Source: Candidatus Dormiibacterota bacterium (GTDB lineage Bacteria > Chloroflexota > Dormibacteria > Aeolococcales > Aeolococcaceae). Taken from it: a stretch of 64,000 bases of DNA. Positions within the stretch are counted from its first letter, which is position 1. Each line of letters opens with the position of its first letter. Positions 1-64,000 of this stretch are shown here, piece after piece. A program made the translations under genes and the position numbers. The stretch covers positions 11,085 through 75,084 of the forward strand of contig DAIUFS010000002.1 in NCBI GenBank assembly GCA_036844485.1. Direction: 5' to 3'. The notes beneath the pieces are model-generated. The model was given only the letters and a program-made list of their open reading frames with translations, ran no database searches and had not been told where the DNA came from.

Positions 1-6
1 GACCGG

Positions 7-552
7 ATGCTCGACCTGCTTGCGCGGGCCGAGCCTGAGGGAATCGAGATGCTCTACGACCGGTATTCGGGCCTTGCCTACACGCTGGCATTCCGGATCC
101 TCGAAGACGCCGGCGCTGCCGAGGATGTCGTCCAGGAGGCCTTCCTGAGCGTCTGGCGGCGGGCGTCGACCTACCGCAGCGACCGCGGCAGCCTGCGCAC
201 CTGAGTCTGCTCGATCGTCCACCACCGCGCTCTCGATCGGCTGCGAGGGCGTGCCGGCCGAACGCGGCAGGACGTGGCGCTGGAGCATGCTCCGGCGGCG
301 GTGACCTCGGTCTCGGACACCTGGGACCAGGTCGCGGACGCTCTCGAGCGCGAGGCTGTGCGCACGGCGCTGGATCAGCTGTCCGTCGAGCAGCGGGAGA
401 CGATCGAGCTCGCCTACTTCGGCGGCTACTCCCAAACCGAGATCAGTGACCTCATGAACGTCCCGCTGGGAACGGTGAAGGGCCGCACCCGGTTGGCGCT
501 TCGCAAGCTTCGCGGAGCGCTCGAGTTCCAGGGGGCGGAGGGTATGGCGTGA
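7..552 (+). pseudogene. ECF-type sigma-70 family sigma factor; frame interrupted by an in-frame TGA at 202-204
   Basis: ORFs 7..204 and 274..552 are in the same frame. The N-part has a region-2 motif (AEDVVQEAFLSVWRRASTY). The C-part has a region-4 HTH (SVEQRETIELAYFGGYSQTEISDLMNVPLGTVKGRTRLALRKLR). Reading through gives RGSLRT*VCSIVHHRALDRLRG, where the stop sits at the conserved Trp position. The N-terminus may extend beyond the window edge. Confidence 0.7.
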
Positions 553-1289
553 TCACCTGTCACGACGCCGATGTCCTCGCCGCCGCGCTCTCCGTCGGCT
601 CGATCGATGCGGAGGACCAGTCGACCCTCCAACAGCACCTCAGCACGTGTGCGGACTGCCGGCGTGTTGCCAGCGAATACCTCGCCGCCGCCGCCCGGCT
701 GCCTCTGGCGCTCGAGCCGCGACAGCCGTCGCCGGAGTTGCGGGGCCGGCTGATGCGCGCCGTGTATGCGGAGGCCGAGCAGCTTGACCGGCAGGCAGCG
801 GCAAGCGAGAGAGGGGAGGGGTGGCGGCGCTTGTGGGCGCGCGTGCCGTCGGCGCGCGGGTTCACGGTGCTGGCTGCGGCCGCGATGGTGGCGGTCATCG
901 CCGTCACCGCATGGTCGGTCTCCAACGGGCAGAAAGCAGCTCCCACGCCGGTCGCGGTGACGGTCGCGGGCACCACAACGGCACCCGCGGCACATGGGCA
1001 GGTGGTGTACGACCGGGGTGGCACCACAGCGGTCCTCACCGTGGCCGGGCTCCCCGCGCCGGCGACGATCGCCGGGGGTGATGCCGTCTACGAGGTCTGG
1101 CTGGTGCGAGCCAACGGCACCGTGGTTGCAGCGGCCTTTCTCAACGAGGAACCCGACGGAAGCTGGCGCGCCGCCATGCACGCCGACCTGACGCAGTACA
1201 CGACTGTGGCCGCCACCGTGGAACCGCCGGGCGGGAGCCACTCTCCAACCGGTGCGCGGGTTATCCAGGCAGTGCTCAGCGGTTCCTGA
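549..1289 (+). CDS. anti-sigma factor: zf-HC2 N-terminal domain, one TM segment, RskA-like extracytoplasmic domain
   Basis: GTG start overlaps the sigma-factor stop (GTGA). HxxxCxxC-type motif (QQHLSTCADCRRV). Central hydrophobic segment FTVLAAAAMVAVIAVTAW. C-terminal YEVWLV...TVEPPGGS is typical of anti-sigma-K/RskA. Confidence 0.8.
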   Translation: MITCHDADVLAAALSVGSIDAEDQSTLQQHLSTCADCRRVASEYLAAAARLPLALEPRQPSPELRGRLMRAVYAEAEQLDRQAAASERGEGWRRLWARVPSARGFTVLAAAAMVAVIAVTAWSVSNGQKAAPTPVAVTVAGTTTAPAAHGQVVYDRGGTTAVLTVAGLPAPATIAGGDAVYEVWLVRANGTVVAAAFLNEEPDGSWRAAMHADLTQYTTVAATVEPPGGSHSPTGARVIQAVLSGS

Positions 1290-1461
1290 TCGCCGCGGCG
1301 GCGCGAGGGTGCGACGGAGCCGAGTGATCCATGCGCTCGGCGGCCGCGTACACAACCACAGCGGCACCGCAGCCATCGGGATGCGCGGCCGGCTGAACTG
1401 AATCCGCATTGCGATCGGGACCGGGTCTTCGCCCGCCGATCGCGACACATGGAGGTGCGAC

Positions 1462-1722
1462 ATGCCGTTCGTTGGGACCGGTCACGTGTGGCTCCTGGGC
1501 ATCCTGCTGGTGGTCGTCTTGATCATCTGGGGGCCGGGCAAGCTCCCCGACGTCGGATCCGGCCTGGGCCGCGCCATCCGTGAGTTCCGCAAGGCGTCCA
1601 GCGAGACCCGCGAGCAGTTCGCCGTCGCCGGTCGCGCGGACACCGGAGCACCGACCTCCACCGCGACCGACGCAGTCGCTCAGCCGGCCAGCACACCGCC
1701 GAGCCACCCCGGCACCGCCTGA
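1462..1722 (+). CDS. tatA: twin-arginine translocase subunit TatA/E
   Basis: N-terminal TM followed by an amphipathic helix ([36 protein letters not shown]). GGAGG precedes the ATG. tatC follows. Confidence 0.85.
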
Positions 1723-1754
1723 TCCTGGACGCCTTCACGCGGAGGCGATGAGAG

Positions 1755-2498
1755 ATGCAGGGAGTGGCCGGCGACGCACGCCGGATGACAGTCGTCGAGC
1801 ACCTCGAGGAGTTGCGCCGCGTCCTGCTCATCTCCGCGGTTGCCTGGCTGGTGGCGACGGTCGTCGCCTTCATCTTCCATGGCGCGATCTTCGAGTTCCT
1901 GCTCCGCCCGCTGACGATCGTGCTCGGCAAGACCAATCACATCACCTCGGCCGCGATCTTCACGACGCCCACCGAGGGGCTCACCATCCCCATCAAGGTC
2001 TCGGCGATCGCGGGGTTGATCGGTGCTCTGCCGGTGATCCTCTGGCAGGTATGGGGCTTCGTCGCCCCCGGGCTGCGCCCGGTGGAGAGAAGGTTCGTCG
2101 GACCGTTGGTCGCGTCGGCCTCCCTGCTCTTCGTGGCCGGCGCAGCGTTCGCCTACTTCGTGACGCCAATCGGGCTCAACTTTCTGGCAGCGTTCCTCGG
2201 CAACAGCGCCGTCTACCTGCCCGACGTCAACTCCTACCTCTCCTTTCTCCTGCTCCTGATCGTCGCGTTCGGGGTCACGTTCGAGCTGCCTGTGGTGGTC
2301 GTCCTGCTCGGCATCGCCGGCATCGTCTCGTCGCGCCGGCTGCGCAGGCAGCGAAAGGTCATCTGGGTGGGAATCATCGTCGCCGCTCTCGTCGTCACAC
2401 CCGGCGCCGATCCGTACACTCCAACCGCGCTGTTCGTGCCATTGATCGTCTTCTTCGAAGCTGCCGTCCTCGTCCTCGACAAGGTGTTCAAGCGCTGA
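1755..2498 (+). CDS. tatC: twin-arginine translocase subunit TatC
   Basis: MTVVEHLEELRRVL motif, six predicted TM segments, directly downstream of tatA. The start could instead be the internal ATG at 1785. Confidence 0.9.
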   Translation: MQGVAGDARRMTVVEHLEELRRVLLISAVAWLVATVVAFIFHGAIFEFLLRPLTIVLGKTNHITSAAIFTTPTEGLTIPIKVSAIAGLIGALPVILWQVWGFVAPGLRPVERRFVGPLVASASLLFVAGAAFAYFVTPIGLNFLAAFLGNSAVYLPDVNSYLSFLLLLIVAFGVTFELPVVVVLLGIAGIVSSRRLRRQRKVIWVGIIVAALVVTPGADPYTPTALFVPLIVFFEAAVLVLDKVFKR

Positions 2499-2513
2499 GC
2501 TCCTGACGGATGG

Positions 2514-3806
2514 TCAGGCGTACCAGTCGTCCCTGGTCAGCGGCAGGTGCGCATCACCTTGGTGGTCGGGCTTGACGGCGAGGAATTGGTGCACGGCGGT
2601 GGTGTCACGCCGGAAGCCGATCTCGGCGCCGGTGAGGTAGAGCCGCCATATCCGCAGGCGCTCGGCGCCGACCAGGCGCTCGGCCTCCCGCGAGCGTGCC
2701 TGGAACCGCTCCCGCCAGTGGCGCAGTGTGAGCGCGTAGTGCTCCCGGAGGTTCTCGTCGTCGCGGACCTCGAGCCCGGCGTTCTCGATCTGCAGGCTGA
2801 GAAACCCGGTCTCCTCGAGCTCGCCGTCCGGGAAGATGAACGCGTCGACGAAAGAGCCGCGAGAGATGCCGTGTCCCGGCGGCGCGGTAATGCCGTGGAG
2901 CAGGGCGCGACCCTGCGGCCGCAGCGCTGCACTGACGGCTCGGGCGTAGCGCAGCATTTTGGCACGGCCCACGTGCTCGAGCATCCCGATGCTGGCCACC
3001 GCATCGAAGGTGCGGCCGAGCGGGTCGCGGTAATCGGCGAGGCGCACCTCGACGCGGTCGTCCAGGCCGAGCTCGTGGACGCGCTGGCGAGCCACGGTCG
3101 CCTGCCTGGGGCTCAGCGTGATGCCCACTGCGTTGACGCCGTAGTGCTGTGCGGCGTGGATCACGAAGCTGCCCCAACCGCAGCCGATGTCGAGAACATG
3201 CTCGCCCGGCTGGAGGCGCAGCTTGCGACAGACCAGGTCGAGCTTGTTGCGCTGGGCGGTCTCGAGGTCATCCTGCGGGGTGCGGAAATACGCGCAGGAG
3301 TAGGTCAGGGAGCTGTCGAGCCAGAGGCGATAGAACTCGAGCGGGACGTCGTAGTGGTGCCGGATCGCCTGGGCGTCACGGCGTTGGCTGTGCCGGATGC
3401 CCCGCAGGCGGGCCTCAACGGTACGCGCGGAGGAACGGGCGGGACGGGCCCCCAGCGCCAGCCCGGCGAAGAGAAGCGCCGGCGTGGCACGCAGCAGCTG
3501 GGCGGGCGCGACCTGCGACAGGAGATCGATGAAAGGCTCCAGCGGCTCGACGTCGATGAGCCCCTCCGCATACGCTCGCCCGAACGCCTTCTCCGGGGTC
3601 GCGGTCAGCAGCAGATCCAGCCCCCGCCGGGCATGAAAGGTGAGCTCGAAGCGACTGTCCGCGGCGTCGGGACCGACGGAGCGGCCATCCCACAGCCGCA
3701 GCGTCCAGTCGCGACGGCCGATGGCTGTCCCGATGGCGGTAGCAAGGCGGCCGGCCGCCTCCTGACCGGTCGAGGTCGTCCGCGACCAGGCGCGTGTCCC
3801 GTCCAT
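2514..3806 (-). CDS. cfa: cyclopropane-fatty-acyl-phospholipid synthase family SAM methyltransferase
   Basis: HYDVPLEFYRLWLDSSLTYSCAYF and the SAM motif VLDIGCGWGSF. I moved the start to the ATG at 3806 (MDGTRAW), which is preceded by GGAGGG. The longer ORF (to 3953) has no support. Confidence 0.88.
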   Translation of the reverse strand: MDGTRAWSRTTSTGQEAAGRLATAIGTAIGRRDWTLRLWDGRSVGPDAADSRFELTFHARRGLDLLLTATPEKAFGRAYAEGLIDVEPLEPFIDLLSQVAPAQLLRATPALLFAGLALGARPARSSARTVEARLRGIRHSQRRDAQAIRHHYDVPLEFYRLWLDSSLTYSCAYFRTPQDDLETAQRNKLDLVCRKLRLQPGEHVLDIGCGWGSFVIHAAQHYGVNAVGITLSPRQATVARQRVHELGLDDRVEVRLADYRDPLGRTFDAVASIGMLEHVGRAKMLRYARAVSAALRPQGRALLHGITAPPGHGISRGSFVDAFIFPDGELEETGFLSLQIENAGLEVRDDENLREHYALTLRHWRERFQARSREAERLVGAERLRIWRLYLTGAEIGFRRDTTAVHQFLAVKPDHQGDAHLPLTRDDWYA

Positions 3807-3943
3807 ACGTTTCCCTCCATGCCAGACCCCCCATGGAAGATACACTCCCGAACCGGCGGGGCGGCCGGGGCATCCGGCGACACCTCGGTTCCCACGCTGC
3901 GGTGGCGCGTGCGCCAATGAGTCCCCGGGGGCGTCAATCCAGC

Positions 3944-4180
3944 CGCGGGGCACTGCTGGCCTTCGCGCTCTCGTTCGACGAGATCGTGGTGACGACGTTC
4001 ACCGCGGGCTCTCACGAGACGTTGCCGATCTGGATCTTCGCCAACCTCTCGCGGCCCAACCAACCGCCCATCGTGAACGCGGTTGCGTTCGGCGTCATCA
4101 TCCTCTCCGCGATCCCGGTGTACATCGCGCAGCGGCTGGCCGGTGACGCGGTGAGCATTGGAGAGGCGGCGCGGCCGTGA
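3944..4180 (+). pseudogene. C-terminal remnant (about 78 aa) of an ABC transporter inner-membrane permease (PotC/binding-protein-dependent type)
   Basis: GALLAFALSFDEIVVTTFTAG...TLPIWIFANLSRPNQPPIVNAVAFGVIILSAIPVYIAQRL matches only the last two helices of such permeases. The space upstream is occupied by the cfa start on the other strand. Confidence 0.6.
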
Positions 4181-4279
4181 GGATCGGCTAGCCAGGCAAC
4201 CACCTCGCCGGACAGCGTGACGTGAGCGTGACCGGGTATCTCTGGTCTGCGACTTGCCGCGCGTAGGCTGGGCTCCGAC

Positions 4280-5110
4280 ATGTCCGGCCTCCTGCTCGAA
4301 CCCATCGCGGTCCGGCCATCTGGAGCCGCTTCGTGGTCCGGACCTTCGGCGATCAGGCGGGTCACCAGCCGCGCGTCCGACGCCGCCCCCCTGGCCACGC
4401 TCTGCGTGGTGGCGAGCCTCGTCGTGGTTTGGATCCTCGAGCGCGTCCTGTCGGGCCAGGTGCACCGGGGCCTGACCATCGGCTACCTGGCCTTCGGCGG
4501 CCTCCCCAACGCCGGCATCGTCGGCCGCGGTGATCCATCCCAGCTGTGGCGCTGGGTCAGCAGCGGCCTGGTCCACGACCGCAGCACCCCACTGCATGTG
4601 ATCAGCAATTCGCTGGCGCTGATCATGGTGGGATCGGTGATCGAGCGGCTGTACGGGCGAGTGGCGCTGCTCGCCTGCGTGGCTCTCGGCGTGGTTGCCG
4701 GATCGTTCACGTGGCTGGAGGCGTCCGCCCTTGGCCTCGCCGGCGAATCCGAATACACGATCGGCCTGTCGCCCGGGATCTGCGCCCTCATCGGCGTCCT
4801 CCTGGTCTACGGGTATCGCAGGCGCGGCGACCTGTCCCGGGAGCTGTCGCAAGCGATGAGAGCCCAGGCCACAGTGGGCATCGGGTTGATGGCTCTGCTC
4901 GGTCTGGTGGTGCCGAACCTCAACAACCTCGCCCATGCGGGCGGCCTGGTGGCTGGGGTGATGATCGGCGTCTGCCTCCCGGTCACACAACCGGGAAGGC
5001 CACTCACCCTGAGCTGGCGCACCCGGATGGTTTTCTCGGTGGTGCTGGCCGCTTCCGCCGCCGCCATCCTCTTCGCCGGAGAGAACCTCATCTGGCGATT
5101 GAACGGGTGA
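4280..5110 (+). CDS. rhomboid family intramembrane serine protease
   Basis: HVISN (HxxxN), GLSPGICALIG (GxSx catalytic Ser region) and LAHAGGLVAG (catalytic His) motifs in a polytopic membrane protein. Confidence 0.8.
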   Translation: MSGLLLEPIAVRPSGAASWSGPSAIRRVTSRASDAAPLATLCVVASLVVVWILERVLSGQVHRGLTIGYLAFGGLPNAGIVGRGDPSQLWRWVSSGLVHDRSTPLHVISNSLALIMVGSVIERLYGRVALLACVALGVVAGSFTWLEASALGLAGESEYTIGLSPGICALIGVLLVYGYRRRGDLSRELSQAMRAQATVGIGLMALLGLVVPNLNNLAHAGGLVAGVMIGVCLPVTQPGRPLTLSWRTRMVFSVVLAASAAAILFAGENLIWRLNG

Positions 5111-5224
5111 CCTCCCACAGCACATCCGGACCGTCTGACGCGCGGCGCCGCTAGGCTTCGCGCCGGCTGACCGCGCCACCCTCGCGGGCAGAGCCGGCTC
5201 CGGCCATGAACTTGTGGAGGACGT

Positions 5225-5977
5225 GTGATGCTCGATCCCTTGCTGGCTGAGACGGTGACGATCTGGGGCCATGGGGGCGATGCCATCCCAGCCCACCTGG
5301 CGCGGCTCGGTGCCGGGCCGCACCCGGGCATGGTGGTCATTCACCACATGCCGGGGTGGGATGAGAGCACCCGCGAGATCACCCGGCGTTTCGCCGCCCA
5401 CGGGTACATCGCGGTCTGCCCGAACCTGCATCACCGCGATGCGCCGGGGGCCGCTCCTGACGATGGCGCCGCCGCCGCCCGCGCCAACGGGGGCGTGCCC
5501 GACGAGCGCTTTCTCGGCGACTGCGAGGGGGCGCTGCGGTATCTGCGCGCCATGCCGTCGTGCTCGGGGCGAGTGGCGACGATCGGGTACTGCTCCGGCG
5601 GCCGCCAGAGCTTTCTCGCAGCCTGCGAGCTCGATCCCGACGCGGCGGTGGTGTGCTATGGCGCCTTCATCGTGGGCACCCCGCCCGCCGGCATGGCCAC
5701 CAGCGTGGTCCCCGTCATCGCCCGTGCCGCCGGCATCACCTGTCCGGTGCTCGGGCTGTTCGGCGCAGAGGACTCACACCCATCACCCGACGAGGTGGGT
5801 GAGATTGACGCCGAGTTGACCCGCCTCGGCAAGCCCCACGAGTTCCACACGTTCGACGGAGCCGGGCATGGCTTTTTCGCGACCGACCGTCCCTCGTATC
5901 GACCCGAGGCCGCGACGGAGGGCTGGCGCCGGATCTGGGATTTCCTCGACCGCGTGCTCCAGCCGGGGGGTGACTGA
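5225..5977 (+). CDS. dienelactone hydrolase family protein
   Basis: GMVVIHHMPGWDE, nucleophile elbow IGYCSGG, and C-terminal GAGHGF are typical of the DLH fold. Confidence 0.85.
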   Translation: MMLDPLLAETVTIWGHGGDAIPAHLARLGAGPHPGMVVIHHMPGWDESTREITRRFAAHGYIAVCPNLHHRDAPGAAPDDGAAAARANGGVPDERFLGDCEGALRYLRAMPSCSGRVATIGYCSGGRQSFLAACELDPDAAVVCYGAFIVGTPPAGMATSVVPVIARAAGITCPVLGLFGAEDSHPSPDEVGEIDAELTRLGKPHEFHTFDGAGHGFFATDRPSYRPEAATEGWRRIWDFLDRVLQPGGD

Positions 5978-5978
5978 G

Positions 5979-6245
5979 GTGTGCACGTACGCGACCGAGC
6001 GCGTGGCCGTGCGAGGGAGCGCCAAGGCGGCGGGGCGGTGGGCGACGGTGGGGGAGGCCACGGTGTACCTCGACCACCCCTACACGACACCACTCGATCA
6101 CACGCTGAACATCGACTTCTTCACCGACTCCGCCGAGCGGTCGCGCCACATCGCCCTGGAACTGTCGCCTGAGTCCGCTGAGCTGCTGCTCAGGGCCATC
6201 CGCAGGGCCCTACAGACTGATCCGGCCAGCTGCTCGGCGTCGTGA
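5979..6245 (+). CDS. small hypothetical protein (88 aa)
   Basis: In-frame GTG at 5979 lies directly after the DLH stop and a G-rich SD. The sequence (VCTYATERVAVRGSAKAAGRWATVGEATVYLDHPY...) resembles small actinobacterial DUF proteins from memory only. Confidence 0.45.
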   Translation: MCTYATERVAVRGSAKAAGRWATVGEATVYLDHPYTTPLDHTLNIDFFTDSAERSRHIALELSPESAELLLRAIRRALQTDPASCSAS

Positions 6246-6258
6246 AATGTTCGACGGA

Positions 6259-6717
6259 TCAGCAGCACGCGCCCCCCGTCGCAGCGGCGTCCGGTGCGCA
6301 CGCACCCGCGCCGCAGCTGGTCTCGCCACGCAAGGTCGAGGTGTGCGCAGCGTCGCTCTCGGCGAGGACGGTGTACACCTCCCAGGGGGCGCCGTCGGGG
6401 TCGCTGACCCAGACCTTGTCCTGGAGCGCGTAGCAGCATTCGACGCCGGCCTCGGTGGTCGTCTGGAGTCCGGAGTCGGAGAGCCGTCGGGTTGCGGCGA
6501 TCACCTCGTCCGTCGACGAGACCTCGACTCCGAGATGGTTGAGCGTCGCACCGCCACCCTCCGACTCGATGAGCACCAGCTTCAGCGGTGGCTCGTCGAT
6601 GGCGAAGTTGGCGTATCCGGGCCGGCGCTTGGCCGGCTCGGCCGCGAAGAGCTTGGAGTAGAAGGCGACCGCCGCCTCCATGTCGGTGACGTTGAGGGCG
6701 AGTTGGACTCGAGACAC
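6259..6717 (-). CDS. ArsI/CadI family VOC (glyoxalase-fold) protein with a vicinal Cys pair and a Cys-rich tail
   Basis: The family-typical N-terminus MSRVQLALNV starts at the GTG at 6717. Also GVECCYALQDKVWVSDPDGAPWEVY and the C-terminal CGAGACAPDAAATGGACC. Divergent from an ArsR gene. Confidence 0.8.
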   Translation of the reverse strand: MSRVQLALNVTDMEAAVAFYSKLFAAEPAKRRPGYANFAIDEPPLKLVLIESEGGGATLNHLGVEVSSTDEVIAATRRLSDSGLQTTTEAGVECCYALQDKVWVSDPDGAPWEVYTVLAESDAAHTSTLRGETSCGAGACAPDAAATGGACC

Positions 6718-6719
6718 GG

Positions 6720-6767
6720 TCAGACTGTGATTCCGGCCGGGCAGGGACACGGGTAATCGCAGGGCAT
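6720..6767 (-). CDS. 15-codon Cys-rich upstream ORF (MPCDYPCPCPAGITV) coupled to the ArsI/CadI gene
   Basis: AGGAGGA lies 7 nt upstream of the ATG at 6767. Its TGA (6722-6720) is 2 nt from the GTG start of the downstream gene, which has no SD of its own. Too short for the ORF track. Confidence 0.35.
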   Translation of the reverse strand: MPCDYPCPCPAGITV

Positions 6768-6829
6768 GGTTCTCATCCTCCTATCGATGAGCGTCGATTG
6801 ATGTTGCACGATGGTACACAGCTCCATCG

Positions 6830-7198
6830 ATGGCTGTCAATGGGTATGATCGAGGCATGACTGCGCTGCATATGGCGACAACCCGCGTCAAGGGCTGCTG
6901 CCAGGAGCTCGCCGACCCCCTGCCCGCCGGCGTGGTCGATGACGCAGCGGCGCTGCTCCGGGCGCTCGCCGACCCCACCCGGCTGCAGATGCTGGCGATG
7001 CTGGCGAAGAGCACCGAGCCCATCTGCGTGTGCGATTTCACCGCCGCGTTCGACCTCGGACAGCCGACCGTCAGCCACCATCTCGGCAAGCTGCGGGACG
7101 CCGGCCTGGTCACCAGCGCCAAGCACGGCATCTGGGCCTTCTACGCGCTGGCGCCTCGTCTGCCCGCCGTCGCCGAGGCCGTGCTCGCCGCCCTGTAG
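6830..7198 (+). CDS. ArsR/SmtB family metalloregulatory transcription factor
   Basis: LADPTRLQMLAMLA..ICVCDF....LGQPTVSHHLGKLRDAGLV (winged HTH with a CVC metal/metalloid site). Confidence 0.88.
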   Translation: MAVNGYDRGMTALHMATTRVKGCCQELADPLPAGVVDDAAALLRALADPTRLQMLAMLAKSTEPICVCDFTAAFDLGQPTVSHHLGKLRDAGLVTSAKHGIWAFYALAPRLPAVAEAVLAAL

Positions 7199-8590
7199 TC
7201 AGCGTCCCTGCAGGCGCGTGACCCATCGCGCGCGCCGCGAGCGGCGCCCGGTGCGACGTTCGACATCGTCCGCGCTGCGCATCGCGCGCACGCTGAGATT
7301 GACGGCGAGCCATCGCAGCGGTTCAGGCTCCCAGCGGCGCGAGCGATGCTGCACCCACGGCAGGCGGGTCAGGTCCGTCTCGCGCGAGAGAATGAGATCG
7401 GCGAGCGTTCGGCCCGCCACGTTGCTGGCGGTCACGCCGTCGCCCACGTATCCCCCGGCCGAGGCGATGCCGCGCTCCCGGTCGATGGTCACCGATGGCC
7501 ACCAGTCCCTGGCGACCCCGATCGGTCCGCCCCAGCGATGGGTCACGGGCACATCCCGCGACTGCGGTATCAACTCGTGGAGCGCTTGCTCGAGAGCCGC
7601 AAAGACCCCGGGCTCGCGATCGAAACCGTCGGCGACGCGCGACCCGATGTGGTACGGCGCCCCGCGCCCTCCAAAAGCGATCCGACCGTCTGCGGTGCGC
7701 TGCGCGTAGATGATCAGGTGACGTCCGTCGTTGAGCGTCTCTCCCCGGGACCAGCGGATCTCCGCCCACGCCCGGTCCGGCAGCGGCGCGGTGGCGATCA
7801 TCAACGAGTAGAGGGGAAGGACAGAGCGACGCTCGCCCCTCAGGGCGGAGGTGTACGCCTCGGTGGCGCGGACCACGGTCTGGGCGCGGGCGGTTCCCCG
7901 TGTGGTGACAGCCGCGTGCGCCCTCAACTCGGTCACAGTCGTCTGCTCGACGATGCGTCCGCCGAGGCCCTCCACCGCACGTGCCAGGCCGCGCACCAGC
8001 TTGGCGGGATGAAGACGTGCACAGTGCGGTGTGTACTGCGCTCCCCGGCAGCCCGGCACGTGAATCCGCTGAGACACCTGGTCCGCGTCGAGCCAGCGCA
8101 CCCCCAGGTCGGCACCGTCCCGCGCCTGTGAGCTCACCGCCTCCGCACGAAGCTCCGCCTCCTGCAGGGCGGTCATCGCCAGGGTCAGGCAACCGCCTCT
8201 GACCAGGTCGGCGTCAAGGTGCTCGCGCCGAAGCGTGGCGGCGATGTCGTCGATCCCCTCGACGAGGGCATCGTGCATGGCCTGCGCGCTATCCAAGCCC
8301 ACCTCCGCGACCACGCGGTCCCACGACACAGGAAAGAGGTCGCTGCACCACCCGCCGTTGCGTCCGCTCGCGCCGAAGCCGGCTATCTCGCGCTCCAGGA
8401 TCAGAACCCGCAAGGTGGGGTCCTGTCGCAGCAGGGCATACGCCGTCCATAAGCCCGTGTAGCCCGCTCCCACGATGGCCACGTCGACAGTGCAGTCGCC
8501 GTCGAGCGCCGCTCGCGGCGACAGGTCGTCCTCCACTGTGTCGAGCCACAGGCTGAGCCGGCGATACCGCTGTGAGCCGGCGGCGGTCAC
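7199..8590 (-). CDS. FAD-dependent oxidoreductase (DAO family, gamma-glutamylputrescine/amine oxidase-like)
   Basis: VDVAIVGAGYTGLWTA dinucleotide-binding motif, plus FGASGRNGGW. The GTG start overlaps the stop of the upstream aldehyde dehydrogenase (GTGA). Confidence 0.85.
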   Translation of the reverse strand: MTAAGSQRYRRLSLWLDTVEDDLSPRAALDGDCTVDVAIVGAGYTGLWTAYALLRQDPTLRVLILEREIAGFGASGRNGGWCSDLFPVSWDRVVAEVGLDSAQAMHDALVEGIDDIAATLRREHLDADLVRGGCLTLAMTALQEAELRAEAVSSQARDGADLGVRWLDADQVSQRIHVPGCRGAQYTPHCARLHPAKLVRGLARAVEGLGGRIVEQTTVTELRAHAAVTTRGTARAQTVVRATEAYTSALRGERRSVLPLYSLMIATAPLPDRAWAEIRWSRGETLNDGRHLIIYAQRTADGRIAFGGRGAPYHIGSRVADGFDREPGVFAALEQALHELIPQSRDVPVTHRWGGPIGVARDWWPSVTIDRERGIASAGGYVGDGVTASNVAGRTLADLILSRETDLTRLPWVQHRSRRWEPEPLRWLAVNLSVRAMRSADDVERRTGRRSRRARWVTRLQGR

Positions 8591-10032
8591 GCCCCGATGT
8601 TCGACATCACGTGCTTGATGCGGGTGTAGTCGTTGAACCCGTACATGGACAGATCCTTGCCGTACCCGGAATGCTTGAACCCCCCATGCGGCATCTCCGA
8701 AACCAGCGGGATGTGGGTGTTGATCCAGACGCAGCCGAAATCGAGCAGCCGCGACATCCGCATGGCACGGCCGTGGTCACGCGTCCACACACTGGCCGCC
8801 AGCCCGTACTCCACTCCGTTCGCCCAGCGCAGTGCCTCGTCCTCGTCGGCGAAGCGCTGCACGGTGACCACCGGGCCGAAGATCTCCTGCTGGATCATGT
8901 CGTCTTCCTGGCGCAGCCCGGATACGACCGTGGCCTCCTGGAAGAATCCGGGCCCGTGCGCCGCACCGCCACCCGCGGCGAGAGAGGCATGGTCGGGCAT
9001 CCGGTCGAGAAAGCTGCGCACCCGGGCGAGCTGGTCGCGGTTGTTGAGTGGACCGTACGCGGCGTCGACATCCGAAGGCGGTCCCGTGTGGACGGTCTTG
9101 GCCTGCGCCGCCAGCGCGCTGAGAAAGTCGTCGTGCACGCGCGGACCGGCGAGGACGCGCGTGGCCGCTGTGCAATCCTGCCCGGCGTTGAAGTACGCGG
9201 CTCCCGCGATCAGCTCGGCGGCCGCCTCGACGTCGGCGTCGTCGAAGACGATGACGGGCGCCTTGCCGCCAAGCTCGAGATGGACACGCTTGAGGTCAGC
9301 CGCGGCCGCCTGGGCAACCTCGCGACCGGCGCGCACGCTGCCCGTGATCGATACCATCGCCGGGATGGGGTGGGACACGACCGCGGCCCCGGTGCTGCGG
9401 TCACCGCAGACCACGTTGAGGACGCCGGGTGGGAGCGCCTCGCGGGCGAGCTCCGCCATCCGCACGGTGGTCAGGGGCGTGGTCTCTGACGGCTTCAGCA
9501 CCACCGTGTTGCCCGCCGCGATCGCCGGAGCGAACTTCCACGCCGCCATCAGCATCGGGTAGTTCCACGGGGTCACCTGGCCGCAGACACCGACCGGTTC
9601 GCGACGGATCCAGCTGGTATGCCCGGCCATGTATTCGGTCGAGGCCGAGCCTTCCAGACAGCGCGCCGCGCCCGCCATGAATCGGAGCGTGTCGTACAGC
9701 ATGGGCATCTCTTCGCTCTCGGTGAGAGCGATTGGCTTGCCGGTGTTGCGGCACTCCAGCTCCACCAGCTCGCGACCGTGCGCCTCGAGGATCTCCGCGA
9801 AGCGCAGCAGCGCCAGGCTGCGCTCCTTGGGTGTGGCATCGCGCCATGCCGGGAAGGCGCTGTGAGCGGCGCGGTAGGCGGCGTCCACGTCGTCGGCCCC
9901 GGACAGAGGAGAGTGGGCGAAGACCTCGCCGGTGGATGGGTCGACAATCGAGAGCGTGGTTCCACCACGCGGCTCCACCAGCTCGCCGCCCACCACGTTG
10001 CGCACCGTGTCCAACGTCACAGCCATGTCCAA
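8587..10032 (-). CDS. NAD(P)-dependent aldehyde dehydrogenase (aminobutyraldehyde dehydrogenase-like)
   Basis: Full-length ALDH with ELGGKAP, a FNAGQDCTA catalytic-Cys region, and PHGGFKHSGYG. Confidence 0.9.
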   Translation of the reverse strand: MDMAVTLDTVRNVVGGELVEPRGGTTLSIVDPSTGEVFAHSPLSGADDVDAAYRAAHSAFPAWRDATPKERSLALLRFAEILEAHGRELVELECRNTGKPIALTESEEMPMLYDTLRFMAGAARCLEGSASTEYMAGHTSWIRREPVGVCGQVTPWNYPMLMAAWKFAPAIAAGNTVVLKPSETTPLTTVRMAELAREALPPGVLNVVCGDRSTGAAVVSHPIPAMVSITGSVRAGREVAQAAAADLKRVHLELGGKAPVIVFDDADVEAAAELIAGAAYFNAGQDCTAATRVLAGPRVHDDFLSALAAQAKTVHTGPPSDVDAAYGPLNNRDQLARVRSFLDRMPDHASLAAGGGAAHGPGFFQEATVVSGLRQEDDMIQQEIFGPVVTVQRFADEDEALRWANGVEYGLAASVWTRDHGRAMRMSRLLDFGCVWINTHIPLVSEMPHGGFKHSGYGKDLSMYGFNDYTRIKHVMSNIGA

Positions 10033-10053
10033 CCCCCGATGTGAGTGACCGCG

Positions 10054-10914
10054 TCAGAAGCTGCGCGGAGTGTTGATCCAGAGCACCCGGGTGACAACGC
10101 TGCCCGGGTTCCACCAGCGGTGCCGGCGATGCGATTCAAAACACAGCGACATCCCGGCCTCGATATCGAACTGTTCGCGACCGTCCAGTGTGATCGACAG
10201 CGTGCCTTCGACGACGTACAGGAACTCCTCACCGTCGTGAGCGTATTCCTCACCGCTACCATGGCCCGGCTCGACACTGAAGCGTTGCGGCTCGAGAAGC
10301 CGAGCCGTCCCTGAGAGGTCTTCGATGCGCACGCCGGGCACAGGGAGGTCGAGCGGCACCACCTCGCCTCCGAGCACCTGGCAAGCGGGCGCGCGGACGG
10401 CGACGAGCTCGGCAACGCTCGTTCCCAGTGCCGCGCTCAGCTTCTGCAGTGACGCCACTGAAGGCTGCACCGCGCCGCGCTCAACGCCCGAGACCAGCGA
10501 CGGCGAGAGGCCGGCGGCGCCGGCAAGCGCGCGCAGCGAGAGCTCACGCTCGATGCGCTTCTCGCGAAGGCGGGCGCCCAAGTTGGACACGGGGGCGGTC
10601 GCCGCGGTCGCCGCACGAGGGCGTGACCGTCCCCTCGCGCCGTGAAGGCGGCGGCGGATGGCATGGACCGCGAGACCCTCGACCTCGCGAAGGCGGTGCA
10701 CCTCGCGAGCCCGCACCACGTCGCCGGTGTCGTAGGTCCGCCAGCCGGAGGCATTGCGCGATGAGCGCACCAAGCCGTGCTGCTCCCAGGCGCGGAGCGT
10801 GGACGGGCTGATCCCGACCATGCGCGCCACCTCGCTCACCGAGTAGCGACCCACCCCCGAGGTGCTCACGACCCACTCCAACGCCGTGGTGGACCCACTT
10901 GACGAGCGTACCAC
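10054..10914 (-). CDS. three-domain transcriptional regulator: MerR-type HTH + XRE-type HTH + cupin
   Basis: MerR-like YSVSEVARMVGISPSTLRAWEQHGLV. XRE-like LREKRIERELSLRALAGAAGLSPSLVSGVERG. Cupin-like HDGEEFLYVVEGTLSITLDG...ESHRRHRWWN. Confidence 0.75.
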   Translation of the reverse strand: MVRSSSGSTTALEWVVSTSGVGRYSVSEVARMVGISPSTLRAWEQHGLVRSSRNASGWRTYDTGDVVRAREVHRLREVEGLAVHAIRRRLHGARGRSRPRAATAATAPVSNLGARLREKRIERELSLRALAGAAGLSPSLVSGVERGAVQPSVASLQKLSAALGTSVAELVAVRAPACQVLGGEVVPLDLPVPGVRIEDLSGTARLLEPQRFSVEPGHGSGEEYAHDGEEFLYVVEGTLSITLDGREQFDIEAGMSLCFESHRRHRWWNPGSVVTRVLWINTPRSF

Positions 10915-10987
10915 CCGCCGCTAGGGTGTGCACCGCTCCTTGCAGATGTTCTGCAAGATGAGACGGCCACGCCCGGGGGAGGAGACA

Positions 10988-12526
10988 ATGGCTACGGTCG
11001 CAGAACCAGTGGTCCACGGAAAGCCCGTGGTCTCGCAGCTGAAGACGAACACGCTCAACCTCTTCGACACGACAGTCATCGCGACCTCCAGCGTTGCCCC
11101 CGCTTACACGTTGGCGGCTACCGCGGCGATACTGATCGCCGCCGTCGGCCTGCAGTCGCCGGCGGCGCTCCTGGTCGGGTTCTTTCCGGTTCTGTTCATC
11201 GCCATCGCGTACTACTACCTGAACCGGATGGATCCGAACTGCGGCGCGTCCTACTCCTGGGTGAGCCGCACCCTCAACCCGTACATCGGCTGGATATCCG
11301 GGTGGGTCCAGCTCGCGGCCAACGTGCTGTTCTGCGCGGCGGCACCGATCGTGGCAGGCACGTACACGCTGCAGCTGCTCAACAGCCTCTTCCCCGGCCA
11401 GATCAGCTCTACGGCGGCCGGCGACGCCCACCTGATCGCGGTGATCGGCATCGCCTGGCTGCTGTTTGTCACCTTCATGGTGGTGCGCGGCATCCGCGTT
11501 ACCGCAAATTTCCAGTGGATCCTCGTGTTCATCGAATACCTAATCGTCCTCGGCTTCGCCGTGTACGCGATCATCAAGGTGGTGACGGGCAACGCGCCGA
11601 CCGCAAGCCACGTGGCCAGCAACTGGTTCAACCCCTTCTCACTGGGGAGCCTGGACAGCGTCGTGATCGGCGGACTGCTCGCCGTCTTCTTCTTCTGGGG
11701 TTGGGACACAGCCGCGAACGTCAATGAGGAGTCAAAGGACGCCAACACCTCACCAGGCCTCGCCGGCATCTTCAGCATGTTCATCCTGCTCTTCATCTTC
11801 CTGATCGCTGCCACGGCGATTCAGGTCTTCCTCTCTCAAACGGCGATCAACGACCCCAACAACCAGGGTGACATCCTCTACTTTTTCGCGCAGCAGCTCA
11901 CAGGGACACCGATCGCCTACTTCATGATCCTGGCGGTGCTGTCGTCGACTGTCGCAACCACGCAGACGACTCTGCTGCCCTCGAGCAGGCTCTCGTTCTC
12001 CATGGCGCGCGACGGCGTGTTTCCCAAGTGGTTTGGCCTCGTCCACCCTTCGTGGAAGACGCCCTGGCTGGGAACGATCATCTCCTCGGCACTCGCCATC
12101 GCGATCATCGTCGTGACCCTCCTGGTCAGCTCAGTCAACACCGTGTTCAGTAACCTCATCCTGGACATCGGAGTGCTGGTCGCCGTGTACTACGGCATCA
12201 CCGGGTTCGCTTCCGCGTGGGCCTTCCGCAAGGTGCTCCTCACGAGCTTCAGCAGGTTCGTCTTCGCTGGACTCCTGCCTGTCGTCGGGGGCCTGGCACT
12301 CTTCTTCTTCGCCTACTCGGACCTCGTTCCATCCGGGGTGCTCCCCTTCGCCAACGCGACGGACTGGGGAACGGGCCTGCCCATCCTCATCACCATCGGC
12401 CTCGGCGTACCGCTCGTGCTCATCGCGAAGGTCGCCGACCGCTCGGGCTTCTTCCGCGAGAAGACGGTGTCGTATGTCACGGTGGACGGCAGGCTGACGG
12501 CGTCGCCGGCGGCCCCGATCAGCTAG
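10988..12526 (+). CDS. APC superfamily amino acid/polyamine permease
   Basis: About 12 TM segments with the APC-style N-terminus LNLFDTTVIATSSVAPAYTLA. Start set at the ATG at 10988, which follows GGAGGAG. Confidence 0.85.
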   Translation: MATVAEPVVHGKPVVSQLKTNTLNLFDTTVIATSSVAPAYTLAATAAILIAAVGLQSPAALLVGFFPVLFIAIAYYYLNRMDPNCGASYSWVSRTLNPYIGWISGWVQLAANVLFCAAAPIVAGTYTLQLLNSLFPGQISSTAAGDAHLIAVIGIAWLLFVTFMVVRGIRVTANFQWILVFIEYLIVLGFAVYAIIKVVTGNAPTASHVASNWFNPFSLGSLDSVVIGGLLAVFFFWGWDTAANVNEESKDANTSPGLAGIFSMFILLFIFLIAATAIQVFLSQTAINDPNNQGDILYFFAQQLTGTPIAYFMILAVLSSTVATTQTTLLPSSRLSFSMARDGVFPKWFGLVHPSWKTPWLGTIISSALAIAIIVVTLLVSSVNTVFSNLILDIGVLVAVYYGITGFASAWAFRKVLLTSFSRFVFAGLLPVVGGLALFFFAYSDLVPSGVLPFANATDWGTGLPILITIGLGVPLVLIAKVADRSGFFREKTVSYVTVDGRLTASPAAPIS

Positions 12527-12531
12527 CCCCC

Positions 12532-13860
12532 ATGCCCAACGCTGAGCTTCAGCAGCAGAGGGAGAGCTCGGTGGCCCGCGGCATGGGTTCCACCATGGCC
12601 GGGTTCGCGCACTCCGCCGAGGGTGCGACGCTGGTCGATGCGGACGGTCGGCGCTATCTCGACTTCGCCAGCGGTATCAGCGTGACCAACCTCGGCCACG
12701 GGCACCCCGACGTGCTCGCGGCCATCCACGCGCAGGTGGACCTCCTCATCAACTCGGGCGGCCCGGTGATGCTGCCGGACGTGTACGTCCAGCTCTGTGC
12801 GCGCCTCTGCGCCCTCGCCCCGGTTCGCGCGCCGGCGCGAGCTCTGCTCGTCAACAGCGGCGCGGAAGCTGTCGAGAATGCTGTGAAGATCGTGCGCCAG
12901 GCAACGGGGCGGCCGGCCATCATCAGCTTCCACAACAGCTTCCACGGCCGCACGCTGATGGCGATGAGCCTCACCGGCAAGGTGCACCCCTACAAGCAGA
13001 ACTTCGGACCCTACGCAGCCGAGGTGTACCAGGCGCCGTATCCGTACTCGTACCACGACCAGACGGCCGACGAGAGCCTGGACGCGCTCCAGACGCTGTT
13101 CGCTTCGCAGGTCCCTCCCGACCGCGTGGCGGGGGTGATCGTCGAGCCGATCCAGGGCGAGGGCGGATTCGTCGTGCCCCCGCCGGACTTTCTGCCCCGG
13201 CTGGCGGGGCTGCTCGGCGAGCTCGACATCCCGCTCATCGCCGATGAGATCCAGACCGGCATCGGCCGCACCGGCGAGCTCTTCGCGGTGACTCATTTCG
13301 GCGTGGAGCCGGACCTGGTGCTGCTCGCCAAATCGCTGGGCGGGGGCCTGCCCCTGGCGGCGGTGGTGGGTCGCGCCGAGTTGATGGACGCAACCGCGCC
13401 GGGCGGGCTCGGCGGGACGTTCGGCGGCAATCCCGTCGCCTGTGCCGCGGCGCTGGCAGTGCTCGAGGTGATCGAGCGGGACGGCATCTGCGCACGCGCG
13501 CGTGACATCGGTGCCATCGCGATCCGGCGTATGCAGGCCATGCAGGAGCGGTATACGTGCATCGGCGACGTGCGCGGGATCGGCGCCATGACTGCCATGG
13601 AGCTGGTCAACAACGGCTCCAGCCGTGAGCCGGCGCCTGCTCTCACCGCCGCCGTGCTGCGCGAGGCGCACGCCCGCGGCCTGGTATTGCTCCGTGCCGG
13701 GCTGTATGACAATGTCATCCGACTGCTGATGCCGCTGACGATCGGCGATACGGAGCTGGCAGCCGGGTTGGACATCATCGAGCAGGCACTCGAGGCCGCC
13801 CTCGCCGCCACCACAGCCGCCGAGGTGGCGGCCACCACGAGGAGTGACCATGGCAACTGA
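12532..13860 (+). CDS. gabT: class-III PLP aminotransferase, 4-aminobutyrate aminotransferase-like
   Basis: YLDFASGISVTNLGHGHPDV, FHGRT, ADEIQTGIGRTG and LAKSLGGGLP motifs. ATG at 12532 lies just after the permease stop. Confidence 0.8.
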   Translation: MPNAELQQQRESSVARGMGSTMAGFAHSAEGATLVDADGRRYLDFASGISVTNLGHGHPDVLAAIHAQVDLLINSGGPVMLPDVYVQLCARLCALAPVRAPARALLVNSGAEAVENAVKIVRQATGRPAIISFHNSFHGRTLMAMSLTGKVHPYKQNFGPYAAEVYQAPYPYSYHDQTADESLDALQTLFASQVPPDRVAGVIVEPIQGEGGFVVPPPDFLPRLAGLLGELDIPLIADEIQTGIGRTGELFAVTHFGVEPDLVLLAKSLGGGLPLAAVVGRAELMDATAPGGLGGTFGGNPVACAAALAVLEVIERDGICARARDIGAIAIRRMQAMQERYTCIGDVRGIGAMTAMELVNNGSSREPAPALTAAVLREAHARGLVLLRAGLYDNVIRLLMPLTIGDTELAAGLDIIEQALEAALAATTAAEVAATTRSDHGN

Positions 13861-15226
13861 CGTGCACGTCGCCGCCATCGACCCGAAGCGAATCGCTGAG
13901 CTCACTGAGCACGAGGAGCGCGAGTTCATCTCCAAGCGGCAGAGGTCGCGCGAGCTCTGGGAGCGTGCGTCAAAGGCGATGCCGCGGGGGGTCCCGTCGT
14001 CGTTCCAGGACACCCCGCCGCAGCCGGTGTTCATCGACCGCGGCCAGGGCAGCCGCGCCTGGGACGTCGACGGCAACGAGTACATCGACTTCCACAACGG
14101 GTTCGGCGTCATGGTGGTGGGACACGCTCACCCCGCCGTGGTGGCGGCGGTCACCGACCGCATCGCGCGCGGATCCCATTTCGCCCAACCCGTCGCCGAG
14201 GACATCGCTGTCGCCGAGGAGCTGTCGCGCCGGTTCTCTCTGCCGCAATGGAGGTTCACCAACAGCGGCACGGAATCGACACTCGATGCGGTGCGGCTGG
14301 CGCGCGGCTTCACCGGCCGCGAACGCCTGGTGAAGATCGAGGCGTCGTATCACGGCCACCACGATTCGCTTCTGGTCAGCGTCGAGCCGCCTCGCGAGCT
14401 CATGGGCCCGGCCGACATGCCCAACTCCGTGCGCTATTGCGAGGGCATTCCCCAGGCCAGTGTGGATCTGGTCACGGTTGTCCCCTTCAATGATCTCGAT
14501 GCGATGGAGCGCGCGTTCGCCGCCCACGACGACATCGCGGCGGTCGTCGTCGAGCCGGTGATGATGAACATCGGTATCGTCATGCCCGACGACGGCTACC
14601 TCGCCGCGATCCGCGATATCGCCCACCGCCACGGCGCGCTTCTGATCTTCGACGAGGTGAAGACGGGGGTGACCATCTCGGCGGGCGGAGCCACCGAGCG
14701 GTTCGGGGTGGTGCCGGACATCGTCTGCCTGGCCAAGGCGATCGGCGGAGGCCTTCCCTGTGGTGCCATCGGCGGTCGTGAGGATGTGATGGCCGTGATC
14801 ACCGATGGCCGGGTGGCCCAGATGGGCACCTTCAACGGCAACCCTCTGACCATTGCCGCGGCCCACGCTACGCTCTTCGAGGTGCTGACGCCGGCGGCGT
14901 ACTCGCACTTCGACGCTCTGGCCGAGGAGTTGCAGGGTGGACTCGAGGGTGTCATCGCGGAGCACGGGCTGCCCTTCCACGCTCTCACCCTGGCGGCGCG
15001 CGGCTGTGTCACGTACCGCAAGGACCGGGTGCGCAATTACCGCGACTACCTCGACATCGACAAGGCGGTGCCGTACCTCTCCTGGCTCTACCAGAGCAAC
15101 CGTGGCGTGCTCATGGCTCCGGGGGCGGAAGAGAACTGGACGCTCTCAGTCCAGCACAGTGACGGCGATGTGCGCCGCTACGTCGACAACTTCGCGGAAT
15201 TCGCCAGGGACCTGGTCGGATCCTGA
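13844..15226 (+). CDS. class-III PLP aminotransferase (glutamate-1-semialdehyde aminomutase-like subfamily)
   Basis: YIDFHNGFGVMVVGHAHP, NSGTESTLDAVRLAR, FDEVKTG and CLAKAIGGGLP. Overlaps the end of gabT. Confidence 0.8.
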   Translation: MTMATDVHVAAIDPKRIAELTEHEEREFISKRQRSRELWERASKAMPRGVPSSFQDTPPQPVFIDRGQGSRAWDVDGNEYIDFHNGFGVMVVGHAHPAVVAAVTDRIARGSHFAQPVAEDIAVAEELSRRFSLPQWRFTNSGTESTLDAVRLARGFTGRERLVKIEASYHGHHDSLLVSVEPPRELMGPADMPNSVRYCEGIPQASVDLVTVVPFNDLDAMERAFAAHDDIAAVVVEPVMMNIGIVMPDDGYLAAIRDIAHRHGALLIFDEVKTGVTISAGGATERFGVVPDIVCLAKAIGGGLPCGAIGGREDVMAVITDGRVAQMGTFNGNPLTIAAAHATLFEVLTPAAYSHFDALAEELQGGLEGVIAEHGLPFHALTLAARGCVTYRKDRVRNYRDYLDIDKAVPYLSWLYQSNRGVLMAPGAEENWTLSVQHSDGDVRRYVDNFAEFARDLVGS

Positions 15227-15240
15227 CTGGCAGGGAGGTG

Positions 15241-15279
15241 GCGGGGGAGGAGAGCGGGAGTGCATGCTCCCCTCCCCCT
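15241..15279. terminator. GC-rich hairpin between convergent genes (possible bidirectional terminator)
   Basis: GGGGGAGG-AGAGC-GGGAG-TGCATG-CTCCC-CTCCCCC, nested in a longer imperfect repeat (CCTGAC..CAGGGAGG / CCTCCCCCTGTCAGG). No T-tract. Confidence 0.45.
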
Positions 15280-15300
15280 GTCAGGACTGGCTGAGGATGG

Positions 15301-15492
15301 TTACGCGGCGTGCCAGCCGAGCGCTGGACCTGCCCGTTCCGCTGCGGCTGCTCGTTCCACCGATTCGATGATCTCCGCATCGCACCACAGGGCAACATCG
15401 CCGGCGCAGGCGGTGTCTCGGTCTACGAGTCCTCCATATGACACCGACACGTCGCTGCGGTCGAGTGGTGTCACGTTCGTCAGTGACTTCAT
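15301..15492 (-). CDS. possible small hypothetical protein (63 aa)
   Basis: MKSLTNVTPLDRSD... fills the gap downstream of phzF. Weak SD and no recognisable family. Confidence 0.25.
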   Translation of the reverse strand: MKSLTNVTPLDRSDVSVSYGGLVDRDTACAGDVALWCDAEIIESVERAAAAERAGPALGWHAA

Positions 15493-15608
15493 CTCTTGTG
15501 CTCCCAGCGTGTTGCGGTTGCTGAGTGCATCATGAGCCGAGCCGGTGCGCGAATCATCGTGCGCCGTACACCAACTTCTGCGCGGCCAGGTTGGGCGTGG
15601 GTACGGGC

Positions 15609-16481
15609 TCAGAGCGGAAGCGGGACGGCGGTTCCCGAGACCCGGATCCCTCCCCGACCGGGATCGATCGCCACCGTCAGCAGGCTGGGGCGGCCCATGT
15701 CGTCGCCCTGGTGGATGGTCACCGTCGCAGGCGGTCTGACCAGCCCCAACTCGCGCAGGTACGCACCCAGGGCGGCGGCGGCGGCTCCCGTGGCGGGGTC
15801 CTCGACCACCCCGCCCACCGGAAACGGCACGCGGGCGTGGAACTTCGTCGGATCCTCGCGCCAGACCAGCTGTACGGTCGTCCAGCCCTCGCTGGTCATG
15901 AGCGCCCGCAGCCGTTCGAAGTCGTAGGCGAGACCGGCGAGCACGGCGCGCGAACGGACGCCGAAGACGAGGTGATGGGCTCCGGCGAAGCTGTCGCGCG
16001 GCGGCAGGTGGGGGTCGATGTCGGCACCCGTCCACCCCAGCGCCGCGAGCGCTTCGGTGACGACCGGCTCGGACACGTCGGTGACCGCCGGCGTGACACT
16101 GGTCAGGGTGGCAGTCGTCCGTCCCTGATGGTCGGCGCTGACGCTGACTGCGACCTCTCCGCTCTGCGTCTGGAAACGCAGGTCGCCGCCGCGGTCGTGG
16201 TCGGCGAGCGCCACCGCAGAGGCAATGGTGGCGTGCCCGCAGAACGGCACCTCGGCAGCGGGGCTGAAGTAGCGGATCCGGTAGTCGCCCGGGCGCTCGA
16301 GCGGCCACAGGAACGCGGTCTCGCTGTACCCAACCTCGCGCGCGATGTCGAGCATGGTGGTCTCATCGAGGCCCTCGGCGTCCAGCACAATGCCCGCGGG
16401 GTTTCCCCCGGCGGGGTCATCGGAGAAGGCCGTGTAGCGGAGCACGTCGACGCCGTGAATCGGGCTGGTGACCGCGGTCAT
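15609..16481 (-). CDS. PhzF family isomerase/epimerase-fold protein
   Basis: FSDDPAGGNPAGIVLDAEGL...EVGYSETAFL and a C-terminal repeat of the DAP-epimerase-like fold. Start set at the ATG at 16481. Confidence 0.85.
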   Translation of the reverse strand: MTAVTSPIHGVDVLRYTAFSDDPAGGNPAGIVLDAEGLDETTMLDIAREVGYSETAFLWPLERPGDYRIRYFSPAAEVPFCGHATIASAVALADHDRGGDLRFQTQSGEVAVSVSADHQGRTTATLTSVTPAVTDVSEPVVTEALAALGWTGADIDPHLPPRDSFAGAHHLVFGVRSRAVLAGLAYDFERLRALMTSEGWTTVQLVWREDPTKFHARVPFPVGGVVEDPATGAAAAALGAYLRELGLVRPPATVTIHQGDDMGRPSLLTVAIDPGRGGIRVSGTAVPLPL

Positions 16482-16518
16482 CCGGCAATGATGCGCCGCG
16501 CCCCGCGGCGCGCGACCG

Positions 16519-17577
16519 TCAGGGAAGGAAGAGCATCGAGTCACCGAACTCGTGCCAGAGGTAGCCGGCCTCGATGGCCGCGGCGTACGCGGAGCAGACC
16601 AGGCTGGGGCCGGCGACGGCCTCGAGGAGCAGGAGGTGACTCGATTCCGGCAGATGCAAGCCCGTGACGAGGCCAGTCACGACGCGCGCCGGACGCCCTG
16701 GTCCGAGCACCAGGTCCGTCCAGCCGCTCGCCCCGCGGATGTCGCCGTCAACGCCGGCGACCGTCTCCAGCGCGCGCACCACCGTGGTGCCGACGGCGAC
16801 CACACGCCCGCCCGCGTCGCGAGTCGCGGCCACGAGACGGGCGGTATGCGCGGGGACGGAGTACCGCTCCGGAGCGGGGGGCTCATGGAACTCCGGGCTG
16901 GATACCCCGGCATGCAGGGTTATGGGAGCAACCGTGACCCCGGCTGAGGTGAGCCGTCTCAGCACGTTGGTGGTGAAGGGCCTGCCCGCGCTCGCCATCT
17001 CGGCGCTTCCCGGCTGCTCCGCATACACGGTCTGGTAATCGCTCAGTGGCGTAGCGCTGAAGGAGTGCCTGTAGACGATGGGATGGCCGTGCTCACTCAG
17101 GTAGGCCACCAGCTCGGTTGGCGGGCTCACACTCACCCGCCAGAGACGTGACACCACCGCCGTCGGATCGGGGTAAGCGCTCGCCACGGTGAGGGTTATT
17201 CCGGCGGGGAGATGAAACGCGTCAGCGCGGCGAACGCCGAGATCGGGGCCGCCGTTGCCGGCGCGTCGCACCTCGACCATCCACGTCGTGTCGTCAAGCC
17301 AGCCGGACACGTGGACACCGATACGCCGTCCGTTGGCGTCGCCTGCCGTCAGGGCGGCCGGTAGGGTGGCCGAGGTGTTGACCACGACCAGGTCGCCTGG
17401 CTTGAGCAATTGCGGCAGGTCGGAGAAACGATGGTGGGACAGGCCGGTGGGGCTGGCCACGAGGAGGCGCACCCCGTCGCGGGACAGACCGCGGCGCTCA
17501 GGCGGGAGCGCGGCCTCGAGCCCTGCGGGGAGCTCGAATTTCGCGTGCGGCCGCGGCGACGCGGGGGGCGCGATCAT
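16519..17577 (-). CDS. queA: S-adenosylmethionine:tRNA ribosyltransferase-isomerase (QueA) family protein
   Basis: GDLVVVNTSATLPAAL, YQTVYA, VAVGTTVVRALE and LVTGLHLPESSHLLLL...YLWHEFGDSMLF. The ATG overlaps the SDR stop (ATGA). Confidence 0.78.
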   Translation of the reverse strand: MIAPPASPRPHAKFELPAGLEAALPPERRGLSRDGVRLLVASPTGLSHHRFSDLPQLLKPGDLVVVNTSATLPAALTAGDANGRRIGVHVSGWLDDTTWMVEVRRAGNGGPDLGVRRADAFHLPAGITLTVASAYPDPTAVVSRLWRVSVSPPTELVAYLSEHGHPIVYRHSFSATPLSDYQTVYAEQPGSAEMASAGRPFTTNVLRRLTSAGVTVAPITLHAGVSSPEFHEPPAPERYSVPAHTARLVAATRDAGGRVVAVGTTVVRALETVAGVDGDIRGASGWTDLVLGPGRPARVVTGLVTGLHLPESSHLLLLEAVAGPSLVCSAYAAAIEAGYLWHEFGDSMLFLP

Positions 17578-18305
17578 GCGGAGACGGCCGCACCGGTCAG
17601 GTCGCCGACCCGGTAGCGACCACTGGGATGTCGAGCGCTGATCAGCTCAAGCAGCGCGGGCACGACGCTCTCCGGGGCGGGACGGTCGCTGATGTCTTCA
17701 CCGGGAAACGCCTCCTGCTGCAGCGCGGTACGCATGTCACCGGGGTCGAATGCGTAGACCAGGAGCTGTGGGTGCTCGGCCGCGAGGATCGAGGTGATGT
17801 GGTCGAGGGCGGCCTTGGAGGAGCCGTATCCGCCCCAGCCCTCGTACGCCTCGACGGCAGCGTCCGAGGAGACATTGATGATCCGCCCTTTGCGGCGGAT
17901 GAGGTGGGGGAGGAGGAGCTGGAGGAGCGCCAGAGGCGCGAAGGTGTTGACCGCGTACACCTGCTCGAGCATGTCGAGCGGATAGTCGGCGAGGCGTGGC
18001 TGCGGGCTGGGGCCGAGGATGCTGGCGTTGTTGACGGCGACGTCCAGACCGCCGGACGACGCCACCGCCTCTGCGATGTGGCGCCGGTGCTCCGGGTCGG
18101 CGACGTCGCCGGGAATGGCCGTCACCGTGCCGGAGATGTCAAGCCGCGCGACACTGGCGGTGAGGGCTTTGGCGTCGCGACCGTCGACGATGACGTGCCA
18201 GCCGCGGCGCGCAAGCTCGGCGGTGAGTGCCTGGCCGAGGCCCCGGGAACCACCGGTGACGAGCGCTGTTGGAGGAGAGGATGCAGAGTCTTGATGTGTT
18301 GCCAT
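17574..18305 (-). CDS. short-chain dehydrogenase/reductase (SDR)
   Basis: ALVTGGSRGLG cofactor motif, NNAS, and YGSSK active-site region. Confidence 0.85.
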   Translation of the reverse strand: MATHQDSASSPPTALVTGGSRGLGQALTAELARRGWHVIVDGRDAKALTASVARLDISGTVTAIPGDVADPEHRRHIAEAVASSGGLDVAVNNASILGPSPQPRLADYPLDMLEQVYAVNTFAPLALLQLLLPHLIRRKGRIINVSSDAAVEAYEGWGGYGSSKAALDHITSILAAEHPQLLVYAFDPGDMRTALQQEAFPGEDISDRPAPESVVPALLELISARHPSGRYRVGDLTGAAVSA

Positions 18306-18342
18306 GAAGTCATCCTAGAAGCTAAAGTGAACTTCATGTCAA
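18306..18342 (-). promoter_or_regulatory. candidate SoxR-controlled promoter of the SDR-queA-phzF operon
   Basis: On the minus strand: TTGACA (18342-18337), a 19-nt spacer containing the near-palindrome AAGTTCACTT (similar to the SoxR-box core AAGTTAACTT), then TAGGAT (18317-18312) only 6 nt from the ATG. Confidence 0.45.
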
Positions 18343-18809
18343 GTGGAGCTTCCGCACGGACCACCGACCTGCTCCCCATCGGCGAGGTGGCACGCCGCGC
18401 CGGTTTCGCGGCATCGGCTCTGCGCTACTACGAGAAGGAGGGGCTGATCAGCGGAGGGCGCACCGATGGGGGACAGCGGCGATACCCGAGGAGCGTGCTC
18501 CGCCGGCTCGCCTTCGTTCGGGCGGCGCAGAACGTCGGACTCTCCCTGGAGGAGGTGCGGGCTGCGCTTGCCACCCTGCCCGATTCGCGGGTGCCCACCA
18601 AGTCCGACTGGGCGCGGCTCTCCACCGTGTGGAAAGGACGGCTCGACGAGCAGATCGCCGGGCTGATCGCCCTCCGTGACGGGCTCACCACCTGCATCGG
18701 CTGCGGTTGCCTATCTCTGCGGCGCTGCGCCCTGTCCAACCCCGGCGATGTCGCCGCCGGGGCTGGAGCTGGGGCGCGATACCTTCCCCCTTCCCTCCGT
18801 CGCCGCTAG
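18336..18809 (+). CDS. soxR: redox-sensitive MerR-family regulator SoxR
   Basis: MerR HTH (IGEVARRAGFAASALRYYEKEGLI) and the diagnostic [2Fe-2S] motif CIGCGCLSLRRCAL. Confidence 0.9.
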   Translation: MSSGASARTTDLLPIGEVARRAGFAASALRYYEKEGLISGGRTDGGQRRYPRSVLRRLAFVRAAQNVGLSLEEVRAALATLPDSRVPTKSDWARLSTVWKGRLDEQIAGLIALRDGLTTCIGCGCLSLRRCALSNPGDVAAGAGAGARYLPPSLRRR

Positions 18810-18815
18810 GACATC

Positions 18816-18839
18816 GAGCAACCGCTGATGCGGTTGCTC
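18816..18839 (+). terminator. perfect 10-bp stem / 4-nt loop hairpin after soxR
   Basis: GAGCAACCGC-tgat-GCGGTTGCTC begins 7 nt after the soxR stop. No T-tract. Confidence 0.5.
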
Positions 18840-18960
18840 CACTCCTGTTGAACGATGTAGGGATGGCCGTTGGCGTAGAGGTCGCCGCCGGCGGCGTCGG
18901 TGGGCCCGAAGGTGAAGTTGCACGGGCGCGCCGGCCTAGGCCCGAAGCCGGGCCAAGCGC

Positions 18961-19092
18961 TTAGGCTGCCGGGGTTTGCCCGCTCTGGTGAGCCTTGCGC
19001 GCCGCCTCACGCCGTGCGGCCTTGCCGGTCGAGGGGGCCTTTGGTTTCTTCTGCTGCTTTTTGGGAGCGCCCCGAGTCTTCTCGCTGGCCAT
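18961..19092 (-). CDS. small lysine-rich basic protein (43 aa), not in the ORF track
   Basis: GGAGG lies 8 nt upstream of the ATG at 19092. Product MASEKTRGAPKKQQKKPKAPSTGKAARREAARKAHQSGQTPAA. Followed by the hairpin GGCCCG-gctt-CGGGCC (18939-18954). Confidence 0.4.
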   Translation of the reverse strand: MASEKTRGAPKKQQKKPKAPSTGKAARREAARKAHQSGQTPAA

Positions 19093-19167
19093 GGTCGTCT
19101 GCCTCCGTCCGGGGTGGTGATCGTAGGGTGCACCAGCAACGCTACAACACCGAAGGACGGCGCGACC

Positions 19168-19575
19168 TCACTCGGCTGGACGTACCACCCTTGCGATTGC
19201 TGCCGACCTGATGGCCCGAATCACCGCGTCCGGTGCCGAGTCCTTGGTGAGGTAACTGACCGCGCCGGCGGCCAGCGCCTGGGTGATCTTCTCGCGCTCC
19301 GAGTAGGAGGTGAGCATCACCACCCGCACCGCCGAGTCCATCTCCACCAGCTTCTCGGTTGCCTCGATGCCGTCCATTCCCGGCATTGAGATGTCCATCA
19401 GCACAATGTCCGGCTTCACCGCGTAGGCGAGCGCCACCGCCGCGGCGCCGTCCTCGGCCGCTCCCACCACCTCGATCCCCTCGACGTCCTGGAGAATGTC
19501 AGTGAGGCCCTTGCGCATCAGCGGATGGTCGTCGGCGATGAGCACCCGGATCACGGCCTCGTCGGGTTTCAGCAT
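19168..19575 (-). CDS. stand-alone response-regulator receiver domain (NarL-type REC, no output domain)
   Basis: VLIADDHPLMRKGL...DIVLMDISMPGMDG...VVMLTSY...GAVSYLTKD. Ends after 135 aa, and only 75 nt remain before the next gene. Confidence 0.85.
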   Translation of the reverse strand: MLKPDEAVIRVLIADDHPLMRKGLTDILQDVEGIEVVGAAEDGAAAVALAYAVKPDIVLMDISMPGMDGIEATEKLVEMDSAVRVVMLTSYSEREKITQALAAGAVSYLTKDSAPDAVIRAIRSAAIARVVRPAE

Positions 19576-20978
19576 GGCAGGGTCAGCATAAGCGAGGTCC
19601 CGTGGCCTGGCTCGCTCTCCAGAGACAGGTGCCCGCTCGACGCCTCCACCGCGTTGTTCAGCAGATGCAATCCCACATGACCTTCGTCGCGTCGGCGCGT
19701 GCGGTCTGCTGACGAGAAACCGCGGCCGTTGTCGTTGACCTGGAGTGTCAGCATGCCGTCCACGAAGCGCAGCTTGGCGATGACCTTGGTGGCCTGACTG
19801 TGGTTGACAACGTTGCGGATGGCCTCCTGGGCAACGCGGAACACCAGCGACGTCTTGTCGGCCGGAAGGTCCATGGCCGCGCCGGCCTCAAAGTCGACTT
19901 CGATGCCGTGGGAAGGCAGCGGCTCCAGCAGCTTGCGCAGAGCGCTGTCCATGCCGGTCTCGGCGAGGTCGGGCGGCGCGATCTCGATCATGAGGGTGCG
20001 CAGGTCGGTCACTGATGAGCGCAGGGTGCCGGCCGCTTCGAGGAGGAGCGGATCCGCCGTCGCGTCGGAGCCGCGCGCTGCTAGGGAGAATGCAAGACCG
20101 GCCAGGGTCTGAACGACTCCGTCGTGGAGGTCGCTGGCGATCCGCTTGCGTTCGACATCACTGGCAACGATGGCCTGCTGCAGAAGGGCCTCACGCTCCT
20201 TGGTGTGCTCAGCGCGCTCTAACTCTTGGCCTCGGATCCTCCGTGCGAGGAGAACCATATACCCCTGCAATACGATGACCGGCAGCAGCGTGGTGGTGAA
20301 TCCGACCGTGCCCCCGAAGCGGTTGAGCAGCACCGCGCCGAAGGCCGCCCACCCGTAGCCAATGTAATACAGGACGGACGTCGACGTCATACGTAGATAG
20401 GTGTTCCAGAACTTCGCCTGCCGATGCGATGCCAGATTTATGACGCCAGCCAGAAGTGCCTGGTTGACCATTCCCTGTACGGCTCCGGCGACTGTGGCGG
20501 CCACCGCACCTGCTGTGAGGCCGGGCCACAACCGTGTCAATTCCGAGAAGACGAACCACGCGCAGAGATCGCTGATGAAGTAGTTGGAGAGATTGAACAC
20601 TGCGCGGAACCACCCTGTGTGGGTCCTGGCGGCTACTGCGACAGCCTGAGGGACGGACGCTGCAGCCGCCCCAAGTGGCCCAAACGTAAAAGCCAGCGCG
20701 AGGTGAACAAAGACGCCGGCCGACCAGACGCTGTCCACTCCTTCGGCGATCCGAACGCTGCAATAGGAGCCGGCGAAAACAACTAAGGCGCCAATTGCGA
20801 CGGTTGGTGGATTCGACACGCCGCGAACCGTCAACCCGGCAAGAACGGCCGCAACAGCAGCCATCGCCAATACATACGCCACAAGCGAGGTGGTGTATTG
20901 CACCGGGGCGGCTCGGGTAACCTGGGGCAGCAAGCCGCGGAGCTTTCGAGTTGGTGCGAAGACGTCCGCCAAAGCCAT
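19569..20978 (-). CDS. sensor histidine kinase (HisKA_3/NarX-DesK type) with a polytopic N-terminal membrane domain
   Basis: H-box DLHDGVVQTLAGL and HATPase_c (VNDNGRGF...GHVGL). Start uncertain; I prefer the ATG at 20978 (MALADVF) over 21131. Confidence 0.8.
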   Translation of the reverse strand: MALADVFAPTRKLRGLLPQVTRAAPVQYTTSLVAYVLAMAAVAAVLAGLTVRGVSNPPTVAIGALVVFAGSYCSVRIAEGVDSVWSAGVFVHLALAFTFGPLGAAAASVPQAVAVAARTHTGWFRAVFNLSNYFISDLCAWFVFSELTRLWPGLTAGAVAATVAGAVQGMVNQALLAGVINLASHRQAKFWNTYLRMTSTSVLYYIGYGWAAFGAVLLNRFGGTVGFTTTLLPVIVLQGYMVLLARRIRGQELERAEHTKEREALLQQAIVASDVERKRIASDLHDGVVQTLAGLAFSLAARGSDATADPLLLEAAGTLRSSVTDLRTLMIEIAPPDLAETGMDSALRKLLEPLPSHGIEVDFEAGAAMDLPADKTSLVFRVAQEAIRNVVNHSQATKVIAKLRFVDGMLTLQVNDNGRGFSSADRTRRRDEGHVGLHLLNNAVEASSGHLSLESEPGHGTSLMLTLPC

Positions 20979-21381
20979 CTGCCCGATATGGTGCGGAGAG
21001 TTCACCAAGACGGGTCGATTGCGACACGATCGACACGGGACCGTGGAGCGACGTTCCAGCGGAGTGTGAAGAATAGTGAACGAAATCACAGATGTGTTAC
21101 GGATCTGTGTCGAACGCAGCGGCCACTCCAATCGCGCCCACCAGAACTCTGCGTTGCCGCACAGTCAGGGACGACACCAGGCGTGGCCCTGGTCGGACGG
21201 AGGGTAATGCCGTGGGCACCTGGGACACCCAGTGCAGCTGCTGGTCTTGGGGCTGAGCTGAGTCTTGGTCGATGCAGGGCCCAAGATAGACCGTGTATGT
21301 GACGGTTCCTTGGACACTGTCGTGACGGACCGGTAACGGTCGACGTCACACAGGGGGGCGCCCCTCTGCGAACCTTGCCGC

Positions 21382-22683
21382 GTGGCAATCGATGCAGAGC
21401 CGGGTAGTCCCGTTGAGGGGGTTTCGGGGTTGCCGGTTCTTGCCGGATCGGAAACCCCTGTTTGCACGCAGGCATCTCCGCCGCGAGGTCCCGCGGCGCG
21501 TTTTTTTGTGGCGGTATTCCTGTCGTTGTACGGGGACTGGCTGACCACCGTCGCTCTCCTCGTGGTTCTTTTTGAGGCGACGCACAATCCAGCCGCACCG
21601 GCCGGCTACATGCTCGTAAGGGTTGCACCCCGGGTAATGGGCCCATGGCTGGGGGGCCACCTCTCCGACCACAGATCTCCGCGCGTCGTCATGGTGGTCA
21701 CGTCGGCGCTCCAGGCCATCTTCACCTTGTCGCTCATTGGTTCACATCGGGCGAGTTTGATCTGGGGCATCTACCTCGCCGTGGCGATGGCGCAGTTCAC
21801 CGGAGCTCTTGGGCGGCCTAGCCAGGGAGCCTTGATCCCCAGCCTTGTCGGTGCACGCGGGTTGCCTCGCGCGAATGCCACATATGGCCTCCTTTTCAGC
21901 ACCAGCATGTTCGTCGCGCCGGCCGTCGGCGCTGTCCTGTTGAGTCGCGTGGGGCCAGATCCCCTCTTCGCGATCGACGCCGCAAGTTTTGCCATCTGCG
22001 CTCTCCTGGTCGTAACCCTCCCGACCCCTAGGGCCACCCGGGGGCGCACCGCCGCAGACTGGCGACCGAGGATGCGAAGGACCCGAGCAGTGATGCTCGC
22101 CTTGCGGAACCCGGCGATTCGGATGGTTGCGACAGCGAACTTCGCAGGCGGCCTGACAATTACCGTCACGCAGGCCTTCCTGGTTGTGGCGGCGCACGAG
22201 CGATTTGGCGGTGACGCTGCAGTGGGCTACTTGTACTCCAGCGTCGGAGTGGGTGGGGTGCTCGGCGGTCTGTTCGCTCTTCGATGGATCCCGCCGCGCA
22301 CGTGGACGCGTTTTGCCGTCTTCTTTGTGATCACCAGCCAGGTCGTCGCTACGGCCGCCTTTAGCGCATCGATGGCACTACTCTTCGCGCTGCTCCTACT
22401 GGCCGTCAGCGCGGTAGCGGGAACCTCAATGGACACCTGGGGGATCACCGAGATTCAGCGGTTGGCCCCACCGGGATTCATGGGGCGCTACAACTCGATC
22501 ATCTTCATCTCGTTGTATGCCGGCATGCTCGTCGGAGCAGCCTGGGCGCTCGCGACCGCGCCCCTGCTGCACTGGGACGTGGCCATCCAGATCTCATGCG
22601 CTGCCATGCTCGTCCTCGTCGGCGGTGTGTGGATTGTTCGGGGCGGCTCAAGGGCTATGACGGCAGAACAAGAAGAACCCTGA
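21382..22683 (+). CDS. MFS transporter (MFS_3/EntS-like)
   Basis: FLSLYGDWLTTVAL signature and 12 predicted TM segments. Start uncertain (GTG at 21382 or GTG at 21508). Confidence 0.75.
   Translation: MAIDAEPGSPVEGVSGLPVLAGSETPVCTQASPPRGPAARFFVAVFLSLYGDWLTTVALLVVLFEATHNPAAPAGYMLVRVAPRVMGPWLGGHLSDHRSPRVVMVVTSALQAIFTLSLIGSHRASLIWGIYLAVAMAQFTGALGRPSQGALIPSLVGARGLPRANATYGLLFSTSMFVAPAVGAVLLSRVGPDPLFAIDAASFAICALLVVTLPTPRATRGRTAADWRPRMRRTRAVMLALRNPAIRMVATANFAGGLTITVTQAFLVVAAHERFGGDAAVGYLYSSVGVGGVLGGLFALRWIPPRTWTRFAVFFVITSQVVATAAFSASMALLFALLLLAVSAVAGTSMDTWGITEIQRLAPPGFMGRYNSIIFISLYAGMLVGAAWALATAPLLHWDVAIQISCAAMLVLVGGVWIVRGGSRAMTAEQEEP
21479..21507 (+). terminator. intrinsic-terminator-like element (7-bp all-GC stem, 6-nt loop, T7 run) at the 5' end of the MFS gene
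   Basis: CGCCGCG-aggtcc-CGCGGCG-cg-TTTTTTT. By eye, the longest T run in this GC-rich window. An in-frame GTG follows at 21508. Confidence 0.45.
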
Positions 22684-22855
22684 GGAGGCGATGCCCCCTC
22701 AGGGCGGGGTATCGGGGCGTCAGTTACCTGTCACCTCGATACACGGTCAGCGTCGGATCTACCAAGAGAACCATCGCTGCTCCTCCATGGTCGATCGTCG
22801 TCGACGGTGTCCACATTAGTGCGCTGCACCGCCGCGCGCAACGGGGCGTCCGGCC

Positions 22856-23227
22856 TCAGTCATCCTCTGTCAGGGCGTAGGTCAGGAGGCCACCGATCAG
22901 GCCGACATTCTTGTTGAAATGGACCTGGTGATTGCGCTTCATCGCCGGGTCTGACTGCTCCCAATACCGGTGTGCGACGTACGTGGTCGGCACCAGGGCC
23001 GCTGCCAGCCCCAGGGCAGCAAGACGCGGCTTGATGCCCAGTGCCAGCGCAGTACCCCCCAGGACCATGGAGGCGCCATTCAGGCGCACCAAGAGCTCGG
23101 GTTGGGGGAGGGGCAGGCTCTTGGCCACCAGGTCAACGCGAGCGCCCGGCTTGGTCAGAACGCCGTAGCCCGCGGTGATGAAGATCCAAGCAAAGGCCCC
23201 ACGCGCGATGAATCGTAGAAAGCTCAT
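22856..23227 (-). CDS. DoxX family membrane protein
   Basis: About 123 aa with four TM segments, plus RLNGASMVLGGTALALG and HFNKNVGLIGGLL motifs. Confidence 0.8.
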   Translation of the reverse strand: MSFLRFIARGAFAWIFITAGYGVLTKPGARVDLVAKSLPLPQPELLVRLNGASMVLGGTALALGIKPRLAALGLAAALVPTTYVAHRYWEQSDPAMKRNHQVHFNKNVGLIGGLLTYALTEDD

Positions 23228-23350
23228 GCAGTTCCATCTCCTGTCCATATCATCGAGCCCATCGTAGCCAGCGGGAGCCGACGCCCCATGGTTGGAGGTC
23301 CGGCTGCGCGAGAATGCGAGACCTTGTCAGACCTGTGGAGGAACGTCTGG

Positions 23351-23572
23351 ATGGCCGATTCCGTCTATCGCGTCACCGAGCTCGTCGGGGTCAGCACCGA
23401 GTCCTGGGAGGACGCCGCCCGCCGCGCCGTCGAGACCGCGTCGCAGACCCTGCGCGACCTCCGGGTCGCCGAGGTGGTCAAGCTCGACATGACTGTCGAG
23501 GAGGGCAAGGTCGCGCGTTTCCGGACGCGCGTCGCCCTCTCCTTCAAGTACGAGCCCGGCGCGGAGGGCTAG
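23351..23572 (+). CDS. dodecin family flavin-binding protein
   Basis: MADSVYRVTELVGVSTESWEDAARRAVETASQTLRDLRVAEVVKLD...; 73 aa. GGAGGA precedes the ATG at 23351. Confidence 0.85.
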   Translation: MADSVYRVTELVGVSTESWEDAARRAVETASQTLRDLRVAEVVKLDMTVEEGKVARFRTRVALSFKYEPGAEG

Positions 23573-24666
23573 GCCACCCGCGGTAGCCCGGCGTCGGCGA
23601 GCACGCGGGCCATGGTGTCGAGGCCGAACGCCTCGATCGGCCCGCGCGCACCGGCACCAGGTGCGCTGCCGTCGCGCAGCCGCAGCGCTCCCCAGGCAAG
23701 CAGCCGCGCGGTGAGCGTGTAGCCGTCCACGCCATGAAGGCGGGCGCTGGCCAGTTCCCGTCCGCGGGCGCCGCGAGCCACCGCGACGAAGGTGGAGCGC
23801 GTCTTCCCCCGTGCCTCGGCATCGGGGCCGCCCGACGACCCTGGAGCCAAGCGGGCGGCGGCGCGGTCGATCAGCCCGCCGGCGCCGGGCACCTGCTCGA
23901 GCAGTGCCTGTCCGGCACCGACGGCCCGCACCCCCTTGCTCAGAGGTCCGAACCACCCGAGGTAGGTCCCGACCGTGCGCAGGTGTGGGTAGCTGCGCGG
24001 CAGACCGAAGTGCTCGGATCCCCCGAAGGACAGCCCGTCGGCATGGCGGTCGCCAAGATCAAAGGTGGCGGTGCGGATCCCGCTGCGCTCGGTGACCAGG
24101 ACGCCGTCGCGCCACGAGAAGCTCGGTGCGCGCGCGGCGCCCACCAGCGACGCGAGCGTCCCGCCGCTCCACCGCCCGCCCTCGCTGAAGTAGCCGACAT
24201 CCACCTGGACCGCGCTGGGGCCCGCATCCTCCAGCGCCAGGCCGGCGACGACGTGGCCCGGCACGCAGTCGTAGCCGAATGCGGGCAGCAGGAGGACGCC
24301 GGCCCGGGCGGCGAGGGGCCCGAAGTCCTCGAACACGGTGCGCACGAAGCTCGGCTCGCCGGTGGAGTCGATGTAGCCGACACGCCGTTCGACCGCCGCC
24401 CGTACGGCCGGCTCCCCGTACCTCGCGAACGGACCGACGGTGCTGACCAGGACGTCACCGGGTTCGACGAGCGCTGCCACCGTCGCCGGATCGCCCACGT
24501 CGGCCGTGGCCACTGAGAAGTCTCCGTCCAGACGCGAGGCCAGGTCCTCCAGCCGCCGGCGATCGCGGCCGGCGAGGACCGCGGCGACGCCCTCGGTCGC
24601 CAGTCGCTCGGCCGTCAAGGCTCCGGTGTAGCCGGTCGCCCCGAACAGCACAATCCGCCCGGACAT
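23569..24666 (-). CDS. saccharopine dehydrogenase NADP-binding domain family oxidoreductase
   Basis: IVLFGATGYTGALTAERL Rossmann motif. Start set at the ATG at 24666. Confidence 0.78.
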   Translation of the reverse strand: MSGRIVLFGATGYTGALTAERLATEGVAAVLAGRDRRRLEDLASRLDGDFSVATADVGDPATVAALVEPGDVLVSTVGPFARYGEPAVRAAVERRVGYIDSTGEPSFVRTVFEDFGPLAARAGVLLLPAFGYDCVPGHVVAGLALEDAGPSAVQVDVGYFSEGGRWSGGTLASLVGAARAPSFSWRDGVLVTERSGIRTATFDLGDRHADGLSFGGSEHFGLPRSYPHLRTVGTYLGWFGPLSKGVRAVGAGQALLEQVPGAGGLIDRAAARLAPGSSGGPDAEARGKTRSTFVAVARGARGRELASARLHGVDGYTLTARLLAWGALRLRDGSAPGAGARGPIEAFGLDTMARVLADAGLPRVA

Positions 24667-24769
24667 GGCGGGCAGTCTACGGAGGCGAGCGGCCCCCGAT
24701 ACGCGCGCAATCGGTACAAGCGACGCAAAATCCCCGCTAGCGCTTTCGTCCAACACGGGAGACGAGCAC

Positions 24770-25699
24770 ATGACGCAGACCATTCGCCGCGGCAGCTTCC
24801 GCAGCCGCGGTCAGCGGCTCGCCTACACCATTCACGGCAGCGGAGATCGCCCGTTCGTCCTCCTGCCCGGCCTTCTGCTCCCGGCTCGGATGAACACGCC
24901 GCTGGCTGCGCACCTCGCCGAGCGCGGGCACCGCGTGATCCTGCTCGATCCGCTCGGCCAGGGGGGCTCTGCCCGCCCGATGGACATGTGGCGGTACTCG
25001 ATGACCCAGTTCGCGCGCGACGTGGTCGCCCTGCTCGACCATCTGAAACTCGACCAGGCGGTGGTGGGCGGAACCTCGCTCGGCGCCAACGTCACCCTGG
25101 AGGTCGCCTCGCTGGCCCCCGAACGGCTCCGCGCCATGGTGGTCGAGATGCCCGTCCTCGACAACGGGTTGGTGGCCAGCGCCATCACCTTTGCGCCGCT
25201 GCTCGTCTGGGTCACTCTGGGATGGCGGCTGATGCAGGTGGTGTCCAGATTGGCGCGGTTGATCCCATCGTCGCGGACGCCCTTCAACATCGACGTCCTT
25301 CTCGACGGGGTGCGGCAGGATCCGGGACCGAGCGGGGCGCTTCTCCAGGGGGTCTTCTTCGGTCGCACCGCCCCGCATCGGGATGAGCGGCGCACCTTCA
25401 CCGCCCCGGCCCTGGTGATCGGCCACCACCGTGACCCGGTTCACCCGTTCTCCGACGCCGGCATGCTGTCCCGGGAGCTCCCCAACGGCCGGCTCATCGA
25501 GGCCAGCTCGATCCTGGAGATGCGGATGCGCCCGGATCGCCTCTATGCCGAGATCGACGCCTTCCTCGACGAGGTGTGGGGTCCGCGGATGCGCGTGGTG
25601 CAGCGCCGGCGGCCCCGCGCCACGACCGCGCGCTCGGCGCGGCGGAGCACACGCCGGCCCGCGGTCGCCACGGCGAGGGCTCGGCGACCGACGTCCTGA
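24770..25699 (+). CDS. alpha/beta hydrolase fold protein with an Arg-rich C-terminal tail
   Basis: RPFVLLPGLL, nucleophile elbow VVGGTSLGA, HRDPVHPF. Start at the ATG at 24770. Confidence 0.8.
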   Translation: MTQTIRRGSFRSRGQRLAYTIHGSGDRPFVLLPGLLLPARMNTPLAAHLAERGHRVILLDPLGQGGSARPMDMWRYSMTQFARDVVALLDHLKLDQAVVGGTSLGANVTLEVASLAPERLRAMVVEMPVLDNGLVASAITFAPLLVWVTLGWRLMQVVSRLARLIPSSRTPFNIDVLLDGVRQDPGPSGALLQGVFFGRTAPHRDERRTFTAPALVIGHHRDPVHPFSDAGMLSRELPNGRLIEASSILEMRMRPDRLYAEIDAFLDEVWGPRMRVVQRRRPRATTARSARRSTRRPAVATARARRPTS

Positions 25700-25743
25700 G
25701 CAACCGTGTTGGGCTGGAACCGGGCCGGTATCCTTCGGCGGTC

Positions 25744-26778
25744 GTGTCCACCCGCGCGCCCGCCGACACCATACCGCCGCGCGGAGAGCGTCCCCGCGTG
25801 CTGAGTGGGATCCAGCCCACCTTCCAGCTCCACCTCGGCAACTACCTCGGCGCGCTGCGCCACTGGGCCCGCGAGCAGGACAGCTACGACAATTTCTTCT
25901 GCATCGTCGACCTCCACGCGCTCACCGTGGTGCCGGACCCCGAGCTGGTGCGGAGCAGCGTGCTCGAATTGGCAGCTCTCTATCTGGCGTGCGGGCTGAA
26001 CCCGGAGAAGAGCGTCATCTTCGTGCAGTCCCACGTCGCCGCGCACACTCAGCTGTGCTGGATCCTCGAGTGCCACACCCCGCTCGGGTGGCTGGAGCGG
26101 ATGACGCAGTTTCGAGCCAAGGCGGGAACCGGACGGGAGCGGGAGCGCGTTGCTGCCGGGCTGCTGACCTATCCGGACCTGATGGCGGCGGACATCCTCC
26201 TCTACGACGCCGACCTGGTTCCGGTCGGTGACGACCAGCGCCAGCACGTCGAGATCTGCCGCGACATCGCCCAGCGGATCAACAGCCTGCGCGGCGAGGT
26301 GTTCCGGCTCCCGCAACCCCTGATTCGCAGCACCGGGGCGCGGGTCATGGGCCTCGACGACCCCACCGCCAAGATGAGCAAGAGCACGGCGCTGGTCAAG
26401 CCGGGCCACGCCATCCTCCTGCTCGACCCGCCGGACACCGTCCGCCGCAAGATCGCCCGCGCTACGACGGACAACAATCCCGCCGTGGCCGAGCCGGTCG
26501 GCGCCGGGGTTGGCAACCTGCTCGACATCCATGCCGCCATCAGCGGCAAGACCAGGGCCGAGACGGTCGCGAACTTCAAGGGTGCGAGTTATGGTGCGCT
26601 TAAGGCCGCCGTGGCGGACGCGATCAACGAGGTGCTTGAACCCGTGCAGCGTCGATATCGCGATGTGCGCGCTGACGAAGCAGCCCTGCGCAGCGTCCTC
26701 GAGCGCGGCGCGGAGCATGCGGCCGCAGTCGCCGGCCCCACCCTGCTGCGCGTGCAGCGTGCGGTGGGACTCCGCTGA
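25744..26778 (+). CDS. trpS: tryptophan--tRNA ligase
   Basis: SGIQPTFQLHLGNYLGAL (HIGH-class motif), GDDQRQHVE, KMSKS. Start uncertain (GTG at 25744 chosen). Confidence 0.9.
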   Translation: MSTRAPADTIPPRGERPRVLSGIQPTFQLHLGNYLGALRHWAREQDSYDNFFCIVDLHALTVVPDPELVRSSVLELAALYLACGLNPEKSVIFVQSHVAAHTQLCWILECHTPLGWLERMTQFRAKAGTGRERERVAAGLLTYPDLMAADILLYDADLVPVGDDQRQHVEICRDIAQRINSLRGEVFRLPQPLIRSTGARVMGLDDPTAKMSKSTALVKPGHAILLLDPPDTVRRKIARATTDNNPAVAEPVGAGVGNLLDIHAAISGKTRAETVANFKGASYGALKAAVADAINEVLEPVQRRYRDVRADEAALRSVLERGAEHAAAVAGPTLLRVQRAVGLR

Positions 26779-26819
26779 GCTTCACCATCGCGACCCCGAT
26801 CCCTCATCAGCGCCCACCG

Positions 26820-27311
26820 CTGATCGGCGTCTGTGGAACGTCGCGCGACGACTCCACCACCGATGCGCTGGCAGAGCGCGTGGGGCACCTGATCGCGTCG
26901 CGTGGCGGCATCGTGGTCTGCGGCGGCCTCGGCGGGGTGATGGCGGCGGCGGCACGCGGAGCCGCCCGGGCCGGCGGGTTCAGCATCGGCCTGCTCCCCG
27001 GCGACCGTGCCGAGGATGCCGCCGCGGATGTTTCGCTGGCGATCCCCACCGGGATGGGGGAGATGCGCAATGCTCTGATCGTGCGCGCGTGCCCGGTGAT
27101 CATCGCCATCGGAGGCGCCTACGGCACCATCAGCGAGATCGGGTTGGCGCTGCGCAACCGGCGGCCGGTGATCGGGCTCGACACCTGGGAGATCCGCCCG
27201 CCCCGCGGCCGCGGCCCCGACCCCGGAATTCGGCGCGCGAGCAGCCCTGATGAGGCGGTGACCATGGCGTTCGCGGCGGTCGACAGAGCCGCGGCGAGCG
27301 CGCGCCGCTGA
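26820..27311 (+). CDS. TIGR00725/LOG-like Rossmann-fold protein (DprA/SLOG-related)
   Basis: IGVCGTS...GGIVVCGGLGGVMAAAARGA..GG.SIGLLPG...PTGMGEMRNALIV...IAIGGAYGTISEIGLAL. The conserved N-terminus lies upstream of the first ATG/GTG/TTG (26880), so the true start is unresolved. Confidence 0.65.
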   Translation: MIGVCGTSRDDSTTDALAERVGHLIASRGGIVVCGGLGGVMAAAARGAARAGGFSIGLLPGDRAEDAAADVSLAIPTGMGEMRNALIVRACPVIIAIGGAYGTISEIGLALRNRRPVIGLDTWEIRPPRGRGPDPGIRRASSPDEAVTMAFAAVDRAAASARR

Positions 27312-27320
27312 GCGGGGCGA

Positions 27321-28457
27321 TCAGCGCCGAGGGGCCAGGGCGGCGTCCACCTCCTCGAGCATGGCGGCCACCTCCGGCCTGGCAAAGTGGGCGCGGGCCG
27401 GCTCGAGGCGGTCGATGAGTCGCGCCGCCAGCGCATTCTTGGCGTCCACCGGGTGCAGCTTGCCGCGACCGTAGGCATCGACGAGCTCCGCGTACGTTTC
27501 GAAGGTGATCGGGCCGCCGTTGGCCGCGCTGCGCTCGACGCGCACCGGGGCGTCGTCGAGGGCGAACACGAGCTGCTCGAACCAGTTGAGCACGGGGTTG
27601 AAGCGCGTTTCGTCAGGGGGGCAGAAGGCCTTGGCGACCCGCCGCCTGATGGTGTCTGGATCATCGTGGATGAACACCGCGGAGGAGGGGTCGGATTTGC
27701 TCATCTTCAATGTCGACGTGTCGACGTCGTCGGGGAGCGGCCACACCGGGGGCTTGCGGAGGCCGAGCAACAGGGGATGGTGCACCGCAGCCGGCTTGAT
27801 GGTGCGTCCCTCGCTGTCGGTCAGCCGGTTGGTTCGGATCTTGGTGGCCACGTCGCGGGCGATGACGTGCGCCTTGCGCTGCTCCGTGCCGGCGTGGGCG
27901 AGGTTGATGCCCTGGGCAAAGATGTCAGCCGCCTGCATCGCCGGATAGATGAGCTTGGCGAAGTCCACCGAGTCGCTCTGATCGCGGCCCAGGATGCTGA
28001 TGCTGCGCAGCATCCGTGCCAGCGTGGTGTGGCGGCTCACCTCGATGACCGTGGCCCAGTAATCGGGGTTGGTCCGGTAGAGGTCGGTGCCGAGCACGAA
28101 GTGCACGCGGGAAGGGTCGGCACCGACCGCCAGCAGCGACGCTCGCATCGCCTCGGTGAAGTAGCCGGTGGCGATGCGCCGGATCACCTCCCGGTCGCCG
28201 CCGAGCTTGTCGTTGATCCAGGTGTGCCAGTCGGCGAGCAGGATATGGCAGTCGATGTCCGCTTCCAGGAAGTCCCGAACCTTGCCCATCGACACCAGCC
28301 CGGTGCCGAGGTGGACCTTGCCGGAGATCTCGAAGCCGATGTAGTGGCGGATGGGTGTCGGAGTGCCGAGCAGCTCGAGCAGCTCGGTGCGTCCCATCAC
28401 CTCAGCGGTGTTGCGCTCGATGAGCGCCATGCGATCGGCGGGACTGAGAGTGGACAT
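27321..28457 (-). CDS. tyrS: tyrosine--tRNA ligase, archaeal/eukaryotic type
   Basis: Collinear with my memory of M. jannaschii TyrRS: LIERNTAEV, HYIGFEISGKVHLGTG, LLADWHTW, IYPAMQAADI, EQRKAHVIARD, KMSKS...FIHDDPDTIRRRVAKAFCPP, LHPVDAKNALA. No bacterial S4-like C-domain. Confidence 0.85.
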   Translation of the reverse strand: MSTLSPADRMALIERNTAEVMGRTELLELLGTPTPIRHYIGFEISGKVHLGTGLVSMGKVRDFLEADIDCHILLADWHTWINDKLGGDREVIRRIATGYFTEAMRASLLAVGADPSRVHFVLGTDLYRTNPDYWATVIEVSRHTTLARMLRSISILGRDQSDSVDFAKLIYPAMQAADIFAQGINLAHAGTEQRKAHVIARDVATKIRTNRLTDSEGRTIKPAAVHHPLLLGLRKPPVWPLPDDVDTSTLKMSKSDPSSAVFIHDDPDTIRRRVAKAFCPPDETRFNPVLNWFEQLVFALDDAPVRVERSAANGGPITFETYAELVDAYGRGKLHPVDAKNALAARLIDRLEPARAHFARPEVAAMLEEVDAALAPRR

Positions 28458-28469
28458 GGGCGACGGAGT

Positions 28470-29825
28470 CTAGAGATTGCCCGGCTCTGCCCGATCGGCC
28501 GGCCTCTCTGCGCGGAAGCTCCAGAAGCGCGGCAGCAGCGCGCTGAGAGCGAGCGTTCCCAGCACACACAGCACGCCACCGCTGACCACCGAGGCGCGCA
28601 CGCCGGCGAGCGCGCCGACAACACCGGCCTCGAGATTGCCGAGCGCGGGTCCGGACGAGTAGCTGATCATCTCGATGCCCGCCAGCCGGCCGCGCATGGC
28701 ATCGGGAATCGTCTGGTTCCACAGGGTCATGCGGAACAGCCCGCTGATCATGTCCGCTGCGCCCGCGGCGGCCAGCGCGATGAGCGCCAGCCAGAGGGAC
28801 GGTGCCAGCCCGAAGCCGACGATCGCGACGCCCCAGGCCCCGGCAGCGCAGGCGATGGCGCGCCCGTGATGGCGCACCGCCCTCGTCCAGCCGCTTGTGA
28901 GAGTGGCGAGCAACGACCCCACCGACGGCGCCGTGTAGAGCAGCCCGAGCACCGCGGGGCCGCCGAAAGCCACTGCGATCTGCGGGAAGAGCGCCATCGG
29001 CATGCCGAAGAACATGGCGTTCATGTCGATGAGATAGGAACCGAGCAGGTCCTGGCGGCGCGACGCATAGCGCAGCCCGCTGAGCACGGCCCGAACGCTC
29101 ACACCCTCCGCGTTGGGCGCCGGAGGAACGGCGCGCATCAGGCTGAGAACCACCAGGGAGATGACGAACGTGGCCGCGTCGACGCCGAATGCGGCGGGCA
29201 GTCCGGCGGTGGCGATGATGATCCCGGCGAGCGGCGGCCCCACCACCTGGCCGAGGTTGCCGCGCAGCGACTCGAGCGCAGCAGCCGCGGAGAGTCTGTC
29301 GCGCGCAACCAAGCGAGGCACCAAGGCATCCAGCGACGGTCGCTGCAACGCGTCGAGGCCCGCCGCCACCGCGACGGCGGCGAACAGCACCCACAGCCGG
29401 GGGTGGGGCAGCAGCGCGTTGACGACGAGAGCACCGACCACGGCGCAGAGACCGAGCTCGGTCAGCCGGACCATGCGACGGCGGTCGACCGCGTCGGCGA
29501 GCGCACCACCCACGAACGACATCAGCAGGATTGGCGCCAGCTCCGTGAGGCTGACGAGCCCGACCACGAGCGATGAACGGCTCAACGCGTAGGCCTGAAA
29601 GGGGATGGCGACGTACGTGATCATGCTGCCGGCAAAGGACACCGCCTGTCCGATGAAGAGCAACCGGAAGTCGCGCGACTCGCGCAGCGGCGATGTGTCG
29701 ACCGCAACCCTGGAGACCGCGCGTCGCAGTGCGGACCCGGGGGCTCGGATCGTCGAAGCGCTGGATGCCGGTTCGCCGAGCGGATCCGGGGTCGCGCGCG
29801 TGCGCGGCGGAATGGGCTCAGGCAC
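28470..29825 (-). CDS. MFS transporter (MFS_3/EntS-like)
   Basis: RDFRLLFIGQAVSFAGSMITYVAIPFQ and 12 TM segments. The start is inferred at the GTG at 29825, overlapping the S51 gene end; the longer 604-aa ORF overlaps the upstream gene. Confidence 0.72.
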   Translation of the reverse strand: MPEPIPPRTRATPDPLGEPASSASTIRAPGSALRRAVSRVAVDTSPLRESRDFRLLFIGQAVSFAGSMITYVAIPFQAYALSRSSLVVGLVSLTELAPILLMSFVGGALADAVDRRRMVRLTELGLCAVVGALVVNALLPHPRLWVLFAAVAVAAGLDALQRPSLDALVPRLVARDRLSAAAALESLRGNLGQVVGPPLAGIIIATAGLPAAFGVDAATFVISLVVLSLMRAVPPAPNAEGVSVRAVLSGLRYASRRQDLLGSYLIDMNAMFFGMPMALFPQIAVAFGGPAVLGLLYTAPSVGSLLATLTSGWTRAVRHHGRAIACAAGAWGVAIVGFGLAPSLWLALIALAAAGAADMISGLFRMTLWNQTIPDAMRGRLAGIEMISYSSGPALGNLEAGVVGALAGVRASVVSGGVLCVLGTLALSALLPRFWSFRAERPADRAEPGNL

Positions 29826-30525
29826 CGGGCGCAGGGATCCCGGCGATTGACTCGCCGGAGGCGAAGCGGCTGTGCCCTTTCCCAATGACCACGGTGACGA
29901 CGCCCGGCCCGGCCGCCCACCAGTGGCCGGCGCGCCAGACCGCGGCAGTGCGCTCGTCCACCCCGACCAAGGTGGTGCCACCTCCAAGTGCCTGCTGCGC
30001 TGATGGAATCCAGCGCTCGCCGAACGTGTCGAAGTGGGGGAGAAGGGCGCAGTCCGGCACCACAGCGAGCGCGTCGGCAGCCCGGCGGGTGGTGTGGTCC
30101 GGCGAGCGGTCGCGCACCAGGGTCCAGCGACACAGCGCCATGGCGCCGGCGGACGAGCCCGCCAGCGCGGCACCAGCCTTCCAGGCGCTGACGATGGCCT
30201 CCCAGACTGGCGTACCGGACAGAAGCTGGACGGTGCGTCCCGGGTCGCCCCCGGCCAGGTACACGAGGCCGGCGGTGTGCGCAACCTCGACCGTGGCCGG
30301 CGCGGCGGCGTCCGACCGGGAGCGCACGCGCAGCTCGGTCACGTCCACGCCGAGCGTGGCGAACCATCGGCGCGCCGTCTCCGCCGCCTGCTCCGGGTGG
30401 GTGCGCACCGCGGCACACACCACGAACGCCGGCCGGCCGCCGGCGGCCTCGGCGAGCACGCGGTCCTGCTCGTCGTTGCCCGGTCCGAACTCGGCGCCGC
30501 CCACGAGCGCAAGAGGTCCGGACAT
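29818..30525 (-). CDS. peptidase S51 (dipeptidase E/cyanophycinase-like) family protein
   Basis: LALVGGAEF...LVYLAGGDP...AGSSAGAMAL (nucleophile Ser context). Confidence 0.72.
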   Translation of the reverse strand: MSGPLALVGGAEFGPGNDEQDRVLAEAAGGRPAFVVCAAVRTHPEQAAETARRWFATLGVDVTELRVRSRSDAAAPATVEVAHTAGLVYLAGGDPGRTVQLLSGTPVWEAIVSAWKAGAALAGSSAGAMALCRWTLVRDRSPDHTTRRAADALAVVPDCALLPHFDTFGERWIPSAQQALGGGTTLVGVDERTAAVWRAGHWWAAGPGVVTVVIGKGHSRFASGESIAGIPAPGA

Positions 30526-30584
30526 GACCGGGAGGATACGGCTCAGTCGGTCGGTCGCCTCCCGCTCCCTACACTGACGCGCGC

Positions 30585-31340
30585 ATGATCGACAGAGACA
30601 AGTACGCGGCGGCGGCCATCGTGTCGCGCCGCGACCTCGCCCCCGACCTCTGGGTGGTGCGGATCCGACCGGACTGCGAGCTGCCGTTCCGCCCCGGCCA
30701 GTACGTGACCCTGGGGCTGGAGCTGGACGGCCACATCGTCGAGCGGCCGTACTCGATCGCCTCCGATCCCGCTGAGGATGAGATCGAGCTCTTCATCGAG
30801 CGCGTCCCCGACGGGGAGCTGTCGGCTCCGCTCCACGACGTTCCCATCGGGGACACCACCCTGGTGCGCAAGCGGTGCAAGGGGCTGTTCCTCAAGGATG
30901 CCCCGGTGCTCGACCAGGCGCACGTGTTCGTGGCGACGGTCACGGGCATCGCGCCCTTCGTCAGCATCCTGCGCAGCCTGGCCCGGCGCCAGGCCAGCGG
31001 CGAGTGGGTCGCTGACCAGCCGGTGGTGGCCCTCCAGGGCGCCAGCCGCTCCGAAGAGCTCGGCTACGAGGAGGAGTTGCGCGCGCTGGACGACGCCTGC
31101 GACTGGTTCACGTACGTGCCCACCATCAGTCGCCCCTGGGACGATCCCGAGTGGTCGGGCGAGACCGGCCGCGTCGAGGATGTCCTGCGCAAGCACGCCG
31201 ACCTGGCTGGGCTGCGCCCCGGCCATGGTGCCATCTATCTGTGCGGGAATCCCGAGATGATCGGCAAGGCCCACGGCATCATGCGGCGCCGCGGGTTTGG
31301 CGACAAGGAGATCCGCGAAGAGCAGTACTGGCCGGACTGA
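30585..31340 (+). CDS. ferredoxin--NADP(+) reductase (Fpr-type FAD/NAD(P)-binding oxidoreductase)
   Basis: RPGQYVTLGL, RPYSIAS (FAD motif), TGIAPF, and LCGNPEMI near a C-terminal aromatic residue. Confidence 0.85.
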   Translation: MIDRDKYAAAAIVSRRDLAPDLWVVRIRPDCELPFRPGQYVTLGLELDGHIVERPYSIASDPAEDEIELFIERVPDGELSAPLHDVPIGDTTLVRKRCKGLFLKDAPVLDQAHVFVATVTGIAPFVSILRSLARRQASGEWVADQPVVALQGASRSEELGYEEELRALDDACDWFTYVPTISRPWDDPEWSGETGRVEDVLRKHADLAGLRPGHGAIYLCGNPEMIGKAHGIMRRRGFGDKEIREEQYWPD

Positions 31341-31366
31341 AAATCTGAGCACGCCCGGTCGGTCGC

Positions 31367-32074
31367 CTATTTGAACCCGTAGCGGCCCTCGTGGAAGTCG
31401 CCGGTCTCGACCCACTGGTCGATGACAAGGTCGACCACCGCGTCGTTGACCTCGGAGAGGCCGAGCGTGCGAGCGTTGCCCTCGACCGCTTCGAGCACCT
31501 GCCCGCGAACGAAGTCGGGGATGCGCTCGAAGCGGCTCCGCGCCGAGTCCGTCCACGGCAGCGCGTCGCGGTCACGCTCTTCGATGGCGTGCGACACCCG
31601 GCCCCAGAGCTCGTACTTGACCTCCATCTCGACCGGGGTGATGGTGGTGCCCAGCCCCAGCTTGCGAGCCGTCCATTCGACTCGCCATCGGGTCAGGTCA
31701 CGGCAGAACTCGGGCACCTCCGCCAACCTCGCCTCTGCCTCCGGCGTCCAGCTGAACACCACCTCGGTGCCGGTGCGGTCACTGAGTGGGTGGCCATAGC
31801 CGAGCTTCTTGCCGAGCGTCCGGACGAAGAGGTCGGTGATCTCTTCGACGCGATCGCGCTGGGCACGGGCTTCCACCACCCGTTCGGCCATGCCCGCGGC
31901 GCGCTCCGGGTCGATCCGGCTCACTGCCGCGCGATCGCGTCCCGTCTCAGCCGCGCGGTGGGCGTCCGCGGTCCAGGTGAGGGGCGGGTGGGCGGCGCCG
32001 ACGTGCACCGGACAGCCGGCCTGGTCGGCGTCGTGCACCACCGGGCAGCCAGGCTCGTCTCGCGTTTCGGACAT
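31367..32074 (-). CDS. PCP_red-domain protein (two protochlorophyllide-reductase-B C-terminal-like domains) with an N-terminal double GCPV motif
   Basis: FSWTPEAEARLAEVPEFCRDLTRW... and LPWTDSARSRFERIPDFVRGQVLEAVEGNARTLGL match the W-T-x-E-A...IP-x-F-V-R pattern. The N-terminus has GCPVVH and GCPVHV. Confidence 0.7.
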   Translation of the reverse strand: MSETRDEPGCPVVHDADQAGCPVHVGAAHPPLTWTADAHRAAETGRDRAAVSRIDPERAAGMAERVVEARAQRDRVEEITDLFVRTLGKKLGYGHPLSDRTGTEVVFSWTPEAEARLAEVPEFCRDLTRWRVEWTARKLGLGTTITPVEMEVKYELWGRVSHAIEERDRDALPWTDSARSRFERIPDFVRGQVLEAVEGNARTLGLSEVNDAVVDLVIDQWVETGDFHEGRYGFK

Positions 32075-32255
32075 CGGTCAACCCTCCCACGTGTCGCCGC
32101 GCTCGAGGTGATTCTACGCTGAGGTCGGCGGCGTCCCGACGCGGGCGCTCAGGCCCATGACCCCGCTCGCTATCATCGGACGACGCGGTTGCGAGTGGCG
32201 CTCCGGACCGGTCGCGCGCGGCGGTCGACGTTGCATCTGCCTGGCAGGGGAGCGG

Positions 32256-34325
32256 ATGTACTCCACCCTCTACGTCGCCCTCGACAACTCCGAGCACTCG
32301 GACGCCGCCAGCACGGTCGCCCTGGAGCTCGCCTCCGCCTTCGATGCCCGCGTCATCGGCATGCACGTGTACGCGGCGCGGATGCACGACTACCGGTTCA
32401 AGCAGATGGAGTACACGCTCCCCGAGGAGTACCAGGACGAGGCCGAGCTGCTCCGCCAGCGGCGCATCCACGACAGCCTGATCAGCACCGGCCTGGAGCT
32501 GATCAGCGACAGCTACACCGACGTGCTCCGCTACCGCTGTCTGGAGCGCGACGTGCGCTTCGAGGCGCGCATGCGCGACGGGCGCAACTGGGAGGAGCTG
32601 GTCGCCGACGTCGACGAGAGCAGCGACGTCGACCTGGTGATCATGGGCGCGCTCGGCACCGGCGCGGTCAAGGAGTCGCAGCTGGGCAGCGTCACCGACA
32701 GGGTGGCGCGACGCATCCGGCGCGATCTGCTCATCATCCGCAGCACCGGCGACGCCGCCATGGAGGGCGGCATCCTGGTGGCCGTCGACGGCTCACCGCA
32801 GTCGTTCGCCGGCCTGCGCACCGCCCTCGTCCTCGGCAAAGCGCTCGGCAAGCGCGTCGAGGCGGTGGCCGTCTACGACCCCTACCTGCACTACGCCGTC
32901 TTCAACGGCATCGTCGACGTGCTCTCGGAGAAGGCCTCGAAGATCTTCCGGTTCAAGGAGCAGGAGGCGCTCCACGAGGAGATCATCGACACCGGGCTCG
33001 CCAAGATCTACGAGTCCCACCTCCGCGTGGCCCGTGCCACCGCCGCCGAGGAGGGGGTCGACCTGCCCATCACCCTTCTCGACGGCAAGGCGTTCGAGAG
33101 GATCCTGCGCCACGCTCGCGAGACCCGCCCCTGGCTGCTGGTGCTCGGCCGCATCGGCGTCCACTCGGACGCCGCGATGGACATGGGCAGCAACACCGAG
33201 CAGCTGCTCCGGCTCGCTCCCTGCAACGTTCTGGTCAGCAGTGGCACGTTCACCCCACCCATCGACGTCCGCGCCGACGCCTCGGTGGTGTGGACACCGG
33301 AGGCCGAGGAGCGGATGGCAGCGGTGCCGGGCGGGGCGAGGGGCCTGGCACGGACCGCCGTGCTGCGCTGGGCGATGGAGCGAGGCCACAGCGTGGTCTC
33401 GTCCGGCGACGTGGCCACCGCGCTCGACGAGCTGATGCCGTTCGCACGCACCATGCGCCGCATCGCCGAGACCGCGGCCACCGTCGACTCCGCTCAGCGG
33501 GCCATGGTCGACGAGCCGCAGATCCAGGATGCACGCGCCGTCTGTCGCACCTGCGGGTACGCGGCGAGGAGCGACACCCCGCATCGCTGCCCGGTGTGCG
33601 ACAGCGACGCCGGGGCGTTCGAGCGCCTCGACAGCGACGCGCTCCGGGCCACGGCGGCCGGGGAGGGGGACGCGGCGCAGATCGCTTTTGACGGCGCCAA
33701 GCTGGGCTGGACAGTCGAGGCGCGCCGGCTGCTGCAGCAGCTCCCCGCCGGCTACCTGCGCCGCCGCGTCAAGGCGATCGTCGAGAAGCATGCGCGGACG
33801 CGGCGGCTGCCGGCGATCACCGCCGAGGTGGCCGAGCCGTTCGTGGCGCCCGAGCTCGACGCTCTCGACGTGAATGCCGGGCCGCATCGAGCCCCCTTGG
33901 GCGTCGAGGGGCACACCGGACCGCACGTCGACCAGCGCCGGCGCCTTCCCTGGACCGATGAGGCAGACGACCGCATCGAGCGCATTCCCGCGGGCTTCCT
34001 GCGCAACCTCGCCACCGAGCAGATCGAGCGCCTCGCCGTTGCCCTGGGCGCTCCGGAAGTGGGCGTGCTGCACGTCGAGGCCGGCATCGCTGAGGCGCGC
34101 GCCCGGATGCAGCGCGACGGTGTCGGGGCCGATCCCGCGGCGACCTGTCCCGTCGGGGCCGAGGGGGCGCAGGCTGCACCTGGGTGTCCGGTCCATCACC
34201 AGGCGGAGGGCACGGGGCGTTCCGGCGGTGCGGCGGCACCCCGAGGTGGCTCTCTCAACGAGATAACCGCCCCGGTCATCGACGACCTCGGCAGACGCAC
34301 GACCACGGCGCTGCCAGACGCCTGA
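32256..34325 (+). CDS. multidomain protein: 2 x universal stress protein domain + 3 x PCP_red-like domain + rubredoxin-like zinc ribbon + C-terminal double CPV motif
   Basis: USP motifs: LYVALDNSEHS...VIMGALGTG; ILVAVDGSPQS...LLVLGRIGVHS. PCP_red-like: VVWTPEAEERMAAVP, LGWTVEARRLLQQLPAGYLRRRV, LPWTDEADDRIERIPAGFLRN. Zinc ribbon: CRTCGY..x10..CPVCDS. Start set at the ATG at 32256. Confidence 0.75.
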   Translation: MYSTLYVALDNSEHSDAASTVALELASAFDARVIGMHVYAARMHDYRFKQMEYTLPEEYQDEAELLRQRRIHDSLISTGLELISDSYTDVLRYRCLERDVRFEARMRDGRNWEELVADVDESSDVDLVIMGALGTGAVKESQLGSVTDRVARRIRRDLLIIRSTGDAAMEGGILVAVDGSPQSFAGLRTALVLGKALGKRVEAVAVYDPYLHYAVFNGIVDVLSEKASKIFRFKEQEALHEEIIDTGLAKIYESHLRVARATAAEEGVDLPITLLDGKAFERILRHARETRPWLLVLGRIGVHSDAAMDMGSNTEQLLRLAPCNVLVSSGTFTPPIDVRADASVVWTPEAEERMAAVPGGARGLARTAVLRWAMERGHSVVSSGDVATALDELMPFARTMRRIAETAATVDSAQRAMVDEPQIQDARAVCRTCGYAARSDTPHRCPVCDSDAGAFERLDSDALRATAAGEGDAAQIAFDGAKLGWTVEARRLLQQLPAGYLRRRVKAIVEKHARTRRLPAITAEVAEPFVAPELDALDVNAGPHRAPLGVEGHTGPHVDQRRRLPWTDEADDRIERIPAGFLRNLATEQIERLAVALGAPEVGVLHVEAGIAEARARMQRDGVGADPAATCPVGAEGAQAAPGCPVHHQAEGTGRSGGAAAPRGGSLNEITAPVIDDLGRRTTTALPDA

Positions 34326-34326
34326 C

Positions 34327-35580
34327 ATGCTCGGCCTCCAGGTCACCACGCCCGATTTCCCCGGCATCGGCAACAACGCGTCGGTGGGAATCGTCTTCCT
34401 GGTCCACATTCTCATCGCCGAGTTCAGCCTCGGGGCCATCACTCTGGCGGTGGCGGCGGAGTGGCACCACGTGCGCACCGGCGACGAGCGCACCGCCCGA
34501 TACGCGCGCAGTCTGGCCAACACCTATTACCTGGTCTTCAGCCTGGGTGCCACCTTCGCGGTGTTCGCCGTCGTGCTGCTCACCGGCCTGTGGGCCAACG
34601 AGTTCGGACAGCTGGTCAACAAGTTCGTCTGGCTGGTGGCGTTCGCCTTCAGCCTGTTCTTCGTGCTGGTGCCGCTCCTGGTCTGGTATCGCAATACCTT
34701 CACATCCATGGCTCCGCGCCGTCACGTCCTCCTCGGGACGGCGGTGGGCGTTCTCCAGAGCATGTTCATGGTGCTCATCGTTGGCATCGACGCGTACCTC
34801 ATCAATCCCGTCAACGCCGGGCTCACGGAACCGGCGTTCAACCCGGTGTACTGGCCGCTGCTCATCCACCGTCTCATCGGCAACGTGAGCTGGACCGCGC
34901 TGTTCTGCGCGGCGTACGCGGCTGTCCGGCTGCGCGGAGGTCGCGGTGACGCCCCAGAGCGCGCGTTCCAATCCTGGGCGGCCCGGGTCAACCTGCGCAT
35001 CGGCCTGCTCACCGGCCTGCTCATGCCGATCGTGGGCTTTGCGCTCATCGAGGTGATCCGCCAGAGCGAGCCGGGCTACTTCGACAACCTTCTCAGCGGC
35101 GGGACCGCCGCGTTCATGGTGGCCCAGGAGTGCCTGGTGGGGGTCATGTTCATCGGCGGCAACATCGCCCTGGCCAGCGAGGACGGCGGCCCGCGCGAGT
35201 GGTCGATGGCCAGCCGGGCAGCGATCGCCGTGTCGGTCGCCGGGATGACGCTGGCCGCCCTTCCCAGCGCGGTGCTCGGTGGCGACCTCAACGTGCTGCG
35301 CTACTGGGGGCTGGGCGCCGCCACCGTGGTGACCGCCGCGCACACGCTCTCACGTCTGCGCGGCCGCCGCCGGCGCCAGGACGACTCGCTGCGCGTCACC
35401 GGCTCGGTGTCGCGGATCGGGCGCAACGCGGTGCTCGCCGTCGGCACCGTTGCGGTGGTCACGTCCCTGCTGATGGGCTACATCAAGGAGCACGCCCGCG
35501 GCGACTACGCGGTGTATGGCGAGCTGCGCCAGGTCGACGCTCATCAGCCCTATCAACCCCCGCAGAGCCTCTACCCGTGA
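34327..35580 (+). CDS. cytochrome bd subunit I (CydA)-like membrane protein, paralogue 1, short Q-loop
   Basis: LVHILIAEF (TM1 His), LIHRLIGNV (TM5 His) and C-terminal GYIKEHARGDYAVYGEL (compare the CydA E-GRQPW-x-V-x-G motif). 417 aa, about 9 TM segments. Confidence 0.7.
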   Translation: MLGLQVTTPDFPGIGNNASVGIVFLVHILIAEFSLGAITLAVAAEWHHVRTGDERTARYARSLANTYYLVFSLGATFAVFAVVLLTGLWANEFGQLVNKFVWLVAFAFSLFFVLVPLLVWYRNTFTSMAPRRHVLLGTAVGVLQSMFMVLIVGIDAYLINPVNAGLTEPAFNPVYWPLLIHRLIGNVSWTALFCAAYAAVRLRGGRGDAPERAFQSWAARVNLRIGLLTGLLMPIVGFALIEVIRQSEPGYFDNLLSGGTAAFMVAQECLVGVMFIGGNIALASEDGGPREWSMASRAAIAVSVAGMTLAALPSAVLGGDLNVLRYWGLGAATVVTAAHTLSRLRGRRRRQDDSLRVTGSVSRIGRNAVLAVGTVAVVTSLLMGYIKEHARGDYAVYGELRQVDAHQPYQPPQSLYP

Positions 35581-35834
35581 CCCCGCTGCTGGTCGTCCGA
35601 GCCGCGGAATTCCAGGGCGCCTTGTACTACTCGCTGCTGCTGTTCGTCATCCTCTTTCTCGTCCTGCTGGGCATCGGCTACGCCCTGGTCGGAGTTCGCG
35701 GGCTCTGGCGCAGCGGCGAACGAGGTCCGGCCACAGTTCTCGGCGGAGCCCTCACCGTCGCCTTTCTCGCTCTCGTCGGGATGTACGTCGTCGCCGTCGG
35801 CGGGCTGTTCGCGGCTCCCGGGCTCGGGACGTGA
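35577..35834 (+). CDS. small two/three-TM membrane protein (85 aa), unknown function
   Basis: GTGA overlaps on both ends. Hydrophobic stretches LYYSLLLFVILFLVLLGIGYALV and ALTVAFLALVGMYVVAVGGLF. Confidence 0.5.
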   Translation: MTPLLVVRAAEFQGALYYSLLLFVILFLVLLGIGYALVGVRGLWRSGERGPATVLGGALTVAFLALVGMYVVAVGGLFAAPGLGT

Positions 35835-36328
35835 AGCAGCTCACCCGTCGCGAGATGCTGATCCGGGGCACCGGACTGGGCATGGGGCTGGTCGGGGTGA
35901 TGCTCAGCGTTCCCGCGGTGGGCTTCCTGCTCAGCCCCCTCTTCACCAAGCAGAAGGTTGTGTGGGTGACGGTCGGACCGATCGACAACGTGCCGGTCAA
36001 TCAGCCGACCCCCCTGATCGCGGAGGTCCCGGTTGGAACCGGGTACCCGACGCCGCCCGTCAAGCGAATTGTGTACGTGGTCAAGACCCCGGACGGGCAG
36101 ACCCGCGCGCTCAGCAACATCTGCACGCACATGCAGTGCGACGTGCACTGGGACCCTGCCCTGGGCAATTTTCTCTGCCCGTGCCACGGAGGCCTGTACG
36201 ACATCGAGGGCAGGAACGTTGGTGGGCCTCCCCCGCAACCACTTCCGCAGTGGGTGCACCGAATCCACACCGACGCCGAGGGCCGCACCATCCTCGAGAT
36301 CGAGAACAAGCTCGACGAGTCGATCTGA
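35831..36328 (+). CDS. Rieske [2Fe-2S] subunit with Tat signal
   Basis: Twin-arginine motif TRREMLIRG followed by a TM segment. Cluster ligands CTHMQC and CPCHGG. Confidence 0.88.
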   Translation: MKQLTRREMLIRGTGLGMGLVGVMLSVPAVGFLLSPLFTKQKVVWVTVGPIDNVPVNQPTPLIAEVPVGTGYPTPPVKRIVYVVKTPDGQTRALSNICTHMQCDVHWDPALGNFLCPCHGGLYDIEGRNVGGPPPQPLPQWVHRIHTDAEGRTILEIENKLDESI

Positions 36329-36339
36329 ATGCACCGCTC

Positions 36340-37536
36340 ATGATTGTCAGCCGCTGGCTCACACGACCACTGAAGGCGCGACTGCGCGCGGGGATGGAGT
36401 GGTTCGACGACCGCACCGGAGCCACCGAGCTTCTCCACAAGGGGCTCTATGAGGCAGTCCCCAAGAAGGGTGGCTGGGCGTATGCGCTGGGCAGCGCCAC
36501 CCTGGCGCTGATCCTGCTCCAGCTCTTCAGCGGGATCTTCCTGCTGCTCGACTACGTGCCCTCGGTCACCGACGCCTTCAACAGCCTGGATTACCTGCGC
36601 AGTGGCGACGCCTTCGGCGCCTGGGTGCGCGGGCTCCACCTCTGGGGCTCGTACATGCTCATCTTCGTGATCGGGCTGCACATGCTGCGCACCTTCCTCT
36701 CGGCGAGCTACAAGCGGCCGCGTGAGCTCAACTGGGTGACGGGAGCGCTCCTCTTCTTCCTGGTGCTTGGGCTGGCCATCACCGGCGCGATGCTGCCCTG
36801 GGACGAGGCGGCGTACTGGACGACCACGGTGGTGACCAACATCCCCCACTACCTCCCGGTGATCGGGGACGGCATCCGGACGCTCTGGCGCGGGGGGGAC
36901 TTCGTCGGACCGATCACCCTGACGCGCACCTTCGCCATCCATGTCTGGGTGCTGCCCTTCCTGCTGTTCACCCTCATCGGCGGTCACCTCTACCTTCTCC
37001 GTCGCCACGGCGAGTTCGGTGCCTGGGTCAACTACGACAGCGCTCCCGGCGAGGAAGGGGAGAGGCAGATCGCCGAGCGGATTCGCCGCGCCGAGCCCCC
37101 CTACCCGACCAAGCGGATCTCACGCCGCTACGCGGCGCCGAGCGAGACGGTGCCGTTCTTTCCCGACCAGATCTTCAAGGACGTGGTGTTGAGCACCGCC
37201 CTGGTCGCGGTCATCTTCGTCATGGGACTGATCTCCGGAGCGCCGCTCGACCAGGCCGCCAATCCGGCGACGTTCAGCTACGTGCCCACGCCGGAGTGGT
37301 TCTTCCTCCCCCTCGACCAGTTCATGGTCGTGGCACCGGCCAACCCGCTCATCGCCATTGGGGTCTTCGGCGTTCTCGGCCTGGGCGCAGCCCTGATGGT
37401 GCTCCTGCCGTTCATCGATCGCTCCCCGGAGCGCCGTCCACTGCGCCGCCCTGAGGTGATCGTGCCCGCCCTCTTCATGGCCTTCACGGTGATCTTCTTC
37501 GCTGTTCTCGGCATCAACCGGCTGTACAACCTGTGA
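36340..37536 (+). CDS. cytochrome b (fused b6 + subunit-IV-like) of a Rieske/cyt b complex
   Basis: Two bis-His pairs (HLWGSYMLIFVIGLH; HVWVLPFLLFTLIGGH) and a Qo-site PEWF (PEWY-type) motif. Confidence 0.9.
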   Translation: MIVSRWLTRPLKARLRAGMEWFDDRTGATELLHKGLYEAVPKKGGWAYALGSATLALILLQLFSGIFLLLDYVPSVTDAFNSLDYLRSGDAFGAWVRGLHLWGSYMLIFVIGLHMLRTFLSASYKRPRELNWVTGALLFFLVLGLAITGAMLPWDEAAYWTTTVVTNIPHYLPVIGDGIRTLWRGGDFVGPITLTRTFAIHVWVLPFLLFTLIGGHLYLLRRHGEFGAWVNYDSAPGEEGERQIAERIRRAEPPYPTKRISRRYAAPSETVPFFPDQIFKDVVLSTALVAVIFVMGLISGAPLDQAANPATFSYVPTPEWFFLPLDQFMVVAPANPLIAIGVFGVLGLGAALMVLLPFIDRSPERRPLRRPEVIVPALFMAFTVIFFAVLGINRLYNL

Positions 37537-38978
37537 GCCCGCGCATCCTTCTCTCATCCCTGTCGCCGGTGAGCGGCAACATCGTCACCAACGGCGTCCT
37601 GGTCGCCGTGGTGGCGCTTCTGCACATCCAGATCGCCGCCTTTCTCACCGGATCATCGACGCTGGCGCTGGTCTCCGAAGCGGTTTCGATGGCCCGCGGC
37701 GACGAGCGCCACGGCCGCGTCGCCCACATGCTGGTGAAGGGGCAGGTCTACGTCTTCAGCTTCGGCTCGGCGGTGGCCATCTTCTTCATGATCTTCGTGC
37801 TCCTCGGCCTGTGGGGCATCTTCTGGACCGCCTTGCAGCAGATCGCCTTCTGGGTGCTGGTCTTCGAGGCGGCCATGTTTCTCACCGAGATCGTGCTGCT
37901 GTACAGCCTGTACGCCAACTGGGATCGGCTGCAGGCGCATCGCCGTGCCCGCCTCGCCATGCTGCTCCTGCTCAACATCTCGCTGTGGTGGCAGATGTTC
38001 CTCATCGACGTGGTGGCGTCCTTCATGCTCACGCCCAACGGCGGCGACGTCAGCATCCTCAATCAGATCCTCAACCCCACCAACCTGCCGCTGACCATCC
38101 ATCGCACCATCGGCAACGTCGCCTGGGCGGGCGCGGTGGTCGCCTTCATCGGTGGCTTCAACTACCTGCGTCTCACCAGGCGGCAGCGTGAGCCCACACC
38201 CGACGCTCCGCAGTCGATGCGACCGCTGCGGTCGATCGGCGCCATGGCCGCCGGCCACCTGGAATGGGAGGCACAGCGCACGGAGATTCTCCACTGGGAG
38301 TGGGTGGCGCACTGGGGAGTGATCTGGGCGGTGGCGATGACACTGCTCCAACCATGGGTCGGCTACTCCTACGCCAAGGAGGTCCAGCTCCACGCCTACG
38401 GAGCCTGGTACACGATGATGTTCGGCGACCTCTCCAACGTGTTTCTGCTGCAGATCTTCCTGCTCGGCTCGATCTTCACACTCGGAGCGCTGTACTTCTG
38501 GCGTCGCATGGTGCGCTCCGGTGCCGCGCATGCCCGCCGTCAGCTGATCCTGGCGGTGGCCCTCATCCTCATGACCGTGCTGGCGGTGCAGCCGGCGTGG
38601 TTCGCTCCGACCTACGCGGATGCCATCGCCGCCGCGGGTAACCGGGCATGGTGGGATGGGGGCCTGCTCAACCCCATCGGCGACTTCATCCCCTTCAAGG
38701 CGGCGGCCCTGATCGGCATGGTGCTGTTCGGCCTCTGGTCGGTGACCAGCTATCTGGCGGCGGTGTCGCGCGGCCGGGTCAAGCCCGGCGGCAGCGGCCG
38801 GGGTGCGCAGCGAGCCGCGCTGGTGATCGGCGTGGCGGTGAGCATGATGATGCTGGTCATGGGCGTGATCCGTGAGCATTCACGCCAGCCCTACCTTGTT
38901 TACGGCGAGATCACGCTGCACCAGCAGATCACCAACCACGCGCCGTCGCCGACCTCTCTCCAACAGAGCCAACCGTGA
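37533..38978 (+). CDS. cytochrome bd subunit I (CydA)-like membrane protein, paralogue 2
   Basis: LLHIQIAAF, VFEAAMFLTE, TIHRTIGNV and C-terminal GVIREHSRQPYLVYGEI. Aligns without gaps to paralogue 1 over TM1-TM5. Confidence 0.7.
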   Translation: MSPRILLSSLSPVSGNIVTNGVLVAVVALLHIQIAAFLTGSSTLALVSEAVSMARGDERHGRVAHMLVKGQVYVFSFGSAVAIFFMIFVLLGLWGIFWTALQQIAFWVLVFEAAMFLTEIVLLYSLYANWDRLQAHRRARLAMLLLLNISLWWQMFLIDVVASFMLTPNGGDVSILNQILNPTNLPLTIHRTIGNVAWAGAVVAFIGGFNYLRLTRRQREPTPDAPQSMRPLRSIGAMAAGHLEWEAQRTEILHWEWVAHWGVIWAVAMTLLQPWVGYSYAKEVQLHAYGAWYTMMFGDLSNVFLLQIFLLGSIFTLGALYFWRRMVRSGAAHARRQLILAVALILMTVLAVQPAWFAPTYADAIAAAGNRAWWDGGLLNPIGDFIPFKAAALIGMVLFGLWSVTSYLAAVSRGRVKPGGSGRGAQRAALVIGVAVSMMMLVMGVIREHSRQPYLVYGEITLHQQITNHAPSPTSLQQSQP

Positions 38979-39403
38979 GGATCCCGCTGGGCGCAGTCGC
39001 GCTACGCATTCCCATCTTCCTCTCCGCGCATGAGGAGTTGCGCACAGCCATCGAGCCGCCCTGGCCGCGATGGATGCGTGACCTCTACCAGCTCGAGCAG
39101 GCGCAGGACGAGGGCATCGACGTCGACGCCGAGGAGACCACCGTTCCGGCAGCGCTCGGCGCGCTGTCGTCACGGCTGCGCCAGCGGCTGGAGCTGATCT
39201 CCTCGGTTGCCAGTGGACTGCGGCGCGACGGATGGGCTCTTGACATCGACGGCGACTGTCTGGTGGCCAGCAGGGTGAGCAACCCGCGGCACGCGCTGGA
39301 GATGCTCGAGGACGCGGGACTGGCGGGACCGCTGTGCGCCGTAGCCGACCTCGACGAGTCCGGGTGGCCGCGGCTGTACATCGGTCTGGCGAGCACGGCA
39401 TGA
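38975..39403 (+). CDS. hypothetical protein (142 aa)
   Basis: GTGA overlap upstream and ATGA overlap downstream. No family recognised. Confidence 0.5.
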   Translation: MRIPLGAVALRIPIFLSAHEELRTAIEPPWPRWMRDLYQLEQAQDEGIDVDAEETTVPAALGALSSRLRQRLELISSVASGLRRDGWALDIDGDCLVASRVSNPRHALEMLEDAGLAGPLCAVADLDESGWPRLYIGLASTA

Positions 39404-39771
39404 GCGCCACTGTCCTCATTGCCGAGGACGAACCGATGATCGGGCGGATCCTCGCCGAGAAGCTGACCCGCGAGGGCTATAAGGTGTTGCGGACCGCCAC
39501 CATCGAGGGCTTGATGTCCGCGCTGGCAATCTCTGACGTCGCGCTCGTCGATGCCACTCTCGACGGCGACGGCATCGACGCCATGCAGGGTCTCGCGGCC
39601 GCGGCGATCCATCCCCGCGCCGGCTGGTTCGCCATGGTGGAGAGCCGCGCCGCCGACCAGGGCATCCGTGCGGTTCGCGCCGGCGCCGCGGGGGTGATCA
39701 TCAAGCCGTTCAAGCCGACGGCGGTGGCGGCCAAGGTGGCCACCCTGCTCGCCACGGTGGCGGTGCCGTGA
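39400..39771 (+). CDS. stand-alone response-regulator receiver domain
   Basis: VLIAEDEP (acidic pair), ALVDATLDGDG (acceptor Asp context), VIIKPF (conserved Lys). Confidence 0.8.
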   Translation: MSATVLIAEDEPMIGRILAEKLTREGYKVLRTATIEGLMSALAISDVALVDATLDGDGIDAMQGLAAAAIHPRAGWFAMVESRAADQGIRAVRAGAAGVIIKPFKPTAVAAKVATLLATVAVP

Positions 39772-40742
39772 CCCTGCTCGCCGGCGCCGTCGCGGACGAT
39801 CCCACGGACGAGCACCTGGCCACCGAGGTCGTGCGCGCCCGAGGTGTGCTGCGTCGTTACCGCAATGGCCGTGGGGTGGGCCCGGTGGACCTCTGTCTGC
39901 GGGCCGGCGAGGCGTTCGCTCTGATGGGCCGCAACGGCTCCGGCAAGACCACGCTGCTCCGCCTGCTCGCCACCGTGACGCGTCCGCACAGCGGCGAGCT
40001 GCGCTGGTTCGGCGGCGACGCGACGCGGGCCCGGGCACATCTCGGGCTGGCTCTCGACGCGGCCATGGAGGACGCCGGGCTGACGGGACGGCAGGCGACC
40101 CACTTCTGGTGCGCGCAGTGGATCGCCGATGCGGCGGAGGTGTCGTCCCGCACCGATCTGGTGTTGCGGAGGCTGGGACTGGCCGGGGCCGCCGATGAGC
40201 CCGTCGGCTCGTACTCGTACGGGATGCGCCGCCGCCTCGCCCTTGCCGCCGCCGTTGTCCACGAGCCCGCTCTGGCGCTGCTCGACGAACCCACCGCCGG
40301 GCTCGACCCCGACGGGTGCACCGAGCTGGGCGAGGTGATCGCCGAGCGATCACGGCACGGCCTCAGCACGGTGATCGCCAGCAACGATCCCGGCTTCGTC
40401 GAGGCGGTCGCCGACCGCGTCGCGTTCCTCGAGGAGGGGGCTGTGGTGCGCTGCGCGTCGCCGCGTGACCTGCTCGCCGGCCTCCCCCAGGGACGTGTCG
40501 CGGAGCTTGTCATCGAGGAAGGTTGCTCTTTGGCGGCGCTGCGCGCGGTGCCGGGTGTCGTGGATGTGACCGACGACGGCGGCGCAGCCAGGGTTCGCTT
40601 CGACGGCGACCACACCATCGCCGCCCTGGTTGCGGCGGCCGACGCGCCGGGCGGCCGCCTCCGCGAGCTGCGCCTGCGCCGCCCCGACCTCGCCGACTGC
40701 TTCCATGACCTCACCGGTCGCGCCCTGCGGGAACAGACGTGA
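39768..40742 (+). CDS. ABC transporter ATP-binding protein (ABC-2/DrrA-like)
   Basis: Walker A GRNGSGKTT, signature YSYGMRRRL, Walker B LALLDEPTAGLD. Confidence 0.85.
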   Translation: MTLLAGAVADDPTDEHLATEVVRARGVLRRYRNGRGVGPVDLCLRAGEAFALMGRNGSGKTTLLRLLATVTRPHSGELRWFGGDATRARAHLGLALDAAMEDAGLTGRQATHFWCAQWIADAAEVSSRTDLVLRRLGLAGAADEPVGSYSYGMRRRLALAAAVVHEPALALLDEPTAGLDPDGCTELGEVIAERSRHGLSTVIASNDPGFVEAVADRVAFLEEGAVVRCASPRDLLAGLPQGRVAELVIEEGCSLAALRAVPGVVDVTDDGGAARVRFDGDHTIAALVAAADAPGGRLRELRLRRPDLADCFHDLTGRALREQT

Positions 40743-41497
40743 TCGGAGATGCCGCCGCCCTGCGGGCGACCGCCTGGCGCTCGCGCAGGATGCCGCGCAG
40801 CGTGGCCGCGCGCGAGCTCGCCATCGTGCTCAGCCGGCCACGTGCGCTGGCCATCAAGGCGGGGCTGCCCCTTGCCCTGGCGGTCGTGCTGGTCGCGGGT
40901 CATGCACCGACCTTCTGGGCGGGGATGCTGCTCACCGTCCTGGTCGCCATGGTCGGTGCGGTGGGCACGGCGGTGACGGTGAGCCGGGCCAGGGACGCCG
41001 GTTTTCTGACACGACTGGCAGCAACTCCCGGGTCTCGGCCGCGGTTGCTGGTCGGGTGGGTCCTGGCCGCCGCCGCGGTGGACGTGGTCCAGCTGCTACC
41101 GGTGGCGCTGGCTGCCTGGATCGACGGAGGCGGAGGCGCCACCGAGCTCGTGGTGCTGGTCACCGTTCTCGCCGCCACACTGGTGGTCACCAATGTGCTG
41201 GGCAGTCTCATCACCCTGGCCGCGGCGAGCGCCGCCGAGGTGCTGCTCGATGTCGTCGTCGTGCTCGCGCCCCTTCTCTACCTGGGCGGCCTGTTCACCG
41301 GTGTCCCGGCAGCCGGATGGCGAGCCTGGGTAGCCGCGGTCGACCCGTTCAGCCATCTCCACTCCGCATTCATCGGCGTGCTCGGGGGATCGGCGACGTA
41401 TCCCGGTGGCGTCGATGTGGTCGCGGCGCTGGGAGCGGCAGCGGCGGCGACCGCCGTCCTCGCCGGTCTCAGCCGGCGCATCCTGGAACGTGATTGA
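40739..41497 (+). CDS. ABC-2 type transporter permease
   Basis: Six hydrophobic segments. GTGA overlap with the ATPase gene. Confidence 0.62.
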   Translation: MIGDAAALRATAWRSRRMPRSVAARELAIVLSRPRALAIKAGLPLALAVVLVAGHAPTFWAGMLLTVLVAMVGAVGTAVTVSRARDAGFLTRLAATPGSRPRLLVGWVLAAAAVDVVQLLPVALAAWIDGGGGATELVVLVTVLAATLVVTNVLGSLITLAAASAAEVLLDVVVVLAPLLYLGGLFTGVPAAGWRAWVAAVDPFSHLHSAFIGVLGGSATYPGGVDVVAALGAAAAATAVLAGLSRRILERD

Positions 41498-41498
41498 T

Positions 41499-42161
41499 GT
41501 GCCGCGGCGCGTCCGCCGGGGCGCCGCGCTGCTGGTTGCCATGACCGCGCTGTCCGGTTGTGGGTCTGTGTCCTCCGTCCTCGATGCCGGCGCGCTGGGC
41601 CTGCCGTCGCGCAGCTCACCCGCCGCCCTGGCCACCGCCACCGTGTCGACCAGTCCAGACGGCGGCATCTACCGCAACCCCGACCACCTCGAGGTCATGC
41701 TGGTGGCGCGACACAACGTCGACTCCATCGCCGGCCAGCTCGGATCAGCGTCCTCGACGTGGACGCAGCTGCGCAGCTTCGGCGACTTCACCGTGATCGC
41801 CCTGCGTCTTCGCGATGACGGCAAGGTGAGCTCGGATCCGCAGCTCGCCGACCTGCAGATGGCCAGCGACTACGCCCCCACAGGCACCGCCAGCGGACCG
41901 CTGCGCCACTTCTACCACCCCACCTTTCCGCTGGCGCTGGTCGCCGACTCGAACCCCGGCGACGGCTGCAGCATCCATCTCGATCCCGGCCACAGCGGCG
42001 TCGCCATCCTCATCTACCCGCCGGTCAACCTGCCCAGCACGCTGGTGTGGGGCCGCTTCGGGGACTTCGTGCTCAGCGTGCCCACCGGCGGAGCGCTGCC
42101 GCCGCTGTCGGGCGGGCTGCACGCCGAGGCCTGCACCCGGCCCGCGGCGTCGCCGACGTGA
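41499..42161 (+). CDS. predicted lipoprotein, unknown function
   Basis: Signal peptide with lipobox (RRGAALLVAMTALSGCG). The start could be the GTG at 41490 or at 41499. Confidence 0.6.
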   Translation: MPRRVRRGAALLVAMTALSGCGSVSSVLDAGALGLPSRSSPAALATATVSTSPDGGIYRNPDHLEVMLVARHNVDSIAGQLGSASSTWTQLRSFGDFTVIALRLRDDGKVSSDPQLADLQMASDYAPTGTASGPLRHFYHPTFPLALVADSNPGDGCSIHLDPGHSGVAILIYPPVNLPSTLVWGRFGDFVLSVPTGGALPPLSGGLHAEACTRPAASPT

Positions 42162-42727
42162 GCTCGCGCTCGCGAGCGCGCCGCCGTCAGCGCGTCGAGC
42201 TGCCCAGCGCCGGCCAGACGGTGGTCTCGCTGGTGCTCCACCGCGTGGAGGAGGGTGGCCCCTGGCCGCTGACCCGGGTCCTCACCGCGCTGGGCGGGGA
42301 CGCGGTCGAGCGCATCGGTGTGGCTCGGGCCCTCGGGGATCGCCGCGGTGTGCCGCTGGTGCACTCCCAGGAGGTGCGCTGGCGCGAGCACGCGCTCTTC
42401 CTCGAGGCCCGGCACGGGCGTGACGGTGTCGATGAGCTCAGCCTGGAGATGCCTCCGTGGGACGACCTCGTGGCCACGGTCGCCGATGACGAGGTCTGGC
42501 GGCTCATCGACACCGTCGCGGTCGCCGCCGACGCGCAGTTCGGGTCGATCGGAGACGGCGAGCCGCCTGAGACGGTGCTGCCGGACGACGCCTCGACCCT
42601 CCGCGCCCAGCTGCGACGCCATCTCGCCCTGCTCCTGCCGGAGTGGACGGGGGAGGATGTCGCCGCGGCCGGGGCCACCCCGGCGCGCGTGCTCGACAGC
42701 AGCGGCCTGGTGGTGGTGACCGGGTGA
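42158..42727 (+). CDS. hypothetical protein (189 aa)
   Basis: GTGA overlaps at both ends. Acidic, soluble-looking. No family recognised. Confidence 0.5.
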   Translation: MSSRSRARRRQRVELPSAGQTVVSLVLHRVEEGGPWPLTRVLTALGGDAVERIGVARALGDRRGVPLVHSQEVRWREHALFLEARHGRDGVDELSLEMPPWDDLVATVADDEVWRLIDTVAVAADAQFGSIGDGEPPETVLPDDASTLRAQLRRHLALLLPEWTGEDVAAAGATPARVLDSSGLVVVTG

Positions 42728-43080
42728 GCCTCCACGCCCGCCTGGGGGTTGCGGTGTTGCTTGTGGCAGCGGTGGGAGCCCTCCTCGCTCTGCTCGCGCG
42801 CAACCGTCCGGGTGCCGTTCCCACCGTGCGTGTCTTCGTCAGGCTCTGCGCCGCCGCCGCCGCCGTGGAGGCGTTCATCGGGCTGGCCATGGTGGTCGCC
42901 GGCCAGCGCCCCGCCGAGGCCATCCACTTCTTCTACGGCGCGGCGACCGCCATCCCCATCCCCGCCGCCGACCTGCTGGCACGCCGCGTCCACCCGCAGT
43001 CGGAGATGCTCTACCTGCTCGCCGGGGCAGTCGCCACCGTGCTGTTCGGTCTTCGCGCCGTGGCCACAGGCAGCTCGTAA
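42724..43080 (+). CDS. small four-TM membrane protein (118 aa)
   Basis: The GTGA overlap makes it the last gene of the chain. Hydrophobic profile. Confidence 0.5.
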   Translation: MSLHARLGVAVLLVAAVGALLALLARNRPGAVPTVRVFVRLCAAAAAVEAFIGLAMVVAGQRPAEAIHFFYGAATAIPIPAADLLARRVHPQSEMLYLLAGAVATVLFGLRAVATGSS

Positions 43081-43086
43081 CTCCGC

Positions 43087-43842
43087 TCACGCGGCGACCG
43101 CACCGGGCTCCTCGATGACCACCGTGTGGCGCCGGCGCAGTCGCACCAGGGCACCGAGAACCGGCGCGGCGAGGAGCGCGACCAGGATGGCGTTGCCGGC
43201 CGCACGGAAGCTGTCGTACACCAGCGATGTGGCCGCGTAGAACCGCCCGAAGCGCAGGGCCGTGTCTGCGGCATTGAGGCCGGGCACCCACCCGAAGTCG
43301 GCGGCCCCGCGGAAGAAGGTCCAGTCCCACACGTCCATGACCGCCCCGTATGCGAAGCCGGTGGCGACGCCGACGATGGCGAGGATGACGACGTCACGGG
43401 GCTGCGGGGTGCGGCCGCGCCGGGCGCTGCCGGCGAGGCCAGCGGCCGCACCCACCCAGCCGGCGGCGATCATCTCGTACGGCAACCACGGCCCCACCCC
43501 AGCGGTCACCAGCGCCGACACCAGAAGGGCGGTGGCACCGCAGAGGAACCCGTACTCCGCACCCATCGCGTAGCCGGCGCAGAGGATGAGCAGGAACATC
43601 GGTGAGAAACCACCGATTCCGCTCACCAGCGCCAGTCGCAGCGCGGAGTCGAGCGCGGCGATGACCGCGATCAGCGCCAGGCCGCGGGTGTCGAGGCGGC
43701 GGCTCATGATCTCGATCGCCAGCAGCACCACCACACAGCCGATGCTCACCGCCGCCGCTGCCGCGGTGCCGGGCGGTCCCGGACCAAAGAGCGGCCACAG
43801 GAAGAGCGCGACCCCAGCAGCGCTGATCGCGGCCAGTCTCAC
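43087..43842 (-). CDS. ECF transporter substrate-specific (S) component
   Basis: About 6 TM segments. Last gene of the ECF operon; its start overlaps the ATPase stop. Confidence 0.6.
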   Translation of the reverse strand: MRLAAISAAGVALFLWPLFGPGPPGTAAAAAVSIGCVVVLLAIEIMSRRLDTRGLALIAVIAALDSALRLALVSGIGGFSPMFLLILCAGYAMGAEYGFLCGATALLVSALVTAGVGPWLPYEMIAAGWVGAAAGLAGSARRGRTPQPRDVVILAIVGVATGFAYGAVMDVWDWTFFRGAADFGWVPGLNAADTALRFGRFYAATSLVYDSFRAAGNAILVALLAAPVLGALVRLRRRHTVVIEEPGAVAA

Positions 43843-45434
43843 GGTGCCGTCACCGCCCGGGCGCGCGCCGCCGAGAGCACAGTGGCGACCGCCTCGACCG
43901 TGACCGGACCCGGACTGCTGAAGAGCGCGCCCAACTGTGTGGCGTGGTCGTTTGCCGATCCGCTGAGAGCCATCTCCGGCGGGCCGCTGTCGTGCACCAG
44001 TCCCCCGGCGACGACGAGCACGCGATCGGCGAGGGCGGCGGTGAGGTCGCTGTCGTGAGTGGCCACGATCACCGACGTACCCCGAGCGGCGAGCATGCGA
44101 ACGGCGGCCACCAGGCCGTCGCGCGCCGGGCCGTCCATCCCCCGGGTCGGCTCGTCGAGTAGGGCGATCACCGGCGACCCGCAGAGGATCGCGGCGACCG
44201 CGGCTCGCTGGCGCTCGCCGCTGCTGAGGTCGCGCGGATCGCGGGGGCCGAGCGCGTCGACGCCGAGGGCGCGGAGCAGGCTGGGCAGTGCCTCCTCCTC
44301 GATAGGGCCAGAGCTGCGTCGGTCTGCTCGCATGGTCCAGGCGATCTCCGCAGCGACGGTCTCGCGATGGAGGAGCGCCGCGGGATTCTGCGGCAGGTAG
44401 GCGACGCGGCCCGGCTCACGCCACACGGTCCCCGATCGCGGCGAGGCGAGCCCGGCGATGACGCGGAGCAGGGTGGTCTTGCCGGCGCCGTTGCGTCCCA
44501 TCACAGCCACGACCTCGCCGGCGTGGCCGGCGGCGCCGACCCCGCGGAGCAGGTCGTCGTGGCCTGCGACCACCTCGTCGAGACGCCAGGCCGGAACCCC
44601 CGGCCGGCCCGCGGCGCGCGGCATGACCGGCGGCACTGCATTGGAAAGGTGCGATCGCAGCGAGGCGGGCTCGAGGAGAGGGGGGGTCCATCCCATTGCC
44701 GCGGACAGGCGCACCACCTGGGGAGCACTCTCCAACGAGGCGGCGGCGGCCCGGGCGTCGGCTGGTCCGGTGAGGCGGCCGCCGGCGATGCGCAGCACGG
44801 AATCCGCCACCGGGAGGAGATGGTCGAGGCGGTGCTCGGACACGGCGAGGGCCGTCCCCGCGTCGCGCAGCTCGCGGCAGAGCTCCAGCAGTGCCCGAGC
44901 GCCCGGGGAATCCAGCTGGGAGAACGGTTCGTCGAGCACCAGCAGCCGCGGGCGCAGCACCAGTGCGCCAGCGACGGCGACACGCTGGCGCTCGCCGCCG
45001 CTGAGGCTGGCGATGGTGCGGTCGCGGAGATGGCCGATGCCGAGCCGGTCCATGACCTCGCCGACGCGCCGGCGCATCTCGGCCGGCGACGTCCCCAGGT
45101 TCTCGAGGCCGAAGGCGATGTCTCGTTCGACCGTGGCATGGACCGCGTGGCGCTCGGCGTCCTGGAAGACGAAGCCCACCGAGGTGGCCAGCCGCCGCGG
45201 GGCGGTGCGCAGAACGTCGTGGCCGTCGACCGCCGCGCGCCCGCTGATGCGGCCGCCGTGCAGGTGCGGGACCAGCCCGTTGAGCAGGCGAAGGAGCGTC
45301 GATTTACCGCCCCCCGACGGGCCGGCGACCAGGCAGATGCCGCTGTCGAGGGCGAGGTCGACGCAGTCCAGAGCCGGCCCGGCCATCTCCGGGTAGCTGT
45401 AGCGCAGCGTGGCGATGTCTACGAGCGGTGCCAT
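43839..45434 (-). CDS. ECF transporter fused double ATPase (EcfA1-EcfA2)
   Basis: Two Walker A motifs (GPSGGGKST; GRNGAGKTT), two signatures (LSGGERQRV; LSSGERQRA), two Walker B motifs. The start is the ATG at 45434 or at 45464. Confidence 0.9.
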   Translation of the reverse strand: MAPLVDIATLRYSYPEMAGPALDCVDLALDSGICLVAGPSGGGKSTLLRLLNGLVPHLHGGRISGRAAVDGHDVLRTAPRRLATSVGFVFQDAERHAVHATVERDIAFGLENLGTSPAEMRRRVGEVMDRLGIGHLRDRTIASLSGGERQRVAVAGALVLRPRLLVLDEPFSQLDSPGARALLELCRELRDAGTALAVSEHRLDHLLPVADSVLRIAGGRLTGPADARAAAASLESAPQVVRLSAAMGWTPPLLEPASLRSHLSNAVPPVMPRAAGRPGVPAWRLDEVVAGHDDLLRGVGAAGHAGEVVAVMGRNGAGKTTLLRVIAGLASPRSGTVWREPGRVAYLPQNPAALLHRETVAAEIAWTMRADRRSSGPIEEEALPSLLRALGVDALGPRDPRDLSSGERQRAAVAAILCGSPVIALLDEPTRGMDGPARDGLVAAVRMLAARGTSVIVATHDSDLTAALADRVLVVAGGLVHDSGPPEMALSGSANDHATQLGALFSSPGPVTVEAVATVLSAARARAVTAP

Positions 45435-46246
45435 GCGACCACGGGAACGGCGAGGAGCAGGCACGCCACCACCCCGACGGTGGTGACGGGGGGGACGGTG
45501 GCGACGGGGAACGGGTACCAGTCGGGCAGGGCCCCGGCGACGCGGGCCGCGATGGTGAGCACCACGGCGGCGAGTGCGCTGGTGATCACCGCTGCGCCCG
45601 ACAGCCCGACCCGTGATGCGAGGTAGTGCGTGCGCGGGCCGCTTCCGAACCCGCGAGCGTCCATCGCCTCGGCAAGCTGGAGCGAGTCGTCGAGGGCGGA
45701 GAGAACCACCGGCGCGGCGACCGCGTGCCAGTCGCGCAGGCGGGCCCCGCTGGACCCGCGCATGCGCTGAGCCTCGTTGATGGCGACCGCGTTGCGAGCC
45801 ATCGCTGGAACGAGGTTGAGCGCCGCCCCGGTCAGCGCGGCGGTGCGCTGCAACGATGCGGGGAAGGCGTCGACCAGGTCGTGGGGATGGAGGACACGGC
45901 TGAGCGGTGCGATCGCCAGCACCGCTGCGGCGATGCCGAGCGCGACGTCGGCGCCGTACAGCGCCGCCTCAACGGTGACGGGTCCGCCGATTCCGGGAAG
46001 CTGCTCGGGCACTGTGAACAGGACGTGCTGGCCGGTATGGCTGAGCGCGGCGTTGAGAAGGGCGGCGAGGACGGCGGCCACACCCACCGCGATGAACATC
46101 GGACGCAGGCGCGCATCCGGCCTGCGGAGCGCGACCAGCACGTTGAGGGCGACGAGCAGGACCAGACCGCGATAGACGGGGTTGGTGCTGGTGAGCACGA
46201 CGACCAGCGCCGCGGCGGACCAGGTGGCGAAGGCGCGTGAGCTCAT
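45419..46246 (-). CDS. ECF transporter transmembrane component EcfT/CbiQ
   Basis: Polytopic protein with the coupling-helix region AINEAQRMRG...SLQLAEAMDARGF. Confidence 0.8.
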   Translation of the reverse strand: MSSRAFATWSAAALVVVLTSTNPVYRGLVLLVALNVLVALRRPDARLRPMFIAVGVAAVLAALLNAALSHTGQHVLFTVPEQLPGIGGPVTVEAALYGADVALGIAAAVLAIAPLSRVLHPHDLVDAFPASLQRTAALTGAALNLVPAMARNAVAINEAQRMRGSSGARLRDWHAVAAPVVLSALDDSLQLAEAMDARGFGSGPRTHYLASRVGLSGAAVITSALAAVVLTIAARVAGALPDWYPFPVATVPPVTTVGVVACLLLAVPVVAWHRS

Positions 46247-46249
46247 CCG

Positions 46250-46921
46250 TCAGCCCAGCAGGAGGTCGGCGAAGACGAAGCCGTCCCGCGCCACGACCTC
46301 GCCGGCGGTGACCGGGACAGGACGTTCAAAGCCGGGCCCGTGCCAGGCAAATGTGTGGAACTCGCCGCGCTCCCCGCACGGATCGCAGCTCGGCGGGAGA
46401 CGATCGAGGAGGGTGCTGTCAAAGCTCTGCCCGGCGAAGCCGGCGTCGAGCTGGGCAGGATCGACGCAGGTGAGCACCGCGCGCACGCCGGCGCCCACCA
46501 TCTCGCGAGCAAGCGCGCCGGTGTCGCGTCCCCACAGGGGAAACAGGGGTGAGATCCCGCTACCGGCGAGGCGCTCCTCACGGTACGCACGGATGTCGGC
46601 GAGGAACAGGTCACCGTACGCCAGGTGCGTGATCCCCTCGCGGCGAGCGCGCTCCATCACCTCTGCCATGGCAGCTTCGTACTCCGCGTTCGAGCAGGGC
46701 GAGGGAATGGCGACCTTCCAGACCGGCAGTCCAACCGCTGACGCCTGCAGATCGAGCAACTGCTCGCGCACCGCGTGCATGGCAACACGGCCTGCGGCGG
46801 CGTTCACAGTGGTGACCAGACCGACGACCTCCACCTCATCCGCGTCACGCAGCACCGAGAGCGCGTAGGCGCTGTCCTTGCCACTGCTCCAGGACAGCAG
46901 AGCGCGGGGCCGGCCGCTCAC
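46250..46921 (-). CDS. Dph6/MJ0570-related adenine-nucleotide alpha-hydrolase (ATP pyrophosphatase) family protein
   Basis: PP-loop-like SWSSGKDS, AYGDLFLADIRAYRE, PLFPLWG, GERGEFHTF. The GTG at 46921 overlaps the upstream stop (GTGA). Confidence 0.75.
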   Translation of the reverse strand: MSGRPRALLSWSSGKDSAYALSVLRDADEVEVVGLVTTVNAAAGRVAMHAVREQLLDLQASAVGLPVWKVAIPSPCSNAEYEAAMAEVMERARREGITHLAYGDLFLADIRAYREERLAGSGISPLFPLWGRDTGALAREMVGAGVRAVLTCVDPAQLDAGFAGQSFDSTLLDRLPPSCDPCGERGEFHTFAWHGPGFERPVPVTAGEVVARDGFVFADLLLG

Positions 46922-47793
46922 GGCTGCCACCGCGGGGGCGACCGGCGACGGCGTGGTCGGATCACCTGGACGGCGAGCATGACCAGAAGGACGGCGGCGA
47001 GTCCGGACGCGGCCCATGCTCCGGTGCTGAAGGAGCTCGGCCCGGTGGGGGGAGCCGTGCGGCTGGTGGCGATGCTCGCGCGAGCCGAGGCGCTCGCGGT
47101 TGCCGCGCCGCCGCTGGGACTGCCGGGCGCGGGCTGAACCGCGGAAGGTGGCGAAGCGGAGGTGGCCGCTGTCGCAAGCGAGTGCGATGGCGGGATCACT
47201 GTCGATCGAGACGCACTCGTGGACGTGGCTCTCGGGATCGGCGTGGGCGTTCTCACCGGTACGGGTGTGGGCGAGATGGGGAGCGGACAGACCCCGGCGG
47301 GCAACGGGGGAACGGAGGAAGCGCTCTGGCTTTCGTATCGGAAGCCCTCGGCATCGCCGTCACGGAACGTCTGCGACGAGATGCCGAGGCTGGAGGTCAG
47401 CCAGGATCCACCCGCGCGACTGACGAGCATCGCCCAGTAGGGACTGCTGGCCGTCCAGCAACCGGGGGGGTACGAGGACGGTTCGTAGTCGATCTGGCAG
47501 ACCGCCTTCCCTGTTGAGCCGTAGTCGGCGGTGGCGTACTGGACCCCGCTGCTGGCGAGCAACTGATCGCCGGTGATGGAATCTGCCGTGAACGACACGC
47601 ACACCTTGAGGGTCGCTCCATCACTGTGCTCAACGACCAGCGCTGCGTGGTGCACCGTCGCCGCCTGTGCGCAGCCGGAGACCGCCGGCCCCACCTTGGT
47701 CGCCGCCCCGACCACCGTGACGGCGGCCAGCGCGGGAGCGACCGCGAGGATGCGGGCAAGGACTCGGAATGGCGGACGACCGCTGGTCATCAT
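46918..47793 (-). CDS. secreted DUF4430-like (transcobalamin beta-domain-like) protein with a Pro/Ser/Thr linker and a sortase-type C-terminal anchor
   Basis: Signal peptide, then ITGDQLLASSGVQY...GKAVCQIDY...YWAMLV..GGSWLTS..G.S...RDGDAEGFRY. C-terminus: APPTG + hydrophobic segment + RPRRRR. Confidence 0.6.
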   Translation of the reverse strand: MMTSGRPPFRVLARILAVAPALAAVTVVGAATKVGPAVSGCAQAATVHHAALVVEHSDGATLKVCVSFTADSITGDQLLASSGVQYATADYGSTGKAVCQIDYEPSSYPPGCWTASSPYWAMLVSRAGGSWLTSSLGISSQTFRDGDAEGFRYESQSASSVPPLPAGVCPLPISPTPVPVRTPTPIPRATSTSASRSTVIPPSHSLATAATSASPPSAVQPAPGSPSGGAATASASARASIATSRTAPPTGPSSFSTGAWAASGLAAVLLVMLAVQVIRPRRRRSPPRWQP

Positions 47794-49034
47794 GGAGCGG
47801 ACGAAGGTCGCCTCCCGAGCCGGGCGGCGGCCAGCGCGAGAGCGCCCAGACCGATCAGCGCGAGCGACAGACCGACTCCGGGGCCGGATCCAACCGACGC
47901 CCCCGTCGACGGCACGGTTATCGCAGCAGAACCCCGGGCTGCGGCCGTGGCTGTGGGTGACGGTGACGGTGACGGTGTCGTCGTGACCGCAGGAGGTGGC
48001 GACGTTCCCGCCGCGACGACGGTGGCGGCGACGTACGGCTTGAGCGCGAGCGCCTGCGGAATCCCGCTGGTGGTGAAGGCATCAGGGCCGCTGTTCTCCG
48101 GGAACACGTAGCCACCGCTGCCCTGCGCATCCGCGAACGACTCCATGTCCTTCAACGGGTTTCCTCCACCTGCTGTGGTCCACGCGGTCCCCGTGGGGTC
48201 CTGGCTAACGGCGACCAGCGCCTGGATGACGCCGGCGTCGCTGTCGGGATCGGTGGGACCTGCGCTGAAGCCGAAGCCGCCGCTGGTCTGCTGGATGGAG
48301 CGCAGGTACGTCTCGGCGGCGCTGTCGGCGCTGGTGATCCCGGCCGCACCGAGCGCCTCCAGGATGATCGCCGTGTCGTTGCTGTCGCTGGAGGTGTCAC
48401 CGCATGGCGCCGGCAGGGTGACCGTGTCGTTGATGGCGTATCCGAAACCGCCGCCGGATCGCTGCGCGCAGGTGAGCCATCGCGTGGCATTGGCGGGCAG
48501 GGGCAAGTGCCCGGCGGCGACATCGGCGAGCACCGCCAGCGATTGCGAGAACGCGTTGGCCGTTTCCACCGTCGGGTTGGCGTTGTGGAAGGCACCGTTG
48601 GGCTCCAGGTACCCACCCGCGCCGGTCGCTGTGTTGAGCTTGCTCAGCAGCGCGGTGCCGTCGATGGCGGCCGGTTTGCCCGCCGCCACCCACGCGAGAA
48701 TGTACTTTGCCGCGCCACCCGCGGTGGTGATCGTGGACACGTGCGCGCTCAGGTAGTCATACGCCGAGGTTCCCGAGGAGGAATTCTTCAGCGTCGCCGG
48801 ATCGTACCCGTTGTCTGCGTCGCTGATCACCGTGTCCTCGGTGGCGCCCATCGACCCCGCGATGCTGCCGTCGGTGCCCTCCTGGGCGTACAGGTAGCGC
48901 AGCGCCGCGTTCGCCTGCGATGTCTGGGGTGTCGCCGCCGAGGCCACCAGGCCGGCAGTTCCGAAGATGAGGCCACAGGCGGTCAGAGTCGCGCCGACCG
49001 CTGTCATCTGGCGTCGCATCGAGGTTCTCCTCAC
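47790..49034 (-). CDS. secreted alpha/alpha-toroid (prenyltransferase/terpene-cyclase-repeat-like) protein with a sortase-type C-terminal anchor
   Basis: Signal peptide and repeated xxGGF/GGY motifs (SGGGFGY, TSGGFGF, GSGGYVF, GAGGYLEPNG). C-terminus: VPSTG + hydrophobic segment + RLGRR. Confidence 0.55.
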   Translation of the reverse strand: MRRTSMRRQMTAVGATLTACGLIFGTAGLVASAATPQTSQANAALRYLYAQEGTDGSIAGSMGATEDTVISDADNGYDPATLKNSSSGTSAYDYLSAHVSTITTAGGAAKYILAWVAAGKPAAIDGTALLSKLNTATGAGGYLEPNGAFHNANPTVETANAFSQSLAVLADVAAGHLPLPANATRWLTCAQRSGGGFGYAINDTVTLPAPCGDTSSDSNDTAIILEALGAAGITSADSAAETYLRSIQQTSGGFGFSAGPTDPDSDAGVIQALVAVSQDPTGTAWTTAGGGNPLKDMESFADAQGSGGYVFPENSGPDAFTTSGIPQALALKPYVAATVVAAGTSPPPAVTTTPSPSPSPTATAAARGSAAITVPSTGASVGSGPGVGLSLALIGLGALALAAARLGRRPSSAP

Positions 49035-49111
49035 GGCGCGGGAGTCCCGCGACGATGAGGCCCTCGCCGCGTGAGGGACCCACCTCCCGTTTCGCGCGGG
49101 CTTGCAGTGGT

Positions 49112-49262
49112 TCCGCTCCGACGGAGGTCTCCTGGCTCACGGATCAGTGCAGCTCGGCCGTCTTCCCAGGACGCGCGTCCCAGTGACCGGTGGCCGGCTG
49201 CTCCCCGTTGACAGTTGCGCGACAGCTCCGGATTTCCACCGGATTCCCTGTCGCCAGAGCGC
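49112..49262 (-). promoter_or_regulatory. cobalamin (B12) riboswitch aptamer
   Basis: Minus strand reads ...ACAGGGAATCCGGTGGAAATCCGGAGCTGTCGCGCAACTGTCAACGGGGAG...GCCACCGGTCACTGGGA...CCTGGGAAGACGG...GATCCGTGAGCCAGGAGACCTCCGTCGGAGC. This matches the conserved core and the B12 box. An expression platform (49035-49111) leads to a GAGGAG SD. Confidence 0.85.
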
Positions 49263-49329
49263 GGTTCGGGAAGTGTGCCACACGGCCGTCAGCGCCGGTG
49301 AGGCGTGCGACGTCCCTGCCCCGGTAGGG

Positions 49330-49515
49330 TCAGGCGGCGCGGCGGACCCGGGTCGCCCAGTAGCGGAGGGTCGCAGCCTGCTCAGCCTGCTGTGCCTGCG
49401 CCAGCCAGGTGCGCCACTCGACCTGGTGCTCCGCTGGCGGAGCAAAGAGTGCGACCCATTTCCAGTCGGGGGGCAACTCCTCGGCGTGACGGGTGAGGGG
49501 GGTGGTCGGTTCCAT
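49330..49515 (-). CDS. possible small hypothetical protein (61 aa)
   Basis: Only an ORF with a weak SD between DUF-like gene 49634..50416 and the riboswitch. No family recognised. Confidence 0.2.
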   Translation of the reverse strand: MEPTTPLTRHAEELPPDWKWVALFAPPAEHQVEWRTWLAQAQQAEQAATLRYWATRVRRAA

Positions 49516-49633
49516 GATCCAGTGTCCTGTGGGTGCCGGAGGGGCACAGAGGTATGGTGCCGCGTCGCGGCGATTTCAAAACCACACCTGAGTGGAACCC
49601 GGTATGCGCCGGCGATGCGGCCGCGGTGGAGGG

Positions 49634-50416
49634 CTAGCGGTGCTCGATGGTGATGGTCAGAGGACTCCATTCCCCGGTGAGCCCCTGGCCGTGCAGGCTG
49701 ATGCTGCGATCGTCGTCGACGGGCTTCTCGGTCATCAGTCCGAGCGCCACCAGGAACGACTCCATCTTGAACGGGACCTCGCGATGGTGGTCCACCTCCT
49801 CGCCGTCGATGAACCACCGGAGCTCGTCCCTGGACTTGTCGTAGGTGATTCTGTACAGGTGCGTCTGGCCCGGTGTGGTGGCCACGGGCAGCTCGTTGAA
49901 GATGCAGAAATAGGTGGGGCGGTTGAGGTCGGCGGGCGGCTCCGCGACGACGCCCGGGAAGAGCACGCGACCATACACGGTGGCGAGCTTGTCGTTGCTG
50001 GCGAAGAAGTCGACGGCGGCGCCGGTGTCGAAGTCGAGCAGATTGACGGTGGCCATGCCGTCGTACAGATCGCCGGGGCGGCCGTTGTGACGGCGGCCGG
50101 CGATGCTCAGCTCAACGCTGATGGTGCCGTCGTCGGGAGGGGTGAACCTGGCCGTCGAAAAGTACATGTGCTTGGCGTTGTCGAGCACCTGGATGCGGTC
50201 GTGCGAGCGAGACAGGGGGTTGGCTCTCACCCGCAGCCTCTGATGCTCCACGATCACAGTGGCGTTGGGCTCGCGGTACTTCCACTCGCTGCCATCAGGA
50301 AGTTTGAAGCCACCGATCTGCCACGCCGGATCCTCGCCGGTGATGATGGAGCGGAAGTTGCCATAGGTGCTGGTCTCGATTCGCGCCTTGCTCGGCGCGC
50401 TGGTCGCCTGGGTCAT
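49634..50416 (-). CDS. hypothetical protein (260 aa; possibly the actinobacterial DUF6081 family)
   Basis: GGAGG precedes the ATG at 50416. The family assignment is from memory only. Confidence 0.6.
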   Translation of the reverse strand: MTQATSAPSKARIETSTYGNFRSIITGEDPAWQIGGFKLPDGSEWKYREPNATVIVEHQRLRVRANPLSRSHDRIQVLDNAKHMYFSTARFTPPDDGTISVELSIAGRRHNGRPGDLYDGMATVNLLDFDTGAAVDFFASNDKLATVYGRVLFPGVVAEPPADLNRPTYFCIFNELPVATTPGQTHLYRITYDKSRDELRWFIDGEEVDHHREVPFKMESFLVALGLMTEKPVDDDRSISLHGQGLTGEWSPLTITIEHR

Positions 50417-50489
50417 GAGGGTCCTCCGGTGGGCGAGTAAACCGTAGCAGCCGGGTTCGGACTGCAGGCGTCCGGGTAGACTGGTTGAG

Positions 50490-51782
50490 ATGACACGCAA
50501 CATCTCGGGTCCGGTTGCGGTGATCAGCATGCATGCGTCGCCCCTGGGGGCCCTCGGTCGCGGGGAGAACGGAGGTGGCAACCTCGCCGTCCGCCGCCTG
50601 TGCGAGGGATTGGCGGAGGCGGGCATCCCCACCGATGTGTTCGTCAGGCGCGACGACGCTCAGGCTCCGGCCGAGGAGATGATCGCGCCCATGAGCCGGC
50701 TGGTCCGGCTCCCCGTCGGGCCTCCCCGCGCCCTGCCCAAGCAGGACCTGGTCGGGTATATCGACGCATTCAGCCGTGCGGTGGCCGCCCACGCGACCAG
50801 CGAGGGGCGCCGCTACGTGGTGGTGCATGGCCACTACTGGCTCGGTGGCCTGGTGGCGCAGCAGCTGCGCGAGGTGTGGGGCATCCCCTGGGTCCAGTCC
50901 TTTCACACCCTGGCGCGGGCCAAGGCCCGGGTCGGGCTACCCCTGGACGCGCGACGCTCGGCCGCCGAGGCCCGCCTGGTGGCCGCCGCCGACAGGCTGG
51001 TGAGCGGGAGCGTGGCCGAGGCGCGGGACCTGATGCGGCTCTACGGGGCGTCGCGCAATCGCATCTGCGTTGCCCAGCCCGGCGTCGACCTGCGCGTGCT
51101 CCACCCCCGAGACACCGGGGCGCTCCGTGACGAGCTCGCCCTCGACTGCCATCGCGTCCTGCTGTTCGCCGGCCGCTTGGAACCGCTCAAGGGGGCCGAC
51201 ACGCTCCTGGGGGCGGTGGCGCAGCTGTGCGAGGAGGAGCGGTTCGACGACGTCATCACCCTGGTCATCGGCGAGGACAGCGGGGACGGCTCCCTCGACG
51301 GCGGAGAGCGTCGCCGCCTGGAGGCGGTGGCGGGTGGTCACGGACTGCAGGCGCGGGTGCGCTTCCTCGGCGCCATCGAGCACGAGAACCTGGCCGACTA
51401 CTACGCGCTCGCCGACATCTGCGTGGTGCCGTCGCGCACCGAGACCTTCGGACTGGTCGCGCTCGAGGCACAGGCCCTCGGCACTCCCGTCGTCGCCAGC
51501 GCGGTGGGCGGCCTGACCGAGATCATCGCCGACGGAGAGACGGGCATCCTGGTGGCCGATCGACACCCCCAGGCATTCGCTGAAGCGATCGCGTCACTGC
51601 TCGACGACGCTTCCCTGCGGGAGCGCATGGGCGAGGCGGCACGTGTGCGTGCAGCGACCTTCACCTGGGCTCGAGCGGTGGAACGGATCGCGGCGATCTA
51701 CTCACGCGTCACCCGGCCGGAGATGATCACCGCCACTCCGTGCGGGTACAGCGACAACGAGGTCATGGCCATCGCCGGCTGA
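50490..51782 (+). CDS. GT4 family glycosyltransferase, MshA-like
   Basis: VAVISMHASPLG...GGGN N-terminal motif and the C-terminal GT-B motif PSRTETFGLVALEAQALGTPVVAS.VGGL.E. Confidence 0.85.
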   Translation: MTRNISGPVAVISMHASPLGALGRGENGGGNLAVRRLCEGLAEAGIPTDVFVRRDDAQAPAEEMIAPMSRLVRLPVGPPRALPKQDLVGYIDAFSRAVAAHATSEGRRYVVVHGHYWLGGLVAQQLREVWGIPWVQSFHTLARAKARVGLPLDARRSAAEARLVAAADRLVSGSVAEARDLMRLYGASRNRICVAQPGVDLRVLHPRDTGALRDELALDCHRVLLFAGRLEPLKGADTLLGAVAQLCEEERFDDVITLVIGEDSGDGSLDGGERRRLEAVAGGHGLQARVRFLGAIEHENLADYYALADICVVPSRTETFGLVALEAQALGTPVVASAVGGLTEIIADGETGILVADRHPQAFAEAIASLLDDASLRERMGEAARVRAATFTWARAVERIAAIYSRVTRPEMITATPCGYSDNEVMAIAG

Positions 51783-51864
51783 GCGTGCGGGCGGTCGATG
51801 CGCGCGGCCCAGGTGATCAAGCCGATCGGCGGCACAGCCGGAGGGGCGACGTAGTATTCGGCGG

Positions 51865-52923
51865 GTGACCTGTTCGCACTGCGGCGCTGAGGTACCCGAG
51901 GGCGAGTTCTGCACGCGCTGCGGGGCGCATCGGGTGAGAGGACGTCTGCGCCTGCACCACTATGCGTTGCGCCCCGGCGAGCATGTGGCGACGCCCAGCG
52001 TGATCTCCACCCTCCTGCCGCGGCTCGCCCACGAGCGGATCCACGCCTTCCGCTGGGGGCTGATCGGGGGCGTCGCGGTGGTCGCGCTGCTCGCCGCCAC
52101 CGGGCTGATCATCCCCGCGATCTGGGTGGCCGCTCTGCTGGTGCCGGCGCTGTACATCTCCTACCTCCGCGTGGCGGACGTCTTCGCCGACGCGCCGCTG
52201 CCCGTGCTCTTCGGGACCATCGGCGCCGGCGCCGTCATCGGCGCGGCCGTCACCGCTGTGGCCGACGCTCTCGGCAAGGGGCTCGGGGCCGGCGGGGTGA
52301 TCCTCCTCGCCGTCGGGGTCGCCGTCGTCGCCGAACTGCTCAAGCCGGTGGTCCCGCTGCTGGTGCTCCGTCCACGGTTTCCCAACACCCTGGACGGGCT
52401 CGTGTTCGGCGTCGCCGCGGGCACCGGGTACGCGCTGGCTCAAACGCTGGTCAATCTCACCGGCGCGCTCGGCGGGGTGGCGCTCCGCGTGGACCCGGCC
52501 AACTGGGTGTTCACGCTCTTCAGCGCCGCCCTGCTCATTCCTCTGCTGCACGGGTCGTGCACCGGGCTTGTGGCGGCAGCGCTGTGGCGGCCGCGGGGAG
52601 GTCATGCGGCCGCGTTGCGGGCGGCGGGGCTGCCGCTCGCCGTGATCGCGGACATCTGCTTTGCGGGCGGCAGCGAGGTGCTCGACGACGCCGGTCTCAG
52701 CCCCCTGTTCGTGCTCCTCTGGCAGGCGGTGGTGGTGGCGGCTGTCCTCATCGCCGTGCGCATCCTCATCCACGCCGCCGTGCTCGACGAGGGCGCCACT
52801 CTGGGATTGCGCCAGGTCCGCTGCCAGCACTGCGGCCGGCGCCTCGAGGCCGCCAGGTTCTGCCCGCATTGCGGTGCGCTGCTCGCGGAGTCGAGACCCC
52901 CGCAGGCGGCCTTCAGCCGCTGA
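51865..52923 (+). CDS. PrsW-like intramembrane protease-fold membrane protein flanked by N- and C-terminal zinc ribbons
   Basis: CSHCGAEVPEGEFCTRCG and CQHCGRRLEAARFCPHCG. Membrane core with AELLKP, GVAAGTGYALAQT and LLHGSCTG motifs resembling PrsW. Confidence 0.6.
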   Translation: MTCSHCGAEVPEGEFCTRCGAHRVRGRLRLHHYALRPGEHVATPSVISTLLPRLAHERIHAFRWGLIGGVAVVALLAATGLIIPAIWVAALLVPALYISYLRVADVFADAPLPVLFGTIGAGAVIGAAVTAVADALGKGLGAGGVILLAVGVAVVAELLKPVVPLLVLRPRFPNTLDGLVFGVAAGTGYALAQTLVNLTGALGGVALRVDPANWVFTLFSAALLIPLLHGSCTGLVAAALWRPRGGHAAALRAAGLPLAVIADICFAGGSEVLDDAGLSPLFVLLWQAVVVAAVLIAVRILIHAAVLDEGATLGLRQVRCQHCGRRLEAARFCPHCGALLAESRPPQAAFSR

Positions 52924-53407
52924 CGGTCGCCGCCTCCACCGCCGGCGCACATGCCGGGCCGCCGAGGGCGTCACGAACACGTTCGAGGGTGTCGCGCAGA
53001 GACGCCGCCTCGCTGTCATCGAGATGGCGACCGAAATGGTCCTGGACACCGCGGAGGTGGAGCGCCGCCGCTCGCCGAAATGCCGTCTGTCCTTCGGGGG
53101 TCAGCACCGCGTAGGCTCCCCGGCGGTCGGACGGGCAGCGCTCCGTGCCCAGCAGTCCGTCCCGTTGCAGGCGTTCGACCAGACGGGTGACCCCGCTCTT
53201 GGTCATGCGGGCGTGAGAGGTGAGCTGATTGAGGCGCAGCCGATGTCCGGGCGAGGCGCTGAGGCGGTAGAGCACCTCGTATTCGGCAAGGCTGAGGCCG
53301 TGACTGCGCTCCAGCTCCGCCTCCAGGCGGCCGGTCAGCCGGCTGTGGGCGTCGAGCAGCGCCATCCAGGCGGCCATCCGGCAGGCGTCGGGTCGATCGG
53401 TCTTCAC
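52913..53407 (-). CDS. MarR family transcriptional regulator
   Basis: LSLAEYEVLYRLS....LRLNQLTSHARMTKSGVTRLVERLQRDGLL.....SDRRGAYAVLTPEG. Start is the GTG at 53407 or the ATG at 53377. Confidence 0.82.
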   Translation of the reverse strand: MKTDRPDACRMAAWMALLDAHSRLTGRLEAELERSHGLSLAEYEVLYRLSASPGHRLRLNQLTSHARMTKSGVTRLVERLQRDGLLGTERCPSDRRGAYAVLTPEGQTAFRRAAALHLRGVQDHFGRHLDDSEAASLRDTLERVRDALGGPACAPAVEAATVSG

Positions 53408-53467
53408 TGGGGTTCCTAGCGTCGCGGGGTGGTTGGCTGCCCGCCGCCTCGCCATGATACCGAATCA

Positions 53468-53502
53468 AGTAGTTGACAGCGCAACTACTGGGCGAGTAGG
53501 GT
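53468..53502 (+). promoter_or_regulatory. candidate yceI promoter with overlapping palindromic MarR operator
   Basis: Perfect inverted repeat AGTAGTTG-acagcg-CAACTACT (53468-53489) containing TTGACA (53473-53478). TAGGGT lies 18 nt downstream (53497-53502). Confidence 0.4.
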
Positions 53503-53549
53503 GGGAGGCAGGAAGCGCGACAGCATCCGCGTCGCAGCAGGAGGCAGCC

Positions 53550-54128
53550 ATGACCGATACCACCGTCCAGACCGGCCTGCGGAGTGGGGTGTGGGACCTC
53601 GATCCCGCCCACAGCAGCCTGGAGTTCGTCGCGCGCTACCTCATGGCCACAAAGGTTCGCGGCCGCTTCAACGAGTGGACCGCGACGCTCACGACAGGGG
53701 ACAGCCCGGCCGACGCCCACGTCGAGGCCACCATCCAGGCGGCCAGCATCACGACCCACAACGAGACCCGCGACAACCACCTCCGCACCGCCGACTTCTT
53801 CGAGGTCGAGAAGCACCCCACCATCGACTTCCGCAGCACCTCCGTCGGCGATCTCGACCACGACAACCACTTTCAGGTCACCGGCGACCTGACTGCTCTT
53901 GGGGTGACCAAGCCGGTGACTCTGGACGCGGAGTTTGTGGGGACCGTGACCGACCCGTACGACCGCACCAAGGCCACCTTCAGTGTCACCACCGAGCTGA
54001 AGCGCGACGACTGGGGAGTGAGCTGGAATCAGGCCCTGGTCAACGGAGGGGTCCTGGTCAGCAAGACGATCAAGGTCGAGATCGAGGTGCAGTTCGTGCT
54101 CCGCGAGGAGAAGCCGGACCAGCAGTAA
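53550..54128 (+). CDS. YceI family polyisoprenoid-binding protein
   Basis: WDLDPAHSSLEF..RYLMATKVRGRF, HNETRDNHLRTADFFEVEKHPTIDFRST, DWGVSWN. AGGAGG precedes the ATG at 53550. Confidence 0.85.
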   Translation: MTDTTVQTGLRSGVWDLDPAHSSLEFVARYLMATKVRGRFNEWTATLTTGDSPADAHVEATIQAASITTHNETRDNHLRTADFFEVEKHPTIDFRSTSVGDLDHDNHFQVTGDLTALGVTKPVTLDAEFVGTVTDPYDRTKATFSVTTELKRDDWGVSWNQALVNGGVLVSKTIKVEIEVQFVLREEKPDQQ

Positions 54129-54249
54129 GCACGGGCGATCGTGCCCCGCGCGCCCGAAGCGGGGTACGCGCGGGGCACAATCACAGCGATGACTGGGGGC
54201 GGCCTCAGCAACGCCGGCGCCGCGACGCCCGGAGGTTCATCGGACACAC

Positions 54250-55104
54250 ATGGGCATCCGTGACCTGATGCGACCGCTGCAGGGCTGGGAGGTGCTCGAC
54301 CCTGCCGGCGAGTGGCTGAGCGGCAAGGTCAACCAGATCGTCGGAGCCGGATCTCTCAAGAGCCTGCTCAGCGGCACCTGGCTCGGTCATCCCCTCCATC
54401 CGCTGCTCACCGACGTGCCCATCGGGGCTCTGACCGCGGCCACCGTCATCGACGTCCTCGGCGGTGATGACGCCGCCGCCGCCAGCAATGCGCTGACCGT
54501 CATGGGGCTGCTGGCGGTCGCTCCCACGGCGCTCGCCGGGCTGTCGGACTGGTCCGACACCGTCGGGGCCGAACGACGGCTGGGCATGATCCACGCTCTC
54601 GCCAACGTCGGATCGTCGACGCTATACCTCGCGGCCCTGCTCAGCCGAGCCAGCGGCAATCGCACGGGGGCACGGCTCTTCAGCGCGGCCGGTCTGGGAA
54701 TGCTCGGCGCCGGCGGGTACATCGGCGGCCATCTGGTCTTCGCCCGTGGCATCGGCGTCGACCACACGGTGTTCGACGAGCCACCGGCGGACTGGACGCG
54801 GGTGGCCCGCGAGGGGGATGTGCCGCCCGACGCACCCCTGCTGGTTCATGCCGGCGCCTACGGCGTGCTCCTCTACAGCCATGCCGGCACCGTCCACGCC
54901 ATCGCCGGACGGTGCACTCACGCGGGCGGCCCGCTGGATGAGGGCGAGGTGGATGCCGACCTGTGCGTCACCTGCCCGTGGCACGGCAGCCGGTTTCGGC
55001 TCACCGACGGCGCCGTGGTCGGTGGCCCGGCCACCTCCCCGGAGCCGTCCTTCGAGGTCCGGATCACCGAGGGCAACGTCGAGGTGCGGGTTCGCGCGAG
55101 CTGA
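54250..55104 (+). CDS. membrane DUF2231-like domain fused to a C-terminal Rieske [2Fe-2S] domain
   Basis: N-terminal HPLHPLLTDVPIG membrane domain. C-terminal CTHAGGPL...CPWHGSRF. Confidence 0.75.
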   Translation: MGIRDLMRPLQGWEVLDPAGEWLSGKVNQIVGAGSLKSLLSGTWLGHPLHPLLTDVPIGALTAATVIDVLGGDDAAAASNALTVMGLLAVAPTALAGLSDWSDTVGAERRLGMIHALANVGSSTLYLAALLSRASGNRTGARLFSAAGLGMLGAGGYIGGHLVFARGIGVDHTVFDEPPADWTRVAREGDVPPDAPLLVHAGAYGVLLYSHAGTVHAIAGRCTHAGGPLDEGEVDADLCVTCPWHGSRFRLTDGAVVGGPATSPEPSFEVRITEGNVEVRVRAS

Positions 55105-55225
55105 GGTCGCGGGCTGGCCGGGGCGTTTCGCGCACCGCCGTGGACGCCGTACACTCGGCCGACCACGACAGCGCAGGGGTGTCGGCGGGGTCACAGACGG
55201 CCGCCGAGAGGGAAACGAGCACGCC

Positions 55226-55540
55226 ATGACCGACGAGCGCGCGGAGGAGGCGGCGGAGAAGGTCGCCGACGACGACCGGCTGCTGGAGGGTGAGAACCCG
55301 GAGACGCCCTACCTCGAGGACGCCACCCATTGGGTGACCGTGTACAGCGAGCTGCTGGGGGTCAAGCGCGACCTCGTCGGCGCTTCCGAATCGAGGCTGC
55401 CCGAGCTCTCTGCCGACGCACGCCATGAGGTGGCATCCACAGACCTCGTGGTGCTCGACGAGGAGATGAAGCGGTTCTCGCGCCGCCTCGCGTACTGGCG
55501 AGAGCGGTGCGTTGAGCTCGGGGGATCGTCCCGGGACTGA
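55226..55540 (+). CDS. hypothetical acidic protein (104 aa)
   Basis: ATG at 55226 after GAGAGGGA. No family recognised. Confidence 0.45.
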
Positions 55541-55556
55541 CGCGGACTCGCCCCGA

Positions 55557-56339
55557 TCAGCGGGTGAAGATCGGCGCGATGATCCGGCGCAGCGCCGAGC
55601 GAGGCACCAGGCGTGGAGCCTGGGCGAGGATGAGGTTGTGGGCGCCGGGCACGCAGATCGCGTGGCCGCGGTCGAGAGCATGCAGCCCGCTGCTCACCAC
55701 CGCCTGCACGCTCATCGTCAGGGCCTTGTCAAAGAGCGCCTGCGCCTCGGCCACCTCGGCGAACTCGGTGCGGGTGGGGCCGGGGCACAGGGCCAGAGCA
55801 CGCACCCCGGTCCCATGCAGCTCCTGGGCGAGGGCCTCGGTGAGATGGAGGACGAACGCCTTGGTGGCGGCGTAGGTGGCCATATAGGGGATGGGTTGGT
55901 AGGCGGCTGTGCTGGCCAGGTTGACGATCGCTCCGGCGCCCGCCGCCACATTGCCGTGGACGGCGGCGACCGTGAGCGTGTGCAGCGCCACCACGTTGAG
56001 CTCCACCTCCGCGATCTCACGCTCGGGGTCGAGGTCGGCGAAGCGGCCCCGGCTGCCAGAGCCGGCGTTGTTGACCAGCAGCCACGGGCCCCTGGTGCGC
56101 AGCATGGTCTCCAGCGGGCGGCGCCCGGCAGCCGTGCCGAGATCGGCCCGATGCACCGTTACCTTGACCGAGTGGTCACGCCGCAGCGTCCTGGCAAGGC
56201 TCTGAAGGCGGTCGGAGCGGCGTGCCACCAGGGTCAGATCGTGTCCGCGCGCCGCCAGCTGCCGGGCAAACTCCTCACCGATGCCGCTCGACGCTCCGGT
56301 CACCAGCGCGGGCACCGAGGGTGGCACCGGTCCGCTCAT
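55557..56339 (-). CDS. short-chain dehydrogenase/reductase (SDR)
   Basis: [21 protein letters not shown]. Confidence 0.85.
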
Positions 56340-56484
56340 GTCCTCTCCTCACCGATTCGCGGGAACGCTCGCCACAAGCCTACGGGGTGCGTACTGCGGC
56401 ATCGCGACGCGATTGGCAGACGTGCTGCGGGCGTTCGCGCCGCCGGGAGGCGCCGCGAGGCGGCTTTGTTACGATCACGACACG

Positions 56485-56841
56485 ATGCTCTCGGACTTTG
56501 CGCCGATCCTCGTCTTCCTTGCCGTCTGCGTCGCATTCGGTGCCGGCGTGCAGGCATTGAGCTCCTGGCTCGGCCCGCGCCGGTCCAATCCCGCCAAGGA
56601 TCTGCCGTACGAATGCGGCATCGTGCCGGTGGAGACCGCGCGCCGCCGCTTCTCGGTGAGCTTCTACGTCACCGCGATGCTGTTCATCATCTTCGACGTC
56701 GAGTCCATCTTCCTGCTTCCGTGGGCGACGATCGTGCGCCAGCTGAAGATCTTCGGCATCGTGGAGATGGGCATCTTCATCGCCACGCTGCTGATCGGAC
56801 TGGTCTACATCTGGCGCAAGGGAGCGCTGCGATGGGACTGA
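56485..56841 (+). CDS. nuoA: NADH-quinone oxidoreductase subunit A
   Basis: YECGI...[18 protein letters not shown]. Confidence 0.9.
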
Positions 56842-57401
56842 CCTTCGACAGCGCCAGCGGCGTGCCCCTCCTCAGGGCACAGGGCGACGCTGGGGCCCTG
56901 CCGCTCCCGCGCGTCGGCGACCTCGAGCGAACCGCCGCCAAAGCCGGCGCCATCACCACCAGCATCGAAAAGGTCATCCAGTGGGGCCGCTACAGCTCGT
57001 TGTGGCCGGCGCTCTTCGGCCTGGCCTGCTGCGCCATCGAGATGATGGCGACCGGGGCGGCGCGGTACGACATGTCGCGCTTCGGGTGCGAGGTGTTCCG
57101 TGCGTCGCCTCGCCAGGCGGACCTGATGATCGTCGCCGGTCGCGTCTCCCAGAAGATGGGCCCGGTGCTGCGCCAGATCTACGACCAGATGCCCGAGCCC
57201 AAATGGGTGATCAGCATGGGCGCCTGCGCCTCGAGCGGCGGCATGTTCAACAACTACGCGATCATCCAGGGCGTCGACAAGGTGGTGCCGGTGGACGTCT
57301 ATCTGCCCGGCTGCCCGCCTCGTCCCGAGGGCCTTCTCGACGCAGTTCTCAAGCTGCAGACGAAGATCGCCGCCGAGCGGCCCAGCTCGCTTCGGGGATA
57401 G
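56832..57401 (+). CDS. nuoB: NADH-quinone oxidoreductase subunit B
   Basis: [33 protein letters not shown] (N2 cluster ligands). Confidence 0.93.
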
Positions 57402-57405
57402 AGCC

Positions 57406-57990
57406 GTGACCACGACCCCCGCCCCTGTCGCTTCGGCACGTCCGCCGCGCGGACGCCGCGCCGCCGATCTCCTCGCCAGAGAGCTTCCCGATGCGGTGGT
57501 CCGCACCGAGGAGCATGTGGACGAGGTCACTGTGTACGTGCATGTGGAACACCTGCTGGGCGCGTTGCTCCTGCTCCGTGACCACGACGACGGGTTGTAT
57601 CGCCTGCCGCTCTTCGTGACCGCTGTCGACTGGCCCGATCGCGAGCCGGGGGCGCCACGCTTCGACGTCGTCTACCAGCTGCGCTCGCTGCACCACAACG
57701 ACGAGTGCCGTCTGATCGTCCAGGTGTCCGAGGATGCGCCGCGCGTGCCCAGTGCAGAGCGCATCTTCGCGGGCATGGACTGGCACGAGCGCGAGACCTT
57801 CGACTTCTTCGGCATCGAGTTCGATGGACATCACGACCTCCACCGCATCCTGCTTCCCGAGGATTGGGTTGGTCACCCGCTTCGCAAGGATTACGTCAGC
57901 TTCGGCGAGCCGGTCGCCTTCACCCACAACCTGGAGTGGGCGCTGCCCGCCGCGGAACGCCCTCGCGACATGCCTGGAGAGTCGCGCTGA
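57406..57990 (+). CDS. nuoC: NADH-quinone oxidoreductase subunit C
   Basis: [41 protein letters not shown]. Confidence 0.9.
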
Positions 57991-59285
57991 TGGCGGTGCT
58001 GCCGCCGCCGGGCGCCCCGGGACTGCCCACGCGCGACCCCGAGTCGGACGCCTTCGACCGCGGCCGGGTCCTTCTCGGTGTCGACCCCGCCAACGACGCC
58101 ATCGACATGGTCCAGCTCGATGACCAGACGATGGAGCTGAACATGGGGCCACAGCACCCCAGCACGCACGGCGTTCTCCGGCTGGTGCTGGAGCTCGATG
58201 GGGAGGTGGTGCGCGAATGCCGCCCCGACATCGGCTTCCTGCACACCGGCTTCGAGAAGTCATTCGAGTCGCACACGTGGCAGCAGTGCATCCCCTTCAC
58301 GGATCGTATGGACTACCTTGCCCCCCTGTTCAACAACCTCGGCTTCTCGCTCGCCGCGGAGCGGCTGCTGGGAATCGAGGTGCCCCTGCGCGCCCAGTAC
58401 CTGCGCGTCATCATGTGCGAGCTGACCCGCGTGGCCAGCCATTTTCTGTGGTACGGAACCAGCGCGCTCGACCTCGGCGCCACCACGCCGTTCGTGTATG
58501 CGTGGCGGGAGCGCGAGAAGCTGCTGGACATCAACGAGCTGGTGAGCGGCGTGCGCATGCACACCTCGTTCATTCGCGTCGGCGGTCTGCTCGCCGATGT
58601 CCCGGACGAGTTCTACTCCCTCGTCAACGATGTGGTGCGCACCTTCCCAGCCTTCATCGATCAGTACGAGCTGCTCATCACCAAGAATCCCATCTGGCTG
58701 GAGCGCACCCGGGGGCTCGGTGTGCTCAGCCCCGACGACGCCCTGGCGTACGGCGCCACCGGACCCACCCTGCGCGGCAGCGGCGTTGCCTACGACCTGC
58801 GCAAGGCTCAGCCGTACAGCGCCTACGACCACTTCGATTTCGACATCCCCATCGGCAGCCACGGCGACGTCTATGACCGCTACCTGGTGCGCATGCGCGA
58901 GGCCCGCGAGTCGCTGAAGATCATCGGCCAGGCGATGGACAAGCTTCCGGGGGGCCCGGTCAACACCTCGGATCGCAAGGTAGCGCTGCCTCCGCGCAAC
59001 GAGATCAACACCTCGATGGAGTCGCTCATCCACCATTTCAAGCTGGTGACCGAGGGATTCCACGTGCCCCACGGCCAGGTCTACCAGGCGATCGAATCGC
59101 CACGGGGAGAGCTCGGCTTCTACATCGTGAGCACCGGCAGCAACCGCCCCTACCGTTGCAAGGTCCGCGCGCCCTCGTTCAGCAACCTCTCCGCTCTGCC
59201 GCACATGGTCCGCAACGAGCTGATCGCTGACGTGGTCGCGGTCATCGGGTCGATCGACATCACGCTCGGAGATGTGGACAGGTGA
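57990..59285 (+). CDS. nuoD: NADH-quinone oxidoreductase subunit D
   Basis: MELNMGPQHPSTHGVLRL, HTGFEK, ESPRGELG. ATGA overlap with nuoC. Confidence 0.93.
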   Translation: MAVLPPPGAPGLPTRDPESDAFDRGRVLLGVDPANDAIDMVQLDDQTMELNMGPQHPSTHGVLRLVLELDGEVVRECRPDIGFLHTGFEKSFESHTWQQCIPFTDRMDYLAPLFNNLGFSLAAERLLGIEVPLRAQYLRVIMCELTRVASHFLWYGTSALDLGATTPFVYAWREREKLLDINELVSGVRMHTSFIRVGGLLADVPDEFYSLVNDVVRTFPAFIDQYELLITKNPIWLERTRGLGVLSPDDALAYGATGPTLRGSGVAYDLRKAQPYSAYDHFDFDIPIGSHGDVYDRYLVRMREARESLKIIGQAMDKLPGGPVNTSDRKVALPPRNEINTSMESLIHHFKLVTEGFHVPHGQVYQAIESPRGELGFYIVSTGSNRPYRCKVRAPSFSNLSALPHMVRNELIADVVAVIGSIDITLGDVDR

Positions 59286-60022
59286 CTGCCGTGCTGGCCG
59301 CTGCCACACGCCAGGAGATCGTGGCGCTTCGAGATCGGTACCCGCATCCGCGGAGCGCAATCCTGCCGTGCCTGTGGGCGGTGCAGAACGAGCAGGGGCA
59401 TCTGTCCGTCGAGGGCATGGCGGAGGTGGCCGAGATCCTCGACCTGGCGCCCAGCGAGGTGCAGGCGGTGAGCACCTTCTATTCCATGTACTTCAACAGG
59501 CCGGCCGGCGATCATCACGTGCTCATCTGCGTCAACGTGAGCTGCGCCCTGCGTGGCGCTGACGAGATCGTCAGCCATGTCGAGCGACGGCTGGCATGCC
59601 CGTCCGGGGGCACCACGGCGGACCGGACATTCACGTGGGAGAGCACGATCGAGTGCCTGGGGGCATGCGGTGGGGCTCCCGCGATGCAGGTCGACCACCA
59701 TTTCCACGAGAACCTCACACCCGAGCGCGTCGACGGGATCCTCGAGCGCGTCCGGTCCCAGCCAGGGCCGCACGCCGGCGCCGCCCCGTCAGCGGACGCG
59801 CCTGCCACCGGGCCGCACCCGCCCACGGCGGAAACCCCCCCGGTGGCCACGGCGGAGGGTCCGCCCGCGGACGACGGGCTGGGCGCAGAGCCACCGGCCG
59901 AGGCCGCTCCGATCGCTGAGCACACCGAGATGCCCGGGTCGCGGACCAGTCCCAGCGCCAATCCGCGCGGCAGCCGGAGCCGACCTCGACGGCGACCGCG
60001 TCCCAACGCGGACGATCTGTAG
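59282..60022 (+). CDS. nuoE: NADH-quinone oxidoreductase subunit E with a Pro/Ala-rich C-terminal extension
   Basis: YPHPRSAILPCLW, ICVNVSCALRGADE, ECLGACGGAPAM (2Fe-2S ligands). Confidence 0.9.
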   Translation: MTAVLAAATRQEIVALRDRYPHPRSAILPCLWAVQNEQGHLSVEGMAEVAEILDLAPSEVQAVSTFYSMYFNRPAGDHHVLICVNVSCALRGADEIVSHVERRLACPSGGTTADRTFTWESTIECLGACGGAPAMQVDHHFHENLTPERVDGILERVRSQPGPHAGAAPSADAPATGPHPPTAETPPVATAEGPPADDGLGAEPPAEAAPIAEHTEMPGSRTSPSANPRGSRSRPRRRPRPNADDL

Positions 60023-60034
60023 GATCGCCCGGTC

Positions 60035-61327
60035 ATGGCCGAACACAAGCTGCTCACCAAGGACTTCGGGACCGAGGGAGTGCAGACCCTCGCCGTCTAC
60101 GAGCGTCTTGGTGGGTACCAGGGTTTGCGCGAGGCTTTCCGCCGCTTCACCCCGCAGACCCTGATCGACGAGGTCAAGGCCAGTGGCCTGCGCGGCCGCG
60201 GAGGAGCTGGGTTTCCAACGGGGACGAAGTGGGGATTTCTGCCCAAGGACATCTTCCCACGCTATCTCTGCTGCAACGCCGACGAGTCCGAGCCAGGGTG
60301 CTTCAAGGATCGGGCGCTGATCGACGAGAACCCCCACCAGCTCATCGAGGGACTGCTCATCGCCGCGTACGCGCTCCAGGTCAATGTCGCCTTCATCTAC
60401 ATCCGCGGCGAGTACCTCGACCAGCGGCTGCTGCTGGAGCGCTGTGTCGCCGAGGCGCAGGCCGCCGGTCACATCGGCAATGACATCCACGGGAGCGGGT
60501 TCAGCTGCGACGTCATCGTTCACGGCGGTGCCGGCGCGTACATCTGTGGCGAGGAGACGGCGCTCATCGAGTCACTGGAGGGCCGCCGCGGCGAGCCGCG
60601 GCTGAAGCCGCCGTTTCCCGCGCTCAAAGGGCTCTACGGCAAGCCCACGGTGGTCAACAACGTGGAGACCCTGTCCAACCTGCCCCACATCGTGCAGCGC
60701 GGCGGAGCCTGGTTCAAGGCGCTCGGAACCGAGAAGAGCGCGGGAACACGACTGTTCTGCTGCAGCGGCCACATCAACCGGCCCGGAACCTACGAGATGG
60801 CCATGGGCACACCGATCCGCGAGCTGCTCGAGGAGGAGTGCGGAGGCATGTGGAAGGACCGCACCCTGAAGGCATTCCAGCCCGGTGGCGGCTCCATGCA
60901 GGTGCTCCTTCCCAGCCACATCGATCTGCCACTCGACATGGATGCGGTGGCGCAGGCGGGCTCCTCCCTGGGAGCCGGGGCGATGGTGTTCATGGACGAG
61001 ACCACGTGCTTGGTCAACGTGTCGATGCGCCTTGTCGACTTCTATCACCACGAGTCCTGCGGCAAGTGCGCGCCATGCCGGGAGGGGACGTACTTCGAGT
61101 CCGACCTGATGCATCGTCTCGAGGCCGGACAGTGCGCTCCTGAAGAGCTGAACACCCTGGCCGACATCTGCGACAACATGAATGGCAAGTGCTTCTGCCC
61201 GCTCGGTGACACAGCGACGTGGTTCGTGATGTCGGCGTACCAGGCGTTCCGCGACGAGTTCGAGGCCCACTGCGGGGCAGGGTCCTGCCCGGTGCGCAGC
61301 GCGCGAGCTCAGCTGGTGACGGCGTAG
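60035..61327 (+). CDS. nuoF: NADH-quinone oxidoreductase subunit F
   Basis: GLRGRGGAGFPTG.KW, NADESEPG, ESCGKC.PCREG (N3 cluster). Confidence 0.95.
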   Translation: MAEHKLLTKDFGTEGVQTLAVYERLGGYQGLREAFRRFTPQTLIDEVKASGLRGRGGAGFPTGTKWGFLPKDIFPRYLCCNADESEPGCFKDRALIDENPHQLIEGLLIAAYALQVNVAFIYIRGEYLDQRLLLERCVAEAQAAGHIGNDIHGSGFSCDVIVHGGAGAYICGEETALIESLEGRRGEPRLKPPFPALKGLYGKPTVVNNVETLSNLPHIVQRGGAWFKALGTEKSAGTRLFCCSGHINRPGTYEMAMGTPIRELLEEECGGMWKDRTLKAFQPGGGSMQVLLPSHIDLPLDMDAVAQAGSSLGAGAMVFMDETTCLVNVSMRLVDFYHHESCGKCAPCREGTYFESDLMHRLEAGQCAPEELNTLADICDNMNGKCFCPLGDTATWFVMSAYQAFRDEFEAHCGAGSCPVRSARAQLVTA

Positions 61328-63256
61328 ATGGCCGCCGACACATCGCCGCCGTCGGGTCCCGACGACGGCCTCGTCGGCATATCGATCGACGGCCGGTCGG
61401 CCCGCTTCCCCAAGGGCACCCTGCTCACCGACGCGGCAACCGAGATGGGGGTCCACATCCCCATCTACTGCTCTCACCCCAAGATGGACCCGGTGGCGGT
61501 GTGCCGCATGTGCCTCGTGCACGTCGAGAAGATGCCCAAGCTGCAGCCTGCCTGCGCGACCTACGTGGCCGATGGGATGGTGGTCGACACCACGCGCCCG
61601 GACGTCGCCAAGACCCGTGAGGGCGTGCTCGAGTTCCTCCTCCTCAACCATCCCCTCGACTGTCCCGTCTGTGACCGCGGCGGCGAATGCGATCTCCAGG
61701 ACTTCGCCTTCCGCTACGGGCCGCCGGCCTCGCGATTTCCCATCACCGAGAAGGTTCACTTCAACAAGGCGGTGGTGCTGAGCGACAGGATCGAGCTCGA
61801 TCAGGAGCGCTGCATCCTCTGCTGGCGCTGCACTCGCTACTACGACGAGATCACCGGCGAGAAGGAGCTGGTGCTCCAGGAACGGGGTGTGCACACCCTC
61901 GTCAACACATTCGACGGCGGGCCCTTGCGGTCCGACTTCCAGGGGAACCTCCCCGAGATCTGCCCGGTGGGCGCGCTCACCCATCGCCAGTACCGCTTCA
62001 AGGCGCGGCCGTGGGACCTGCAGCGCACCAGGAGTGTCTGCCCGGAGTGCTCGTACGGGTGCAACATCAACGTCGACACCCGCGATTTCGAGGTGCGTCG
62101 CTTCGCCTCGCGCGACAACCCCCTGGTCGACGACATGTGGCTGTGTGATCGTGGCCGCTACAGCGCCGAGACCTGGAACGACGTCGACCGCATCCGCCGC
62201 CCCGCGGTGCGAAGCAACGGCACCGTCCGCGATGTCTCCGTCAGCGAAGCCATCGCCGCCGCCGCTCGGGCGCTTCGTGAGGTGCGCGCGTTCGGCGGCG
62301 GCGGCTCGATCGCATTCCTCGGGTCCGCCCAGAACACCAATGAGGAGCTCTGGCTGCTCCAGCGCCTTGCCCGCGAGGTTCTCGAGACGCCGCACATCGA
62401 TCACCAGTTGGAGTCCTTCGCCGGCATCAGCCCGGACGAGCACGCGCTGGCGATCGCGGAGATCGAGGAGTGCGCGGCGGTCATCGTGCTCGGCGACGAG
62501 CCCGAGCGGGAGGCGCCGGTGCTGACGCTGCGCCTCCACAAGGCGGCGACCAAGCGCGGCGTCTCCGTGCGGCGCGTCGAGCACACCACCGACGTCAGCG
62601 GGATCGGTGAGCTGCCGGAGCACGGGGTCGTCGGCGTTATCGCCGACGAGATCCACCGCGAGGAGGCGGCGCGGTTGTGCGCCGCCCTGGCCGGAGCACA
62701 TGAGGTGCGCCGGCTCACCATCACACGCGGCGTCAACGGCCGCGGCGCCAAGGATGTCGGTGCGCTGCCCAACAGCGGACCGGGCTACACGGCGGCCGCC
62801 TCCGGGGGAAAGTCAGGCCGCGAGATCCTCGAGGCTGCCGCTGCGGGGGCGGTCAAGGCGCTGGTGGTGATGGGCGGCAGCCTCTGGGCCGATGACGCCG
62901 GCGATCTGCTGGAGCGGGCGCTGACCGGGGTGGAGGTGCTTGTCGTCATCGACACCCGCCCCGGACCACTGAGCCGGGCCGCCACAGTGCTCATCCCCGG
63001 CCACGCATTCTTCGAGAAGGCGGGCACCGTCACCAATGTCGAGGGGCGCCTGCAGCGCATCCGCCCGGCGCTGCCGCCGGCAACTCAGACCCCGACCGAG
63101 ACGCGCATCCTCAGCGCCCTGGCGGCGGAGCTGGGGGCCGGGGGATGGCCCGGTGATCCGCTCCGCGTGCACCGCGAGCTGGCTGCGGCCATTCCGGCGT
63201 ACGGGGTGGCTGCCAACGGCGGTCGCGCCACCTTTCCGTCAACGGTGAGGGCATGA
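61328..63256 (+). CDS. nuoG: NADH-quinone oxidoreductase subunit G (642 aa, comparatively short)
   Basis: IPIYC.HPK....CRMCLV, HPLDCPVCD.GGEC.LQ, C..C.RC.RY, CP.GALT. Confidence 0.92.
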   Translation: MAADTSPPSGPDDGLVGISIDGRSARFPKGTLLTDAATEMGVHIPIYCSHPKMDPVAVCRMCLVHVEKMPKLQPACATYVADGMVVDTTRPDVAKTREGVLEFLLLNHPLDCPVCDRGGECDLQDFAFRYGPPASRFPITEKVHFNKAVVLSDRIELDQERCILCWRCTRYYDEITGEKELVLQERGVHTLVNTFDGGPLRSDFQGNLPEICPVGALTHRQYRFKARPWDLQRTRSVCPECSYGCNINVDTRDFEVRRFASRDNPLVDDMWLCDRGRYSAETWNDVDRIRRPAVRSNGTVRDVSVSEAIAAAARALREVRAFGGGGSIAFLGSAQNTNEELWLLQRLAREVLETPHIDHQLESFAGISPDEHALAIAEIEECAAVIVLGDEPEREAPVLTLRLHKAATKRGVSVRRVEHTTDVSGIGELPEHGVVGVIADEIHREEAARLCAALAGAHEVRRLTITRGVNGRGAKDVGALPNSGPGYTAAASGGKSGREILEAAAAGAVKALVVMGGSLWADDAGDLLERALTGVEVLVVIDTRPGPLSRAATVLIPGHAFFEKAGTVTNVEGRLQRIRPALPPATQTPTETRILSALAAELGAGGWPGDPLRVHRELAAAIPAYGVAANGGRATFPSTVRA

Positions 63257-64000
63257 TCGCCAACTTCTCCGACATCTTCAGCGCCGGCCGCGTCGGCGAG
63301 GACGGGATCATTGTGATTTTGGTCAAGGCGGTGGTCGTGCTCCTCGCCCTGGCGACGGCGGCCGCCTACCTCACGTTCGCGGAGCGCAAGGTGGCAGCCC
63401 GAATTCAGCTGCGCATCGGCCCCAACCGGGTGGGCCCGCAGGGGCTGCTCCAGCCCGCCGCGGACGCGGTCAAGCTGCTCTTCAAGGAGAATGCGGCGCC
63501 GGCGGGACGCGACAAGCTCCTCTATCTGGTGGGCCCCGCGCTCGCCGGTGGTGCTGCCATCTTCGCCTTCGCCGCCATCCCCATCAGCGGCCTCACCTGC
63601 GTGGGCGGGACGATGGTGGGGCAGGGATGTGACGGCGGCTACGCCTTTCATTGGGATCTCATCCACGTCAATGTCAGCCTGCTCTTCGTGCTGGCGGTGA
63701 CCTCGCTGGGGGTGTATTCCCTGTTCCTCGGCGGCTGGTCGGCGAACAGCAAATACTCGCTGCTCGGCGGACTGCGGTCGTCCGCGCAGCTGATCTCCTA
63801 CGAGATGGCGGTCGCGTTCGCGCTGGTCGGAGCCGTGATCCTGGCCGGCTCGCTCGACCTCGAGAAGATCGTGCTCGCCCAGCAGGGGGTGTGGTTCGTG
63901 GTTCTCCAACCGCTCGCCTTCCTCCTCTATTTCACCGCCGCGCTGGCGGAGACCAACCGGCTCCCGTTCGACCTTCCGGAGGCGGAAACCGAGCTGGTGG
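63253..64000 (+). CDS. nuoH: NADH-quinone oxidoreductase subunit H (3' end beyond the window)
   Basis: ATGA overlap with nuoG. Translation reads TFAERKVAARIQLRIGPNRVGPQGLLQP.ADAVKL, GWSANSKYSLLGGLRSSAQLISYE, ETNRLPFDLPEAE. Not in the ORF track because there is no stop in the window. Confidence 0.9.
   Translation, partial: MIANFSDIFSAGRVGEDGIIVILVKAVVVLLALATAAAYLTFAERKVAARIQLRIGPNRVGPQGLLQPAADAVKLLFKENAAPAGRDKLLYLVGPALAGGAAIFAFAAIPISGLTCVGGTMVGQGCDGGYAFHWDLIHVNVSLLFVLAVTSLGVYSLFLGGWSANSKYSLLGGLRSSAQLISYEMAVAFALVGAVILAGSLDLEKIVLAQQGVWFVVLQPLAFLLYFTAALAETNRLPFDLPEAETELV

Follow-up and report, generated by a model that had tools for sequence, protein, structure and literature searches.

A cobalamin riboswitch-led ECF transporter operon of Candidatus Dormibacterota includes a DUF71-B12-type ATP pyrophosphatase with a probable accessory role in corrinoid processing

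The gene at positions 46250–46921 (minus strand) of the window, a 64,000-nucleotide stretch of a Candidatus Dormiibacterota contig, is a real gene and, judged by its sequence, falls in the diphthamide-synthetase family, within its bacterial DUF71-B12 branch. Its 223-aa product appears to be a PP-loop ATP pyrophosphatase, an offshoot of Dph6, and we consider it somewhat probable that it acts as an adenylate-forming accessory enzyme in the processing of imported corrinoids. The sequence-only reading had presented a B12-linked role as a new idea, which it is not. The DUF71-B12 subgroup, defined by ENGE[F/Y]H188 as opposed to EGG[E/D]xE188 in Dph6, was proposed earlier to function in B12 salvage as a functional substitute of bacterial CbiZ (de Crécy-Lagard et al. 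2012, Biol Direct 7:32, PMC3541065), and the window protein has the diagnostic His motif. Since that paper had already linked the branch to B12 salvage, we regard the gene as one more case, in a transporter context that is new, and not as a new kind of enzyme. Our search for experimental literature on DUF71-B12 or SCO2322-type operons yielded only this prediction and papers citing it, in agreement with the earlier remark that bacterial members have no established function.

The product of the open reading frame (46921–46250, minus strand) has the translation MSGRPRALLSWSSGKDS...CDPCGERGEFHTF.... The gene starts with GTG at 46921–46919, which overlaps the TGA (46920–46918) of the upstream gene for a 291-aa protein in the sequence GTGA. 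Its stop codon occupies 46252–46250 and is separated by 3 nt from the ATG of the CbiQ/EcfT gene at 46246. Both the overlap and the position directly upstream of ecfT had been read correctly from the letters alone. The GTG start is supported by the Pfam match, which begins at residue 9 of the 223-aa version, by an identical 223-aa protein (P0001) annotated in a Candidatus Dormibacteraeota MAG, and by the lengths of the DUF71 homologues (220–230 aa). No signal peptide was found in the DUF71 protein, which is cytoplasmic, as had been assumed. The DNA stems from a Dormibacterota MAG rather than from an actinobacterium.

The protein matched PF01902 (Diphthami_syn_2) over profile positions 5–202 of 219 with E=2.8e-23 and a score of 83.1 bits, compared with a cutoff of 23.2. 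Among PDB sequences it matched PF0828 (3RJZ, 3RK0 and 3RK1, E=9e-13; 3RJZ over DUF71 residues 8–205) and PH1257 (2D13, E=5e-8). Its PP-loop, S12-S13-G14-K15-D16-S17, aligned with S12-G13-G14-K15-D16-S17 of PF0828, and in the clade the SSGKDS variant prevails, with 157 members vs. 41 that have SGGKDS. The alignment with PF0828 (3RJZ) showed that S12, G14, K15, D16, H48/49, the GE-GEF core and T189/190 are kept; these residues were placed round the ATP phosphates by de Crécy-Lagard et al. (2012, PMC3541065). Further motif residues are H49 and G183-E-R-G-E-F-H189-T. In the latter, C-terminal motif (GERGEFHT), Glu188 of Dph6 is replaced by His189. The Pfam and PDB matches, together with these motifs, uphold the initial assignment to the Dph6/MJ0570 family of PP-loop proteins, which had been based on SSGKDS and GERGEFHTF.

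The His signature is a property of the whole clade. We collected 270 homologues with 42–100% identity and could locate the C-terminal motif in 250 of them, the remaining 20 being mostly fragments. All 250 had the pattern GE-x-GE-[F/Y, rarely L/M]-H-[T/S/A], and none had the Dph6-type Glu. The Asn of the published motif is Arg in the window protein, as it is in 126/270 relatives, Arg being the majority state in our sample. Residues W11, Q59, Y81, G103-D104-x2-L107-x3-R111-x2-R114, P128, W130, D180 and H189 are invariant and clade-specific.

The gene is the third of six that follow a cobalamin riboswitch on the minus strand, in the order 414-aa protein, 291-aa protein, DUF71 protein, EcfT, fused EcfA-EcfA' and EcfS, and the genes of this operon overlap or nearly abut. 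The riboswitch aptamer at the operon head (49106–49305, minus strand) was a full-length match to RF00174 in cmscan, with 98.5 bits vs. a gathering score of 31.5 and E=2.2e-23. The T component, CbiQ/EcfT (45419–46246), was recognized by PF02361 (E=2e-10) and had weak matches to chains of 5D3M/6FNP, 4HZU and 4HUQ. It is followed by the fused double ATPase EcfA-EcfA' (43839–45464), with two PF00005 domains, which scored 245 bits with TIGR01166 cbiO (cutoff 211.8) and about 243 bits with the ECF_ATPase_1/2 equivalog models, under their cutoffs of 315–330. The last gene (43087–43842) encodes a divergent substrate-specific (S) component, with 33.8 bits for PF12822 ECF_trnsprt (cutoff 30.7); compared with PDB sequences it matched neither CbrT nor any other S component. 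The riboswitch, the gene overlaps and the ECF matches confirm that the DUF71 gene is translationally coupled within a B12-riboswitch ECF operon. A promoter and terminator consensus scan of positions 42800–49500 gave nothing above shuffled sequences and was uninformative given the high-GC host, and BLAST with PduO, BtuF-like, FecCD and TonB-receptor sequences found no other match in the 64-kb window.

The closest known counterpart of the transporter is the vitamin B12 importer ECF-CbrT of Lactobacillus delbrueckii (6FNP), which is also of the ECF type and combines two ATPase domains with a T component. The window EcfT weakly matches the T chain of 6FNP, whereas the S component has no detectable similarity to CbrT. 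Unlike ECF-CbrT, the window module is dedicated (group I-like), its ATPases are fused, and it is accompanied by two surface proteins and the DUF71 protein.

The first operon gene (47790–49034, minus strand) encodes a secreted, C-terminally anchored alpha/alpha-toroid protein of 414 aa (409 aa in the NCBI call), the homologues of which are nearly all from Dormibacteria. It had no Pfam match above threshold and no significant NCBIfam match. The best PDB folds for its AlphaFold model (pLDDT 92.7) were squalene-hopene-cyclase-like proteins (8PAJ/8PAK) and prenyltransferase beta subunits, and transcobalamin alpha domains were absent from the best 50 fold matches. The second gene (46918–47793, minus strand), coupled by an ATGA overlap to the first and by the GTGA overlap to the DUF71 gene, encodes the 291-aa surface protein, composed of a signal peptide, a transcobalamin-beta/DUF4430-like domain, a Pro/Ser/Thr linker and a C-terminal membrane anchor. 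The DUF4430 label given to this gene earlier found no backing in Pfam, where DUF4430 was undetected even at E<=10, and NCBIfam gave no significant match. The label is nevertheless right at the level of fold, because the AlphaFold model (pLDDT 76) best matches the transcobalamin beta domain (5NO0/5NP4), transcobalamin, intrinsic factor and haptocorrin (TC/IF/haptocorrin), and the DUF4430 structure 3U7Z, all with probability 1.00. Relatives of the 291-aa protein bear the newer Pfam family PF28005 'SCO2322'.

This arrangement can be read as follows. The DUF71-B12 clade would be a neofunctionalised bacterial and archaeal offshoot of the diphthine-ammonia ligase Dph6, made at this locus alongside a machinery for the capture and import of corrinoid that would consist of two cell-surface proteins and a dedicated ECF transporter; when corrinoid is plentiful, the cobalamin riboswitch would shut the operon off. 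An imported corrinoid would arrive in the cytoplasm, where the DUF71 enzyme, with ATP bound via its intact PP-loop, would adenylate a carboxylate on a corrinoid that is incomplete, deamidated or unusable for another reason. Ammonia or an amine would then resolve the acyl-adenylate, and the product would enter the normal route of adenosylation and nucleotide-loop assembly. The corrinoid nature of the substrate, the identity of the activated group and amidation as the outcome are the parts that we infer; a carboxylate side chain being amidated or remodelled, as the sequence-only reading suggested, is plausible as predicted chemistry. CobB/CbiA, CobQ/CbiP and CbiB use ATP to form amides on corrin carboxylates, a reaction of the kind proposed here. 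However, CobB/CbiA and CobQ/CbiP are phosphorylating ATPases with glutamine amidotransferase domains, CbiB is a membrane protein, and their folds and mechanisms are unrelated to those of a PP-loop adenylating enzyme. We know of no corrinoid-binding motif in the PP-loop/DUF71 fold, which counts against the corrinoid reading.

Only tentatively would we go further and propose, as a possible if rather unlikely extension, that the His-clade DUF71 protein is a missing ligase that uses ATP to repair or complete corrinoids, for instance by re-amidating cobamide carboxylic acids that have lost amide groups or by finishing scavenged precursors. In members of Dormibacterota the enzyme would be directly linked to an undescribed, monoderm-type, two-gene 'split transcobalamin' (the secreted alpha/alpha toroid and the SCO2322-family beta-domain protein) that feeds the dedicated ECF importer. 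If true, cobamide salvage would gain a new enzymatic step, and the B12 binders of bacteria a new class. We did not take the 414-aa protein as an established part of such a binder; its best folds are those of terpene cyclases and prenyltransferases.

Comparison with relatives in Dormibacterota showed that the same operon, including the overlap of the upstream stop with the DUF71 start, is kept down to 73% identity. In L091 the operon is the same, and the genes for the 291-aa-type protein and DUF71 abut without overlap. A riboswitch lies at the equivalent position in L083, L085 and L086. In L087 it is located between the DUF71 gene and ecfT, and the sole riboswitch of L084 is oppositely oriented; no B12 control was detected in these two for the pair formed by the 29x-aa gene and the DUF71 gene. 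Related ECF operons devoid of the DUF71 enzyme occur in L089 and L090, and therefore the enzyme is no core part of transport.

We surveyed the neighbours within 6 kb of DUF71 homologues in 80 genomes of the closest species belonging to other phyla. B12-linked loci amounted to 19/80 (24%), a lower bound like all neighbour counts of the survey because the ORF caller (length and GC3) was crude; Pfam confirmation was obtained for cluster representatives only. These loci are spread over at least nine subclades of the family tree and involve three different uptake systems. In nine of them DUF71 is the last or near-last gene of a co-directional RF00174-led operon with a TonB-dependent receptor, with or without a BtuF-like, FecCD or PduO adenosyltransferase gene. 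Peripla_BP_2 neighbours occurred at 14/80 loci, PduO adenosyltransferase at 3 and CobU at 1. A riboswitch was present within 6 kb at 12/80 loci, with 14 matches in 0.87 Mb, i.e., about 16 per Mb, compared with an assumed background rate of about 1–2 per Mb. On the other hand, the 80 related loci gave zero tblastn matches to the window EcfT and EcfS and to the 414-aa and 291-aa proteins, and therefore the ECF link is not general: the embedding of a DUF71 gene in an ECF operon is confined to Candidatus Dormibacterota relatives. Of the association anticipated in other genomes, the part concerning riboswitches and uptake genes was thus seen (9/80 and 19/80), and the part concerning ECF genes was not (0/80).

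The same survey provides an argument for a function unrelated to B12, an explanation that we regard as unlikely. In that case the enzyme would act on another carboxylate (on a small metabolite, peptide or RNA base), an ancestor within Dormibacterota would simply have captured the gene at its place between ecfT and the genes for the surface proteins, and its other B12 contexts would have arisen by chance or horizontal co-transfer. Consistent with that, this crude count found neither a B12 gene nor a riboswitch within 6 kb for 61/80 (76%) of the closest relatives, their neighbours being heterogeneous, and in a clade from Acidobacteriota the DUF71 gene lies beside genes for NamZ, an SSF symporter and a BadF-type ATPase. 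The operons without DUF71 (L089, L090), the loss or bypass of riboswitch control in L084 and L087, and the heterogeneity of fusion partners among homologues also fit. However, the NamZ context is single-lineage synteny, whereas B12 uptake genes are the only class of neighbours recurring across phyla, in the company of three types of transporter and in at least nine subclades. The density of riboswitches round the gene and the coupling to the transcobalamin-like gene, kept across 73–100% identity, also argue against a function outside B12 metabolism.

An alternative that we likewise regard as unlikely keeps the B12 link and changes the chemistry: instead of repairing side-chain amides, the enzyme would replace bacterial CbiZ in dismantling or remodelling cobamides with unwanted lower ligands, such as pseudo-B12, to the level of cobyric acid, or would activate the f-side-chain carboxylate so that the aminopropanol linker could be attached again. 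A strict anticorrelation of DUF71-B12 with CbiZ in bacteria has been reported, and 18/102 of its members adjoin cbiB (PMC3541065). The PduO and CobU neighbours in our survey represent early salvage steps, and the Glu188-to-His change suggests an altered chemistry. CbiZ, an amidohydrolase of adenosylcobinamide and pseudo-B12, and CbiR, the phosphodiesterase of cobamide remodelling in Akkermansia, possibly hold an equivalent position in the pathway, before reassembly. Both are hydrolases, however, with no sequence or fold kinship to the ATP-dependent, adenylating DUF71 protein, and a PP-loop adenylating fold would be an odd choice for amide hydrolysis.

That the protein is a genuine Dph6 making diphthamide on an elongation factor is practically out of the question: despite the common fold and PP-loop, and although the top-scoring NCBIfam model was Dph6_archaeal, it scored only 63.5 bits with the TIGR03679 Dph6 equivalog (cutoff 197.3), has His in place of the catalytic Glu188, is parted with its clade from PF0828, the P. 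furiosus Dph6 candidate (PMC3541065), by a long branch in a neighbor-joining tree built without PF0295 and YP_695745, and comes from bacteria, in which neither diphthamide nor the other dph genes occur (PMC3541065). With Dph6 (PF0828, PH1257, yeast YLR143w) it shares the two-domain fold, an SGGKDS-type PP-loop, His48, the GE-GEF-T core and, presumably, the adenylation chemistry converting ATP to AMP and PPi. Identity to Dph6 is only about 25–30%, the Dph6 motif GA-x2-S-x-YQ-x2-R is changed to GD-x2-L-x3-R-x2-R(E) in the window clade, and the EF-2 substrate is absent from bacteria. NF052346 PAB0415_fam was also a weak match (57.9 bits vs. 250), from which no placement of the protein follows.

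The described DUF71-B12 proteins, such as P. furiosus PF0295 and C. perfringens YP_695745, are among the closest known counterparts. The window protein has the same His-188 signature, here ERGEFH with Arg in place of Asn, has retained the PP-loop and the ATP site, and is encoded among B12 uptake genes. It is likewise a bacterial protein of predicted function, from a host presumably without diphthamide. The contexts are different: BtuFCD and cbiB were reported in 2012, when Dormibacterota were unsampled, whereas the window has a dedicated ECF transporter and two putative surface binders under RF00174, and the 2012 paper is silent on ECF transporters and riboswitches (PMC3541065). The B12-linked share in our survey, 24% by a lower-bound count, is far below the 75/102 members adjoining B12 transporter genes in that paper (PMC3541065).

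The locus supports the DUF71-B12 prediction independently, adding a third class of transporter (ECF), direct riboswitch control, coupling to a transcobalamin-like binder and an uncultivated phylum. Our survey also tempers the original B12 claim: a B12 link was seen for no more than about one quarter of the close relatives, and the transporter can do without the enzyme. Corrinoids are used but not made by most soil bacteria, and so steps of salvage and remodelling shape interactions in their communities. The findings open no new question, but they offer good experimental entry points, namely the riboswitch-led operons with a TonB receptor, PduO and DUF71, and the cultivated planctomycete Rohdeia mirabilis Pla163, in which a BtuF-like gene adjoins the DUF71 gene.

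Some of the longer homologues are fused to other domains: GNAT (three proteins), PPTase, DUF2284, DSPc and an RsmD-like domain. Some of these fusions may be gene-calling artefacts, and partners so heterogeneous do not decide the function, with GNAT, PPTase and DSPc giving no pointer to corrinoids. One further homologue, P0217, is fused with a BtuF-like domain.

In the window, six closely spaced minus-strand genes lie downstream of a cobalamin riboswitch (RF00174; 49106-49305, minus strand; 98.5 bits, E = 2e-23 with Rfam). The first encodes a 414-aa protein (47790-49034) and shares an ATGA overlap with the gene of a 291-aa protein (46918-47793); these are followed by the DUF71 gene (46250-46921; PF01902, 83 bits), a CbiQ/EcfT gene (45419-46246; PF02361), a gene of a fused double ABC ATPase (43839-45464; two PF00005 domains, cbiO/ECF-ATPase models), and an ECF S component gene (43087-43842; PF12822). 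The DUF71 gene starts with GTG, the final two bases of which are the first two of the TGA stop codon of the 291-aa gene, and only 3 nt separate its own stop codon from the ATG of ecfT. The DUF71 gene is co-transcribed and translationally coupled with a corrinoid import system.

The product of this gene (223 aa; MSGRPRALLSWSSGKDS...CDPCGERGEFHTF...) has PF0828 (3RJZ/3RK0/3RK1; E = 9e-13) and PH1257 (2D13) as matches among solved structures, and an identical protein is annotated in the Candidatus Dormibacteraeota MAG GCA_036564445.1. Therefore, the sequence-only reading, which had described a Dph6/MJ0570 family gene within a B12-riboswitch ECF operon, joined to the upstream gene by a GTGA overlap and placed directly before ecfT, is confirmed, start codon included. 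In a previous study, DUF71/COG2102 was divided into genuine Dph6 (EGG[E/D]xE188) and "DUF71-B12" (ENGE[F/Y]H188), and to the latter belong every bacterial member and the second copies of archaea (de Crécy-Lagard et al., PMC3541065). In the alignment to PF0828, the window protein retains the residues placed around the ATP phosphates in that study (S12, G14, K15, D16, H48, and T189, PF0828 numbering), with G13 replaced by Ser. The catalytic Glu188 of Dph6 corresponds to His189 of the window protein (E-R-G-E-F-H189-T). Of 270 homologues of 42-100% identity, 250 had a recognisable C-terminal motif, the other 20 being mostly fragments, and without exception this motif was of the His type, GE-x-GE-[F/Y, rarely L/M]-H-[T/S/A], with Arg, as in the window protein, the commonest state at the variable position. 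The clade has its own invariants in place of the Dph6 motifs: W11, Q59, Y81, G103-D104-x2-L107-x3-R111-x2-R114, P128, W130, D180, and H189. The His-type motif and these invariants, as judged from the alignments, identify the window protein as a DUF71-B12-type enzyme and not Dph6. An identity as Dph6 is also rejected by the NCBIfam Dph6 equivalog, which the window protein is far from reaching (63.5 bits, cutoff 197.3).

Some longer family members appeared to be fusions, although a part of these may be gene-calling artefacts: with a GNAT acetyltransferase in 3 of 10 examined (P0127, P0129, P0158), with a BtuF-like periplasmic binding domain (Peripla_BP_2) in P0217, and with the predicted metal-binding DUF2284 in P0140.

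The association with B12 genes was surveyed in the 80 closest loci (L001-L080) of species-representative genomes (52-70% identity), drawn from Acidobacteriota, Myxococcota, Planctomycetota, Nitrospirota, Proteobacteria, Gemmatimonadota, Chloroflexota, and Thermoplasmata. Rfam scans of these loci (0.87 Mb in total) revealed 14 cobalamin riboswitches in 12 of them. In nine (L022, L024, L025, L036, L045, L049, L058, L071, L078) a same-strand upstream riboswitch heads an unbroken co-directional operon with DUF71 as the last or nearly the last gene; the riboswitch is divergent in L044 and L050, and the riboswitches of L013 are downstream. This density, about 16 per Mb, is well above an assumed background of roughly 1-2 per Mb. 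When all adjoining ORFs were clustered and their representatives annotated with Pfam, the recurring neighbours were BtuF-like Peripla_BP_2 proteins (14 loci), TonB-dependent receptors (9), PduO-type cobalamin adenosyltransferases (3), FecCD (3), and single matches to CobU and MeaB. With riboswitches and neighbours combined, 19 of 80 loci (24%) are linked to B12 and 76% are not. A neighbour-joining tree distributes the linked loci over at least nine subclades; the radiation is star-like and lies at a great distance from PF0828. The association of DUF71 with B12 uptake is thus real, and has repeatedly arisen or been kept with different transporter types. It is a minority pattern, far weaker than the 2012 figure of 75 of 102 DUF71-B12 members adjoining B12 transporter genes; in that study, 18 of 102 adjoined cbiB (PMC3541065).

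The 52-70% identity to the Dormibacterota protein extends to members from distant phyla, including Thermoplasmata archaea (L056, L077, L080), and together with the star-like tree suggests that the family is strongly constrained, often transferred horizontally, or both, as was inferred similarly in 2012 (PMC3541065). The only other recurrent context, limited to one Acidobacteriota clade, combines NamZ, an SSF symporter, and a BadF-type ATPase. In L006, L009, L016, L020, L031, L035, and L060 (about 4700-10900 in each) DUF71 adjoins the exo-beta-N-acetylmuramidase NamZ, usually with the sodium:solute symporter and BadF/BcrA-type ATPase nearby and no B12 genes. This resembles peptidoglycan recycling, and could reflect lineage synteny or hint at a second function.

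The test in other genomes thus upheld the link to B12 riboswitches and uptake but not that to ECF genes: homologues of the window EcfT, EcfS, 414-aa, or 291-aa genes were near DUF71 in none of the 80 loci. All relatives at 73-87% identity were syntenic Dormibacterota-type contigs with the order 40x aa, 29x aa, DUF71, CbiQ, ABC-ABC, and ECF-S, in which the 29x-aa stop overlaps the DUF71 start. The riboswitch is placed as in the window in L083, L085, and L086; L084 and L087 carry the 40x-aa gene inverted, under a riboswitch of its own. L087 (riboswitches at 7693-7883, plus strand, and 5939-6062, minus strand) has a second one between DUF71 and ecfT; in L084 the single riboswitch found is at 5866-5989 (minus strand). 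B12 control of the 29x-aa/DUF71 pair was detected in neither, which leaves the enzyme naturally uncoupled from such control. In L091 (2481-5997), 408-aa and 246-aa genes are followed directly by DUF71, and in L088, of another lineage, a 73%-identical homologue is followed by a BtuF-like gene. DUF71 is missing from more distant operons of this type: L089 (4712-8029) carries SQHop-like, 243-aa, and CbiQ genes, and L090 (5645-9417) a SCO2322-family gene followed by ABC-ABC. Therefore, the transporter does not need the enzyme, which is an optional module. The ECF embedding is specific to the Dormibacterota lineage, and DUF71 is an add-on, attached by different lineages to whatever corrinoid uptake system is present.

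The window protein is cytoplasmic, its PP-loop and ATP site are intact, the Glu188-to-His switch is clade-wide and accompanied by newly conserved Arg, Asp, and Trp residues, and the gene is recurrently linked to B12 uptake and adenosylation genes. We infer that its substrate would be an imported corrinoid, a carboxylate of which would be adenylated and then amidated, resulting in corrinoid repair or completion. The corrinoid-linked interpretation of the sequence-only reading is thus partly supported, its central idea having been published in 2012 (PMC3541065). As to the chemistry, the main rival is the role suggested by the 2012 authors, who proposed (pseudo-)B12 salvage in which DUF71-B12 replaces CbiZ, and reported its strict anticorrelation with bacterial CbiZ (PMC3541065). 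It is also possible that the function is unrelated to B12 and the gene hitch-hiked into the operon, in view of the unlinked 76% of surveyed relatives and the lack of riboswitch control of DUF71 in L084 and L087. A literature search found no experimental study of any DUF71-B12 member, and a 2016 review still gives the group as "function unknown, B12 salvage". New here are the ECF/riboswitch context, which the 2012 paper lacks (PMC3541065), a host from Dormibacterota, the more sober estimate of the B12-linked fraction, and the coupling with a surface protein resembling the transcobalamin beta domain.

In this surface protein, the 291-aa product, a signal peptide precedes a conserved domain of about 110 aa, which a Pro/Ser/Thr linker connects to a C-terminal membrane anchor. 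Its earlier assignment to DUF4430 was not seen by Pfam but holds at the fold level: the AlphaFold model (pLDDT 76) best matches the human transcobalamin beta domain (5NO0, 5NP4), followed by full transcobalamins, intrinsic factor, haptocorrin, and the DUF4430 structure 3U7Z. Its relatives belong to the newer Pfam family PF28005 "SCO2322". The 414-aa protein is likewise under B12-riboswitch control and combines a signal peptide with a Pro/Ser/Thr linker and a membrane anchor at the C-terminus. It is modelled with confidence as a secreted alpha/alpha toroid (pLDDT 92.7, AlphaFold) that resembles prenyltransferase beta subunits and small proteins of the squalene-hopene-cyclase type. Since transcobalamin joins an alpha6/alpha6 barrel to a beta domain, it is attractive to think that the two proteins may be a two-gene analogue of eukaryotic transcobalamin feeding the ECF importer, for which we found no precedent in the literature. 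As transcobalamin alpha domains were absent from the top 50 fold matches of the 414-aa model, we keep this as a lead only. The S component is very divergent, with a PF12822 match barely over threshold, and matched none of the solved S components in sequence, the B12-specific CbrT included.

Adjoining the operon is a conserved block (39768-41497, plus strand, and 41406-43080) encoding an ABC ATPase, an ABC-2 permease, and three small unannotated proteins; the Dormibacterota relatives examined (L081-L087) all share this synteny, and related contigs add a response regulator.
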